A stretch of 53,100 nt of DNA, taken from the NCBI GenBank assembly GCA_046482825.1, contig JAWOEI010000093.1, forward strand, positions 1-53,100, in the 5' to 3' direction. The notes beneath the pieces are model-generated. The model was given only the letters and a program-made list of their open reading frames with translations, did not search any database and was not told where the DNA came from. Below, piece by piece: positions 1 through 53,100 of this stretch. Origin of the DNA: Kiritimatiellia bacterium (GTDB taxonomy: Bacteria > Verrucomicrobiota > Kiritimatiellia > RFP12 > UBA1067). Position numbers and translations under genes: made by a program. Every line of letters begins with the position of its first letter. The stretch's first letter is position 1.

Positions 1-165
1 GGGCGGTGGGAGCACCGTAAGACGAGCCCCTTTCCAGGAGGCAACCCGCCCGACCGGAGCCCGTTTGCGGCCCCGCTACGCTGCCGCGGACGGCCAAACG
101 GACATGACTTTTTTGGGGTAAAGCGGCCTTGGCGGTCGGGCAACCTCGGGTTGATACGGACATCC

Positions 166-1149
166 ATGAAAACAAACTCGTTCATCGCGCCGGAGTGGCA
201 ATCTTGCGGCCCGGAAGACATCTTGGCGTCCCTCACCCCATCTCAACGCGAGGCGATCGAGCACATTGAGGGGCCACAACAAATCATAGCGGGGCCGGGG
301 AGCGGCAAGACGCGAGTGGTCACGCACCGTATCGCGTATATGTTGCTCAAGGAAATTCCCGATTATTGCATCGTGGCCCTGACGTTCACGAATAAAGCGG
401 CGGATGAAATGCGGCAGCGCGTGGACGCGCTGTGTCCCGATCGGCACGTGTGGATTGGGACGTTTCACCGCTTTTGTGCTCAACAGTTACGCCACCATGC
501 TTCGCTGGTGGGGCTGCAAGAGAACTATTCGATTCTCGACGTGGAAGCCAGCATGAAGGTGTTGCGCGAGGCGATTGAAGAGGCTGGCGTGGAGTTGGTC
601 CACGACACGCCGCGTCGCATCGCGGGCGCGATCAGTTGGGCCAAGAACGACTTAATCACGCCGGAGCAATACGAGCCGGCGCCGGGCGATGCGATCGGCA
701 CGTTGGTGGATCGCGTCTATCCGCATTACCAACGCCTGCTGTTGGGCGCCAACTCGGTTGATTTCGACGATCTTTTGATGCACGTGGCCGTCCTGTTGCG
801 GGACAATCCCCAGTTGCGTCGGACGCTGGACAAGCGGTTCCGCTACATCATGGTGGACGAGTATCAGGACACGAACCTGGCCCAGTACGCCATTGTAAGA
901 TCCCTCTCGGTTGATTACCCCAACCTGTCGGTGACCGGCGATCCCGACCAGTCGATCTATGGTTGGCGAGGCGCGACCATTCGCAACATTTTGGAATTTG
1001 AACGGGATTTTTCAAGCGTCCATGTGGTGCGATTGGAAGAGAATTTTCGCAGCACCCAATCGATCCTGCAAGCAGCCGACCAATTGATTGCCAACTCACC
1101 AGCTCGAAAGAAGCGGCATACAGAAATTGTACAGACATCATCAAAGTAA
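166..1149 (+). pseudogene. UvrD/PcrA/Rep superfamily 1 DNA helicase, N-terminal half only (3'-truncated or broken at a sequence junction)
   Basis: Motifs AGPGSGKTRV (Walker A), LTFTNKAA, GTFH, VDFDDLL, VDEYQDTN (Walker B), GDPDQSIYGWRGA and LEENFRST. Homology stops at about LIAN (~1096-1113); full-length family members are about twice this length. ATG at 166 preferred to TTG at 151. Confidence 0.85.
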
Positions 1150-1262
1150 AAAACGGAATTCCTGCTCTAATTGAACACATAACAACCTTTCGCACCAATT
1201 TTAACTATCGAATTTTATTTTAGTAAATAGGTAGATGAATGTCAAACGGCAAGGAAAGAGGG

Positions 1263-1415
1263 GCGCATCTGCGAATCGGTGCACGGCGGGGTCCATCCTT
1301 CGTACCGCAAGCGGCACTACGGCGTGACATGCACGGACCCCGCCTTACAGTAAAAATGCATTAGAACTGTAGCCGAGGTCCTTGACCTCGGAAGATGTAT
1401 GATGCAAATTACCGT
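1263..1415. repeat. Composite GTAG-family REP-like unit, copy 1, with a nested 39-bp insertion
   Basis: 1346-1410 is identical over 65 bp to 50585-50649, and the flanks are similar (GCGCATCTGCGA...CGGCGGGGT...CACGGA.CCCGCC). Contains GTAG followed by the perfect hairpin CCGAGGTC-CTT-GACCTCGG. Confidence 0.85.
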
Positions 1416-1580
1416 AAATTTGACGATTTGCACCAATTCGCAGATGCTCCCAGGAAAGAGTCATCGCCCTTTTTTTACGGGAGTTTAATAAACTTTCGCA
1501 TAGGCATTACACTGGATAAGAAATGCGATTTTCGGGAATTATTCTACGCAAAAACATGCGAATATGCTATGCTCAAGCCA

Positions 1581-2444
1581 ATGAACAGCAGACAACTAAC
1601 ACAAATTTACGCTATCACAACGGGGCTGTTTTCTGCAGGTTTGCTTTACGCCTCTCAGACAGAGCATTTTGCACCTCCCCCATTTACACATTACCAGCCT
1701 ATACTTGAGAGAATGCCTTTCGGCAAAGCCCCGGAAGACCTTGAACAAGCCGCTGATCCCGAAGCTGACAAAGAAGCGGCCAGGATAAAGATGGAACAGC
1801 AGAAACTGGCACGCAAGATCAACATGTCCGCAGTGAACATCACACCGCAGGGCGAAATAGCGATCGGATTCACTGATCTTTCAAGCAAACCGCCGATTAA
1901 CTATTACCTGGTTGTCGGGGATGAAAGCGGCGGCTGGAAACTGCTCAATGCCGATTACGACAAAGAGATCGCAGAGCTGAGTAAAAACGGAATAAACCTT
2001 ACTCTTAAACTCGGCAAAGGTCTGATACAGCAGGAAGAACAGAAGAAAAAGACACAAACCGCGAGTCTTCCGTCCGCAGCTGCGCGGGCAAAAAGAAAAA
2101 CAACGCCCGGGCAAACTCCGGCAACAGCTGTGACCAAAACCAGAGATTCGACTGATTCCATAAGGGACAGACTTAAAACAATGCAGAAAAGCAATAAAAA
2201 CATACGTTCATATATGGAGCGTCTAAGAGAGCGTAAGTTGAAAGAGGCTGCCGCCAGAAAGAAAGCCGAAGAGTCACAACGTCAGCAACTTGAGAAACTG
2301 GCGCGTGATGTGGCATCAAAAGAGATAAAAAAACGCGCGGAAGCCATAGCCGAAGAAGCGGCACTGGAAAAAGAGCTGGCACTTGAAGAAGAACGTCTTC
2401 TGAAAGAGGAAGCGGAAATTAAAGACGCAGAGCCAGCTATGTGA
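1581..2444 (+). CDS. Hypothetical exported or membrane-anchored protein with charged coiled-coil C-terminus (possibly GspC/PilP-like)
   Basis: The ORF-track start at 1395 lies inside the REP unit. ATG 1581 (or 1569) gives an N-terminal hydrophobic segment, then YQPILERMPFG, a beta-rich domain and an E/K/R-rich helical tail. The family guess is weak. Confidence 0.6.
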   Translation: MNSRQLTQIYAITTGLFSAGLLYASQTEHFAPPPFTHYQPILERMPFGKAPEDLEQAADPEADKEAARIKMEQQKLARKINMSAVNITPQGEIAIGFTDLSSKPPINYYLVVGDESGGWKLLNADYDKEIAELSKNGINLTLKLGKGLIQQEEQKKKTQTASLPSAAARAKRKTTPGQTPATAVTKTRDSTDSIRDRLKTMQKSNKNIRSYMERLRERKLKEAAARKKAEESQRQQLEKLARDVASKEIKKRAEAIAEEAALEKELALEEERLLKEEAEIKDAEPAM

Positions 2445-2475
2445 GGCAGAGCAGACTTATCCGCAGATCTGCGGA

Positions 2476-3186
2476 ATGCTGAATATGGAATATCAAATGC
2501 AGCACCAGAACAACATTTTTAAGCGCACTGAAGCTTTGATAGGTTCTGAAGCATTGCGTAAACTGGCGGACTCCAGCGTGGCTGTGTTCGGCATCGGAGG
2601 GGTCGGATCATACGCAGCCGAAGCACTGGCCAGAGGGGGTATAGGACATCTTACACTGATAGACAGCGACACGGTTGCCGCAGACAACATCAACCGTCAG
2701 ATTCCTGCATTAGTTTCTACAATCGGACAGCCGAAAGCACGAGTCATGGCTGAACGCATCAACAAGATCAATCCCGAGGCAGAAGTCATATCGCGTCTGG
2801 AATTCTACCTGCCGGAAAACAGCGCGGATTTCGATCTCAGCGGGTTCAGTTACGTAATTGATGCAGTAGATACCGTTGCAGCAAAGGTGGAACTGGCAGT
2901 GCGCTGTGCTGAAAACAGCATCCCGCTCATCAGTTGCATGGGGACAGGTAATAAAATGGATCCATGCTCCTTTAAAACGGCTGATATTTATGAGACATCT
3001 GTATGCCCGTTATGCAAAGTGATGAGAAAAGAACTGAAAAAGCGGGAAGTTAAATCGCTCAGAGTCATATATTCAACCGAAAAACCGTTAAAACGAGACG
3101 GTACACCGGCAAGCATATCTTATGTGCCCCCGGTTGCGGGACTCATCACAGCCGGAGAAGTGATCAGAGCATTGGTAAAGCTGTAA
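2476..3186 (+). CDS. tcdA: tRNA threonylcarbamoyladenosine dehydratase (ThiF/E1-like family)
   Basis: VFGIGGVGSYAAEALARGG nucleotide-binding motif, NINRQ, DAVD, CPLCKVMRKELK and PASISYVPPVAG. Start could be 2485 or 2497. Confidence 0.85.
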   Translation: MLNMEYQMQHQNNIFKRTEALIGSEALRKLADSSVAVFGIGGVGSYAAEALARGGIGHLTLIDSDTVAADNINRQIPALVSTIGQPKARVMAERINKINPEAEVISRLEFYLPENSADFDLSGFSYVIDAVDTVAAKVELAVRCAENSIPLISCMGTGNKMDPCSFKTADIYETSVCPLCKVMRKELKKREVKSLRVIYSTEKPLKRDGTPASISYVPPVAGLITAGEVIRALVKL

Positions 3187-3240
3187 AACCCGGCTTTCCA
3201 CATCCTTCTTTCCATATTCCGCAAAGTGCAACTAAACTGA

Positions 3241-4020
3241 TCAATGCCGTTCGATAAATTCCTCTGCCAACACCTTATAGGCCTGTGAACCGCTGCTGGA
3301 CGGAGCAAAGAAAATGACAGGCTCTCCGAAACTCGGCGCCTCGCTGATACGGACACTGCGGGGAATGATAGTATCATAAACCAGATCGCCGAAATGTTCA
3401 CGCACTTCTGCCACAACATCAGCGGCAAGTCGTGTGCGCGCGTCAAACATCGTCATCACGATACCCTCCATAGCAAGGTCGGGATTGACACCGCTTTCAC
3501 GCAGCTGGTCTATCAGATGACTGATCACACTGAGGCCTTCCATAGCATAGTACTCGCACTGCATTGTAACAATAATGCTATCAGCAGCAGCCAGCGATGA
3601 AGTCATCAGAATACCGATTGAAGGAGGACAGTCCATCAGCACATAATCAAAAACTCCTGCGGTCAGAACACGGTCGATTACACGGCGGACAACAGACAGA
3701 TGGTTCTCCTCGCGGGCGATTTCGATTTCAGCACCGGCAAGATCCAGTTCAGCGGGAATAATGTTGATATTTTCAAAAGGTGTAGGCTGAATGATATCAG
3801 CGACATCAGCCATGCCTGTCAGCACTGGATAGAGGCTTACTCCCGACTGTCTTTCCAGTCCAAGGCCGCTTGTCGCATTTGCCTGAGGATCAAGATCAAT
3901 AACCAGAACCGTTTTATCAAGTTGAGAGAGAGCCGCAGCAAGATTTACCACGGTAGTTGTTTTTCCTACGCCCCCCTTCTGGTTGGCTACAGCTATAACT
4001 CTGGTGTATCGTTCACTCAT
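3241..4020 (-). CDS. parA: ParA/Soj family ATPase
   Basis: Deviant Walker A NQKGGVGKTTT, DLDPQANAT, DCPPSIG, QCEYYAMEG and IPRSVRISEAPSFG. ATG at 4020 chosen. Confidence 0.9.
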   Translation of the reverse strand: MSERYTRVIAVANQKGGVGKTTTVVNLAAALSQLDKTVLVIDLDPQANATSGLGLERQSGVSLYPVLTGMADVADIIQPTPFENINIIPAELDLAGAEIEIAREENHLSVVRRVIDRVLTAGVFDYVLMDCPPSIGILMTSSLAAADSIIVTMQCEYYAMEGLSVISHLIDQLRESGVNPDLAMEGIVMTMFDARTRLAADVVAEVREHFGDLVYDTIIPRSVRISEAPSFGEPVIFFAPSSSGSQAYKVLAEEFIERH

Positions 4021-4204
4021 AATCGATATCAAATCCCATTAAATTCATCGAAAAAGGGCACCCGGACTGCAAGTTCAATCTTTGCCATTTCTGAAACACA
4101 CAGCGTTTTTTACTGCAACAACGGCGGGCAAAACAAAAATAATCGTTAATTCACAGATTTACATACACTGAACACACGCCGTTCTGTTACCGACAGAAGT
4201 TGTT

Positions 4205-4753
4205 TCAGCTCTTGATCATTCCTATTTCGCGGGCGTAGGCAAACATACCGCCAGCGGAAATCACCGGAGCCACCGCACCGACAGGTTTAAGTGAAAACAC
4301 TTTACCATCGGAAATCCGTTTAATGGTGTTAGTCTCCATATCGATTTCTGCTTCATCACCTGTTTTAAAACATTCGCACAGTCTGTCTTCAGATTCCAAC
4401 GGATATATTTCACCTGTTGCGACCGAGTTGCGAAAGAAAATACGCGCATAGCTTTCCGCCACCACGGCTTTGGTGCCTGCGGCTCCAAGCGCAATCGGAG
4501 CATGCTCACGGGAAGATCCGCAACCGAAATTCTTACCACCGATCACAATCGGGTAAGGGGTGGAACCGTCATCATTTGATGCAAACTTCGGAAAATCATC
4601 CGGCAGGCCTGCCAATGCGTACGAACCCAGTTTACGATACTCATCCGGAATAGTCGGCACAAGATTGAGATAGCATGCCGGAATCAGCTGGTCTGTATCG
4701 ATATTGTCTTCAAGAACATAAACTGGCCCGTGTATAACACTTTCTTTGTTCAT
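4205..4753 (-). CDS. leuD: 3-isopropylmalate dehydratase small subunit
   Basis: DNIDTDQLIP, NFGCGSSREHAP and SYARIFFRN. AGGAG lies upstream of ATG 4753; directly downstream of leuC. Confidence 0.9.
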   Translation of the reverse strand: MNKESVIHGPVYVLEDNIDTDQLIPACYLNLVPTIPDEYRKLGSYALAGLPDDFPKFASNDDGSTPYPIVIGGKNFGCGSSREHAPIALGAAGTKAVVAESYARIFFRNSVATGEIYPLESEDRLCECFKTGDEAEIDMETNTIKRISDGKVFSLKPVGAVAPVISAGGMFAYAREIGMIKS

Positions 4754-4819
4754 AATAAAAACTCCTAAATAATGCGGGATTCGCCCGCACTTCAAAAATG
4801 GTCTGTCCTGAAAAACCGC

Positions 4820-6109
4820 TTACAGATCCCGGACGTCAGTAATAACGCCCCTGACTGCAGTAGCCGCTGCTGTATAAGGTGAAGCGAGATAAATCTGTGA
4901 TTCCTTGGAACCCATTCTTCCGATAAAATTGCGATTAGTTGTACTGACAACCACCTCGTTACCATGTGTACGTCCGAAAGTATCTTCCGGACCTCCGAGA
5001 CAGGCCGCGCAAGAAGGCGGCTGAATCGGTTCAACGCCTGCGGATTCAAATATAGAGCGCAACGATTCACCTTCGATCTCAATTTCATCCAGAGCTTTTT
5101 CCACATGACGTGTAGCCGGGATAATCATGGTTTTGATCTTCACCCTACGGTCTTTCAGAATTTCAGCTGCCATATACAGGTCATCTATTTTGCCGCCTGT
5201 GCAGGAACCGATATACACCTGATCGGGCTTGACATCACTGCATTCACGTACCAGCGAAGTGTTGTCCGGCAGATGGGGTTTTGCGACAACAGGTTCGAGC
5301 CTGGAAACATCATAACGGTACTCGGCCTTGAACTCAGCATCAGGATCACTGTAAACAGCTTTAAAAGGTTTATCGGTATGTGCCTTTACAAAATCAAAGG
5401 TTTTGTCGTCAGGAACAATTATGCCGTTTTTTGCTCCCGCTTCAACGGCCATATTACAGATGGTACACCGTTCATCGATACTCAGGGAGGAAATCGCGGA
5501 ACCGGTGAATTCCATAGCACAGTAGGTTGCACCGGCCACTCCAGTATCGCCTATCATGTGCAAAATAAGATCCTTGGCTGAAAGGTAATCAGGCATTTCG
5601 CCATCCAGAACAAAACGGATAGTTTCAGGAACTTTAACAAGCAGTTTGCCTGTTCCCATAATGAAACCCGCATCCGTATTGCCGATACCTGTGGCAAAAG
5701 CCCCTAATGCACCATGAGTACAGGTATGGGAATCAGTTCCGAAGATAGTCTCACCGGGACGGACATGCCCCAGCTCGGGAAGGGCCACATGACACACACC
5801 GCAATACTTTTCCGTTTTTGGCGGATAGTAGTAAGGCAGATTCTGTTCCTTCACAAACTCCGTCAGAGTGTCAATATTTCGATGGGCTTTCTCATCCTTT
5901 GTAAAGATATAATGATCCGGGATTATAACAATCTTTTCCTTGTCGAAAACCTTGGCGTCCGCACCGAATTCACGTTTGAAAATACCTATTGTACCTGGTC
6001 CGCAGACATCGTGTGTCAACAGAATACCGGCGTTGACCCAAATATTATCCCCCGGACTGACTGAACTGAGACCGGCTTCCTTGGCGAGAATTTTCTCTGT
6101 AATTGTCAT
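4820..6109 (-). CDS. leuC: 3-isopropylmalate dehydratase large subunit (aconitase family)
   Basis: MTITEKILA, PDH, GVCH, GTDSHTCT, Fe-S ligands IGSCTGG and SCAACLG, STTNRNF.GRMG and YLASP. Confidence 0.92.
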   Translation of the reverse strand: MTITEKILAKEAGLSSVSPGDNIWVNAGILLTHDVCGPGTIGIFKREFGADAKVFDKEKIVIIPDHYIFTKDEKAHRNIDTLTEFVKEQNLPYYYPPKTEKYCGVCHVALPELGHVRPGETIFGTDSHTCTHGALGAFATGIGNTDAGFIMGTGKLLVKVPETIRFVLDGEMPDYLSAKDLILHMIGDTGVAGATYCAMEFTGSAISSLSIDERCTICNMAVEAGAKNGIIVPDDKTFDFVKAHTDKPFKAVYSDPDAEFKAEYRYDVSRLEPVVAKPHLPDNTSLVRECSDVKPDQVYIGSCTGGKIDDLYMAAEILKDRRVKIKTMIIPATRHVEKALDEIEIEGESLRSIFESAGVEPIQPPSCAACLGGPEDTFGRTHGNEVVVSTTNRNFIGRMGSKESQIYLASPYTAAATAVRGVITDVRDL

Positions 6110-6267
6110 TCTTTATTTCTCCAGCTTAAAAGTCTTTTATTCTTCAACTGCATAATGCAGAACGAAGATACCACGATTGCAAAGTGTTTCTTGCTGATAA
6201 GGGCTCATTTCTTCAATATGCGCCTTGTCCTGTACGCTATACCTGCAGGTGCAGTTACTGATTGTTT

Positions 6268-6966
6268 TCAGTGTCCCTGAACCAGTCTAAAGAAGCGATC
6301 CTGATACTGTTCGAAAACGCCGTTTTCCTGCAGAAACTTACCGAGTGCTTTAACAAGCGAAGGGTCTTCCAGTGCAGCCGAGAAGGCTTTTTCAATATCT
6401 TCGCGGACACCGAGGGGAATCCCGTCCTTCATCTCAAACATGTGGTGTTCATGAAGTTCACGGATATTGCTGCCAGCGGAACTTTCGATCACCTTCCAGA
6501 AAAGCTTGACCAGACAGACATCCCAGGGCTCATCAACGCCTTTAACGACTGCGGTAAAAGGATCGTTATGGTCTTTGACATCTTCAGAAACACGCTCCAG
6601 AACCGCATCCATCGAATCGGTAATAATCTGCTCATTATAGGCTTCTTTCTTTAAAGTATAACCATAACGCAGCACCCGGACGCTATCTTCATGTTTTTTC
6701 AGCCATTCAAGATATTTTTGAGCCTCCTGACCAAAGCCATCCAACATAATATTGGCGTAGGTAGAAGGCGTTATTATCTGCGGTCGCAAAGCCTGCATAC
6801 GCCCTTCACGCACGCGCACCTTACACGCATCATCCATTAAACCGCACACTAAGTGGTAGTTTATAATGGTATTCCCGAAAGTTTCAATGTGTTTTCTGGG
6901 CGGAACAACTATTTCTGTATTGTTAACAGCGTACCAAAAATCAAAATCTGTGGAATTATTTTTCAT
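6268..6966 (-). CDS. Hypothetical protein of unknown function
   Basis: Protein-like 232-aa ORF co-oriented between uvrB and leuC. ATG 6966 (MKNNSTDFDFWYAVNNTE). No catalytic motif recognised. Confidence 0.75.
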   Translation of the reverse strand: MKNNSTDFDFWYAVNNTEIVVPPRKHIETFGNTIINYHLVCGLMDDACKVRVREGRMQALRPQIITPSTYANIMLDGFGQEAQKYLEWLKKHEDSVRVLRYGYTLKKEAYNEQIITDSMDAVLERVSEDVKDHNDPFTAVVKGVDEPWDVCLVKLFWKVIESSAGSNIRELHEHHMFEMKDGIPLGVREDIEKAFSAALEDPSLVKALGKFLQENGVFEQYQDRFFRLVQGH

Positions 6967-7107
6967 GTGAGTCTCTAAATATAGCATACTGACGCAGAGA
7001 TGTCATCTGCACATTAAATGATAATCACATTTCCGTCGAACACAGGCAGGCGACTATGAGGATTTACAAGACATTCTGCTTTCCACACTAAGCATCCCTA
7101 AGCATAA

Positions 7108-9081
7108 TCAGACGCTGAGCATCTGCCGCAGTTCCTTGATTTCATCACGCAGTACGGCGGCACGTTCGAATTCAAGGGCATCGGCGGCGGCAAGCATCTC
7201 ACGTTCAATCTGAGCAATCGTCTGGTGTACGTCATACTTTTCCTCGTTTTCAGCGATAACGGATGACTCAATGAGTCTGCCTTCGCGATAGACGGCCATG
7301 TTTTCATTGAAATCGCGCACAACGCTTTCGGGAACAATACCGTACTCCGTATTATACGCCTTCTGGCGTTTACGTCTTTCATCGGTTATCTCTATCATCT
7401 GCCGCATAGCGTCGGTGATTTTAGATGCATAGAGAATAACCCGCCCCTCCTGATGCCGTGCAGCACGGCCCGCAGTCTGCATAAGTGCGGTTGACGAACG
7501 CAGAAATCCCTCTTTATCGGCATCCAGCACAGCCACCAACGAAACCTCGGGTAGATCGAGACCTTCACGAAGCAGATTGATTCCGATCAGACAGTCGAAC
7601 TCCCCTTTTCGCAGGCGTCCGAGTATATCAACCCTCTCAATGGCATCTATATCGCTGTGCAGATATTCCACTTTCACACCGGTATCACGCAGATAGGAAC
7701 TGAGATCTTCAGATGAACGTTTAGTAAGAGTTGTCACAAGCACACGGCCACCGGACTCCACTGTCTTACGGATCTGTTCCATCAGGTCATCGATCTGATT
7801 TTTCAGAGGCCGCACTTCAACCACGGGATCCAGCAATCCTGTCGGACGTATAATCTGCTCGGCGACAACATCGCTGATTTCCCGCTCATAGGCACCCGGA
7901 GTGGCCGATGCAAAGATAACAGGTCCGGTTTTCCGCATAAACTCATCAAAGTTCAAGGGACGGTTATCCCTGGCGGAAGGGAGTCGGAAACCGTAGTCAA
8001 TCAAGGTTCCTTTGCGAGACTGATCTCCGTTATACATTGCGCGAAGCTGCGGCAGGGTGACATGGGATTCATCAACGATGGTAAGAAATTCGCCGTCAAA
8101 GTAGTCCAGCAAACAAGCGGGTGTCTCTCCCGGCCTGCGTCCGGCCAGATGGCGGGAGTAATTTTCAATACCATTGCAGTACCCCAATTCCCGCAGCATC
8201 TCCATATCAAATTCTGTCCGCTGTTTGAGGCGTTGCGCTTCAACAAGCTTACCGCATTTCTCGAAATCCGCAATACACTGATCCAGCTCAGCGGAAATAT
8301 CGTCAAGTGCGGCAACAATCTTTTCCTGCGGCATCACAAAATGTTTAGCTGGTGAAACAACTATACGCGAAAGAGGCGGTCCTGACTTGCCGGATACAGG
8401 ATCAAAACGCCGTAATTCATCTATTTCATCACCGAAAAACGATATACGGTAACCGTATTTGTCGTATGAAGGGAACACATCTACGGTATCTCCACGCACT
8501 CTGAAAGTACCCGGCTGCGATTCATAATCATTCCGAGTGTACTGTACATGAACCAGCCGGGCCAGAACGACATCACGATCAATCTCCATTCCTGTTGAAA
8601 GATCGACAAGCATTTCACGGTAGTCCTCAGGAGAACCCAAGCCATAGATACAGGATACCGATGCCACAATCACAACATCACGCCGGCCTAGCAGAGAATT
8701 GGTGGCGGAGAGGCGGTATCGTTCTATCTCCTCATTGATGGATGCATCCTTTTCGATATAGGTATCCGTCTGGGGAATATACGCTTCCGGCTGATAATAG
8801 TCGTAATAACTGATGAAATACTCAACGGCATTTTGAGGAAAAAAACTTTTCAGTTCAGCGAAGAGCTGTGCCGCCAGCGTTTTATTATGGGAAAGAATCA
8901 GGGTGGGGTTACCCCAGGCTTCGATAATATTCGCCATACTGAAAGTTTTACCTGATCCGGTAACACCTTCAAGCACCAGACGGTCGCTCCCCTGCCGTAA
9001 TCCATTTACAATAGTAGCGATTGCCGACGCTTGGTCGCCAGCAGGTTTAAATCTGGATTCTATATGAAAGGAGTCGGGCAT
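7108..9081 (-). CDS. uvrB: Excinuclease ABC subunit B
   Basis: FKPAGDQ, GVTGSGKTF, HNKTLAAQL, beta-hairpin YYDYYQPEAY, DESH, GINLLREGLD and C-terminal UVR domain (LEFERAAVLRDEI). Confidence 0.97.
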   Translation of the reverse strand: MPDSFHIESRFKPAGDQASAIATIVNGLRQGSDRLVLEGVTGSGKTFSMANIIEAWGNPTLILSHNKTLAAQLFAELKSFFPQNAVEYFISYYDYYQPEAYIPQTDTYIEKDASINEEIERYRLSATNSLLGRRDVVIVASVSCIYGLGSPEDYREMLVDLSTGMEIDRDVVLARLVHVQYTRNDYESQPGTFRVRGDTVDVFPSYDKYGYRISFFGDEIDELRRFDPVSGKSGPPLSRIVVSPAKHFVMPQEKIVAALDDISAELDQCIADFEKCGKLVEAQRLKQRTEFDMEMLRELGYCNGIENYSRHLAGRRPGETPACLLDYFDGEFLTIVDESHVTLPQLRAMYNGDQSRKGTLIDYGFRLPSARDNRPLNFDEFMRKTGPVIFASATPGAYEREISDVVAEQIIRPTGLLDPVVEVRPLKNQIDDLMEQIRKTVESGGRVLVTTLTKRSSEDLSSYLRDTGVKVEYLHSDIDAIERVDILGRLRKGEFDCLIGINLLREGLDLPEVSLVAVLDADKEGFLRSSTALMQTAGRAARHQEGRVILYASKITDAMRQMIEITDERRKRQKAYNTEYGIVPESVVRDFNENMAVYREGRLIESSVIAENEEKYDVHQTIAQIEREMLAAADALEFERAAVLRDEIKELRQMLSV

Positions 9082-9195
9082 AAAAAAAGTCAGCTTGCAA
9101 CTGCAGGGCAGGCAGCATAAAAGGCATGGGGCAAAGAGAAGAAAAGCAAGCCTTTAACTTTTACACCATGCGCTTCGACGCTAGCGACAGTCTCA

Positions 9196-12100
9196 TTATT
9201 CCACAACCGGAGCGCTGAAGGTATAACATCCTGACCCGAGCCTGAAGGCAGCGCGGTTACGGTCGGTTTCAGTTTCCGGCACAGGGCTTTTAATGCCGTC
9301 GGTCCCAGGCTGGACAGGCAGATAAACGGTTGCCGTTGTATTGACAGGAACCTCGACATTCAGTTCAAAAACTCCGTCACTGAGAGTCCAGCTGCTGCTG
9401 ATTGTGCCGTAGGGCGATTCATGTTCCGCAGAACAATCCGTAAGGCCCTTGACGATATCAGGAGCGATAATAAACTCTTTAAAGGCGACTTTGGCAGGAT
9501 CTGACTTCTGTGCAACTGCGCAGACATCGCCGCTCAAACGTATGCCAGCCAGATACTGGTACATCCAGGCGGAAAAATCACCGAACATAATGTGATTACG
9601 GGAAGACCCCTGATCCCAATCCTCCCACAGGGTTGTGGCCTTATCTTTGACTATCCACTTTCCAAAAGAGGGTTTTTCGGTTTTTGTAAGCATCTTATAG
9701 GCAAGATCACTGCGACCGGAATTGCTCAGAGCGCGGAATACATATTTGGAACCGAGAATACCGAAATCAGGAAAACAACTGTCTTCAATAACCTTCGCGG
9801 CCAGTGCCTGACGAGCCGGAGCCACCTTATCGGCATCGGCTATTCCCTGATGCAGGGCGCAGGCCATAGCGGTCTGCGTACCGATGGAATAAACTCCTCT
9901 GCCTTTGTAGTACTTCTTATTGAAGGCTGACTTTATTTTCCCGGCCAGCGCCGCATATTTTTCAGCATCACCGTCTTTTCCAAGCAGCTCTGCAGTCCGC
10001 GAAACAATCATTGAGTCCAGATAGTAGTAGGCGGATGATGTGAGATGATTGGGAACCTTTGATTTCGCGGGAATCCAGTCTCCCAGGCCGTGATAGACGA
10101 GATTATCTTTGGATCGGCCTGTCATATAATCAACATAGAGCTTCATACTGTCATAGGTTTTTTCCAGAATCTGCACATCACCCTTGTAGATATAGAGCAT
10201 CCACGGAATTATCACCAGGGCGCTGTCCCAGGCCGGTCCATTCCCCCACTTATAGCCCCACCCGCTTGTCGGAACAATACCGGGCAGGTTGCCGTCAGGA
10301 CGCTGTTCATCCATGAGGTCATCTATCCACTTTTCATACGCTGCGATATTATCATAGTTAAACATGGCCATCTCAGAAGCAAGAGATGCGTCCCCTGTCC
10401 ACCCATTCTTTTCGCGGTGAGGGCAGTCTGTAGGATAGCCGTTGACAAAATTCCCCCGGTAAGCCCAGAGTGCAGCATCCTGCAGTTTATTCAGAAGTTC
10501 ATCGGAGCATCTGAAATGCCCGGCACTTTTAAAATCATTACAGACAACGGAAGCGACAATATTATCCGCATCGGGCCTGGTTTTCATTCCGTTGATCTCC
10601 ACATAGCGGAATCCGTGATAGACAAAATGGGGATATTCGACCCAGCCATCGCGGCCGTCGCAGAAAATATGATCCTTCTGGAAAAATCCGTTTTTCACAA
10701 GGTCAGTTGAAGCGGGATAACGGAAATGAGCACTGATATCCCTGTTATCCAGGGAATTGTCTTCATTGATTCTTTCTCCGTACAGGAGAGTAATAAGATC
10801 CCCTTTTTTCTGTCCTTTAACTTTAAAATCAACCCATCCGGCCATATTCTGACCGAAGTCAACCATCCAGCGATCTTCACCCAGTTTTGTAACTTTTACG
10901 GGTTTCAATGTATGGATCACTTTCGTCGGAGGCAGAGCTGATGCGGTAAGTTTTCCTGCAGGTGCCGGAACCTCTTCTGCCATAATCTTATGTTTATTAA
11001 AATCAGGCGCATCGGGATGGGCTTTACCTACAACCATTCCTTCGCGGATGCAGTCATAACCGACAGGTCCGGCAATCTGCCGCCAGCTGTTGTCGGAACA
11101 GATTGTCCGGATCGAACCATCTTTACCGACGATTTCAAGCTGTGCGATCATCCTCGGGAAATCGCGCCAGGGAGCATTGTCAAAGTTCCAGACCGAAACC
11201 GAACGCATATCATACCAACCGTGACCGAGAAGCACATTCAGAGAATTCTGTCCCTGCTGAAGATCATCAGTCAGATCATAAGTGGAATAAAGCACGCGTT
11301 TGTCAAACCTGGTCGGATTGGGATCGAGAACTTTCGAACCAATACGTTTGCCGTTCAGAGAGGCCTCGTAAAATCCGAGTCCGGTAATATGCAGTACAGC
11401 AAAAGAAACATCCGCTGGCACGTTGAAACTTTTTGTAAAAGAAGGTGAAGCAATTTCATAGCGGCGAATCAGATCCTCCCAGGGTTCACAGCCCGGGGGG
11501 CCGGCAACCCTGACGCCTTTCCATCCGTCTCCTTCAAACCTGCTGAAAGCTTTGTACCATTCTTTACCGATCTTGTCTGATGTTTTCCAGCTGGCATCTG
11601 AATCAACAAGCGAGATTTCACGATCACGGATATTCAGCAGAAGTCCTGACGGCCCTTTTTCTCGGTTGCTGACTTTGACTGCAATATGATTGAGGCCCGG
11701 TTTCAGGTGTTTTGCAACCGGAATGAAACGCATCCACTTCCACTCGTTGAAATGTCCCCAGCACTTGGCGGCACTGACACCGTTGATCCGCACATCGTAT
11801 TCATCATCAGCCGTGAGAGCCATGATCATATCGCGTTCCCTGACATCCGCCGGCGCATCGAACAGGGCATAAAAGAACGAATCGCCTTTCGGCGCATTTT
11901 CAAGCTTATCAGCGTTACCCTTCCATATCCATCCAGCACCTTTGAGATCATAATCAGGACGCGTAAGCTTATCGGGCCCAATCCAGCAAGCTTTCCAATC
12001 CTGCGGTTGCATAACAGCTGTAACCCAGCGGCTGCAGTCACTCCAGGCTGAGGCGACGCTATCTTCGGAAGTCCAGACACGCACTTTCCAGAAACAGCGT

Positions 12101-12441
12101 CGGGAACTGGCAAGCGGTTTACCGTCATAAACAATGTTGAATTGCTGATCGGAAACAACACGTCCGCTGTCCCATAGATTACCCTTGTCTTCAGAGAGTT
12201 GAGCAGCAGAATCCGCCACCAGCACCTGATATGAATGCTGTTTGAGGTTCTGACATCCGTTCACTGCCTCCAGAAGCCAGCTCAGGCGTGGTTTGTCAGC
12301 ATCAATACCGACAGGGTTTTCCAGATTCTCAACACGCAACCGGACAGGAGCCCTGACTTCTGCAACATTACGGAATTCAAGCAGGTTGCATCCGCAAATA
12401 CAAATTCCGGACAACACGATAAAAACAGAAGATAAACGCAT
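9196..12441 (-). CDS. Alpha-L-rhamnosidase, glycoside hydrolase family 78, predicted lipoprotein with an inserted CBM67-like domain
   Basis: Lipobox-like GICICGC, FN3-like N-terminus (LENPVGID...WDSG), DFGQNMAGW, PTDCPHREKNGWTGD, GLGDW, ATTLWEDW and SRNHIMFG. Confidence 0.9.
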   Translation of the reverse strand: MRLSSVFIVLSGICICGCNLLEFRNVAEVRAPVRLRVENLENPVGIDADKPRLSWLLEAVNGCQNLKQHSYQVLVADSAAQLSEDKGNLWDSGRVVSDQQFNIVYDGKPLASSRRCFWKVRVWTSEDSVASAWSDCSRWVTAVMQPQDWKACWIGPDKLTRPDYDLKGAGWIWKGNADKLENAPKGDSFFYALFDAPADVRERDMIMALTADDEYDVRINGVSAAKCWGHFNEWKWMRFIPVAKHLKPGLNHIAVKVSNREKGPSGLLLNIRDREISLVDSDASWKTSDKIGKEWYKAFSRFEGDGWKGVRVAGPPGCEPWEDLIRRYEIASPSFTKSFNVPADVSFAVLHITGLGFYEASLNGKRIGSKVLDPNPTRFDKRVLYSTYDLTDDLQQGQNSLNVLLGHGWYDMRSVSVWNFDNAPWRDFPRMIAQLEIVGKDGSIRTICSDNSWRQIAGPVGYDCIREGMVVGKAHPDAPDFNKHKIMAEEVPAPAGKLTASALPPTKVIHTLKPVKVTKLGEDRWMVDFGQNMAGWVDFKVKGQKKGDLITLLYGERINEDNSLDNRDISAHFRYPASTDLVKNGFFQKDHIFCDGRDGWVEYPHFVYHGFRYVEINGMKTRPDADNIVASVVCNDFKSAGHFRCSDELLNKLQDAALWAYRGNFVNGYPTDCPHREKNGWTGDASLASEMAMFNYDNIAAYEKWIDDLMDEQRPDGNLPGIVPTSGWGYKWGNGPAWDSALVIIPWMLYIYKGDVQILEKTYDSMKLYVDYMTGRSKDNLVYHGLGDWIPAKSKVPNHLTSSAYYYLDSMIVSRTAELLGKDGDAEKYAALAGKIKSAFNKKYYKGRGVYSIGTQTAMACALHQGIADADKVAPARQALAAKVIEDSCFPDFGILGSKYVFRALSNSGRSDLAYKMLTKTEKPSFGKWIVKDKATTLWEDWDQGSSRNHIMFGDFSAWMYQYLAGIRLSGDVCAVAQKSDPAKVAFKEFIIAPDIVKGLTDCSAEHESPYGTISSSWTLSDGVFELNVEVPVNTTATVYLPVQPGTDGIKSPVPETETDRNRAAFRLGSGCYTFSAPVVE

Positions 12442-12558
12442 AGCACATCCAATTCTTTCAGTTACACAAACCCGGATTCCCGAATTATCAGAAAAATTAT
12501 CAAAACAGCATAATACAATGCAGAGAGATTAGATGCAAAACAAAAGCGGAACAGATAT

Positions 12559-13356
12559 TCAGTCAAGCAAGGCACTACGAGCATTAGCGGCGGTGATATC
12601 GGCAATAACATCCGGAGAAACATATCGCAGCGCGGCCACTGTCTCACAGACAAGTTTCAGGTTGCAGGGCTGATTCAGGGGGCGGTTCTTCGAATCCATT
12701 GCAGCCGGAATGCCTTCAACGGGAAAAAGATCCGGAGCATCCGTTTCGATAAGAAGCTGTGTATCGGGAACATGAGTTACAGCATCACGCACCTTTGCGG
12801 CTCTGGGGTTGCATACAGAACCTGCGAACGAAATATAGGCCCCCATATCCAGAAAACTGCGAAGAATCTCAGCGGAACCGGAAAAACCGTGCACTATTAT
12901 CGAAGGAAGCTTATCGGCGCAGGGCTTCAGGGTATCGACCAGATCTCCCCAGGCCCGGGCACCATGCAAGATAACAGGGCGCTGATTCACCGCAGCAAGT
13001 TCAAACTGCTGTTTGAGAACATCTTTCTGGACATCCCGTGAAACATCCTTACGCAAACCGTCAAGGCCTATCTCTCCCACTGCTGCAACCGGCAAAGAAT
13101 CGACAAGCTTCTCGAGTTGATCCATCCATCCTTCACTGAGCATTTCGACATACCACGGATGAACACCGAAAGCGGGAACCACAATCTGCTGAATGTTGCT
13201 GAACCGCTCAGAGATATCATGAACGGCATTCCAATCCTGAGGAAAGGTGCCGCAGCAGCAAAGACCGGTGACATGAGCATCGAGAGCACGTTCAAGCACA
13301 TCGGGAATCATGTCTGCCAGGCGGGAATCCTGAAGATGTATGTGAGCATCGAACAT
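12559..13356 (-). CDS. tatD: TatD family metal-dependent hydrolase/nuclease
   Basis: FDAHIH, GVHPW, VGEIGLD, ILH, VHGFSGS and LLIETDAP. Confidence 0.88.
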   Translation of the reverse strand: MFDAHIHLQDSRLADMIPDVLERALDAHVTGLCCCGTFPQDWNAVHDISERFSNIQQIVVPAFGVHPWYVEMLSEGWMDQLEKLVDSLPVAAVGEIGLDGLRKDVSRDVQKDVLKQQFELAAVNQRPVILHGARAWGDLVDTLKPCADKLPSIIVHGFSGSAEILRSFLDMGAYISFAGSVCNPRAAKVRDAVTHVPDTQLLIETDAPDLFPVEGIPAAMDSKNRPLNQPCNLKLVCETVAALRYVSPDVIADITAANARSALLD

Positions 13357-13367
13357 GTTGCGGTTAA

Positions 13368-13391
13368 GGGATTGGGGATTAGGGGTAGGGG
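13368..13391 (+). repeat. G-rich short tandem repeat matching the G-quadruplex pattern
   Basis: GGG-ATT-GGGG-ATTA-GGGG-TA-GGGG: four G-tracts, just upstream of the tatD start, on the template strand. Confidence 0.7.
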
Positions 13392-13432
13392 ATGATTGCC
13401 TGTTATTTTATTTACTTTCAGCTTACGTAACC

Positions 13433-14422
13433 CTATTCCAGTTCCGTAGCGGCCTTGATGTACTGCGCGCGTTCAAATCCACGCCTGTCGGCAACATCGG
13501 TTTCACGCAGTCTGCCCCGGAATGAGGCTAAATCGGAGTAGTTTTTAGATTCCATCCATTTTTCAAGACCGTGGAGAATCGTTTTAATTCTGTCTAATCT
13601 TCCGTCCTTCAGTATGGCGGAACACACATAACCGGCATTTGCACCGACAAGAAGCGCCTTGGCCATTTCGCTGCCGGAGTGAATGCCTCCGCTGACAGCT
13701 ATATCACAATTCACAATCTCGCGCATCACAGCGGCCCAACGCAGCTGAGATGGAAAAACCGAAGGTGTAGAGTAGTTAGGGGCATAACCGACTGACTCTT
13801 CATCGAGACTTATATCAGCATGCAGAAAACGATTGAAAAGAATCACCCCTCCCGCACCGACTTTTTCCAGCTCTCGCACAAAATGAAACAGTGCTGTATA
13901 ATGCCGGCTTAGCTTAACCGCAACAGGCAGACTTACAGCCGCATTGACCTGCTCAACCATCTTCACATGCCTGGCTTCAATTTCATTGGAACTCACGGAA
14001 GAATCAACTGGCATCTGATAGAGATTCAGTTCCAGGGCATCTGCGCCAGCATCTTCGATCTTCCGGGCATAATTCACCCAGGTGGATGAATTAACGCAGT
14101 TGACACTGGCTATAACAGGGATATCCACGCGCTTCTTCATCTCTTTTATATTCCTGAGATATTTTTCCGGCCCCAGGCGAGCCGGCAGATCCGCCCGCAG
14201 ATACTCCATGGCAAAACCGCTGGTTTCACCTTCAAGCTCATCGTACATCCCCCCGACATCAGAGCTGATCTGCTCTTCGAAGATGGACTTGATCACAACT
14301 GCGGCAGCACCGGCCTCAGCCAGCTGCTCCACTTTTTCAGGCGAATCAGTTAGGGGTGAACTGGAAACAACCAGCGGATTTTTAAGTTCAAGTCCGAGAT
14401 ATGTTGTTTTTAAATCTGACAT
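13433..14422 (-). CDS. Dihydroorotate dehydrogenase-like flavoprotein (DHOD-like family)
   Basis: LKTTYLGLELKNPLVVSSSPL, KSIFEEQI, PVIASVN, ADALELN, PVAVKLS, LFNRF, SGGIH and FERAQY tail. Confidence 0.85.
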   Translation of the reverse strand: MSDLKTTYLGLELKNPLVVSSSPLTDSPEKVEQLAEAGAAAVVIKSIFEEQISSDVGGMYDELEGETSGFAMEYLRADLPARLGPEKYLRNIKEMKKRVDIPVIASVNCVNSSTWVNYARKIEDAGADALELNLYQMPVDSSVSSNEIEARHVKMVEQVNAAVSLPVAVKLSRHYTALFHFVRELEKVGAGGVILFNRFLHADISLDEESVGYAPNYSTPSVFPSQLRWAAVMREIVNCDIAVSGGIHSGSEMAKALLVGANAGYVCSAILKDGRLDRIKTILHGLEKWMESKNYSDLASFRGRLRETDVADRRGFERAQYIKAATELE

Positions 14423-14428
14423 TGCTTG

Positions 14429-14471
14429 TTTAGGGGTTAGGGGTTAGGGAGCTGAAGGGGTTAGATGTTAG
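14429..14471 (+). repeat. Telomere-like (TTAGGGG)n heptamer repeat matching the G-quadruplex pattern
   Basis: TTTAGGGGTTAGGGGTTAGGGAGCTGAAGGGGTTAGATGTTAG, with G-tracts at 14433, 14440, 14447 and 14457, immediately upstream of the DHOD-like start. Confidence 0.7.
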
Positions 14472-14553
14472 TTTTTTACAGTCATCAGAGTTCAGATAAA
14501 AAATTAAAAGTTTTATTTGAGTTTTTCGTCACTTGTTTTACAGCTGTTAACTG

Positions 14554-15789
14554 TTAACTGCTTCTAATCTGGCCAGCTTCCGCCAGCATGCGGGCTTCAA
14601 CACTCTGTATTTCCGCAAAACCCTGTGAACTGACAGGGTTTAATCCGTCACTGGCTTCCATGGAGGAATCAGCTTCGTTATAAATTGATGCTTTGCAATC
14701 GGCAAGAGCATTGAAAAAGATACTGCCTTTATAGAGTCCGACTTCAACCGTCCCTGATGCATAATCGGCAAACACATCTATAGCGGAGCATGCCGCTCTT
14801 GTTGCGGGATCAAACCATCGTCCGTCATAGATCTGATCCGCAACAAGCCTGGAAAGGCTGCCGAACAGAAGGGTCGCACGTCTGTCCATAGTGCTCTGAT
14901 AGACAAAACGCAGACAGGTTGCAAGCAATTCCATGCCGGGAGATTCATACACACCGCGGCTTTTGGTTCCTATGATGCGGTTTTCCAGTGCATGCTTCAT
15001 GCCGATGCCGTTGCGTCCCCCGATAGCGTTGGCCTGCACCATTGCGTCCAGCGGAGAGACATCGGAACCATTGATCTGCACGGCACAGCCTCTGTCAAAC
15101 CGGACCGTGAATTTTTCGATCTTATCCGGCGCATCCGCTGGCCAGACACCCATTGTCGGCTCGACAATCAGCATGGATGTCTGCATACTTTCCAGATCCT
15201 CCGCCTCGTGAGAAAGACCCGCCAGGTTTGAATCAGTAGAGTATTTCTTTTTTGATCCGGCAAAAGCCTCGATACCGAATCCGGCAAGATAATCCACCAT
15301 TTCGGTACGTCCCGGGAACTTCCGCAACAGTCCGGCATCGCGCCAGGGAGCATAGACCTGCATTTCGGGAGCGAGTACATTGGTATAGCGTTCAAAGCGC
15401 ATCTGGTCATTCCCACGGCCTGTTGCACCGTGTGCAAGCACAGAGCATCCGTGTTTCCTCATCTCCTCAATCAGGCCGCGCACCGTAACAGCGCGGGCGA
15501 TACCGGTTGAGTTCCAGTAACCGCCATCGTACATTGCCTGCGCTTTAATCACATCAAAACAGGCTTCCGCCATGGGCTCTTTAAGATCAATTATGAATGT
15601 ATCCACGCCGCAGGGAGCCATACGAGTCCGTATATCGTTTATATCAATCTCATCAGGCTGTCCGAGGTCAGCGGAAAAGGCAACAACATTAATACCGGCC
15701 TCCACCATAACCTTTGAAATCGTACGGCTGTCCAGACCGCCTGAAACACAGACTCCTGCGGTTAATCCTTTTAACTCTGATAAATTCAT
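14554..15789 (-). CDS. argG: Argininosuccinate synthase
   Basis: PP-loop SGGLDS, ADLGQ, AHGATGRGNDQMRFE, YSTDSNL, ENRIIGTKSRGVYESPG. ATG 15789 (MNLSELKG). Confidence 0.92.
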   Translation of the reverse strand: MNLSELKGLTAGVCVSGGLDSRTISKVMVEAGINVVAFSADLGQPDEIDINDIRTRMAPCGVDTFIIDLKEPMAEACFDVIKAQAMYDGGYWNSTGIARAVTVRGLIEEMRKHGCSVLAHGATGRGNDQMRFERYTNVLAPEMQVYAPWRDAGLLRKFPGRTEMVDYLAGFGIEAFAGSKKKYSTDSNLAGLSHEAEDLESMQTSMLIVEPTMGVWPADAPDKIEKFTVRFDRGCAVQINGSDVSPLDAMVQANAIGGRNGIGMKHALENRIIGTKSRGVYESPGMELLATCLRFVYQSTMDRRATLLFGSLSRLVADQIYDGRWFDPATRAACSAIDVFADYASGTVEVGLYKGSIFFNALADCKASIYNEADSSMEASDGLNPVSSQGFAEIQSVEARMLAEAGQIRSS

Positions 15790-15887
15790 TTTTTTCTCCG
15801 AAAAATCAGCAGAAAAACAGAGGGCCCCGCGCACGGAAAAAAACAAATGCGCAATACCGTGCTGTGTGCCATGCTCTCTATGCCATA

Positions 15888-17084
15888 TTATTCCTCTTCG
15901 CCGAAGAGCTGATCAAGCGCATCGCTGATCATTTCCATTGCCTCTTCAAGATCACCCTCCTTCACATTCAAGGGAGGGAAAAAACGCACTACATGCTCTC
16001 CAGCGCAACAGCACAGCAGCCCCATGTCGCGGCAGGCGTCAACAATTTCGCTAGCCTTGCCTTCAACCACCAGGCCCAACATCAATCCTACACCTCGAAC
16101 AGCCTGAACCTGCTCATACTGATCGACATAGGCATCCAGACCTTGTTTGAAAAGTCTGCCTATCTCTTCCGCGCTCCTGATCATGGCCTCTTCCTCTATG
16201 GCGTCAATCACTGCCAGGGCGGCTGCACATCCCAAAGGGTTGCCTCCGAAAGTAGAAGCATGTTTGCCGGGAGTAAACTTATCTGACAGCTCAGTGGTGG
16301 CAACCAGCGCACCGATGGGAAATCCGCCTCCGAGAGACTTAGCCAGGGTAAAAGCGTCGGGTTTTATAGGATAGTGCTGCCAGCCGAACCATTTTCCAGT
16401 ACGTCCCATGCCGCACTGCACCTCATCACATAGCATCAGAAGACCCTTTTCATCGCAGAGTTTGCGTATTCCCACCATAAATTCCTCATCGGCAGGAACA
16501 ATGCCGCCTTCTCCCTGGACAGCTTCAACCATCACGGCAACCGTGCGATCGCTGACAGCTTCTTTGACGGACTCAAGATTGTTGAACTCGGCATAGGTAA
16601 AGCCTACCGGCAGAGGGTCGAAACCATCCTGAATCTTTGACTGTCCGGTAGCGGCGGCGGTTGCAAGGGTGCGGCCGTGAAAAGAATTACGCATTGTTAT
16701 AATCTCAAATCTGCCGTCCTCATTACCCCACAGGCGCGCCAGCTTGATCATTGCCTCATTGACTTCAGCTCCCGAATTAGCGAAAAAGCACTTGCCGTTG
16801 AGAGAGAGTTTTGAAAGCCGCTGAGCCAGCAGTGCCTGATTTACGTTATAGAACAGGTTGGAACAGTGGCAGAGAGTCGCTGCCTGGCTCTGGATAGCAT
16901 CGACAACCTTAGGATGACAATGCCCCACATTCAGAACTGCAATCCCGGAGGTGAAATCAAGATAGGTCATGCCGTCAGGATCGCGCACTTTACACCCCTG
17001 TCCGCTCGTAAGTGTTGCCGTGGGGGCATATGTATTCATTACATACTGGTTAAACAATTCCGCAATATCGCTACTTTTACTCAT
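15888..17084 (-). CDS. argD: Acetylornithine aminotransferase (class III PLP enzyme)
   Basis: YLDFTSGIAV, NSGAEVNE, SFHGRT, EAVQGEGG, DEVQCGMGRTG, AKSLGGG and HASTFGGNP. Lies in the arg cluster. Confidence 0.92.
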   Translation of the reverse strand: MSKSSDIAELFNQYVMNTYAPTATLTSGQGCKVRDPDGMTYLDFTSGIAVLNVGHCHPKVVDAIQSQAATLCHCSNLFYNVNQALLAQRLSKLSLNGKCFFANSGAEVNEAMIKLARLWGNEDGRFEIITMRNSFHGRTLATAAATGQSKIQDGFDPLPVGFTYAEFNNLESVKEAVSDRTVAVMVEAVQGEGGIVPADEEFMVGIRKLCDEKGLLMLCDEVQCGMGRTGKWFGWQHYPIKPDAFTLAKSLGGGFPIGALVATTELSDKFTPGKHASTFGGNPLGCAAALAVIDAIEEEAMIRSAEEIGRLFKQGLDAYVDQYEQVQAVRGVGLMLGLVVEGKASEIVDACRDMGLLCCCAGEHVVRFFPPLNVKEGDLEEAMEMISDALDQLFGEEE

Positions 17085-17955
17085 CAGCTATTATCTCCGT
17101 TCCTACACCTTGTTTAGTGAAAATTTCCAATAAAAGGGAGTGCGACATCCGACCGTCGACAAGGTGCACTTTTCCAACACCGGCCTCAATCGCCTCAACA
17201 CAACTGTCCACTTTGGGCAGCATACCGCCTGCAATAACTCCATTCTCCTTGAGTTTCTGAATAGAGCTGATCCGCAATGAGTTTAAAAGTGTCGCGTGAT
17301 CATGCACATCCATCAGCAGACCCGGCACATCAGACACAAAGGCAAGCTTGTTTACCTTCATCGCCTTGGCCAGGGCCGCCGCTGCAACATCGGCATTTAT
17401 GTTATACAACTTTCCATCCGGGCAGCAACCCAGCGGAGTAACAACGGGAATGACTCCTCCGTCAATCATTTCAAATATTTTTGAGGTATTCACCTCAACC
17501 GGCATCCCGACATATCCCCAGTCCAGCTCAACGCCTGATTCAGGACAGGTGCCAGTTTTTTTTCTGACCGTGAAAATTTCATCTCCATGCACCGATTCCG
17601 CAACTGCACCGCTGTTTTTAAGTATTCTGATGACATTCGAGTTGACCTCGTCCTTGATGACACTCTCGACAACCCGTATGCTTTTATCATCGGTCACTCG
17701 CAGACCGTGCACAAATTCCGCCTCGATACCGGCATTGAGCATGCCGCGTGAAATGGCCTTGCCGCCGCCGTGGACCAGCACCACCTTCATACCGACAGCA
17801 TTCATAAATGCAATATCCTTGAGAAGGCTGTTCAGATTACAGGGCACTTCCATTACGCTTCCGCCGACTTTCACCAGCACAACAGTTCCTTTAAAAGCCT
17901 GTATGTAAGGCAGGGCCTCGATAAGGACGGCCGCCTTTTTTATCGCCTGTTTCAT
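17077..17955 (-). CDS. argB: Acetylglutamate kinase
   Basis: LIEALPYI, VKVGGS, VHGGGK, GLRVTD, NINAD, GGMLPKV and HSLLLEIFT. ATG 17955 (MKQAIKKA). Confidence 0.93.
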   Translation of the reverse strand: MKQAIKKAAVLIEALPYIQAFKGTVVLVKVGGSVMEVPCNLNSLLKDIAFMNAVGMKVVLVHGGGKAISRGMLNAGIEAEFVHGLRVTDDKSIRVVESVIKDEVNSNVIRILKNSGAVAESVHGDEIFTVRKKTGTCPESGVELDWGYVGMPVEVNTSKIFEMIDGGVIPVVTPLGCCPDGKLYNINADVAAAALAKAMKVNKLAFVSDVPGLLMDVHDHATLLNSLRISSIQKLKENGVIAGGMLPKVDSCVEAIEAGVGKVHLVDGRMSHSLLLEIFTKQGVGTEIIADE

Positions 17956-18074
17956 AACAAATTCAATGCTCCCGCCTACGCAAGTTAAGGCGTGGCATTC
18001 AGTTTCAATTCTCAGTATTCGTCGCTTATCACCAAGCTTATCCGTGCCTGCGTACAGCACTCGTTTCGGCAGAT

Positions 18075-19289
18075 TCACGTGGTATATTCCGCATTGATAC
18101 TCACATACTCATGCGAAAAATCACAGGTATAAACAGTATCAGAAGAATCGCCCAGATTTAAATTCACTGTCACATCAAAGACCCGCGACTTCATCTCATT
18201 ACAGGCGGCCTCAAGCATCGCCTGATCAGCAACTGTGCCGCAGTCAAACACAGGCGTACTGCCTATTGTTATCACTGTTTTCAGTTCTTCAACCTCAGCA
18301 CCTGAATAACCGACAGCCGCAATGATACGTCCCCAGTTAGGATCCATTCCGTAGAATGCTGTTTTGACCAGGGGCGATCGGGCAACGGCACGGGCCGCCA
18401 TGCCGGCATCCTCATCAGAGAGAGCGCCTGTCACTCTTACGGTAACAAACTTGGTGGCCCCCTCACCATCCATTACTATTTTCCTGCCGAGCTCAATGCA
18501 GACACATTTCAGGGCATCGACAAAAACAGCAAATGAAGGATGCGCAATGGTCACTATATCGTTTCCGGCTTTACCGGAAGCAAACGCCATGACAGTATCG
18601 TTTGTACTTCTGTCGCCGTCAACAACCAGACGGTTGAAACTGATTCCCACCGCCTGCTTGAGGGCATAATCCAGAGCGGAAGTCTCTATAGCGGCATCCG
18701 TGGTAATAAAAGCCAGCATGGTAGCCATATCCGGTTCTATCATTCCGGACCCCTTGGCCATACCGCCTATTACAATTTTTCTGCCGTCAATCTCAAATTC
18801 GACAGCAGACTCTTTTTCAACGGTATCGGTAGTCATGATAGCACAGGCAGCATCGTGTCCGCCGTCGGCACTCAGCGCCGCCGCAGCCTTTTCAATCCCG
18901 GAAGCAACCTTCTCCATAGGAAGTTCCACTCCGATAACCCCGGTTGAACAGACTAAAGTACAGTCTTCCTCAATACCCAGTGCCGTCGCGGCCAGACGTG
19001 TCATTGTGCAGGCATTGGAAAGTCCTTCTCCGCCTGTACAGGCATTGGCATTGCCGCTATTGATAACAACAGCCTGCGCCACACCGGATGCAGTACGCTT
19101 ACGGGAGACAATCACCGGCGCCGCGACAATCTTATTTGTGGTGTACACCGCGGCAACAGGGCAGGGCTCCTCCGCCACAATCAACGCCAGATCTTTACGG
19201 CCTGCGGACCTGACACCGGCTTCCACACCGCAGGCGGCAAAGCCTGCGGACGCGGTCACACCGCCTTTGACATGTGTATAATTCTGCAT
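18075..19289 (-). CDS. argJ: Ornithine acetyltransferase / bifunctional ArgJ
   Basis: NSGNANACTG, STGVIG, IMTTDT, KGSGMIEPDMATML (autocleavage site), DGDRSTND, DGEGATK, DPNWGR and terminal NAEYTT. Confidence 0.95.
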   Translation of the reverse strand: MQNYTHVKGGVTASAGFAACGVEAGVRSAGRKDLALIVAEEPCPVAAVYTTNKIVAAPVIVSRKRTASGVAQAVVINSGNANACTGGEGLSNACTMTRLAATALGIEEDCTLVCSTGVIGVELPMEKVASGIEKAAAALSADGGHDAACAIMTTDTVEKESAVEFEIDGRKIVIGGMAKGSGMIEPDMATMLAFITTDAAIETSALDYALKQAVGISFNRLVVDGDRSTNDTVMAFASGKAGNDIVTIAHPSFAVFVDALKCVCIELGRKIVMDGEGATKFVTVRVTGALSDEDAGMAARAVARSPLVKTAFYGMDPNWGRIIAAVGYSGAEVEELKTVITIGSTPVFDCGTVADQAMLEAACNEMKSRVFDVTVNLNLGDSSDTVYTCDFSHEYVSINAEYTT

Positions 19290-19315
19290 CAGTTTTTACA
19301 TCCGGCAACACTAAT

Positions 19316-19343
19316 CTCCACCGTTAACCTGATAACAGCGGAG
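19316..19343 (-). promoter_or_regulatory. Hairpin upstream of argJ (5' leader structure, or end-of-transcript structure of the RND operon)
   Basis: On the minus strand CUCCGCUGUUA/UAACGGUGGAG forms an 11-bp stem with two G-U pairs, which favours this strand. No clear U-tail. Confidence 0.35.
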
Positions 19344-19516
19344 AGATTTCCTCAAAAGTCATATATATTTGAATATTCTGACTGAAAAGTCGATGAAAAA
19401 CGCATATCAGAGGAAATAATCTGGAAACATTTCCCTTTGATTCCGGCTGAAAGCAGTTTTGGGTTATTCCCTGATTTCAGGAGTTCCCATCACGTTTCCG
19501 GAAATCGCGCCGCCGC

Positions 19517-20932
19517 CTACCGGAGCTGACGCCACCCGCCCCCGAGTGCTTTATAAACCCCTATGAGGTTGCGTGCGATAGTAGCGCGGCTGATCACCAC
19601 AAGTTCCTCGTATTTCAACAGAGAACGTTGAGCATCAAGCACATTGGTAAAATCTGAAAGGCCCTGACTATACTGATCCTGCGCAATGTCAACAGCATTA
19701 CGGGCGGCTCCGGCCGCCTTCTGCAGTGATTCAAGACGTTCATATTCATGAACATAAGCTGTGAGATTATTACGCAGCTCAGCAACGGCATCCAGTACCG
19801 TCAACTCATAGCTGATGAAGGCCTGCTCATGCAGAGCCTTCTGTATCTCGATATTGGCGCGTATCGAACCGCCGTGGAATATCGGCCAGCTAACAGAGGG
19901 GCCCCAGGAATAGAAGCGACTGTCTGTATCCAGAAAATCACTGCTGCTGAGCGATTCCAGACCAATGGATCCATTCAGGGCGAATGTCGGATAAAGATCG
20001 GCCTCAGCAACGCCTATGGATGCACAGCGGGCTGCAAGACGCCGTTCCGCCGCACGTATATCCGGACGTTTACGCAAAGCTGAAGCGGGAATTCCGGTCA
20101 GGGTTCTGACCGGCACGGAAAGCATTTTCTCCGGGCTTTCAACGGCCATTCTGAATTCGCCGGGCATAACGCCGGTAAGAACTGCCAGAGCGTTCACAAC
20201 CTGCTTCATTCCGCTGCGGATTTCCGGAACAGAAGCCCTCGTCTGTTCCAGATTATAACGGGCCTGTTCAACGGCAAGATCATCGCCTATCCCCGATTCC
20301 ATGCGGGATGACAGGATATCCAGTGTATCCTGCTGCAACTTAAGGTTGGACTCCGCCACATGCAGACGCTCACACAACTCCTGATACGCCACATAAGCAT
20401 TCGCTGTTTCAGCGGCGACAACCACCCATACGTTCTCGTAAGTGGCACATGCAGCCTCGAAGTCTGCCCGGGCCGCCTCTATGGAACGTCGTCTGCGTCC
20501 GAAAATATCCACTTCCCAGCTGGCGTCGAAACCGGCCCGGTAGTTATCGCCATCAGCCGGCAATCCAGCATTATCGCTGTTGCGGTAACGACTGTAGGAA
20601 CCGGCCGAATCAACAACTGGCAGCAGACCGGCGCGGCTGACACCAAGCAAAGCGCGTGCCTCACGCACCTGCGCCAGGGAATCGGCCAGCTTCAGGTTGT
20701 TCATCAAAGCGCTTTCCACAAGATTTGTCAGCACAGGATCATCGAAAACACGCCACCATAATGTAATTTCATCAGCCGTGATCTCCGCTCCTTCCTGGTT
20801 CAGCAGATCATCAACACGCAGATCCTTCCATTCAACGCCTTCATAATCAGGACCGACGGCCTTGCAGCCAGCAAGGGTCAGCATAATGGCGGCCGCAGAA
20901 ATAATTGCTGCAAAAGTATAAAATATTTTCAT
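19517..20932 (-). CDS. RND efflux outer membrane factor lipoprotein (NodT/OprM family)
   Basis: Lipobox LAGC, VGPDY, WWRVFDDPVL, ASWEVDIFG, RPDIRAAE and terminal YKALGGGW. Confidence 0.92.
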   Translation of the reverse strand: MKIFYTFAAIISAAAIMLTLAGCKAVGPDYEGVEWKDLRVDDLLNQEGAEITADEITLWWRVFDDPVLTNLVESALMNNLKLADSLAQVREARALLGVSRAGLLPVVDSAGSYSRYRNSDNAGLPADGDNYRAGFDASWEVDIFGRRRRSIEAARADFEAACATYENVWVVVAAETANAYVAYQELCERLHVAESNLKLQQDTLDILSSRMESGIGDDLAVEQARYNLEQTRASVPEIRSGMKQVVNALAVLTGVMPGEFRMAVESPEKMLSVPVRTLTGIPASALRKRPDIRAAERRLAARCASIGVAEADLYPTFALNGSIGLESLSSSDFLDTDSRFYSWGPSVSWPIFHGGSIRANIEIQKALHEQAFISYELTVLDAVAELRNNLTAYVHEYERLESLQKAAGAARNAVDIAQDQYSQGLSDFTNVLDAQRSLLKYEELVVISRATIARNLIGVYKALGGGWRQLR

Positions 20933-21026
20933 TGTAAATCCTCTCTGTTTTACCGGGCGAATCAGATTTAATGCGATTCCATTTGATTCCCGGCTCCTGA
21001 TTTCCGATCTCTACCTCCGACAGCTA

Positions 21027-24000
21027 TCAATGATCTCCGATAATCTTCACGCGGACATCATGCATTTTTTCGCGGAAGGTCTGAAAAAGTGAATACAGCC
21101 CCGGCACAAGAGCAATACCGAAAAAAGTCGCAAAAAGCATCCCGCTCAACACCGTCACACCGATGGATTTGCGACTCTCGGCACCGGCACCGGTTGCATA
21201 GACCATAGGCAACACCCCCAGAATAAAGGTGAAGGCGGTCATAAGTACAGCGCGATAGCGTTCACTGGCTCCGCGCAGGGACGCATCAACCACGGAAAGT
21301 CCGTTTTCACGTTGAGTTTTACAAAACTCGACAATCAGAATGGCATTTTTTCCGGCCAGGGCCACCAGCAGAATCAAACCCAGCTGAGCATAGATACTCA
21401 CAGGCATCTTCATCACCACCAGCCCCAGCATTGCACCGCAAGTAGCCACGGAAACCGAGGTCATCACCGGCAGAGGTATGGTCCAGCTCTCATACTGCGC
21501 CACAAGAAACAGGTAACCGAACACCAGTGCCATTGCCAGCAGTATGCCAGTCTGACCGGAAGCACGCTGCTCCTGAAAACTCAACCCCGACCAGGAGTAA
21601 CCGTAGTCATCGGGAAGGATTTCCTCAGCGACTCCTTCTATCTTTTTCATCATTTCACCGGAACTGGAGCCAGGCATCAGCATAACGGTAATGCCGGCAC
21701 TCGGAAAGAGGTTATAACGGGAAACAGTACGCGGACCGAAAACGGGTTCAATTGTGACCAGAGAACCTACAGGCACCATATCTCCGCGATTGCTCTGCAC
21801 ATAGAGTTTGAGAATATCGTCCTTATCGTTACGGGCATTCCATTCAGCCTGAATAATAACCTGGTTCACCTGTGTACCGACATTTACGTCATTGACATAA
21901 CGTGATCCGAGATAACTCTGCAATGTACTGAAAATTGTACTGACAGACACATCAAGCAGCTCAGCTTTTAAGCGGTCGATATTAACCCGCAGCGAGGGTG
22001 TCTGAGCATTATAACCACTGAAAGCTGTCAGAACCTCCGGCAGAGCGTTGATTTTTTCCAGCAGGCTGTTCATCTCCTTTTCCAGACGAATGGGGTCCGA
22101 ATCAGCCAGCGACTGAAGCTGAAAATTCAAACCGTTACTGAATCCCAGACCTGGAATAGCCGGTGGCAGGAAGCTGTTGATAACAGCATCGGCAATGGTT
22201 GAAAATTTTTCCCGGCAGCGATCCATGATAGCATTGACATGCAGATCAGGCGACTTACGTGTACTCCAGTCATCGAGTCCGATAATCAGCATGGCACAAT
22301 TCTCAGCGCGTCCGCTGACCATAGCGAAACCGGTTACTCCGAGCACAAACTTGATGCCTTCATCATCACGGATAAGACTGGATGCCTGTTCCACTACTGC
22401 CTCGGTCCGGATTTTAGAGGCACCTTCAGGTAGCCGCACGTCGGCAAAAATCACGCCCTGATCCTCTTCCGGCAGGAAACTGGTAGGCATCATATTAAAC
22501 ATTTTCCAGAAGAGCAAAGCAAAAACCAGCAGAAACAGAGCGGAAAGACCGATACGGCGTACAAGAAAACCGCTCATCCGCACATATCCGTTACGGCAGC
22601 GGTTCAGGCTCCTGTTGAAAAGTGCGAACGGACCACGTTTATGCGGTTTCGGTTTACCCAGCACAGTGGCACAGAGCGCCGGGCTCAGAGTCAAAGCGTT
22701 AACGGTGGAAAAACATATAGCAGCCGACATGGTCACTGCGAACTGCTGATATATCTGGCCGGTTATGCCGGGAATAAAACCTACAGGCACAAATATAGCG
22801 AGCAGCACCAGAGTAGTGGCTATAACAGCCCCGCTGACTTCCTGCATTGTCCGCATTGTGGCATCTTTGCGCCCCAGGTTTTTCTCAGTCATAAGATGCT
22901 GGACACGCTCAACCACCACAATAGCATCATCCACAATGGAACCTATCGCCAGCACCAGTCCGAAGAGTGTCAGAGTGTTTATACTGTATCCAAGGGCAAT
23001 CAGAACAGCAAAAGTAGCTAAAAGCGAAACTGGAATCGTCAATGCGGGTATAAGTGTGGCCCGCCAATCCTGAAGAAAGAGATAGCAGACCATCACCACC
23101 AGCATAAAGGTCAGGAGCAGAGTCGTGGCAATCTCTTTAATTGATGCGCGCACAACTTCGGTTGCATCATAGGACGTGAAAAGCGCCATATCATGCGGCA
23201 GTCGTTTACGGAGTTCCGCCAGCACCTTCTGCAGCTGGTCCATCGTATCAATTGCGTTGGTCCCGGGAGTCTGACTGAGCGCAAGTGAAACCGCATCCGC
23301 TCCGTCATAGTTGCCGCTGTAGCCGTAGTTAGACTCGCCATATTCAATTTTTCCTATATCTTTCAGAAGCAGAACACCGCCGGTCTGTTCATCGGCACGG
23401 ACAACAATCTCACCGAAATCATCGGGATTATTAAGCCTTCCGGTGGCCTGCAGAGCGAACAGACGCTGTGCAGTATCATCAGTAGGAGCAGCCCCCACCT
23501 TACCGACCGCCGCCTGCAGATTCTGAGATCGTATCGCCGCAATGACATCATCCGTACTCAGCCCCAGGGAAGCCATCCTCCCGGCCTCCAGCCAGACACG
23601 CATACTGAGCTTGGGCCCGTAGATATCGACGCCGCCGACACCGTGAATGCGTTTGGCCTCATTCTGCACGTAATCATAGGCGAAATTACTCATTTCCAGT
23701 CGTTGGCGCGTGTTGCCGGGCGAATGAATATTCAGGAAACCAAGCATACTTGATGAACGGGTTTCAACAGTAACGCCCTGATCATTGATCTCCTCGGGCA
23801 GACGCGGCAGAACCTGCTGCAGACGGTTCTGCACCTTGACCATGTCTATATCGCGATCTGAACCGACCTCAAATGTCACAGTGAGATTATAGTTGCCGGA
23901 ATCATCACTGGTGGACGACATATAGAGCATTTCATCCACACCGTTAATCTCATCCTCGATGGGAATAGCGACAGTTCGGGCAACCTCCTGCGCATTGGCA

Positions 24001-24155
24001 CCGGGATAACGGGTACGAACCTGAATTTCAGGCGGCGTCACCTCCGGATACTGAGTGACCGGAAGATTCTTTATCGCAAGAACTCCGGCCAGCGAGAGCA
24101 CAACAGAGATAACCATCGCGAAACGGGGACGTTCTATAAAGACTTTGGAAATCAT
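21027..24155 (-). CDS. RND efflux permease (HAE1/AcrB family)
   Basis: [15 protein letters not shown], proton-relay [18 protein letters not shown] and RAVLMT; 1042 aa. Confidence 0.95.
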
Positions 24156-25408
24156 ATTTCGGCTGCTCCGTCGTTTACAGTGATACTTACGGATTCATGT
24201 CTGCCAGCATGTGACGGCATTTCCTCATCAACCCTCACTTTGACACCGTCTGAAAGGTTTAGAACACCTTCAACAACAACCTTTTCTCCATCCTTGACAC
24301 CTTCCATCAGCTCTACAGCACCTTTAAAAGTATCACCTGTTTTAACTTTGCGTCTGACGACTTTGCTGCTCTCAGCCAAAACATACACAAAGTCACCGTC
24401 GGAATTTGTATGCAGGGCGCTTTGAGAAATAACCGGATAGGGATGCGGATCTTTTTCATCTATCATAACAGTGACATAGCTGTTGGGGACCAGCAGACCG
24501 TCAGTATTACTGAAACGTATGCGTATAGACAGGTTTGCGGTACGGCCCGACATTTCATTGTTTTCAAAATCCGGTTCACCGCTTAAATCAGGAATTTTTC
24601 CGTTTGGCAGCCTGAGCCGCAGCCGCATCGTATCCCACAGGCGTTCATGGGAGATTTTATCACGCCATTCAAAATATTCGCGGTCTGTCATTGAAAAAAC
24701 AACGCGTATCGGATCCATCTGCACAATACGCACCAGTGTCCCTATAGAAGGCGCAACATAATCTCCGACAGTGGCGACGGCACGTCCTGTTTTACCGGAA
24801 ATAGGCGCATGAATGCGACAGTGCTTCAAATCGATTTCCGCCATACGCACACTTGCCTGCGCCTGCACAACCCCGGCCCTTCCGGCGGCGACGTCGCTTT
24901 CCGCCTTGTCCATATCAGCCTGTGTTATACCGCGCGCATCCGAAGCATTAAGTCTTTTCAGATAGCGTTCAGCACGCTCTACCTCCGCCTCGACCTGTGC
25001 CAGCTCGGCCTTGCGCAGAGCCACCACAGCCTCATAAGGTTCAAGGTCTATTTCAAACAGCAAATCACCTTCCTCAACTGATGCGCCTTCCTTGAAATTG
25101 ACTTTTGTGACATAACCCGAAACGCGGGCACCGAGATCAACATCTCTGACAGGCTCAACCCTGCCGATAAAATCAACTGGAGGATTGAGCGCTTTAAGTC
25201 CGGCCCGTTCCACCCTCACCAGAGGTTCACCGTCCTCAGCAGGCAGCAGACCGGCAGGCAGACCCTGCTCGGCATCCGGCATAATATCTTTAACCAGCCA
25301 TCCGATTACAAATGCGCATATTGCGGTAAACAGAACACCAAGAAATCTGGCGAGTGGATGTTCCTTCCGCTTTGTCCCTTCTTCACTGTGTATTTTTTTC
25401 TTCGTCAT
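24152..25408 (-). CDS. RND efflux periplasmic adaptor (MFP)
   Basis: N-terminal TM, ARVSGY...[15 protein letters not shown], helical hairpin, IHAPISG and DPIRVVFS. Overlaps the permease start. Confidence 0.92.
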
Positions 25409-25469
25409 AAATTTTTCCTTTTTGAAACTGTTTCCTGCTGATCAGCAGGGTTCTTTTGACAGACTGAAA

Positions 25470-26084
25470 TCACTGCGCCCGGATATTTTTTTCAACCGAA
25501 TCAATTAAACAATCGAACACCGCATCCACATCATAATCCATATCATCAGCACCCAGCCGGCAATGCAGCATGCCTATCCAGGTCAGCCCTATCATGTACG
25601 CGACATTCATCACATCCACTCCCGGACGCAGTTCCCCGCGTGCCTGCATGGAGCGGAATGCCGTGGCTGTCACATTGATCAGGGAATTATCAAGTATTTT
25701 AAGCTGTGCACCGACATTCTTCAGCGCTGGCCTCGACCAGTCCAGGTTCAACAGCATTTTGATATGCTTGCGGTTGGCTGGCACCTCAATCACACGGGCC
25801 ATCCATTCCTTGAGACCGGTGCGCAACTCATCGAAATTTTCCGGCTGAGAATTAATAATACGCTGATCACCGATCGCTTCATCGACGATATACACAACCA
25901 ACTGTTTCAAAAGTTCCGGTTTGCTGCTGAAATGCCAGTAAATCGCGCCTTTACTGAGCTTGATTCGGTCGGCAATTTTCTGAAAGGTTGTTTTGTCGTA
26001 ACCTTTTTTGGAAAAAATATCCAAAGCGGCCTTCAATATCTTAAGCCGTGTTTTTTCAGCGTCCTCTTTGGTTCTGCGAGCCAT
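25470..26084 (-). CDS. TetR/AcrR family transcriptional regulator
   Basis: MARRTKEDAEKTR...IADRIKLSKGAIYWHFSSK is an AcrR-type HTH. GGAG lies upstream of ATG 26084. Confidence 0.92.
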   Translation of the reverse strand: MARRTKEDAEKTRLKILKAALDIFSKKGYDKTTFQKIADRIKLSKGAIYWHFSSKPELLKQLVVYIVDEAIGDQRIINSQPENFDELRTGLKEWMARVIEVPANRKHIKMLLNLDWSRPALKNVGAQLKILDNSLINVTATAFRSMQARGELRPGVDVMNVAYMIGLTWIGMLHCRLGADDMDYDVDAVFDCLIDSVEKNIRAQ

Positions 26085-26114
26085 TTCAACTCTCCAATCA
26101 GTTATCGGTCGTGG

Positions 26115-26144
26115 ATTATACATACCTTCTGGTAGGTATGTAAA
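26115..26144 (-). promoter_or_regulatory. sigma70 promoter overlapped by a 24-bp AcrR-type operator
   Basis: Minus strand TTTACA-N18-TATAAT. Inverted repeat TACATACCT-N6-AGGTATGTA at 26119-26142. Confidence 0.8.
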
Positions 26145-26146
26145 CA

Positions 26147-26174
26147 AAAAAATCAAACAGCTGTTTGATTTTTT
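26147..26174. promoter_or_regulatory. Perfect 28-bp palindrome just upstream of the tetR promoter
   Basis: AAAAAATCAAACAG-CTGTTTGATTTTTT with no spacer. Confidence 0.5.
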
Positions 26175-26299
26175 GAGAGAGATGAAATCGGCCTTTAACC
26201 GAATAGCGGATACAAAAACCAATGGTGTTGCGGAAGATCAGAAAGTTCATTTCTGCGGTTAGAGGTGACGTATCTCAGACATCCGTCCAGTTTCAGGTT

Positions 26300-27745
26300 C
26301 TATCCGTCATCGGGTGTGAACCCGGATGTATCACTGTGTGTATCATTACGGTCACCAAAACGCGTAAGCTCATCAATAAAGTTCAGACGCACTTCACCTG
26401 TCGGCCCGTTACGATGTTTGGCAACATCGACGATGGCAAGTGTTTTATCATCGAACTCATCGTCCTTCGGCGCTTTGCAGGGACGTCTCAGAAGAAGTGC
26501 CACATCGGCATCCTGTTCGATGGCGCCGGAATCACGCAGATCGGAAAGTTTCGGTTTCTGGCTCCTGTCACCGCGCTGTTCCGGATTACGGCTGAGCTGA
26601 CTCAGCACTATCACCGGAATACTCAGCTCCTTGGCCATGGCTTTTATCTGGCCGGATATCTGCGACGTTTCAATCTGACGGCCCTGTCTGGAGAACTCAC
26701 GGTAGTTGCAGAGCTGGAGATAGTCGATGACTATCAGTTCAATATCATAACGCTTCTTCATGCGGCGGGCACGTGCACGCATATCCATTACATCAAGGCC
26801 GCCGGTATCATCCACATAAATCGGAGCATCCTTCAAGTCGTTTGCCGCTCTGCTAAGCTGCATATTTACATTTTTCGGGTTGAGAATACCCTGATCGATC
26901 TTAAAGGACGGCACTCTGGCCATGCCGCAGAGCATACGCATAGCAAGTGATTCTGTGGACATTTCGAGTGAAAACACACCCACTCCATGTTTACGGTTAT
27001 GTTCCCCTTTCATAGGCGGACCTTCAACAGTTCTTCCCAAAGCAACGCACTCCGCTATGTTCATAGCCAGCGAGGTCTTACCCATTGACGGACGGGCCGC
27101 AAGCACAATCATTTCACCGTTGCGTAACCCCTTGAGTTTTCTGTCAAGATTAGACAGCCCCGTAGGCATCCCGGCGACACCCCCGGCCCCAAGCGTAAAA
27201 AGACGGTCGATATGGGTAATCGTATTATTGACAGCCTGCTCCCAGCTCAGCCCCGTACCTTCCTGACGCTCGGAAATGCTGAGAAATTTCTGTTCTATTT
27301 CGCCCACCAGCAGATCAGCACTGACACTTTCCCTGTAACAGCTTGATTCCGCTTCACGCGCATACTGAATAATTCTGCGCAGCAGATGCTTCTGCCGGAT
27401 AATACCGATATAATATTCCGAGTGGGCAGCTGTGGGAGTCTGATCTATCAGCGACTGTATGTAGCCCACACCACCGCAGTTATCCAGCTGCTTTATGGAA
27501 CGCAGATGCTCGCAGACCGTCAGAGTATCTATAGTCTTTGATGCATGCGACATACCTTTGAGTGAATCAAAGAGTAATCTGTTGCGCTGATCATAAAATG
27601 TTTCCGGAACAATATGATTCTGCTCGCACAGATCCATAACTCTCTGACTGTCCAGCAGAATAGAGCCCAGAACCCCCCTTTCCGCCTCTTTGCTGCTGGG
27701 AGGAGTTCTTAAAGCGGTTTTAATATTTACGTTCTCTTCATTCAT
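26300..27745 (-). CDS. dnaB: Replicative DNA helicase
   Basis: PPSSKEAERGVLG, LAARPSMGKT, FSLEMS, IDYLQL, LSQLSR, SDLRDSGAIEQDAD and KHRNGPTG. Confidence 0.97.
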   Translation of the reverse strand: MNEENVNIKTALRTPPSSKEAERGVLGSILLDSQRVMDLCEQNHIVPETFYDQRNRLLFDSLKGMSHASKTIDTLTVCEHLRSIKQLDNCGGVGYIQSLIDQTPTAAHSEYYIGIIRQKHLLRRIIQYAREAESSCYRESVSADLLVGEIEQKFLSISERQEGTGLSWEQAVNNTITHIDRLFTLGAGGVAGMPTGLSNLDRKLKGLRNGEMIVLAARPSMGKTSLAMNIAECVALGRTVEGPPMKGEHNRKHGVGVFSLEMSTESLAMRMLCGMARVPSFKIDQGILNPKNVNMQLSRAANDLKDAPIYVDDTGGLDVMDMRARARRMKKRYDIELIVIDYLQLCNYREFSRQGRQIETSQISGQIKAMAKELSIPVIVLSQLSRNPEQRGDRSQKPKLSDLRDSGAIEQDADVALLLRRPCKAPKDDEFDDKTLAIVDVAKHRNGPTGEVRLNFIDELTRFGDRNDTHSDTSGFTPDDG

Positions 27746-28065
27746 AATTTATATGGAGACATTATATATTCTGTTCACTGAAATCTCACATAAATTGAAT
27801 CAACAATCTGCATTCAGTTTATCAACAGTTTGTTGACAGCTATTACATCCCGACAACTTGTTCCGCAGTGAGTTTGTATGGGCGGCATAAAGCTTATGCA
27901 GCAGTAAACTTCCGGCCCTGTTTTCAATAATTTTTTTCATCAACTCATCAATATTATCAAACCGGAACAGCTCAAAACCGCACTTGCGCTTGATTTTCTT
28001 GTATGATATCCTTAATTAAGGAAATAAGGAAGGGAATATGCTGACACTATGAAAGATGGCAATTC

Positions 28066-28800
28066 ATGAAAGTAACTGTTTATGACAACAAGTCGGAAGT
28101 CGAAGCAGCCGCTGCCTGTCAGGCAGCCGAAGGCATAAAAACCGCGATTCTTTCAAAAGGTTGCGCCAATGTAATTCTGGCTGCGGATACCAGCCAACTC
28201 GACATGATCAATGTACTGGCATGTGTTCCTGAAATCGACTGGTCCTGCGTTACCGTTTTCGGTTTAAGTGAATTCATGGGGGTTGATGTTACACATCCTG
28301 CAAGTTTTCGCAGACATCTTACAGAGCGCTTCGTTGAACGTGTCGGCAATCTCAAAGGTACATATTTTATCAAAGGAGATTCCGAAGACCCCGAGGCCGA
28401 ATGCAGACGAATGAGCGATCTGATCAGTAAAAATCCTGCGGACGTGGCTTGTGTAGGCATAGGAGAAAATGGGCATCTGGCCTTTAACACCCCCCCTGCT
28501 GATTTCACAACCGACACTCCCTATGTTGTAGTACAACTCAATCAGGAATGCCGGGAAAAGCAGTTGGGTGAGAACTCCTTCTCTGATATGGAAAGTGTTC
28601 CTCTACAGGCAATCAGTATGAGTTTAAAACAAATAATGAAAAGCCGTAAAATCATTGCCGCAGTTCCCGAAAAGAGAAAAGCCCAAGCCGTTCGGAATAC
28701 ACTGAAAGAAAATATAAGTCCCGAATTTCCGGCCTCTATACTGAGAAGTCACCCGGATTGTCACCTGTTCGTAGATAAACCCGCAACAGCGCTCATGTAA
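28066..28800 (+). CDS. Glucosamine-6-phosphate deaminase (NagB)-like protein, probably catalytically altered
   Basis: HPASFR, GIGENGHLAFN, VPLQAISM, PASILRSH and LFVDK fit the NagB fold, but FGLSEF replaces F.(L/M)DEY. Confidence 0.8.
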   Translation: MKVTVYDNKSEVEAAAACQAAEGIKTAILSKGCANVILAADTSQLDMINVLACVPEIDWSCVTVFGLSEFMGVDVTHPASFRRHLTERFVERVGNLKGTYFIKGDSEDPEAECRRMSDLISKNPADVACVGIGENGHLAFNTPPADFTTDTPYVVVQLNQECREKQLGENSFSDMESVPLQAISMSLKQIMKSRKIIAAVPEKRKAQAVRNTLKENISPEFPASILRSHPDCHLFVDKPATALM

Positions 28801-28829
28801 ATACAGGGATCGTAGATAAAGTCGTAAAA

Positions 28830-29393
28830 TTACTTAATGCGGATACGTTCACCAGCTGTTTTCCCTGCTGATTCATGCGTGGCTATTTCCACATAAAGCA
28901 CCTTATTGGATATAAAGTGATTCAGACTTGCATTCTGAGTGTAGGCGCAGGGAACTCTTATTCTGCGTATGCAGGCCTGATTTTTATGCCTCATTACCAG
29001 AGTCAGGATATTACCGTCGACATTTACATCAACATCCTCGTTTTCTGTACCCCCGGGAAGAGCGAATCGTACTTCATAGGTTTCATCTTGCTCCCTTATG
29101 TCCATCAGAGGCCGCAGAGGAAGTTCAACACTTTCGGAAAAAACCATTTTTCTTGCTATCTGCGCAACTTTACCCCTTTCGTAAGCAACTGGAGCTGTTT
29201 TTATAGTTCTTCCGATCCTGTAGGTATCAACTGCGTTTTTCCGCATCTCAAGACCTTTGCGCCTGCCCACACCCCCCTCCCTTTCCCAATGTAATTTCCC
29301 AACCCTCATAAAAGTTCCCATAAGGATGAAAATCACAAGTATTAAAAGGGTGTCAAACGCAATCCATGAGTATTTAAAATGTTTTCCTGTCAT
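28830..29393 (-). CDS. Membrane-anchored Hsp20/alpha-crystallin-domain protein
   Basis: N-terminal TM (WIAFDTLLILVIFILMGTFM), ACD signature PLMDIREQDETYEVRFALPG...DVNVDGNILTL, NKVLYVEI and C-terminal IXI (RIRIK). GGGAG RBS; start 29393 or TTG 29396. Confidence 0.75.
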   Translation of the reverse strand: MTGKHFKYSWIAFDTLLILVIFILMGTFMRVGKLHWEREGGVGRRKGLEMRKNAVDTYRIGRTIKTAPVAYERGKVAQIARKMVFSESVELPLRPLMDIREQDETYEVRFALPGGTENEDVDVNVDGNILTLVMRHKNQACIRRIRVPCAYTQNASLNHFISNKVLYVEIATHESAGKTAGERIRIK

Positions 29394-29444
29394 CAACGTA
29401 AAAACTCCCAACAGTCCGTCGCCGCACAGTCTGTCTCAGGACTA

Positions 29445-29460
29445 TGCAGAACTTGTGCCA
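29445..29460 (-). promoter_or_regulatory. sigma54 (-24/-12) promoter for the Hsp20-domain gene
   Basis: Minus strand TGGCAC-AAGTT-CTGCA: correct GG-N10-GC spacing, one mismatch to TGGCAC-N5-TTGCW. Confidence 0.7.
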
Positions 29461-29578
29461 TCAGAACACACTTCATTTTTTTCATTATAATCTGCGGCAG
29501 AAAAGAGAGTTATTTTAAGAATTCAGGGTTTAGTGATTTCAGTATTCTCCGCGACTCCAGAACTCCACGGAACATAAA

Positions 29579-29615
29579 GTGTCACTCTGCCGCAGAAAAC
29601 GCGTCAGAATGACGC
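29579..29615. promoter_or_regulatory. Tandem upstream activator sites for a sigma54 enhancer-binding protein
   Basis: GTGTCA-CTC-TGCCGC (29579-29593) and perfect GCGTCA-GAA-TGACGC (29601-29615), 22 bp apart, between the two sigma54 promoters. Confidence 0.65.
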
Positions 29616-29622
29616 AATAATA

Positions 29623-29650
29623 TTGATTTCAGACAGGACTTTGTTATACT
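29623..29650 (+). promoter_or_regulatory. Putative sigma70 promoter for the two-component operon
   Basis: TTGATT-N16-TATACT with extended -10 (TGn). Confidence 0.45.
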
Positions 29651-29670
29651 CTCAAAGGCTTGTGAACAGA

Positions 29671-29686
29671 TGGCACAATGCTTGCT
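29671..29686 (+). promoter_or_regulatory. sigma54 (-24/-12) promoter for the two-component operon
   Basis: TGGCAC-AATGC-TTGCT matches the TGGCAC-N5-TTGCW consensus exactly. Confidence 0.75.
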
Positions 29687-29702
29687 GAATGGTGGCAGAG
29701 AT

Positions 29703-31097
29703 ATGGAATTACGCAGTACATTTTATGGTGGCAAATCAGGTCTGCGGCTGGAAATCATACTTTTTGCAGTGATTTTTTCAGCCGCTTTTCTTGCTGGTTA
29801 TATTCTTTTTGTTTTAAAATCGGATCATCAGGAAAAAACCCATATCGAGGCGGTTGAAAGAGTTATTGACCAGGGAGACCAGCTTCTCAAAGCACTGGTG
29901 ACCCATACAGAATACTGCTGTTCAACCAATCCGACGCCTGAAGAGTGGAGAAAGTTTTCCTCGCTTGTAGACAGGATTCTGGCTGTTAGAAAAGATATTC
30001 AGTCTATATCTATACGGAACGGAGATCTTACGGTGTTTCACCGGCAGGCGGACGGCGTGCTTTACCCTCAACAGAATGCCGTCCGCTCAGAATTGTCGGA
30101 CAATAAAACTATCATGTCGCGGGAGACGATAGACATCAACGGCAAGCAGGAACCGGTGTTTGTTTTTTCCAGACGCACTTCCGGCGATCCGGAGAACAAG
30201 CTTGTCCTTGAAACCACATTCACACGCGACGCAGTCACGGATAAAGAATCGATTGCAAACCAGATGATAGAGTCCTTATTCAATTTCTCACTAACAGTTC
30301 TCATTCTCTCTTCTGTCTTATCCGGCATGATTCTGGTTATCGCCCTGGCCCGTGATAAAAAACGTCAGGAAATATCCCGGCAGGAAGAACATCTGGCCTT
30401 TTCAGGTGTTATGGCAAACGGCATCCTCCATGATTTCAGAAATCCTATGTCAGCCGTACGGCTAGACGCCCAGATGCTTGAACGAGAAACAAAACGTAAG
30501 GACGGGATGCGTCAGGAACGTGTTCATGAGCTGGCGGAACGCATTGCCCGCGCAATGGGACGTATGGATAAGATTTTCGCTGAATTTCTGTATCTTGCCA
30601 AACCCGGCAATGAAAAGTCCGGGCCTCTGGACCTGCCGTCCGCACTCGATGAATGCATCGAAATCCTTGCGCCGAGAATCGAACAGGCTGAACTGACTGT
30701 CGAAAAGAAATTTGACCGGGAAATGGCCCCTGTCGCAGCCTACGCATTTGCAATTAAACGCGCCATGCTCAATGTAATCATAAATGCAATACATTTTTCA
30801 CCTGAAAAAGGACGCATTCTGATATCAGCACATCATAAAAATTCCAAAGCAATAATCGAAATCTGCGATGAAGGCCCCGGAATTCCGGAGAAAAAACGTA
30901 AAGAGGTTTTCAAACTTTTTGTTTCCGGACGACCTGAAGGAACGGGTCTGGGACTCTTTCTGGCAAAAACAGCAATAACCCGATGCGGTGGTAAAATCGA
31001 GGCGGTTGACAGCAGAAATACAACCGGCGCAGCAATCAGAATTACACTGCCTTTATATACCGCCAAACAACAGAACCACCTTTCAGGAGACAGATGA
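29703..31097 (+). CDS. Membrane sensor histidine kinase
   Basis: Two TM segments flanking a periplasmic domain; H-box ILHDFRNPM, N-box NVIINAIH, DEGPGI and GTGLGL. The ORF-track ATG at 29670 overlaps the sigma54 promoter, so 29703 is preferred. Confidence 0.9.
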   Translation: MELRSTFYGGKSGLRLEIILFAVIFSAAFLAGYILFVLKSDHQEKTHIEAVERVIDQGDQLLKALVTHTEYCCSTNPTPEEWRKFSSLVDRILAVRKDIQSISIRNGDLTVFHRQADGVLYPQQNAVRSELSDNKTIMSRETIDINGKQEPVFVFSRRTSGDPENKLVLETTFTRDAVTDKESIANQMIESLFNFSLTVLILSSVLSGMILVIALARDKKRQEISRQEEHLAFSGVMANGILHDFRNPMSAVRLDAQMLERETKRKDGMRQERVHELAERIARAMGRMDKIFAEFLYLAKPGNEKSGPLDLPSALDECIEILAPRIEQAELTVEKKFDREMAPVAAYAFAIKRAMLNVIINAIHFSPEKGRILISAHHKNSKAIIEICDEGPGIPEKKRKEVFKLFVSGRPEGTGLGLFLAKTAITRCGGKIEAVDSRNTTGAAIRITLPLYTAKQQNHLSGDR

Positions 31098-31098
31098 C

Positions 31099-32481
31099 AT
31101 GAGTAACAGACCAGTAATATTAATTATTGAAGATGATCCTGACAACCTGCGATCTGTAAAAGACGTGGCTGAAGATGCGGGATTCAAAACCTATTGCAGT
31201 CTCAACGGGATGCAGGGCGTGGAACTTTTCAGAAATGAACTGCCTGACGTGGTACTCAGCGATCTGGTTCTACCTGACATCGACGGTTTTGAAGTGCTGA
31301 AGCGCATTAAACATATCAAAAGCTCCATTCCCTTCATTATAATGACGGCCTACAGCTCGGTTGAATCAGGGGTCCGGGCTATGCGTGAAGGCGCCTATGA
31401 CTACATTACGAAACCCCTGGACATCGACGACATTCAGTCAAAACTGCGCCGTGCCTATGAAACATCATTGCTGCGTAAAAAAGTGGACAGCCTTTCCAGG
31501 TCGGTAAAAGAACGTTACGCTAAAACCGCAATCATAGCCGAGTCAATCGGCATGAAAAACGTTCTTGCCAAGATAGAAGCCCTTGCCGATACAAGTGCCA
31601 CCGTACTGATTCGCGGTGAAAGCGGCACCGGCAAGGAACTTGTCGCCAGAGCGCTGCATGTGGATTCTATCCGGGGAGAAGGCCCGTTTGTAGCTGTTAA
31701 CTGCGGAGCATTTGCCGAAAACCTGCTGGAATCGGAGCTTTTCGGACACGAAAAGGGTGCTTTCACCGGAGCATCCGGAACACATAAAGGAGCCTTTGAA
31801 AGAGCACATGGAGGCACCCTTTTCCTCGATGAAATCGGTGACGCACCGCAATCAGTACAGGTCAAACTCCTGCGTGCGCTGGAATTGAAAGAGGTGCGCC
31901 GGGTTGGCGGACGGGAGACCTTCAGTGTCAATGTGCGTCTGGTTTCGGCTACCAACAAAGATCTGGAAGCCATGGTTGAAGAGGAGAACTTCCGGGAGGA
32001 TCTGCTCTATCGTCTTAATGTGGTCACCCTGCAAATACCGCCGCTGCGCGAAAGAATCGCGGATATACGTCTGATGACAGACCGTTTTATAGCATCTGCA
32101 ACAGCCGACAACAATATACAGGTTCACCGTGTTGATGCATCTTTTTACGATATGCTTGAGACTTATGACTGGCCGGGCAATGTACGTCAGCTTAAGAATG
32201 TTATTGAATCAGCTGTGCTGCTTTCCCCCGAAGGCATTCTTAAAGCAGAATCCGTCAATCTTCCTCAGACCGCTATCCGAAAAAAAAACACACGAACTCA
32301 GGAACCGGCTTCTGACGGCATCGGGGAATTCGATGATCTCACACTGGATGAAATAGAAAAACTGGTACTTGAAGAGCGTCTGAAAAAAAATAACGGCAAC
32401 CGCACGCTTACCGCTGAACAGCTGGGTATATCCCGCAGAACAATACAACGCAAAATTAAAGAGCATGAGTTACCTTACTGA
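31099..32481 (+). CDS. sigma54-dependent response regulator (NtrC/ZraR family: REC-AAA-HTH)
   Basis: IIEDD, SDLVLP, GESGTGKELVA, ESELFGHEKGAFTGA (intact GAFTGA), LFLDEIG, FREDLLYRL, WPGNVRQL and Fis-type HTH. AGGAG precedes ATG 31099. Confidence 0.95.
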   Translation: MSNRPVILIIEDDPDNLRSVKDVAEDAGFKTYCSLNGMQGVELFRNELPDVVLSDLVLPDIDGFEVLKRIKHIKSSIPFIIMTAYSSVESGVRAMREGAYDYITKPLDIDDIQSKLRRAYETSLLRKKVDSLSRSVKERYAKTAIIAESIGMKNVLAKIEALADTSATVLIRGESGTGKELVARALHVDSIRGEGPFVAVNCGAFAENLLESELFGHEKGAFTGASGTHKGAFERAHGGTLFLDEIGDAPQSVQVKLLRALELKEVRRVGGRETFSVNVRLVSATNKDLEAMVEEENFREDLLYRLNVVTLQIPPLRERIADIRLMTDRFIASATADNNIQVHRVDASFYDMLETYDWPGNVRQLKNVIESAVLLSPEGILKAESVNLPQTAIRKKNTRTQEPASDGIGEFDDLTLDEIEKLVLEERLKKNNGNRTLTAEQLGISRRTIQRKIKEHELPY

Positions 32482-32607
32482 GACAGCCAATCACAATTTT
32501 TTTTCCGCTTATAGTGACAGAACAGGGATATTTTTGCTATTTTCTCAAACTGAATGTTTGAGTTTCACTGGTTATTATACAACAAATAATAAAGAGGATA
32601 AGTAAGA

Positions 32608-33342
32608 ATGCTAAATGTAAGTGACCTGAAAAAAAACTTCGGCCCTATTCAGGCGGTAAAAGGTATATCCTTTTCCGTTGAAAAGGGTGAAGTGTTAGGT
32701 TTCCTGGGGCCGAACGGCGCAGGAAAAAGCACGTCCATGCGTATGATTACCGGCTTTATACCGCCTACATCGGGTACAGTCTCTATCTGCGGACATGATA
32801 TTATCGAAGACCCTGTGGCAGCCAAAAAATGTATAGGCTATCTTCCCGAGAATGCACCGGCCTATCAGAATATGACTGTTGCAGAGTTTCTGACCTTCAT
32901 TGCAAAAATCAGAGGATTCAGCGGATCAGGGCTGAAGTCAAAGGTCGATGCGGCTGTCGCCAAAAGCCGGCTTGAGTCTGTTCTGAACCGCTCGATAGAA
33001 ACCCTCTCCAAGGGTTACAGACAAAGAACCTGTTTTGCGCAGGCGATAATGCATGATCCCGAAGTGCTGATTATGGATGAGCCCACCGACGGGCTTGATC
33101 CCAACCAGAAATATGTCGTGCACGAAATGATCAAAGATATGGCTGCTGACAAAGTGATTATAGTATCAACTCATATCCTCGAAGAGGTGGATACTGTGTG
33201 CAGCCGCGCAATTATCATTTCAGACGGTAAAATTGTTGCTAACGGAACCCCGGAAGAGTTGCGTTCACAGGATCCGCAGAAACGTCTTGATATGGTTTTT
33301 CGCAAACTCACCATGAAAGAAGAGGAGGCAGTAAATGAGTAA
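32608..33342 (+). CDS. ABC transporter ATP-binding protein (GldA-like)
   Basis: GPNGAGKST, LSKGYRQR signature, MDEPTDGLDPNQ and STHIL. Confidence 0.9.
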   Translation: MLNVSDLKKNFGPIQAVKGISFSVEKGEVLGFLGPNGAGKSTSMRMITGFIPPTSGTVSICGHDIIEDPVAAKKCIGYLPENAPAYQNMTVAEFLTFIAKIRGFSGSGLKSKVDAAVAKSRLESVLNRSIETLSKGYRQRTCFAQAIMHDPEVLIMDEPTDGLDPNQKYVVHEMIKDMAADKVIIVSTHILEEVDTVCSRAIIISDGKIVANGTPEELRSQDPQKRLDMVFRKLTMKEEEAVNE

Positions 33343-34081
33343 TCCAGCGCATATTCGTACTATCTTTAAACGGGAATTCAAATCTTATTTTAACTCCCCC
33401 GTGGCATATGTGTTTCTGGTCGCTTTTCTGGTTCTGATCGGATTTCTGACATTCGGCGTCACTATGTTCTACGAAAGGCGCCAGGCTGATCTGACCCCTT
33501 TCTTCTTCTGGCATCCGTGGGTGTATCTCCTGCTGATACCGGCATCGACTATGGGGCTCTGGGCTGAAGAACGCCGCACAGGAACCATTGAACTGCTTCT
33601 TACCCTTCCGGTAACACTGGTCGAAGCACTGGTCGGTAAATTCTTGGCCGCATGGGCTTTTATCGGAATTGCGCTGGCATTGACGTTTCCGGTAGTGCTG
33701 ACAACACTCTGGCTGGGGTCCCCGGATATGGGAGCCGTCATCGGCGGCTATTTCGGATCACTGCTGCTCTCAGGAGCATGTGTGGCAATAGGAATATTTG
33801 CCTCGGCATTATCCCGCAGTCAGGTGATAAGCTTTGTTATTGCCCTGGCTATCTGTCTGTTTATGCTGATCATAGGTTTTGATCCAGTAATTAATTCCGT
33901 TGCCAAGCGGGGAATTCCTTCCGCAATTGTTGACGGTCTGGCCGCCTGTTCCCTGATGCAGCATTTTGACTCCATGCGCCGGGGTGTCATTGATTTTTAC
34001 GATATCAGCTACTATGCAGGAGTCGTTATATTTATGTTAAGTGCCGCTCATTTTGTCACTGAGAGCCGTAAAGCCTCTTAA
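33335..34081 (+). CDS. ABC-2 permease (GldF-like)
   Basis: FKREFKSYFNSPVAYV, EERRTGTIELLLTLP, GKFLA, HFDSMRRGVID; multiple TM segments. Confidence 0.88.
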   Translation: MSNPAHIRTIFKREFKSYFNSPVAYVFLVAFLVLIGFLTFGVTMFYERRQADLTPFFFWHPWVYLLLIPASTMGLWAEERRTGTIELLLTLPVTLVEALVGKFLAAWAFIGIALALTFPVVLTTLWLGSPDMGAVIGGYFGSLLLSGACVAIGIFASALSRSQVISFVIALAICLFMLIIGFDPVINSVAKRGIPSAIVDGLAACSLMQHFDSMRRGVIDFYDISYYAGVVIFMLSAAHFVTESRKAS

Positions 34082-34104
34082 TCCCTAATTTAAGGAATTG
34101 AATC

Positions 34105-35994
34105 ATGTCTGACAAAAAACACATATCTGTTTCAAAAATCAGCGGCGGCATAGCCGGACTTATCCTGCTGCTTGTAATCATTATTGCTGTTAACATGATT
34201 ATCAGCAGTCTGCCGCTTCGTATGGATCTCACCGAGGAAAAACTTTATACCCTTTCAAAGGGTACGCAAAAGATACTTGGAAAACTTGAAGACGAGGTGA
34301 TACTGAAATTCTATTTCAGCAAAAGCTCCCGCGAAATGCCGCAGGCCCTCAAAACCTATGCTAATCAGGTTCAGGATCTTCTCAAAGAGTATGAAATTGC
34401 CGGCAAAGGCAATCTTATACTGGAGGCTTATGATACAGAACCTGATTCTGACGCAGAGGAGTGGGCACAGCGTTACGGCATAGAGCCTCAGCAGACATCC
34501 ATGCTAGGTTCACCTGTCTATTTCGGTATGGCGGCAATTTGCGACGATAACAAGGATGTTATCCCCGGATTCTCTCCGCAGACAGAATCCACACTGGAGT
34601 ACGATATCACACGGCTGATCACACGCGTTGCCTGGCCGGAAAAACCGGTAATCGGCGTAATGAGTTCACTGAGCGTCCTGGGGAGCTCTCCCAACCCCAT
34701 GATGATGCAGCAAGGTCAGAAGCCCGATGAAGGCTGGATGGCATTCCAGAATCTGCGCAAGGATTACACCGTACGTGAAATCCCCGCAGATACGGAAACA
34801 ATCGAGGACGATATAAAAACCCTGATCGTTATTCATCCTAAAAACCTTTCGGATGAAGCCCTTTTTGCCATTGATCAGTTTATTATGCGCGGTGGACGTC
34901 TGATTGCGTGTGTCGATCCGTTCAGTATTGCCGATTTTGAAAGCAACGCTCAGCAGAACCCCATGATGGGAGGCCGGGGCGGTCCCGAACAGCCGGGCCC
35001 TTCCACACTCGGAAGGCTCTTTGATACCTGGGGCATCGGGTATGACAAGTCAAAAATCGTGGCTGACCTGAGTTGCGCGACTAAACTCAACAGCGGTGAC
35101 GGACGCGTGGAAGACAATCCCGCGTTTCTCTCCCTTTCCGATGAAAACATGGCCGATGGCGATCTGCTGACAGCCCAACTCTCACAGGTGATGTTGCCCT
35201 TTGCAGGAGCCTTGCAGGACAACACCAGTTCAAAACTCACATTCACGCCTATGGTGGAATCCTCGGATGACAACTCCTGCATGATAGATCAGATGAATGC
35301 TCAGTTCGGCATGAGCGCAATGCGCGCGCAACTCAAGCCTGACGGGAAAAAACGTGTTATGGCGGCCCGTATCCAGGGTGAGTTCAAGACGGCTTTCACA
35401 GACGGCATGGTGGGATCCGCTACCAACAAGGTGGAAAATCTTCTCAGTTCCGGCACAAGCACTGTCATGGTTTTTGCCGATGCGGATTTTCTTAACGACC
35501 GTTTCTGTGTGCAGACAAGGAATTCTCTTTTCGGCCGTATTGCACAGCCTATAAACAACAACCTCACGCTTTTTGCAAATACGGTTGAACAGTTTGCAGG
35601 CAACGAAGAACTGATAGGCGTCCGTTCACGCGGAAACTTCGCCCGTCCTTTCACTAAAGTTGATAAACTTGAAGCAAAGGCCATGAAGAAGTGGCAGGCG
35701 GAGGAAGAACGCCTCGAGGCTGCGCTGCAGGAAACGCAGCAGCGTCTCTCCGAACTGCAGAAGCAGAAAACCGGGAACAAAAGCCTGATACTTTCGGAAG
35801 AGCAGCAGAAAGAGCTGGAACGTTTCCGCGAGCAGCAAGCTGATACCCGTAAACAGCTTAAGGAAGTGCGTAAAAACCTCCATAAAGACATCGAAGATCT
35901 CGGGAGAACAATCAAGGCAGTGAATATCGTCCTGATTCCTGTGCTGATAATAATTTTCGGCATTGTCCACGGAGTTCGCCGCAAAAAAAATTAA
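34105..35994 (+). CDS. GldG-family ABC auxiliary component
   Basis: TM followed by RMDLTEEKLYTLS, LEYDITRLI, AIDQFIMRGG, VFADADFL, coiled coil and C-terminal TM. Confidence 0.85.
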   Translation: MSDKKHISVSKISGGIAGLILLLVIIIAVNMIISSLPLRMDLTEEKLYTLSKGTQKILGKLEDEVILKFYFSKSSREMPQALKTYANQVQDLLKEYEIAGKGNLILEAYDTEPDSDAEEWAQRYGIEPQQTSMLGSPVYFGMAAICDDNKDVIPGFSPQTESTLEYDITRLITRVAWPEKPVIGVMSSLSVLGSSPNPMMMQQGQKPDEGWMAFQNLRKDYTVREIPADTETIEDDIKTLIVIHPKNLSDEALFAIDQFIMRGGRLIACVDPFSIADFESNAQQNPMMGGRGGPEQPGPSTLGRLFDTWGIGYDKSKIVADLSCATKLNSGDGRVEDNPAFLSLSDENMADGDLLTAQLSQVMLPFAGALQDNTSSKLTFTPMVESSDDNSCMIDQMNAQFGMSAMRAQLKPDGKKRVMAARIQGEFKTAFTDGMVGSATNKVENLLSSGTSTVMVFADADFLNDRFCVQTRNSLFGRIAQPINNNLTLFANTVEQFAGNEELIGVRSRGNFARPFTKVDKLEAKAMKKWQAEEERLEAALQETQQRLSELQKQKTGNKSLILSEEQQKELERFREQQADTRKQLKEVRKNLHKDIEDLGRTIKAVNIVLIPVLIIIFGIVHGVRRKKN

Positions 35995-36010
35995 TATGAG
36001 GATTAAAAAA

Positions 36011-37063
36011 ATGAAAAGAAATAAACTGATAGGACTTGCTGCCGCGGCTCTGGTTCTGAGTGTGGCGGCTTATATGACAAGCAGCAGCCGAAAAGTGAAA
36101 ACGCCTTCCTGTCTGGGAAAACCGGTTCTGCCGGGACTGGACCTGAGCAGGATACGTAAAATCGAACTCAAAGATAAAAATGATCAGACCCTCAAGCTGG
36201 AAAGCAGTGACAGCGGCTGGAAAATAACTTCACACTTCGATTATCCGGCCGATATACCCATCATCCGGAAACAGCTGCTGAAAATAAAAGAACTCAGAAT
36301 CGGTCAGAAAGCCGATGCTGAAAAAGTGACTGACGCAACTGTTCTTGATATGCAGGATAAAACAGGCAGATCCATCGCAACGCTGCGTCTCGGAGATGAA
36401 CATCTCGGTAAAGCCAGAGGACAGATGACTCAGTACAGCGGCGGCTCTTTCCCGGACGGACGCTATGTTGCGCCCGGAGGTGACGAAAAGGCATATCTGG
36501 TGAAAGAGCCTCTCAGCTCGTTTACACCGGATGTAAAGAACTGGACGGATACAGAGATTGTCGATATCTCATCATCAGATGTAAACGGCATAGCCCTTAT
36601 CAAAGGTGATGAGGTATGCACTCTCTCGAAAAAAGAAGGCAGTTGGACGGTCGCCGGATTAAATACAAATGAAGAATTCGACACATCTTCATCCTATTCG
36701 CTTGAATCAGCACTGAGTTCTCTCTCATTCACTGATCTTGGTGATCCGGCCATGAGTGACAGTGCAAGCGGCATTTCAACTGGAGCGTTTTACAAAGTTA
36801 CATTGAAGAACGGCGAAAGTTATACCGCATCACTCGGCAACACTACTGAAGGCAGCTCTGACCGATACATGAAAATAGCAGCTTCCTTCACCCCGCAGGG
36901 CACCAATGAAACCGTCAATACCGCAGCCCGGACGAAGATCGAGAACTTCAATGAAAAAACATCGGAATGGCTGTATGTCATTCCTTCACACAAAGCTGAA
37001 AGTATGCTGAAAACACGCTCCGACCTTGTTAAAAATAAAGAAGAGCAAGAGGAAAACAAATAA
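36011..37063 (+). CDS. DUF4340-like membrane-anchored periplasmic protein
   Basis: N-terminal TM, repeated W...YPAD / L.LG motifs, and the usual position after gldG. GAGGA precedes ATG 36011. Confidence 0.65.
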   Translation: MKRNKLIGLAAAALVLSVAAYMTSSSRKVKTPSCLGKPVLPGLDLSRIRKIELKDKNDQTLKLESSDSGWKITSHFDYPADIPIIRKQLLKIKELRIGQKADAEKVTDATVLDMQDKTGRSIATLRLGDEHLGKARGQMTQYSGGSFPDGRYVAPGGDEKAYLVKEPLSSFTPDVKNWTDTEIVDISSSDVNGIALIKGDEVCTLSKKEGSWTVAGLNTNEEFDTSSSYSLESALSSLSFTDLGDPAMSDSASGISTGAFYKVTLKNGESYTASLGNTTEGSSDRYMKIAASFTPQGTNETVNTAARTKIENFNEKTSEWLYVIPSHKAESMLKTRSDLVKNKEEQEENK

Positions 37064-37072
37064 TTCCGTTTA

Positions 37073-37142
37073 TCAGGCACGTCCGGTATTTCCGGCGTGT
37101 CTGACTGTTCAACAAAAAGTTAAGGCGGAGACTGCTCCGCCT
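37073..37142 (+). other. Two intergenic hairpins between the Gld-like and MoxR blocks
   Basis: TCAGGCACGTCCGG-TATTT-CCGGCGTGTCTGA (37073-37104) and AGGCGGAG-ACTG-CTCCGCCT (37123-37142). Neither has a good U-tail on the plus strand. Confidence 0.45.
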
Positions 37143-37162
37143 GCAATAAAAAGCATTTAACT

Positions 37163-38146
37163 ATGGATATTCAACAGACTACAAATATGATTGCCAGACA
37201 GGCGGAAAGCATAAACGCCATACGTGAAGAGGTGAACAAAGTCATTGTCGGTCAGGAAAAACTTATCGACAGACTTGTTATAGCGCTGATTACAGGCGGC
37301 CACATACTTCTGGAAGGTGTGCCCGGACTGGCAAAGACAACTTCTATCAGCACTTTGGCTCAGGCTCTCGGTCTGCAGTTTCAAAGGATATCCTTCACCC
37401 CCGATCTTCTGCCCGCGGATGTGATAGGAACCATGATCTACAACCCCAAAGATGCGACCTTCACACCAAGGCAGGGGCCGGTATTCACCAATCTTCTCCT
37501 TGCAGATGAAATCAACCGCGCACCTGCCAAGGTTCAAAGTGCTCTACTGGAGGCAATGCAGGAAAAACAGGTGACTATCGGTGACAGCACATATACCCTG
37601 CCTGAACCTTTTCTGGTGATGGCTACACAAAATCCCATTGAACAGGAGGGCACATATCCTCTGCCTGAGGCACAGGTCGACCGCTTTATGCTGAAATGCG
37701 TTATCACTCATCCGTCACGCGAAGACGAACGCCGCATCATGAACCGCTTCACTGGAGGACAGCGTTCCGAAGTCAGATCAGTTCTGAATGCTGATGCAGT
37801 CCACTCTCTGCGCGAAACTCTCAGTCAGGTTTACTGCGATGAAAAAGTCGGTGATTATATTCTGGATATCGTATTCGCAACCCGCGAACCGACCGGAACG
37901 CATCTGAAGAAACTTGCCGGACAGATACAGATGGGAGGTTCTCCGCGCGCAACACTCTGTCTGAACATCGCCGCACGTGCCAACGCCATGATTAACGGAC
38001 GTGCCTATGCAACACCGCAGGATGTGAAAGAAATTGCGCATGATGTATTGCGTCACCGTATTATGCTGACCTATGAAGCTGAAGCGGAGGAGATCACGTC
38101 TGACGACATAATCACAACCATACTTAACGAAATTCCCGTACCGTAA
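37163..38146 (+). CDS. moxR: MoxR family AAA+ ATPase
   Basis: GHILLEGVPGLAKT, FTPDLLPAD, LADEINRAPAKVQSALLEAM, ATQNPIEQEGTYPLPEAQVDRF and SPRA. Confidence 0.95.
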   Translation: MDIQQTTNMIARQAESINAIREEVNKVIVGQEKLIDRLVIALITGGHILLEGVPGLAKTTSISTLAQALGLQFQRISFTPDLLPADVIGTMIYNPKDATFTPRQGPVFTNLLLADEINRAPAKVQSALLEAMQEKQVTIGDSTYTLPEPFLVMATQNPIEQEGTYPLPEAQVDRFMLKCVITHPSREDERRIMNRFTGGQRSEVRSVLNADAVHSLRETLSQVYCDEKVGDYILDIVFATREPTGTHLKKLAGQIQMGGSPRATLCLNIAARANAMINGRAYATPQDVKEIAHDVLRHRIMLTYEAEAEEITSDDIITTILNEIPVP

Positions 38147-38204
38147 GGACAGGAAGCAATCCTGTCAGTGCCACCACAACATCTATACCCTACTGAAACA
38201 CGCG

Positions 38205-39083
38205 ATGATAAATACAACAGAACTGATGAAGCAGGTCGGAAGGATTAAAATTCTTACCGCTCACCTGATAGACGACCGTCTGGCCGGCGACTACCACTCT
38301 GTTTTCAAAGGACAGGGTGTGGAGTTTGACGAGGTGCGTCCGTATATCCCCGGTGATGATATACGCTCCATAGACTGGAACGTAACAGCTCGTACAGGGC
38401 ACCCGCATGTAAAACGGTTTTCTGAAGAAAGAGAGCTGACAGTCATGTTCCTGGTCGATGTTTCGGGTTCTCAGATATTCGGTTCCGGCACCCGGTCGAA
38501 ATCGGAACTGGCCGCAGAGATCACCTCACTGCTGGCCATGACGGCCATCCGAAATCAGGACAAGATAGGGCTTATACTTTTCAGCGACCGCATTCTTAAA
38601 TCAATACCTCCGCGTAAAGGCAGAACAGCGGTAATGCGGCTGGTGCGGGAGGTACTGGCGGCCGATGAAACCCGGGAAGGAACTGACATCACCGCAGCCC
38701 TGCGTTTTCTCAACAATATCCAGAAACGTAAAGCCGTTGTTTTTCTGGTTTCGGATTTTCAGGACTCAGGTTATGAGAAAGAGTTCAGAGTTACCGCGCG
38801 CAAACATGATGTAATCGCATGTCCGATTACAGACCCGTGTGAATTGAAGATCCCTGATGTCGGACTGGTGGAAATGCAGGATCCTGAAACAGGTGAACTC
38901 CTGCTTGTGGATACGTCTTCCTCAAGTGTGAGGCGCAATTTCGCCCTGCACGCGGAAAAGGAAAAGGAGAACCTGTCGCTTTTTTTTAAACGCAACGGAA
39001 TTGACACTATCCATCTTTTCACAGACAGACCTTACATAGATGATGTACGCGCCCTCTTTCACCGGAGGGCAAAGAGACGGTAG
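38205..39083 (+). CDS. DUF58 (VWA-like) protein
   Basis: GDYHSVFKGQGVEFDEVRPYIPGDDIRSIDWNVTAR, ERE, DVSGS and SDF. Confidence 0.92.
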   Translation: MINTTELMKQVGRIKILTAHLIDDRLAGDYHSVFKGQGVEFDEVRPYIPGDDIRSIDWNVTARTGHPHVKRFSEERELTVMFLVDVSGSQIFGSGTRSKSELAAEITSLLAMTAIRNQDKIGLILFSDRILKSIPPRKGRTAVMRLVREVLAADETREGTDITAALRFLNNIQKRKAVVFLVSDFQDSGYEKEFRVTARKHDVIACPITDPCELKIPDVGLVEMQDPETGELLLVDTSSSSVRRNFALHAEKEKENLSLFFKRNGIDTIHLFTDRPYIDDVRALFHRRAKRR

Positions 39084-39090
39084 TTGTTTC

Positions 39091-40056
39091 ATGAGAAAAT
39101 TCTACATACTTATAACTCTTATTCTGACGTTAAACCTGCAAGCCCAGTTTAGCGCTGAACTCCACAAGGGGGATGTCGCAGTCCGGCTGAGTGCTGAACC
39201 GCAGACCATAGATCCCGCGCGCGATCTGATGCTGACAATCAAAGTGGCATGCCCGACAACCATGCACGTGGATCTTCCCGATCTGCAGGATCGTTTCCAG
39301 GGTTTTTCAATGGCTGAGGACTTTACTTCCGAACCGATAAACAGCGCCGGCAAAACTTTAATCACACAGCAATGGAAACTTACTCCTGAACCTGCTGCCG
39401 AACGCTACCGGCTTGCGCCCTTTGCCGTTACCGTCACTGATAAATCAGCAGATAAACCCCATAAATTTTCATTTGCCACCAAAGCTGTTGTTTTCCCGAA
39501 GCAGGAGCAACGCCCGCCTGTGACAGGTGAACCGGAAGTAACCCCCGAACCCGAGTGGATTGCCCCCCCAGCCAGGACAGTCACATTATGGATATTTGCC
39601 GCTATCGCCGGGTTATTTGCGCTTGCCGCTATTATATACGGATTAACCAGAATTTCCGTAAAAGTTAAAGAATTAAGGATGTCACCGCTTGAACGCGCCC
39701 TGGCGGAACTTGACAGACTCCTTGAACGCAACCTTCCGGATAAAGGACTGTTCAAAGATTTTTATGTTGAATTGACAATGGTTGTCAGGCGCTATATAGA
39801 AAGAGCCCATAAAGTGAGAGCGCCTGAACAGACAACTGAGGAATTTCTGGCGGCCGCCGGAAAGCATCCGGATTTTACACCGGAAGTTCTTGATCGTCTG
39901 AAAACTTTTCTGGAATCAGCTGACCTTGTAAAATTTGCCGGACAGGAAACAGATGCAGGAATGGCACGGGAAGCCACAGAAAACGCCCGCAGATATATAA
40001 ATTCCGATGCTGAAGCACTCTCATCTCAGGCGGCTGACCGGGATAGAGAAAGTTAA
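39091..40056 (+). CDS. Bat-operon exported membrane protein (Ig-like/BatD-like N-domain, TM, DUF4381/DUF4129-like tail)
   Basis: Signal peptide, internal TM, FYVELTMVVRRYIE, APEQTTEEFL and ADLVKFA. Usual position between DUF58 and batA. Confidence 0.75.
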   Translation: MRKFYILITLILTLNLQAQFSAELHKGDVAVRLSAEPQTIDPARDLMLTIKVACPTTMHVDLPDLQDRFQGFSMAEDFTSEPINSAGKTLITQQWKLTPEPAAERYRLAPFAVTVTDKSADKPHKFSFATKAVVFPKQEQRPPVTGEPEVTPEPEWIAPPARTVTLWIFAAIAGLFALAAIIYGLTRISVKVKELRMSPLERALAELDRLLERNLPDKGLFKDFYVELTMVVRRYIERAHKVRAPEQTTEEFLAAAGKHPDFTPEVLDRLKTFLESADLVKFAGQETDAGMAREATENARRYINSDAEALSSQAADRDRES

Positions 40057-40141
40057 TCAGAAACACGCAGGAAAGTTATACCCGACATACGCACAAACTG
40101 GAAATCTTCAACTTTAAAACTGAAAACATTATTTTAAACTC

Positions 40142-41179
40142 ATGCCTACTTTAGTAACACCACTTGCCCTTCTGCTGTTGATCCCCTGGCTGATTGCAGT
40201 CTGGCGGCTTTATCGTACCGGACGCAGAGCAGGCATCCTTTTTGCACCTGCCTCCCGTCTGCCAACCAGAACCGCCGGCTGGCGCGTAACCGCAGCCTTC
40301 GGCCTGCCCGCGGTTTTCCTGCTGGGCACGCTGCTGCTGATAATCGCGGCGGCCAGACCGCGCACAACCCTATCCAGAAGTACACGGTCTGTAGATGCTC
40401 TTGCGATTGAAATGGTTGTCGATGTGTCCGGTTCCATGGAAGCGCTTGATCTTTCCCCGAACAATGATTTTTCAAAAACACGACTTGACGTGGTTAAAGA
40501 GATGTTTGCTAAATTCATTGATGTCCGCCCCGACGATTTAATCGGTCTCGTTACTTTCGGGGGTTATGCATCAACCCGCGCTCCTCTCACAGCCGATCAC
40601 CGCGCACTGAAACATGTGCTGCAGGGCGTGGAAATACCCAGACCCATGATGGACAACGCAGGCAATGTGACAGACAGAGAGGAAACTCTGACTGCCGTCG
40701 GCGACGGTCTTTCAACCGGCGTTGCCCGACTCGTCGATGCTGAACCTCAGACACGTATTATCATTCTGCTATCTGACGGGGAATCCAACACAGGCATTAT
40801 TACACCAGAGCAGGCCGCCGAAGCAGCTGCAAAAATGAATATACGTGTTTATTCAATCGGCGTGGGCTCCAACAATCGCACTCCTTTCAAAACCCGCGAC
40901 ATGTTCGGACGTGAAAGAATTTCCTATGCAAATGCCACTTACGACGAAACACAGCTCAAAAACATAGCGGCAGCAACAGGCGGACGTTTCTTCAGTGTCC
41001 GCGACAATGAAGGCTTGCAGACCGCGTTAAAAGAAATCAACGAACTGGAAACAACTGAAATCGAGCGCCATGTTTACGAACGTTATGACGAGCATTTTGT
41101 GCCGTTCCTGCTGCTTGGCGCCATGCTTACCACACTCGCTCTGACTATGAATATGCATCTGACACGCAGAATGCTTTAA
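40142..41179 (+). CDS. batA: BatA-like VWA domain membrane protein
   Basis: AAARP, MIDAS DVSGSM, DLIGLVTFG, PLTAD, TAVGDG, LLSDGESN, TGGRFF and INELE. Confidence 0.85.
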   Translation: MPTLVTPLALLLLIPWLIAVWRLYRTGRRAGILFAPASRLPTRTAGWRVTAAFGLPAVFLLGTLLLIIAAARPRTTLSRSTRSVDALAIEMVVDVSGSMEALDLSPNNDFSKTRLDVVKEMFAKFIDVRPDDLIGLVTFGGYASTRAPLTADHRALKHVLQGVEIPRPMMDNAGNVTDREETLTAVGDGLSTGVARLVDAEPQTRIIILLSDGESNTGIITPEQAAEAAAKMNIRVYSIGVGSNNRTPFKTRDMFGRERISYANATYDETQLKNIAAATGGRFFSVRDNEGLQTALKEINELETTEIERHVYERYDEHFVPFLLLGAMLTTLALTMNMHLTRRML

Positions 41180-41232
41180 CCGGTTGGATCTGCATTCGCG
41201 TTATTTGCAGTTAAAAAAAGGATCAATAATCA

Positions 41233-43806
<2,574 letters not shown>

Positions 43807-43861
43807 CAGGATAAACTGGATTTCTTCAGCCTTAATTACAGTCACTGCCGGACCGAAACAA

Positions 43862-45769
43862 ATGTTACGAAAACTCATATATATTCTGATTGCAAGCGCA
43901 TTTTTACCAATGCCGGTTTCAGCTGAAGTCTCGCTTGATCTCAAATGTTCGCGTGCAAAAATATTTCTCGGGGAGAGTTTCAACATAACGCTTTCCGTCA
44001 ATGGAGCAGATAAAGACATTCAGAAACCTGATTTTTCAACAAGTGACCCGGCTGAAATAACTTTTCTGGGATCCCATAGTAACAGCCGCTCTTCCATACA
44101 GATTGTCAACGGGAAGTTTTCCAGACAGGTTTTCCGGGGGCGTGTTTTATCATATGCGCTCAAACCGGAAAAAGCCGGTGTATTCCGAACCGGTTCAATC
44201 AAAATAAACGTCAATAACAAAACTGTCTCTCATCCCGGAACATCAGTACTCGTCAAAAAAATTGAAAAGCAGAACAACGTTATTGTTTCTGTTGATGCAT
44301 CATCCAAATCAGTACTTGTCGAAGAACCTTTCGATATAAAGCTTTCCATTGCTGTCAGGGAGCTTCCGGATCCCTACTGCCAGCATAATGAACCTGTCCA
44401 CCCCGGCCATCTGCCTCATATAACCGCCGGATTTCTGGAAATAAAAGACGAAAAAGACACACTGATACGTCCTGACCTGAATGAAATATTAAGTGATCTT
44501 ATTGATCAGAGCGGACGTCAGCCCGCTTTCCGGATTAATGATTATAAAAGCCGAGGCATGAGTTTCGGATCCTTTTTTAATTCAGATCCCTTCCAGTCAC
44601 GCCCTCTGCGCTTCCGACTGAAACAGGAAAAGAAAAAAATCAACAATATCCCGTACCGGGTTTACTCCCTTACGCTTCCTTATACAGCCACAGGCGAAGG
44701 TGAACACGTCTTCGGACCGGTTACCTTCAAAGGAAAAATAATCAGTAATGTAAAAGAAAACCGTCAGGCCGAGTTGAAAGACATCTATACGGTCGGTCCG
44801 GCAGTGACTGTGCGTGTAATACCGCCACCGGATGAAGGACGTCCCGAGGAATTTATCGGCTCAGTAGGTAAAAATATCACTGTTCACGCCCGTCTTGACA
44901 CATCCGTCTGCAAAGTCGGAGATCCGCTTACACTTACTCTGGAAATCGCAGGCGATATAAGCATCTCCAATATGCGTACACCTATTTTAAATCTTCAGGA
45001 GAATCTGACGAAGGATTTCAGAATTTATGATGAGAATGTCAAAACTGAAACATTGGAAAACGGCAAACGCTTTATTTATCGGGTACGCCCTACAAAATCC
45101 GGCACCCTCGAGTTTCCCCCTGTCAAAATATCCTACTATGACACGGATGAAAACCGATATAAAACCATTACAACAAGTCCCCTGCCCATTCAGGCGGAGT
45201 CCACGACGCAGGTGTCGGCTGGAAGCGATAATTATGCTGACAGCGACGTAATAGAAATAAAAAAGGCGCTTCCCCTGCCCTGCGGTATAACACTTACGGA
45301 TTACGGTCTGTCCAGAGCATCATTGCTTCCCGCAAAATGGACACTTATGATTCTGGTTTTTCTCCCCCCCCTGCTTTTTATCACTACACTGCTGTACCCC
45401 GGATTGATCAGAGTCAGAAGGAAGATAACGACTCACAGTAAACGCACAGGAGCCCTCTCACGGGCGGTAAAAAGAATCCGCCGTGCTTCAACCGCCGAAG
45501 AAATTTCCAAAGCAATACGCGCATGGTTCACAGACCGTCTGAATGCCCCCGGACATTCCCTGACATCCCGCGAAAGTGAAGAGCTTCTCAGGACACAAGG
45601 TGTATCTGAAAAAATCCGCTCAGGCATAAGTTCACTTATAACCGAGCTGGATGAAGCCATGTATCATCCTGAAGCCGAAATTGAACTTCCGAAGCGGCGC
45701 TGTGCGGATCTGCTCAGAAAAGCGGAAAACGATCTTACTGCGAAGTCAACTGACAGGAAGGATATCTGA
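43862..45769 (+). CDS. batD: BatD family protein
   Basis: Signal peptide, repeated Ig-like modules (GESFNITLSV, VEEPFDIKLSI, VGDPLTLTLEI), PDEGRPEEFIGSVG and C-terminal TM. Confidence 0.82.
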   Translation: MLRKLIYILIASAFLPMPVSAEVSLDLKCSRAKIFLGESFNITLSVNGADKDIQKPDFSTSDPAEITFLGSHSNSRSSIQIVNGKFSRQVFRGRVLSYALKPEKAGVFRTGSIKINVNNKTVSHPGTSVLVKKIEKQNNVIVSVDASSKSVLVEEPFDIKLSIAVRELPDPYCQHNEPVHPGHLPHITAGFLEIKDEKDTLIRPDLNEILSDLIDQSGRQPAFRINDYKSRGMSFGSFFNSDPFQSRPLRFRLKQEKKKINNIPYRVYSLTLPYTATGEGEHVFGPVTFKGKIISNVKENRQAELKDIYTVGPAVTVRVIPPPDEGRPEEFIGSVGKNITVHARLDTSVCKVGDPLTLTLEIAGDISISNMRTPILNLQENLTKDFRIYDENVKTETLENGKRFIYRVRPTKSGTLEFPPVKISYYDTDENRYKTITTSPLPIQAESTTQVSAGSDNYADSDVIEIKKALPLPCGITLTDYGLSRASLLPAKWTLMILVFLPPLLFITTLLYPGLIRVRRKITTHSKRTGALSRAVKRIRRASTAEEISKAIRAWFTDRLNAPGHSLTSRESEELLRTQGVSEKIRSGISSLITELDEAMYHPEAEIELPKRRCADLLRKAENDLTAKSTDRKDI

Positions 45770-45770
45770 A

Positions 45771-46496
45771 ATGTCTGCAACATACCTGCACACTCACAGT
45801 TTGCATGGATTGTCTTATGCATTCCGCATTTTACATACTTTGTTTCGTATTCTGCCTGCCGCTATCTTTATCTGCATTGCGGCATATACCGCTTCTGCGG
45901 AAAACACTGTTGAACGCTTTATCTGGAATCAGGCCAATACCCGGATGATGCATGCAGCATCTCCTAAAGATTATCTGCAAGCTGCGCAGGGCTATCGGCG
46001 GCTCCTCCGCAAAGACATCTGTAATCCAGCGCTGCTCAATAACCTGGGATGCGCTCTCACAATGGGCGGCGATTATGAAAATGCCCTGAAAGCTTTTCGT
46101 CACGCGGAACAGTACTCAGGCACCACACCTGAAACCGCACAGGGAATATCAGCCGCTGTCTGCCGGCGGGACAAGCTCCCCGTTACACAGCTCCCCTGGC
46201 ATCGCACCGCCTTCTTCTGGCACTACAGGCTTTCCACCCGTATGAGAATTATGACAGCCCTTGCTGGCTGGGCTGTTATGTGGCTTGGATTTCTCTTTTA
46301 TCTTCTCCGGAAAAAAAATAAAAAAAGAGAGCTCAACATTTTTCTGAACTTCTCTGAAACTTTAATTGCAACCGGAGCTTTGATGTTTCTGCTTTCAGGC
46401 ACATCTTCCTGCTTTTCCCTTTTTCAGGAAAAACAGGATATGTCCTACTGGCAGAACGCTGAGTTTTCTGCCCCGGAAATCGAGGAGGCCCTGTAA
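45771..46496 (+). CDS. TPR-containing membrane protein (BatE-like, lacking the SH3 domain)
   Basis: DYLQAAQGYRRLL, LLNNLGCALTMGGDYENAL, FFWH and two TM segments. ATG lies 2 nt after the batD stop. Confidence 0.7.
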   Translation: MSATYLHTHSLHGLSYAFRILHTLFRILPAAIFICIAAYTASAENTVERFIWNQANTRMMHAASPKDYLQAAQGYRRLLRKDICNPALLNNLGCALTMGGDYENALKAFRHAEQYSGTTPETAQGISAAVCRRDKLPVTQLPWHRTAFFWHYRLSTRMRIMTALAGWAVMWLGFLFYLLRKKNKKRELNIFLNFSETLIATGALMFLLSGTSSCFSLFQEKQDMSYWQNAEFSAPEIEEAL

Positions 46497-46497
46497 A

Positions 46498-47859
46498 ATG
46501 CGGCAGACAGAACATAAAATGCTGAATTTTCAACAGAAGCTCAGAACAATACTCCGTCACATAACAGGCGTATCTGCATCACGGCATTCACGTTCCCCTT
46601 TTATAATTCTGCTTTCCACAATTTTTCTTCAGTGCTCTGCCTTTTGCGGGTTTGCTGAAATTTACAGCGCAGAGGTCTATACACAGCCGGATAAAATATA
46701 TGTGAACCAGCCTTTCAAGCTGATTCTGGAGATAAGCCTTTCACGTGGACAGGATATCGACAACATCCGCATACAGGATCTGCCCAACGATCCTGATTTT
46801 ATCACACTGGAGCCGCTTAAACAGGAAAGGGTACGCAAAACCAGACGCCTTGAAAACGGTGAAGTTGCTGATATTATGCGTTTCCAGGCTGATGCGCTGT
46901 GTCATAAAAGAGTTTCCCGTAATTACAATCCCTTAATGCGTTGTGATATTGTGGAGCGAAAATCAAGAGGATTCTTCTCTTTTTCAAGTTCCAGCCGCAG
47001 AGAAATCCGGATTTCACCTTTTACTCTCTCTGTTCTTGAATTGCCTGAGCATGGGCGGCCGGATAATTTCAGCGGTGCAGTCGGTCAATTCAGATTAAAG
47101 GGAAATCTTTCTAAAACAGCAGTTCGGCCGGGTGACATAATAACGCTTTCACTGGAATTGACAGGCTCAGGATTTACGGAAGATGCCCCGGCCCCGAATC
47201 CGGGAAAAGCGGATCAATTCAAGTCTTATCCCCCCAAGGAAATAATACGTGAAAAAAACCTGATCCGAACAGAGCAGATTTATATACCCAAAAGCACCAA
47301 TGCCGTAGCCATACCTCCAGCCCGATTCAACTATTTCAACCCGAAAAGCGGACAATATGAAGTCTGTTCAACCAGCCCCTTTGAAATCACTTTTACAGCA
47401 GTCGAGAATGCTTCCCGGACAAATCGTATTGATGTCATATCATCCGCTGAATCTTCCACAGCTGCGCCTGTCAGAGCAAAAAGTATATCAAAAGAGGTTA
47501 ACACCGTTTTTCACCGAATCCTGCCTGTTGTTATTGCCTGCCTTACCTTGCTGGCGGCATCATTCATATTCCTGAGTCTCGTGAAAATCAATAAATGGGC
47601 CGCAGCCGTCAGCGCGGCGCTCACCATCGCTCTAGGCGGTTTTCTGATGATAAAGGCCTCACGCTATGAAGCCGCCGAAACGGTTTTACTCAGGACTGCT
47701 GCGCAGGTTTACCTGGCTCCATCCCGCAATGCGCCGTCCATTATGCATCTCCCGGAATCAGCTGAAGTCATCCCTCTGGAAAGCACTGAGTGCTGGACAC
47801 GTATTGAAGCTGACAGACATCGCGGATGGATTGAAAACGAAAGATTAAAAGAAAACTGA
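46498..47859 (+). CDS. Second BatD-family protein with TM hairpin and C-terminal SH3b-like domain
   Basis: IYVNQPFKL, LPEHGRPDNFSGAVGQF, PGDIITLSL, FNYFNP, then VYLAPS...WTRIEADRHRGWIE. Confidence 0.78.
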   Translation: MRQTEHKMLNFQQKLRTILRHITGVSASRHSRSPFIILLSTIFLQCSAFCGFAEIYSAEVYTQPDKIYVNQPFKLILEISLSRGQDIDNIRIQDLPNDPDFITLEPLKQERVRKTRRLENGEVADIMRFQADALCHKRVSRNYNPLMRCDIVERKSRGFFSFSSSSRREIRISPFTLSVLELPEHGRPDNFSGAVGQFRLKGNLSKTAVRPGDIITLSLELTGSGFTEDAPAPNPGKADQFKSYPPKEIIREKNLIRTEQIYIPKSTNAVAIPPARFNYFNPKSGQYEVCSTSPFEITFTAVENASRTNRIDVISSAESSTAAPVRAKSISKEVNTVFHRILPVVIACLTLLAASFIFLSLVKINKWAAAVSAALTIALGGFLMIKASRYEAAETVLLRTAAQVYLAPSRNAPSIMHLPESAEVIPLESTECWTRIEADRHRGWIENERLKEN

Positions 47860-47874
47860 TCAGGATATGGCATT

Positions 47875-48678
47875 ATGAACACCAAAACAGATTTTCCTCT
47901 CCCCCCACAGCAGATGCTCTCTGTTGCCACACTGGCGGCGAGACGCGCCGGTGAACATGTAATGAACAATCTGCACCGCCGCGATGATTTTGATTCCAAC
48001 CTGCGTAGCGACGTCAAACATAAACTGGATGTCGAGGCACAGGATACAGCGGAAGCTGTGATAAAAGATATTTTTCCCGCCCACGCTATACTCGGGGAAG
48101 AGACCTGTGATCAACCGCTGGACAAATCCGACTGGCTGTGGATTATCGATCCTATTGACGGCACAATCAACTTTTTCCACGGACTTCCCTGGTGGTGCTG
48201 CAGCATAGCTCTGCGCTTTAAAGGCCAAACCATTGCCGGATCAGTTTATATACCTGAAATGGATATGATATTTGAAGCGACCTGTGACGGCCCGGCACTA
48301 TGCAACGGAAGACCTGTACATGTTTCCGGCACACAGGATCTCTCGCTTTCGGTACTGGCAACCGGTGCGGATAAATGGGACCTGGACAAACGCGCTTTCC
48401 GCTTCATGAAAAAAGTTTCTGAAATGGCACAGCGTCCACGTATTCTCGGCGCCGCTGCTTTGGATATGTGCATGGTGGCATCAGGCAGGATTGACGGGTA
48501 TTTTGAATCCGGTATCTACACATGGGACATGGCTGCCGGAGCCTTAATTGTTGAACAGGCCGGCGGCAGAACCGATATATTGCGCCAGTATCCCGCCCAC
48601 CGCATGGCTTTTCTAGCAACAAACGGACACCTGCATGATCAATGCAGGGTCCAGCTGCAACCTATGCTTGGAGAATAA
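47875..48678 (+). CDS. suhB: Inositol monophosphatase family protein (SuhB-like)
   Basis: ILGEE, WIIDPIDGTINF, GAAALDMC and WDMAAG. Confidence 0.85.
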   Translation: MNTKTDFPLPPQQMLSVATLAARRAGEHVMNNLHRRDDFDSNLRSDVKHKLDVEAQDTAEAVIKDIFPAHAILGEETCDQPLDKSDWLWIIDPIDGTINFFHGLPWWCCSIALRFKGQTIAGSVYIPEMDMIFEATCDGPALCNGRPVHVSGTQDLSLSVLATGADKWDLDKRAFRFMKKVSEMAQRPRILGAAALDMCMVASGRIDGYFESGIYTWDMAAGALIVEQAGGRTDILRQYPAHRMAFLATNGHLHDQCRVQLQPMLGE

Positions 48679-48761
48679 ACAGGTGATCAGACGGTGTGGC
48701 ATGTAAAACGGCTACTGCAGGAAGAAGCGCGTAATGCGTCAGGCTGCTGCATATAGAACAT

Positions 48762-49577
48762 TCAGAATCGTCCCATCGCCGCAAACTTCTGATATCTCTG
48801 TTCCAGCAAATCTTCTATCTCAATTGCTTTAAGTGTTTTGAGCTCCGCAAGAATTGCTTTTTTAACAAAGTTGATTGCTGTCGATGGTTTTTTATGGGCG
48901 CCGCCAGCTGGCTCTTTGATGATGGAGTCTATTATTTTAAGTTCAAGCAGATCCCCGGCAGTAATTTTAAGTGCTTCAGCCGCCTCGGGAGCTTTTTTAC
49001 CGTCACGCCAGAGGATAGAAGCGCAACCTTCAGGTGAAATAACCGAATAAACTGCATTCTGCATCATCAAAACGCGGTCACCTACAGCTATACCCAAAGC
49101 TCCGCCGCTACCGCCTTCACCGCACACTATTACAATAACCGGAGTTTTAAGACGCGCCATAAATTCAAGGTTATGCGCAATGGCTTCGGCCTGACCGCGT
49201 GCTTCAGCCTCTTCACCAGGATAGGCACCGGGAGTATCCACTAAAGAGACGACCGGTAGCCCGTATTTCTCCGCGAGCTTCATCAGCCGCATAGCCTTGC
49301 GGTAGCCTTCAGGGCTGGCCATACCGAAATTCGCTTCGATATTTTCTTCCACACCCTTGCCTTTGCGGTGCCCCACAAGCACAACCTTTTCACCGCCTAT
49401 TGTGGCAAAACCTCCTATAAGACCGCGGTCGTCCCCGAAAAGACGATCCCCGTGAAGTTCTGTAAAATCATCACACATGCCTTCAATATAGGCTGCGATA
49501 TGAGGTCTGTCTGCATGCCTGGCCTCCTGGACAATATCCCAAGTGGTCATTTTTTTTGTCGCTTTTTTCTTAGCCAT
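48762..49577 (-). CDS. accA: Acetyl-CoA carboxylase carboxyltransferase alpha subunit (short form)
   Basis: ARHADRP, ELHGDR, NFGMASPEGYRKA, DTPGAYPG, GEGGSGGAL and YSVISPEGCASILW. Confidence 0.95.
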   Translation of the reverse strand: MAKKKATKKMTTWDIVQEARHADRPHIAAYIEGMCDDFTELHGDRLFGDDRGLIGGFATIGGEKVVLVGHRKGKGVEENIEANFGMASPEGYRKAMRLMKLAEKYGLPVVSLVDTPGAYPGEEAEARGQAEAIAHNLEFMARLKTPVIVIVCGEGGSGGALGIAVGDRVLMMQNAVYSVISPEGCASILWRDGKKAPEAAEALKITAGDLLELKIIDSIIKEPAGGAHKKPSTAINFVKKAILAELKTLKAIEIEDLLEQRYQKFAAMGRF

Positions 49578-49612
49578 TAGATTTACCCGTAAATTGTTTT
49601 TTCTGTTTGAAA

Positions 49613-50443
49613 TTAAAACCCGGTATAGAGAAGAACTTTACCCAGAAAAGCTTTCAACTCACTGCGGGGCACAATGTGATCTATAAAACCGTGTTCCATC
49701 ATATATTCAGCTGTCTGAAAGTCATCCGGCAGTTTCTGTCTGATGGTCTGTTCAATCACACGACGACCGGCAAAACCTATGAGAGCTTTCGGTTCTGCAA
49801 TGTTAAGATCGCCGACCATAGCGTAACTTGCGGATACCCCGCCTGTTGTCGGATCTGTCAACACAGAAAGATAGGGAAGTCCGGCTTCTTTCAGCTTACC
49901 GATTGCCGCGCAGGTTTTAGCCATCTGCATCAGAGATACAATCCCCTCATGCATACGGGCACCGCCGGATGCGGAAACTATCACAAGAGGAATCTTCAGC
50001 GCAATGGCTTTCTCTGTTGCCAGCAGAACCCTCTCACCCGTACCGCTACCGAGACTTCCTCCCATAAACTTGAAATCCATCACACCGAGCACAATCCTCG
50101 AACCGTCAATTTTGCAGGTGCCTGTCAGAATTGATTCATTGATGCCTGATTTTTCAGCGGCGGATTTAGCTTTGTCAGCATATGTCCCCTTTGCATCTTT
50201 GAACTTTAAAGGATCGTTAACTCCCACCGACGCGTTGAATTCGCGGAATGTTCCCTTGTCCGCAAGCAGTTTTACGCGCTCAAGACAGGTAAGACGGGCA
50301 TGATAATTGCATGATGGACATACCTTGCAAGCTACCTCCCATTTTTCCTTAACCACATAGGCTTTGCACCTGGGGCAGACTGTCCATATCGCTTCGGATG
50401 GAACCCGCAACGGGTTTTCAACAGGACTTTCAAACCATGACAT
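49613..50443 (-). CDS. accD: Acetyl-CoA carboxylase carboxyltransferase beta subunit
   Basis: C4 zinc finger CPRC...CPSC, FMGGSLG, SGGARMHEG, DPTTGGVSAS and FQTAE. Confidence 0.95.
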   Translation of the reverse strand: MSWFESPVENPLRVPSEAIWTVCPRCKAYVVKEKWEVACKVCPSCNYHARLTCLERVKLLADKGTFREFNASVGVNDPLKFKDAKGTYADKAKSAAEKSGINESILTGTCKIDGSRIVLGVMDFKFMGGSLGSGTGERVLLATEKAIALKIPLVIVSASGGARMHEGIVSLMQMAKTCAAIGKLKEAGLPYLSVLTDPTTGGVSASYAMVGDLNIAEPKALIGFAGRRVIEQTIRQKLPDDFQTAEYMMEHGFIDHIVPRSELKAFLGKVLLYTGF

Positions 50444-50539
50444 AACTGTAATCTCCTTATTGTCACTGAAATTCGGGCTAACATTAGCATAATCCGTGTA
50501 AATGTTGCAAGCATGAGCACCATGCCTTCAAAAAATGGT

Positions 50540-50654
50540 GCGCATCTGCGATTATGTTGCGCGGCGGGGTCACGGATCCCGCCCTACAGTAAAAATGCAT
50601 TAGAACTGTAGCCGAGGTCCTTGACCTCGGAAGATGTATGATGCAAATTGCCGT
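50540..50654. repeat. Composite GTAG-family REP-like unit, copy 2 (uninterrupted)
   Basis: Reverse REP GGCGGGGTCACGGATCCCGCC-CTAC, 20-bp spacer, forward REP GTAG-CCGAGGTC-CTT-GACCTCGG. 50585-50649 is identical to 1346-1410. Confidence 0.85.
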
Positions 50655-50948
50655 CAAGTGATTCAATCCGGATTCTTTCCTCCAAATCAAAGTGTTTACC
50701 TCCGCGATGTTTTTTGACACAATTTGTCTGCTCCATAGGCCTCCTGGTATTTTGGTTTTCATATGACTTTATAAAACCAGTTTTTGGCCTGTGGAGCACT
50801 TCTTTTTTTCGGCCGACCCCCATGGGAGTCACTTCGGAAGTTCTCCCAAAGCGCCCTTCGGGCTCTTCGGGGCCCGGGAAATCCTTCGTTTCTCTGTTCC
50901 TTGTCCCGACTTTTGGAAAAGCGTGCGTTTTATTATGCACTTCAGGCC
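50650..50948 (-). mobile_element. IS30-family remnant: left end plus the first ~27 codons of the transposase
   Basis: ATG 50736 with strong GGAGG gives MEQTNCVKKHRGGKHFDLEERIRIESL, resembling the IS30 N-terminal HTH (KHL..EER..IE). Minus-strand GGCCTGAAGTGCATAATAAAACGCAC at ~50948-50923 resembles IS30-type terminal IRs. The reading frame then runs into the REP unit. Confidence 0.65.
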
Positions 50949-51062
50949 AGGATGATTGCCCAGTAAAATTTATTGCATTATCCTCAAAGTATGCTATCGT
51001 GATGTAATAATGAATAAAAGGAATCTGAAAATGAAAATCATAAAAAGAAATATTTTTTTCTA

Positions 51063-53100
51063 TTGAAGAACACTTGTGTCGTGACACTGTGCACTTTATT
51101 TCTGATGGTGCTGCCAGCCTTTCCCCAGGTTGATGTTGATGATCCCGTGGCCTATTGGAGTTTTGATGATATGTCCACTCTTCTTTCAAATCGAGTGACC
51201 TCCGGTAAGTTTCATAACGCAGCAACGCTGATCGGACAACCCGGCGTCGGGCTCGCTGATGGTGCTGCTGGTATTGTAGGCAACGCTATGTTGCTGGATG
51301 GACACAGTGCCATAGACCTTCCATATCATCAGGATAATCTGGGAAGATCTTTCACTATTTCCTTCTGGTATTGGCAGCAGACGAATGACACACGCCAGTG
51401 CATTTTCCAGTCGCGGGATAACTATATTTGTTCGCATGAAAATGGCTATGACCCACCTTATGAAGAATTTGCATGTTATGTCGGGCAGAAGTATATTGGC
51501 AAAGTTTCATCAGATTTGCAGAAATGGATTCACCTGACGCATGTCTTTTCCTTAGAAGAAAATACAGTCAGGCTGTCGGTATATACAAACGGAGTACAGG
51601 CATTGACCGGTTCAGCAAATGCCATTGAAATGTTCGAAGTATATCGTTTGAGGGGATTGCATATAGGCGCTTATCGTTTTGCGAATGAAGACGAACCGGG
51701 AGGTAACCGCGCTTTCAAGGGTATGATTGACGAGCTGGCATTATGGGACCGTGCGCTATCGGAATCTGAGGTTCAGGCAATTTACCAGCGTGGAACAGGT
51801 GGGGGAAAGCTGGAGTTCACCACTGAAGATATACCGATTATCGAACTTGACGGGATAGAGCGCTGCTTTGAACTTAATGTCTCGAATGGAATTTCTGCCA
51901 GTGTATTATACAACGGCTGGCTGGCTGACAGGATTCAAGATCCGATGTATCCCAGTATTGTTGAAGATACAGCTGTATTTACTAATCCTATTCCCGACAC
52001 TGCTGGTCATGTTGACGGTCCTTTTGATGCCGAGGCCACTGATTTCGGATGGCATATTCCCCTGACCGGGGCTTTTCAAACATTACCACAGTCCGATTTT
52101 ACGATTGAGGCCTGGGTTCGCCGAATCGAAAGCGGAGACTATTCTAATGACATCATAGCCGGTAATTTTTTCTCAGAGAACCTTGGCGTCATTAATTTCC
52201 AACTGCAGGGAAATACTCTACGTCTCTATCTTAAGGATGCGGCGGGAACCGTGAATGATATAACGGGTAACAGCACCGAGCTTCTGGAAAGCGGTATTTT
52301 GGATGGAAAGTGGCACCACGTAATCGGAATGGTAAACGGCTCCACAAATTACCTCTATCTGGACGGCGAGGAACTGAAACGTCAGGAATCAACAATCGGT
52401 GCCTATAGCCTCGGAGGTGACTATTATTATCTTGGAGATGATGCTCGCGAACAAACTTGGGGGGAGTATGATGGTGAAATGGGAGATGTACGTTTTTGGA
52501 AGCGTGCGTTGAGCACTAATGAGATTGCGAATCTTGCCGATGCCGGCAAACCGGGATTTCAAGGTCTGTCAAAAACGGATCTTCTCGCTGAATATGCCTT
52601 GTATGAAGCTTTCGATGCTGTTAATGCTTTTCCAAAACTCAAAGTGTCTCTTGATGAACCGCTTCTGCGACAATTTACAATGACCAATTTTTCTGTCGAA
52701 GCGGTCTTTCGCACCAAAGATCTGGATCGCAGTACTCTCCTTGGGAATTACGTTGATAATAAACATAATGTCCTTAATCTCGAGCTGATAGGCACTAATG
52801 ATATCAGAATCGTTCTCATAAATAATGGAGAAGCGGATTGCTTTATGAGACGTTCCCCCAATAATATTAACACGCGGGATGGGCAGTGGCATAGACTGGT
52901 TGCAGTCCGACGCGATGGCATGGCATATCTGTATCTTGACGGAGAGCAACAGGGGGAAGCGCAAAATGATTCAACCGGAGCCTTTAAATTGGATACTGAC
53001 TACATCTATTTTGAAAGAGATGCACGAAATTACGCGCCCTATACCCTGGAAGAAGGTAGCGTAAGTGACATCCGGTTCTGGAATCGCGCACTGAGCAATG
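51063..53100 (+). CDS. Large secreted protein with at least three LamG/concanavalin-A-like domains; partial, runs off the window (absent from the ORF track)
   Basis: Manual translation gives a signal-like LKNTCVVTLCTLFLMVLPAFP, VAYWSFDD, then three repeats: FTISFW..WIHL..FKGMIDELALWDRALS, FTIEAWV..WHHV..LYLDG..GDVRFWKRALS, and FSVEAVF..WHRL..LYLDG..SDIRFWNRALS. The start is ambiguous (TTG 51063, or ATG 51031 via frameshift). Confidence 0.85.
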   Translation, partial: MKNTCVVTLCTLFLMVLPAFPQVDVDDPVAYWSFDDMSTLLSNRVTSGKFHNAATLIGQPGVGLADGAAGIVGNAMLLDGHSAIDLPYHQDNLGRSFTISFWYWQQTNDTRQCIFQSRDNYICSHENGYDPPYEEFACYVGQKYIGKVSSDLQKWIHLTHVFSLEENTVRLSVYTNGVQALTGSANAIEMFEVYRLRGLHIGAYRFANEDEPGGNRAFKGMIDELALWDRALSESEVQAIYQRGTGGGKLEFTTEDIPIIELDGIERCFELNVSNGISASVLYNGWLADRIQDPMYPSIVEDTAVFTNPIPDTAGHVDGPFDAEATDFGWHIPLTGAFQTLPQSDFTIEAWVRRIESGDYSNDIIAGNFFSENLGVINFQLQGNTLRLYLKDAAGTVNDITGNSTELLESGILDGKWHHVIGMVNGSTNYLYLDGEELKRQESTIGAYSLGGDYYYLGDDAREQTWGEYDGEMGDVRFWKRALSTNEIANLADAGKPGFQGLSKTDLLAEYALYEAFDAVNAFPKLKVSLDEPLLRQFTMTNFSVEAVFRTKDLDRSTLLGNYVDNKHNVLNLELIGTNDIRIVLINNGEADCFMRRSPNNINTRDGQWHRLVAVRRDGMAYLYLDGEQQGEAQNDSTGAFKLDTDYIYFERDARNYAPYTLEEGSVSDIRFWNRALSN

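Follow-up and report, generated by a model that had tools for sequence, protein, structure and literature searches.

A sigma-54 module of the Kiritimatiellia, found in the 53.1 kb stretch of DNA analyzed here (the window), looks like an undescribed system for damaged cell-envelope proteins, and we consider it likely that this module is the control center of a lineage-specific sigma-54 regulon for envelope protein quality control. The regulon is analogous to the ZraPSR and Cpx systems, not homologous with them. We propose that a membrane kinase, predicted to sense through a PDC/Cache-like domain in the periplasm, phosphorylates an activator of the NtrC type, which would bind two palindromes (GCGnCA-N3-TGnCGC) lying two helical turns apart between divergent sigma-54 promoters and fire both of them. 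One promoter would supply a small heat-shock protein (sHSP) that an N-terminal signal anchor would tether to the inner membrane, the chaperone domain facing the periplasm, and the other would amplify the kinase/regulator operon, probably reading on into an ABC-2/GldG/DUF4340 transporter cluster. Basal levels of kinase and regulator would come from a sigma-70-like promoter adjoining the enhancer. Elsewhere in the genome, a like arrangement of enhancer and sigma-54 box would drive a DegP/HtrA protease gene and, in the family, also small RNAs that share an invariant core containing CUCC. The module would then extend beyond positions 28830-32481, probably to the ABC-2 cluster and, judging from motifs on other contigs, to further putative regulon members. 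Shown here are the sequence elements and how they are conserved, which genes occur together, and the folds, whereas sigma-54 dependence, binding by the activator, the periplasmic placement and holdase activity of the sHSP, the signal that induces the circuit and possible feedback on the kinase are inferred.

Promoters and Enhancer Sites

Table 1. Coordinates of the module and of the genes downstream, as positions in the window.
Feature	Position	Strand	Sequence	Basis
Signal-anchored alpha-crystallin-domain protein gene, 187 aa	28830..29393	-		Translation, Pfam HSP20
Crystallin-gene sigma-54 -24/-12 box, TGGCAC-N5-CTGCA	29445..29460	-	TGGCACAAGTTCTGCA	Pattern match
Candidate enhancer (UAS) site 1, GTGTCA-N3-TGCCGC	29579..29593		GTGTCACTCTGCCGC	
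Candidate enhancer (UAS) site 2, perfect palindrome GCGTCA-N3-TGACGC	29601..29615		GCGTCAGAATGACGC	
Sigma-70-like promoter, TTGATT, 16 nt, TATACT, TG extension	29623..29650	+		Consensus scan
Kinase/regulator-operon sigma-54 -24/-12 box, perfect TGGCAC-N5-TTGCT	29671..29686	+	TGGCACAATGCTTGCT	Pattern match
Sensor histidine kinase	29703..31097	+		Pfam HisKA + HATPase_c
NtrC-family response regulator/bacterial enhancer-binding protein	31099..32481	+		REC, sigma-54 AAA+, Fis-type HTH
Four-gene ABC-2/GldG/DUF4340 cluster	32608..37063	+		Pfam
ABC ATPase gene	32608-33342	+		Pfam
ABC-2 permease gene	33335-34081	+		Pfam
GldG-like auxiliary protein gene	34105-35994	+		Pfam
DUF4340 protein gene	35963-37063	+		Pfam

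The gene starts in Table 1 are those supported by homologues (29393, 29703, and 31099); the mechanical open reading frames begin at 29411 (TTG), 29670 and 30988 (GTG). The initial annotation of this DNA had described two back-to-back sigma-54 promoters with two phased palindromes between them, and both parts of that description hold. TGGCAC-N5-YTGCW matches only twice in the window, at these two boxes; shuffled sequence gave a mean of 0.11 matches, with two reached in 1/100 shuffles. The palindromes start 22 bp apart and their occurrence is non-random, with a mean of 0.03 matches in shuffled sequence and three matches reached in 0/100 shuffles. The checks suggested by the annotation included motif conservation and the presence of rpoN, and its guess that the organism belongs to the Kiritimatiellia proved correct. 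The rpoN gene is found on contig C27 of the same genome (Sigma54_DBD 197.9 bits; 485-aa frame), and orthologous intergenic regions retain both -24/-12 boxes and palindromes. Across other genomes of the class, 40/46 loci have a sigma-54 box ahead of the crystallin orthologue (background, 0.05 per 600 nt), and a divergent kinase accompanied by both boxes is present in 14/19 relatives' loci, the kinase-operon box in these 14 often reading CGGCAC-N5-CTGCT. The upstream regions of relatives' loci yield the palindrome consensus G[CT]GnCA-N3-TGnC[GA]C, at a density of 2.96 per kb vs. 0.15 per kb of background (~19x enriched). Pairs spaced 20-24 bp occur in 16/39 loci, or 13/17 within the family, and a relaxed matrix detects pairs in 14/39 loci vs. 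0/408 control windows; in six of the 39 loci the palindrome was not found, relaxed matrix included. In some lineages the crystallin gene has no linkage to the kinase and still keeps a sigma-54 box together with a variant palindrome (GGACA-N3-TGTCGC or GGACA-N3-TGTCC).

Transcription of the crystallin gene from its sigma-54 box is predicted to start near 29434, giving a leader of ~41 nt with GGGAG ahead of the ATG. For the kinase, the sigma-54 start predicted near 29697 lies ~6 nt ahead of the ATG, and the message would be unusual in being nearly leaderless. A new finding beyond the initial annotation is the sigma-70-like promoter that adjoins the kinase-proximal palindrome; it begins 7 nt past UAS 2, is oriented toward the kinase operon and is the probable basal promoter of that operon. 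The pattern TTGnnn-16..18-TAnnnT begins 7-8 nt past the kinase-proximal UAS in 11/28 UAS-bearing loci, all of them in the family, and at 23/2300 (1%) random control positions. In glnAp1/glnAp2 of the NtrBC system, a sigma-70 promoter adjoins the activator sites and is followed by a sigma-54 promoter in one operon. The order here is alike, with the sigma-70-like promoter beside an activator site and then a sigma-54 box in the same operon; however, the -35 hexamer here begins 7-8 nt past the site without overlapping it, so that the arrangement does not imply that the basal promoter is repressed.

The Alpha-Crystallin Protein

The predicted primary sigma-54 target of the module is the crystallin gene. 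Its product had been annotated as a membrane-anchored alpha-crystallin protein, in agreement with Pfam HSP20, the N-terminal hydrophobic helix and the structural model: a transmembrane (TM) helix (~4-34) is followed by a low-confidence linker and an alpha-crystallin domain (ACD; ~97-172). The window protein barely passes Pfam HSP20 (21.7 bits vs. a cut-off of 20.8), which is matched by 110/137 representatives of the crystallin family. Against the PDB, the family profile finds Hsp21 (E 1.4e-16), with profile positions 46-198 aligned to Hsp21 chain 33-199, i.e., past the ACD, and 56/56 matched sequences bear sHSP-type names. In the AlphaFold model the ACD has block-mean pLDDT values of 87-94, and Foldseek with this model gave 69 matches at E<=1e-3; among the matches listed, all are sHSPs. 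The C-terminal hydrophobic motif of sHSPs occurs in 43/137 family members, and distant members carry a Met-rich stretch ahead of the ACD (7.7% Met vs. 3.8% overall). The protein thus shares the ACD fold of classical sHSPs (IbpA/B, Hsp16.5, chloroplast Hsp21) but differs from them in its N-terminal signal anchor and probable periplasmic location, and in the window's family also in a shortened beta5-beta7 loop and a C-terminal tail that is missing in most members. Deletion of the beta5-beta7 loop leaves the window ACD short and, given this and the marginal Pfam score, classical sHSP oligomers may not form. Among the classical proteins, E. coli ibpB is described as being under sigma-54 control (PMC2831329).

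Within the family, W10 and L17 of the TM helix are nearly invariant and D14 is invariant, and distant members show a D/E-R...Q pattern in the helix. The linkers that follow have a high content of Pro, Ser, and Ala, resembling extracytoplasmic tethers. The positive-inside rule is the sole basis of our topology call, by which the crystallin domain probably faces the periplasm, anchored in the inner membrane. In 18/18 relatives the N flank of the helix carries more positive charge than the C flank; of 126 representatives, 98 share this bias and 13 show the reverse, with mean net charges of +2.4 (N flank) and +0.4 (C flank). The bias is least clear in the window protein (+3 for the N flank, +2 for the C flank). 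The literature searched yielded no extracytoplasmic sHSP chaperone, and the proposed periplasmic role is therefore without precedent there.

Sensor Kinase and Response Regulator

A sensor kinase and an NtrC-type activator with intact GAFTGA had been annotated, and Pfam domains confirm both. In the kinase, two TM helices surround a ~150-aa periplasmic domain and are followed by the DHp and catalytic domains; a HAMP domain is absent. The periplasmic sensor is predicted to adopt a PDC/Cache-like fold (model pLDDT 77.7), its best structural matches being WalK, KinD, and chemoreceptor Cache domains, with a WalK-YycH model on top and sCache_3_2 as the Atlas lead. The WalK extracellular Cache domain, to which it is closest, matches in fold only (E 1.4e-4, TM by target 0.53-0.58, identity 11-14%). 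Among solved structures, none is related to the sensor domain in sequence, and this sensor type is found only within the class. WalK with YycH/YycI offers a precedent for a single-pass membrane partner controlling such a kinase, although WalR is OmpR-type and neither YycH nor YycI is an ACD protein. The response regulator is one of five strong Sigma54_activat matches in the genome. Its best NCBIfam matches (AtoC, NtrC, and ZraR) are all under the equivalog cut-offs, with ZraR scoring 377 vs. a cut-off of 760, lower than AtoC and NtrC; the kinase reaches 113.6 bits vs. 479 for ZraS, through its cytoplasmic half only.

Gene Coupling and the Transporter Cluster

The crystallin gene is conserved in 18/24 same-family genomes, and where it is missing in the family the kinase is missing as well (5/5). 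Cross-tabulation of two presence tables, for the crystallin gene and the kinase sensor, over 201 genomes of the class placed both in 40, the crystallin gene only in four, the sensor only in 22 and neither in 135. One lineage carries the crystallin gene, DegP, and ABC genes in one string beside the kinase, and in three lineages the crystallin gene stands in a string with ABC genes. The ABC-2/GldG/DUF4340 genes probably belong to the module as downstream members, through co-transcription or co-regulation, as their arrangement suggests: no terminator-like site was found on the + strand of the gap between regulator and ABC genes (32482-32607), and in 12/16 fetched loci the cluster lies downstream of a module promoter, after the regulator gene in nine and downstream of the crystallin gene, on its strand, in three. 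However, the cluster is non-adjacent to the module in 4/16 loci and is retained in 3/5 genomes without the module, and its membership is therefore weaker.

Putative Regulon Members Elsewhere

In the window's genome, a palindrome pair lies upstream of only 5/257 sigma-54-like boxes: the two in the module, one that precedes a DegP/HtrA gene located on a different contig, and two that precede RNA genes. Orthologues of this DegP, which bears a signal peptide, have a sigma-54 box in 18/19 loci and a palindrome in 17/19, and two DegP paralogues have neither. The DegP box deviates from consensus at -12 (AAGCT) and lies 170-285 nt ahead of the gene. The envelope-stress reading of the initial annotation gains support from this enhancer and box, as well as from the flank charges of the crystallin protein. 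The RNA family comprises 23 loci, of which 10 are stand-alone (nine with a sigma-54 box) and 13 lie directly after degP, starting right after its stop codon; the degP 3' region holds two tandem copies. An Rfam search returned nothing above the gathering score, a target search identified no targets and Hfq was not found with Pfam PF17209 in the window's genome (88% complete). The terminator shows compensatory changes in 6/14 pairs, and the CUCC of the invariant core is suggestive of pairing with ribosome-binding sites.

Comparison With Known Systems

ZraR is described as controlling the divergent sigma-54 promoters of zraSR and zraP, the latter encoding a periplasmic chaperone (PMC4987338), and E. 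coli zraP and zraS are each reported to bear -24/-12 boxes (PMC2831329). The module resembles ZraPSR of E. coli and Salmonella, by analogy, in combining an apparently autoregulated NtrC-type pair with a divergent gene for a putative extracytoplasmic chaperone. It differs in its predicted PDC/Cache-like sensor, in a target that is a membrane-anchored sHSP rather than a soluble ZraP/CpxP-family protein, and in adding a sigma-70-like promoter and a putative regulon that reaches DegP and small RNAs. The initial annotation had called the module zraP/zraSR-like and had given the Hsp20 domain a ZraP/Spy-type role. The divergent, shared-enhancer architecture stands and flank charges favor extracytoplasmic placement, but equivalog scores far under the cut-offs do not support Zra orthology and the protein does not belong to the ZraP/CpxP/Spy family.

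In Cpx, a two-component system induces DegP, a chaperone or accessory protein of the periplasm and an sRNA from the 3' UTR of a regulon mRNA, and the putative regulon here would do likewise; the RNA copies here follow the degP stop much as CpxQ, described as an sRNA cut from the cpxP 3' UTR (PMC4817254), follows cpxP. However, CpxR is OmpR-type and sigma-70-dependent, whereas the regulator here is a sigma-54 enhancer-binding protein, and the RNA here also occurs stand-alone with its own sigma-54 promoters. In a table of PMC4987338, glmY and glmZ stand under GlrR, with TGTC-N10-GACA as the site, and GlrKR (QseEF) is similar in its NtrC-type regulator, paralogous sRNAs, sigma-54 promoters, and upstream palindromes, but those RNAs and binding sites are unrelated to the ones here.

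Alternative Readings

The circuit could be unchanged and the crystallin domain cytoplasmic, as a tethered sHSP guarding the inner membrane face or nascent membrane proteins, with heat or membrane stress as the trigger rather than periplasmic stress; we regard this as unlikely. To our knowledge, all characterized bacterial sHSPs are cytoplasmic and some are membrane-associated, which favors such a placement, as do the nearly balanced flanks of the window protein and the 13/126 representatives with a more positive C flank. The flank charges of all 18 relatives and of 98/126 representatives point the other way, however, and so do the tether-like linkers, the periplasmic or envelope nature of the co-regulated partners (signal-peptide DegP, ABC-2/GldG exporter) and a kinase predicted to sense through a periplasmic domain. 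Quite improbable, too, is a crystallin protein that is mainly a signaling or transport accessory, i.e., a single-pass kinase tuner or an ABC-2/GldG subunit, and not a chaperone. YycH and YycI tune WalK, and CpxP tunes CpxA. The conserved polar and aromatic TM positions would suit such a role, along with the joint presence and absence of crystallin protein and kinase, the WalK extracellular domain and WalK-YycH model as the nearest solved folds of the sensor, and the strings with ABC genes in three lineages. Nevertheless, the ACD is the best-conserved part of the protein, distant members retain sHSP hallmarks and the gene also occurs unlinked from the kinase with its promoter kept. The two roles are also compatible, ZraP and CpxP having both.

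It is very improbable that the module is orthologous to zinc-responsive ZraPSR, with a swapped accessory protein. Divergent sigma-54 promoters, a shared enhancer, an NtrC-type two-component pair and the presence of ZraS and ZraR among the better NCBIfam matches agree with such descent, but both scores fall far below the equivalog cut-offs, the sensor is confined to the class and lacks a sequence relative among solved structures, and the target is matched by HSP20, not by any ZraP/CpxP/Spy family. That the sigma-54 and palindrome motifs are chance or relic, with the genes using ordinary promoters, is scarcely credible: one shuffle in 100 did yield two sigma-54 matches, but motif position, strand, and spacing are kept across dozens of genera, and the pairing recurs at DegP and RNA genes and not at the DegP paralogues.

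Divergent Promoters and Layout of the Module

The overall picture that emerges from the window and its relatives is, as far as sequence can tell, that of an envelope stress response, in which a periplasm-sensing kinase and an autoregulated activator would drive a chaperone-type protein, DegP and small RNAs, and probably also an exporter. The initial annotation had described back-to-back sigma-54 promoters with two palindromes 22 bp apart between them, and all of these elements were recovered by reading positions 28700-30400 and by pattern searches. The pattern TGGCAC-N5-YTGCW has two matches in the whole window, TGGCACAAGTTCTGCA and TGGCACAATGCTTGCT, against a shuffle expectation of 0.11, and in both boxes the GG and GC lie ten bases apart, as in the consensus TGGCAC-N5-TTGCW. 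The starts of the two palindromes are spaced by 22 bp, with a shuffle expectation of 0.03 matches. The genome also encodes rpoN, a check proposed at the outset, on its contig C27, and a search of this 2.73-Mb genome, which is 88% complete, gave five strong sigma-54 activator matches, the module regulator among them.

Features of the divergent module, in window positions
Feature	Position	Strand	Basis
Sigma-54 -24/-12 box TGGCACAAGTTCTGCA	29460-29445	-	pattern search
Sigma-54 -24/-12 box TGGCACAATGCTTGCT	29671-29686	+	pattern search
Palindrome 1 GTGTCACTCTGCCGC	29579-29593		pattern search
Palindrome 2 GCGTCAGAATGACGC	29601-29615		pattern search
Sigma-70-like promoter (TTGATT, 16 nt, TATACT, upstream TG), directly past the kinase-proximal palindrome	29623-29650		
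187-aa protein with N-terminal hydrophobic helix and marginal HSP20 match	29393-28830	-	
Histidine kinase	29703-31097	+	
Regulator, REC/GAFTGA-AAA+/Fis-HTH	31099-32481	+	

The kinase operon appears to have a second promoter. An element of the form TTGnnn-16..18-TAnnnT starts 7-8 nt past the kinase-proximal palindrome in 11 of 28 palindrome-bearing loci, all 11 belonging to the family, compared with 23 of 2300 random positions that pass the same test. We read this sigma-70-like element as a putative basal promoter that would maintain a supply of kinase and regulator, while positive autoregulation of the operon would come from the sigma-54 promoter further downstream. The glnAp1/glnAp2 layout likewise combines a basal promoter with a downstream sigma-54 promoter; in the present module the -35 hexamer and the activator site are free of overlap.

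The distance from promoter to start codon is short in several places. At the kinase start (window 29686-29705) the ATG lies 16 nt past the sigma-54 box, so that the predicted mRNA is nearly leaderless. Kinases of three other genera have their ATG 12-14 nt past the box (counted by hand; loci including L050-L059), as has the crystallin gene in 13 loci at class level. For many of these sigma-54 promoters, hardly any leader, or none, would thus be expected on the mRNA. An RNA thermometer in the crystallin 5' leader was also considered and rejected, as the fold of 29434-29375 (-11.4 kcal/mol, z -0.6) is nothing special.

Conservation Across Genomes

A crystallin-type protein is encoded in 18 of 24 genomes of the family, and the divergent upstream kinase with both -24/-12 boxes is present in 14 of the 19 loci fetched from other genomes. 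The initial annotation had made its case dependent on the motifs being conserved in orthologous intergenic regions, and they are. Across 46 loci, all from other genomes (18 from the family and 28 from the wider class), a sigma-54 box with at most two mismatches and intact GG and GC stands within 600 nt upstream of the crystallin domain on the coding strand in 40, with a background of 22 boxes per 258 kb. In the 420 nt that precede these boxes, the palindrome G[CT]GnCA-N3-TGnC[GA]C has a density of 2.96 per kb, compared with 0.15 per kb elsewhere, and pairs 20-24 bp apart are found in 16 of 39 loci overall and in 13 of 17 within the family. With a relaxed matrix, at least one palindrome site is detected in 33 of 39 loci and a pair in 14 of 39, compared with none of 408 control windows. 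In genera in which the crystallin gene and the kinase lie on separate contigs, the crystallin promoter keeps its box and a variant palindrome (GGACA-N3-TGTCGC plus GCGCA-N3-TGGCGC, or GGACA-N3-TGTCC), which argues that the crystallin gene is the primary target of the regulator and more than a mere neighbor.

The distributions of kinase and crystallin gene can also be compared at higher ranks. A profile of the kinase sensor half matches 62 of 201 class genomes. In this set the crystallin profile, which was built from one family and is less sensitive than the sensor profile, has matches in 44. Both are present in 40 genomes, the crystallin gene only in four, the sensor only in 22 and neither in 135, a cross-tabulation that is no statistical test since the genomes share kinship. 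No kinase was found in the five family genomes without the crystallin gene at E<=1e-30. All 23 sensor matches in a phylum-wide sample of 301 genomes fall in genomes of the same class or closer, and the 200 genomes that represent family f60 and another 30 families are without a sensor match. The module is also present in a closed genome of the family (6.1 Mb), which should make it open to experiment.

In one class-level family (L038, L039, L044, and L048), the crystallin gene is preceded by three to five copies of a different palindrome, TTCCAAT-n-ATTGGAA, which are spaced about 33 bp apart and fill part of the stretch from the enhancer region to the sigma-54 box.

A Membrane-Anchored Crystallin Protein

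The target gene had been described as encoding a transmembrane-anchored alpha-crystallin protein, and this description holds in its hydrophobic N-terminal helix, its HSP20 match and its sHSP-like model. The window protein itself scores 21.7-21.9 bits for HSP20 (PF00011) against a cut-off of 20.8, over profile positions 1-40 only. The family to which it belongs comprises 571 cluster representatives at E<=1e-3 among 1.8 billion proteins, and 110 of the 137 full-length representatives match HSP20 at E<=0.01; the three close homologues returned by a protein search carry no source-given name. Searched against the PDB, the family profile retrieves 56 sequences, all named small heat-shock, alpha-crystallin or related chaperone, with chloroplast Hsp21 as the best match (E 1.4e-16). 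In the AlphaFold model, residues 4-34 form a helix of high confidence and residues 97-172 a sandwich of seven strands (block-mean pLDDT of 87-94), and the linker that joins the two is of low confidence. With this model Foldseek finds 69 PDB matches at E<=1e-3, of which those listed are all sHSP crystallin domains (for example 4rzk_A, with a TM by target of 0.75 and an rmsd of 2.3 over 81 columns). The modeled fold is thus the alpha-crystallin beta-sandwich that characterizes the sHSP family, and a protein-language-model atlas agrees with the sHSP assignment.

Within this fold the window's own family has a shortened strand 5-7 loop, and most of its members stop directly after the last strand; the window protein has a unique tail that includes I-R-I, a candidate for the C-terminal I/V-x-I/V anchoring motif with which sHSPs assemble into oligomers. 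A terminal hydrophobic motif, [RKQ][LIVM][FLMIYW], ends 43 of 137 representatives. Distant members are closer to canonical sHSPs, with LPGPV and NGVL motifs, a Met-enriched stretch and the terminal hydrophobic motif. The 40 residues ahead of the crystallin domain contain 7.7% Met vs 3.8% overall (alignment A5), with at least four Met ahead of the domain in 41 of 100 members. The family profile aligns to chloroplast Hsp21 across the N-terminal region of that protein, a region that is Met-rich.

The orientation of the protein can be judged from the charges that flank its helix. The N-terminal flank is more positive than the 15 residues past the helix in 18 of 18 relatives, and among 126 representatives it is the more positive in 98, equal in 15 and reversed in 13 (mean net charge +2.4 vs +0.4). 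From these charges and the positive-inside rule we infer a type II signal anchor that would place the crystallin domain in the periplasm. A cleavable signal peptide was rejected, as the hydrophobic stretch of about 19-22 residues is too long and a conserved small-x-small site was not seen by inspection. The family conserves D14 without exception and W10 and L17 almost so, all three toward the predicted cytoplasmic end of the helix, and this conservation suggests that the helix may have a role beyond anchoring. Distant members have a D/E-R ... Q pattern in the anchor helix, and TM1 of the kinase in the same family starts with a conserved R-L-E. Such conserved residues in both helices may be a hint of a helix-helix contact of the crystallin protein with the kinase.

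Kinase and Regulator

The kinase and the NtrC-type activator proposed at the outset were both recognized by their Pfam domains, and GAFTGA is visible in the translation of the regulator. By these domain assignments (Response_reg 90.8 bits, Sigma54_activat 232 bits, HTH_8 45.3 bits) the regulator is classed as a bacterial enhancer-binding protein of the NtrC family. The sensor half of the kinase has no match to a Pfam sensor family by sequence, and its N-terminal 232 residues have no relative among solved structures in a sequence search (best E 0.33). The model of residues 1-210 (pLDDT 77.7) runs from the TM1 helix into a long periplasmic helix (10-69), followed by a second helix (79-95), five strands (99-174) and a helix (176-209) that leads back into TM2. 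Foldseek retrieves the Cache domains of WalK, KinD, McpA, and Tlp at E 1e-4 to 1e-3 with a TM by target of 0.5-0.6, and the atlas lead is sCache_3_2; the modeled sensor thus has features of the PDC/Cache fold. The kinase lacks a HAMP domain, the H box following close behind TM2.

The layout itself would invite the view that this is a Zra system. Orthology was rejected, however, as the kinase scores 113.6 bits vs a ZraS equivalog cut-off of 479 and the regulator 377 vs 760 for ZraR. The AtoC and NtrC equivalog cut-offs are also missed by wide margins, and the pair is therefore regarded as a separate NtrC-family system. In the crystallin target, HSP20 is the one Pfam family found, with no match to the ZraP/CpxP/Spy family.

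DegP and Other Candidate Targets

A scan of the whole genome identified 257 sigma-54-like boxes, and only five of these have a palindrome pair 40-360 nt upstream, namely the two in the window and those at C68:27250, C129:18674, and C61:12084 on other contigs. The gene past C68:27250 encodes a signal peptide, Trypsin_2 and two PDZ domains, which identifies it as DegP/HtrA. The envelope-stress circuit that the initial annotation had inferred thus gains a further candidate target, as both the palindrome pair and the box precede this gene. In relatives, the DegP orthologues have a box 60-285 nt upstream in 18 of 19 loci and a palindrome further up in 17 of 19; two degP paralogues in the same genomes have neither. 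In the wider class, the box is present at two of four DegP orthologues examined; one orthologue lies directly past the crystallin gene. Counted by genus within the family, 11 genera combine the crystallin gene with the DegP orthologue and with the RNA described below, six have none of the three and three are mixed.

Past the regulator, the window holds genes for an ABC ATPase, an ABC-2 permease, a GldG-like protein (ABC_transp_aux) and a DUF4340 protein, as assigned by Pfam. The 126-nt gap that separates this cluster from the regulator contains no terminator-like site on the plus strand and a weak sigma-70-like match. Among 16 longer loci the cluster lies past the regulator in nine, past the crystallin gene and on its strand in two, and is not adjacent in four; in a further lineage, G134, the crystallin gene, DegP and the ABC ATPase form one string. 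The cluster is downstream of, and co-directional with, a module sigma-54 promoter in 12 of the 16 loci, and three of five genomes without the module retain it. Judged by these placements, the ABC cluster appears to be independent of the module and older than it, with the module often exerting control over it or simply lying next to it.

A weaker palindrome-like pair is present at C75:43851-44305 (locus L080), some 130-150 nt upstream of the sigma-54-like box TGGCACGTTCCATGCG. Downstream of this box is a gene for a 79-aa secreted Cys/Lys-rich protein without a Pfam match, which may belong to the regulon as well and could bind metal.

Candidate Small RNAs

No open frame is found past the promoters on C129 and C61. 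What follows them is a pair of homologous stretches, each about 200 nt long, which differ in their 5' parts and have in common a 3' part composed of a CA-rich tract, the core AGACCACTCCTGT and an intrinsic terminator. A DNA search located this RNA element in 16 of 24 family genomes, and the 23 loci comprise 10 that stand alone and 13 that start directly past the degP stop codon; the window genome has two tandem copies past degP. Nine of the ten stand-alone copies have a sigma-54 box 150-232 nt ahead of the 3' end, the tenth being cut by a contig end, and a palindrome-like site is present at eight. Compensatory changes affect 6 of 14 pairs of the terminator, and the core is unvaried in 18 of 20 copies. 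Rfam gives nothing over the gathering score at the RNA loci (best SdsR_RyeB, 26 vs 38 bits). A covariance model detects the RNA in 2 of 151 class genomes, both of the window's family, and the RNA arm is therefore seen as a family-level addition outside the class-wide core.

The core holds CUCC and could pair with Shine-Dalgarno sequences. Exact complements of at least 9 nt to the core number 72, with few ahead of an ORF and no concentration at ribosome-binding sites, and a search for Hfq (PF17209) in the 88%-complete genome did not find it. Within the degP reading frame, about 500 nt ahead of the RNA 3' end, a TGGCAC-N5-nnTGCC/T match is present in 9 of 13 loci (including L115, L117-L121, L129, and L130), mostly without a palindrome nearby. 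In the window genome this match encodes the residues V-A-H-I-M-L, and it could either be due to chance in the coding sequence or serve the 3' RNA as an internal promoter.

Relation to Known Stress Responses

To our knowledge, nearly all envelope stress responses that have been worked out in detail are those of Proteobacteria (sigma-E, Cpx, Rcs, Psp, Zra). Three described systems share part of the logic seen here. ZraPSR has divergent sigma-54 promoters for zraSR and a periplasmic chaperone gene (PMC4987338; PMC2831329), and predicted divergent sigma-54 promoters with common activator sites are a feature of this type that is present here. The working logic is alike, but here the kinase and regulator are not ZraS/ZraR equivalogs and the target is not ZraP/CpxP/Spy. 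Cpx controls degP and the 3'UTR sRNA CpxQ (PMC4817254), to which the motif-bearing degP (18 of 19 loci) and the predicted RNA copies past degP (13 loci) may correspond, whereas the regulator here is not of the OmpR type. The predicted sigma-54-driven paralogous sRNAs of the present genome also recall GlrR with the sigma-54-driven paralogous sRNAs glmY and glmZ (PMC4987338). On sequence comparison the module is assigned to none of these three systems; homology to the proteins that define them goes no further than the superfamily. The initial annotation had considered the module undescribed, and in searches of the openly accessible literature we likewise found no sigma-54/two-component module with a membrane-anchored sHSP, no periplasmic (extracytoplasmic) sHSP and no description of such a module in work on DUF4340/GldG.

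We tentatively propose, with rather less than even confidence in the whole, that Kiritimatiellia have an envelope stress response of their own, built from parts not so used in model bacteria. A Cache-type kinase and a sigma-54 activator would jointly control an inner-membrane-tethered extracytoplasmic sHSP, DegP, an ABC-2/GldG exporter and small RNAs with an anti-Shine-Dalgarno-like core, some copies of which would derive from the degP 3' UTR, and the sHSP would act both as a holdase and, via its polar TM helix, as a feedback partner of the kinase. With non-homologous parts, the locus appears to have come to the logic of Cpx and Zra (chaperone, DegP, 3'UTR sRNA, and autoregulation). If the crystallin domain is truly periplasmic, the territory of sHSPs extends to an ATP-free compartment and client release becomes a question. 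For a PVC lineage that has been little studied, the locus offers a regulon that is compact and defined by motifs, and the palindrome with the -24/-12 box is a simple rule for regulon prediction in any genome of the class.

Further Genes in the Window

The 6-phosphogluconolactonase-like gene at 28066-28800 is convergent with the crystallin gene, and DnaB is encoded at 26300-27745. Further upstream, 21027-26222 on the minus strand encodes an AcrB-type RND pump, a membrane-fusion protein and a TetR regulator. On the other side, directly past the DUF4340 gene, the plus strand at 37163-43806 carries a Bat/MoxR-type cluster, another envelope-associated set, which comprises a MoxR AAA ATPase, a DUF58 protein, two VWA proteins, of which one has TPR, and an unassigned ORF.
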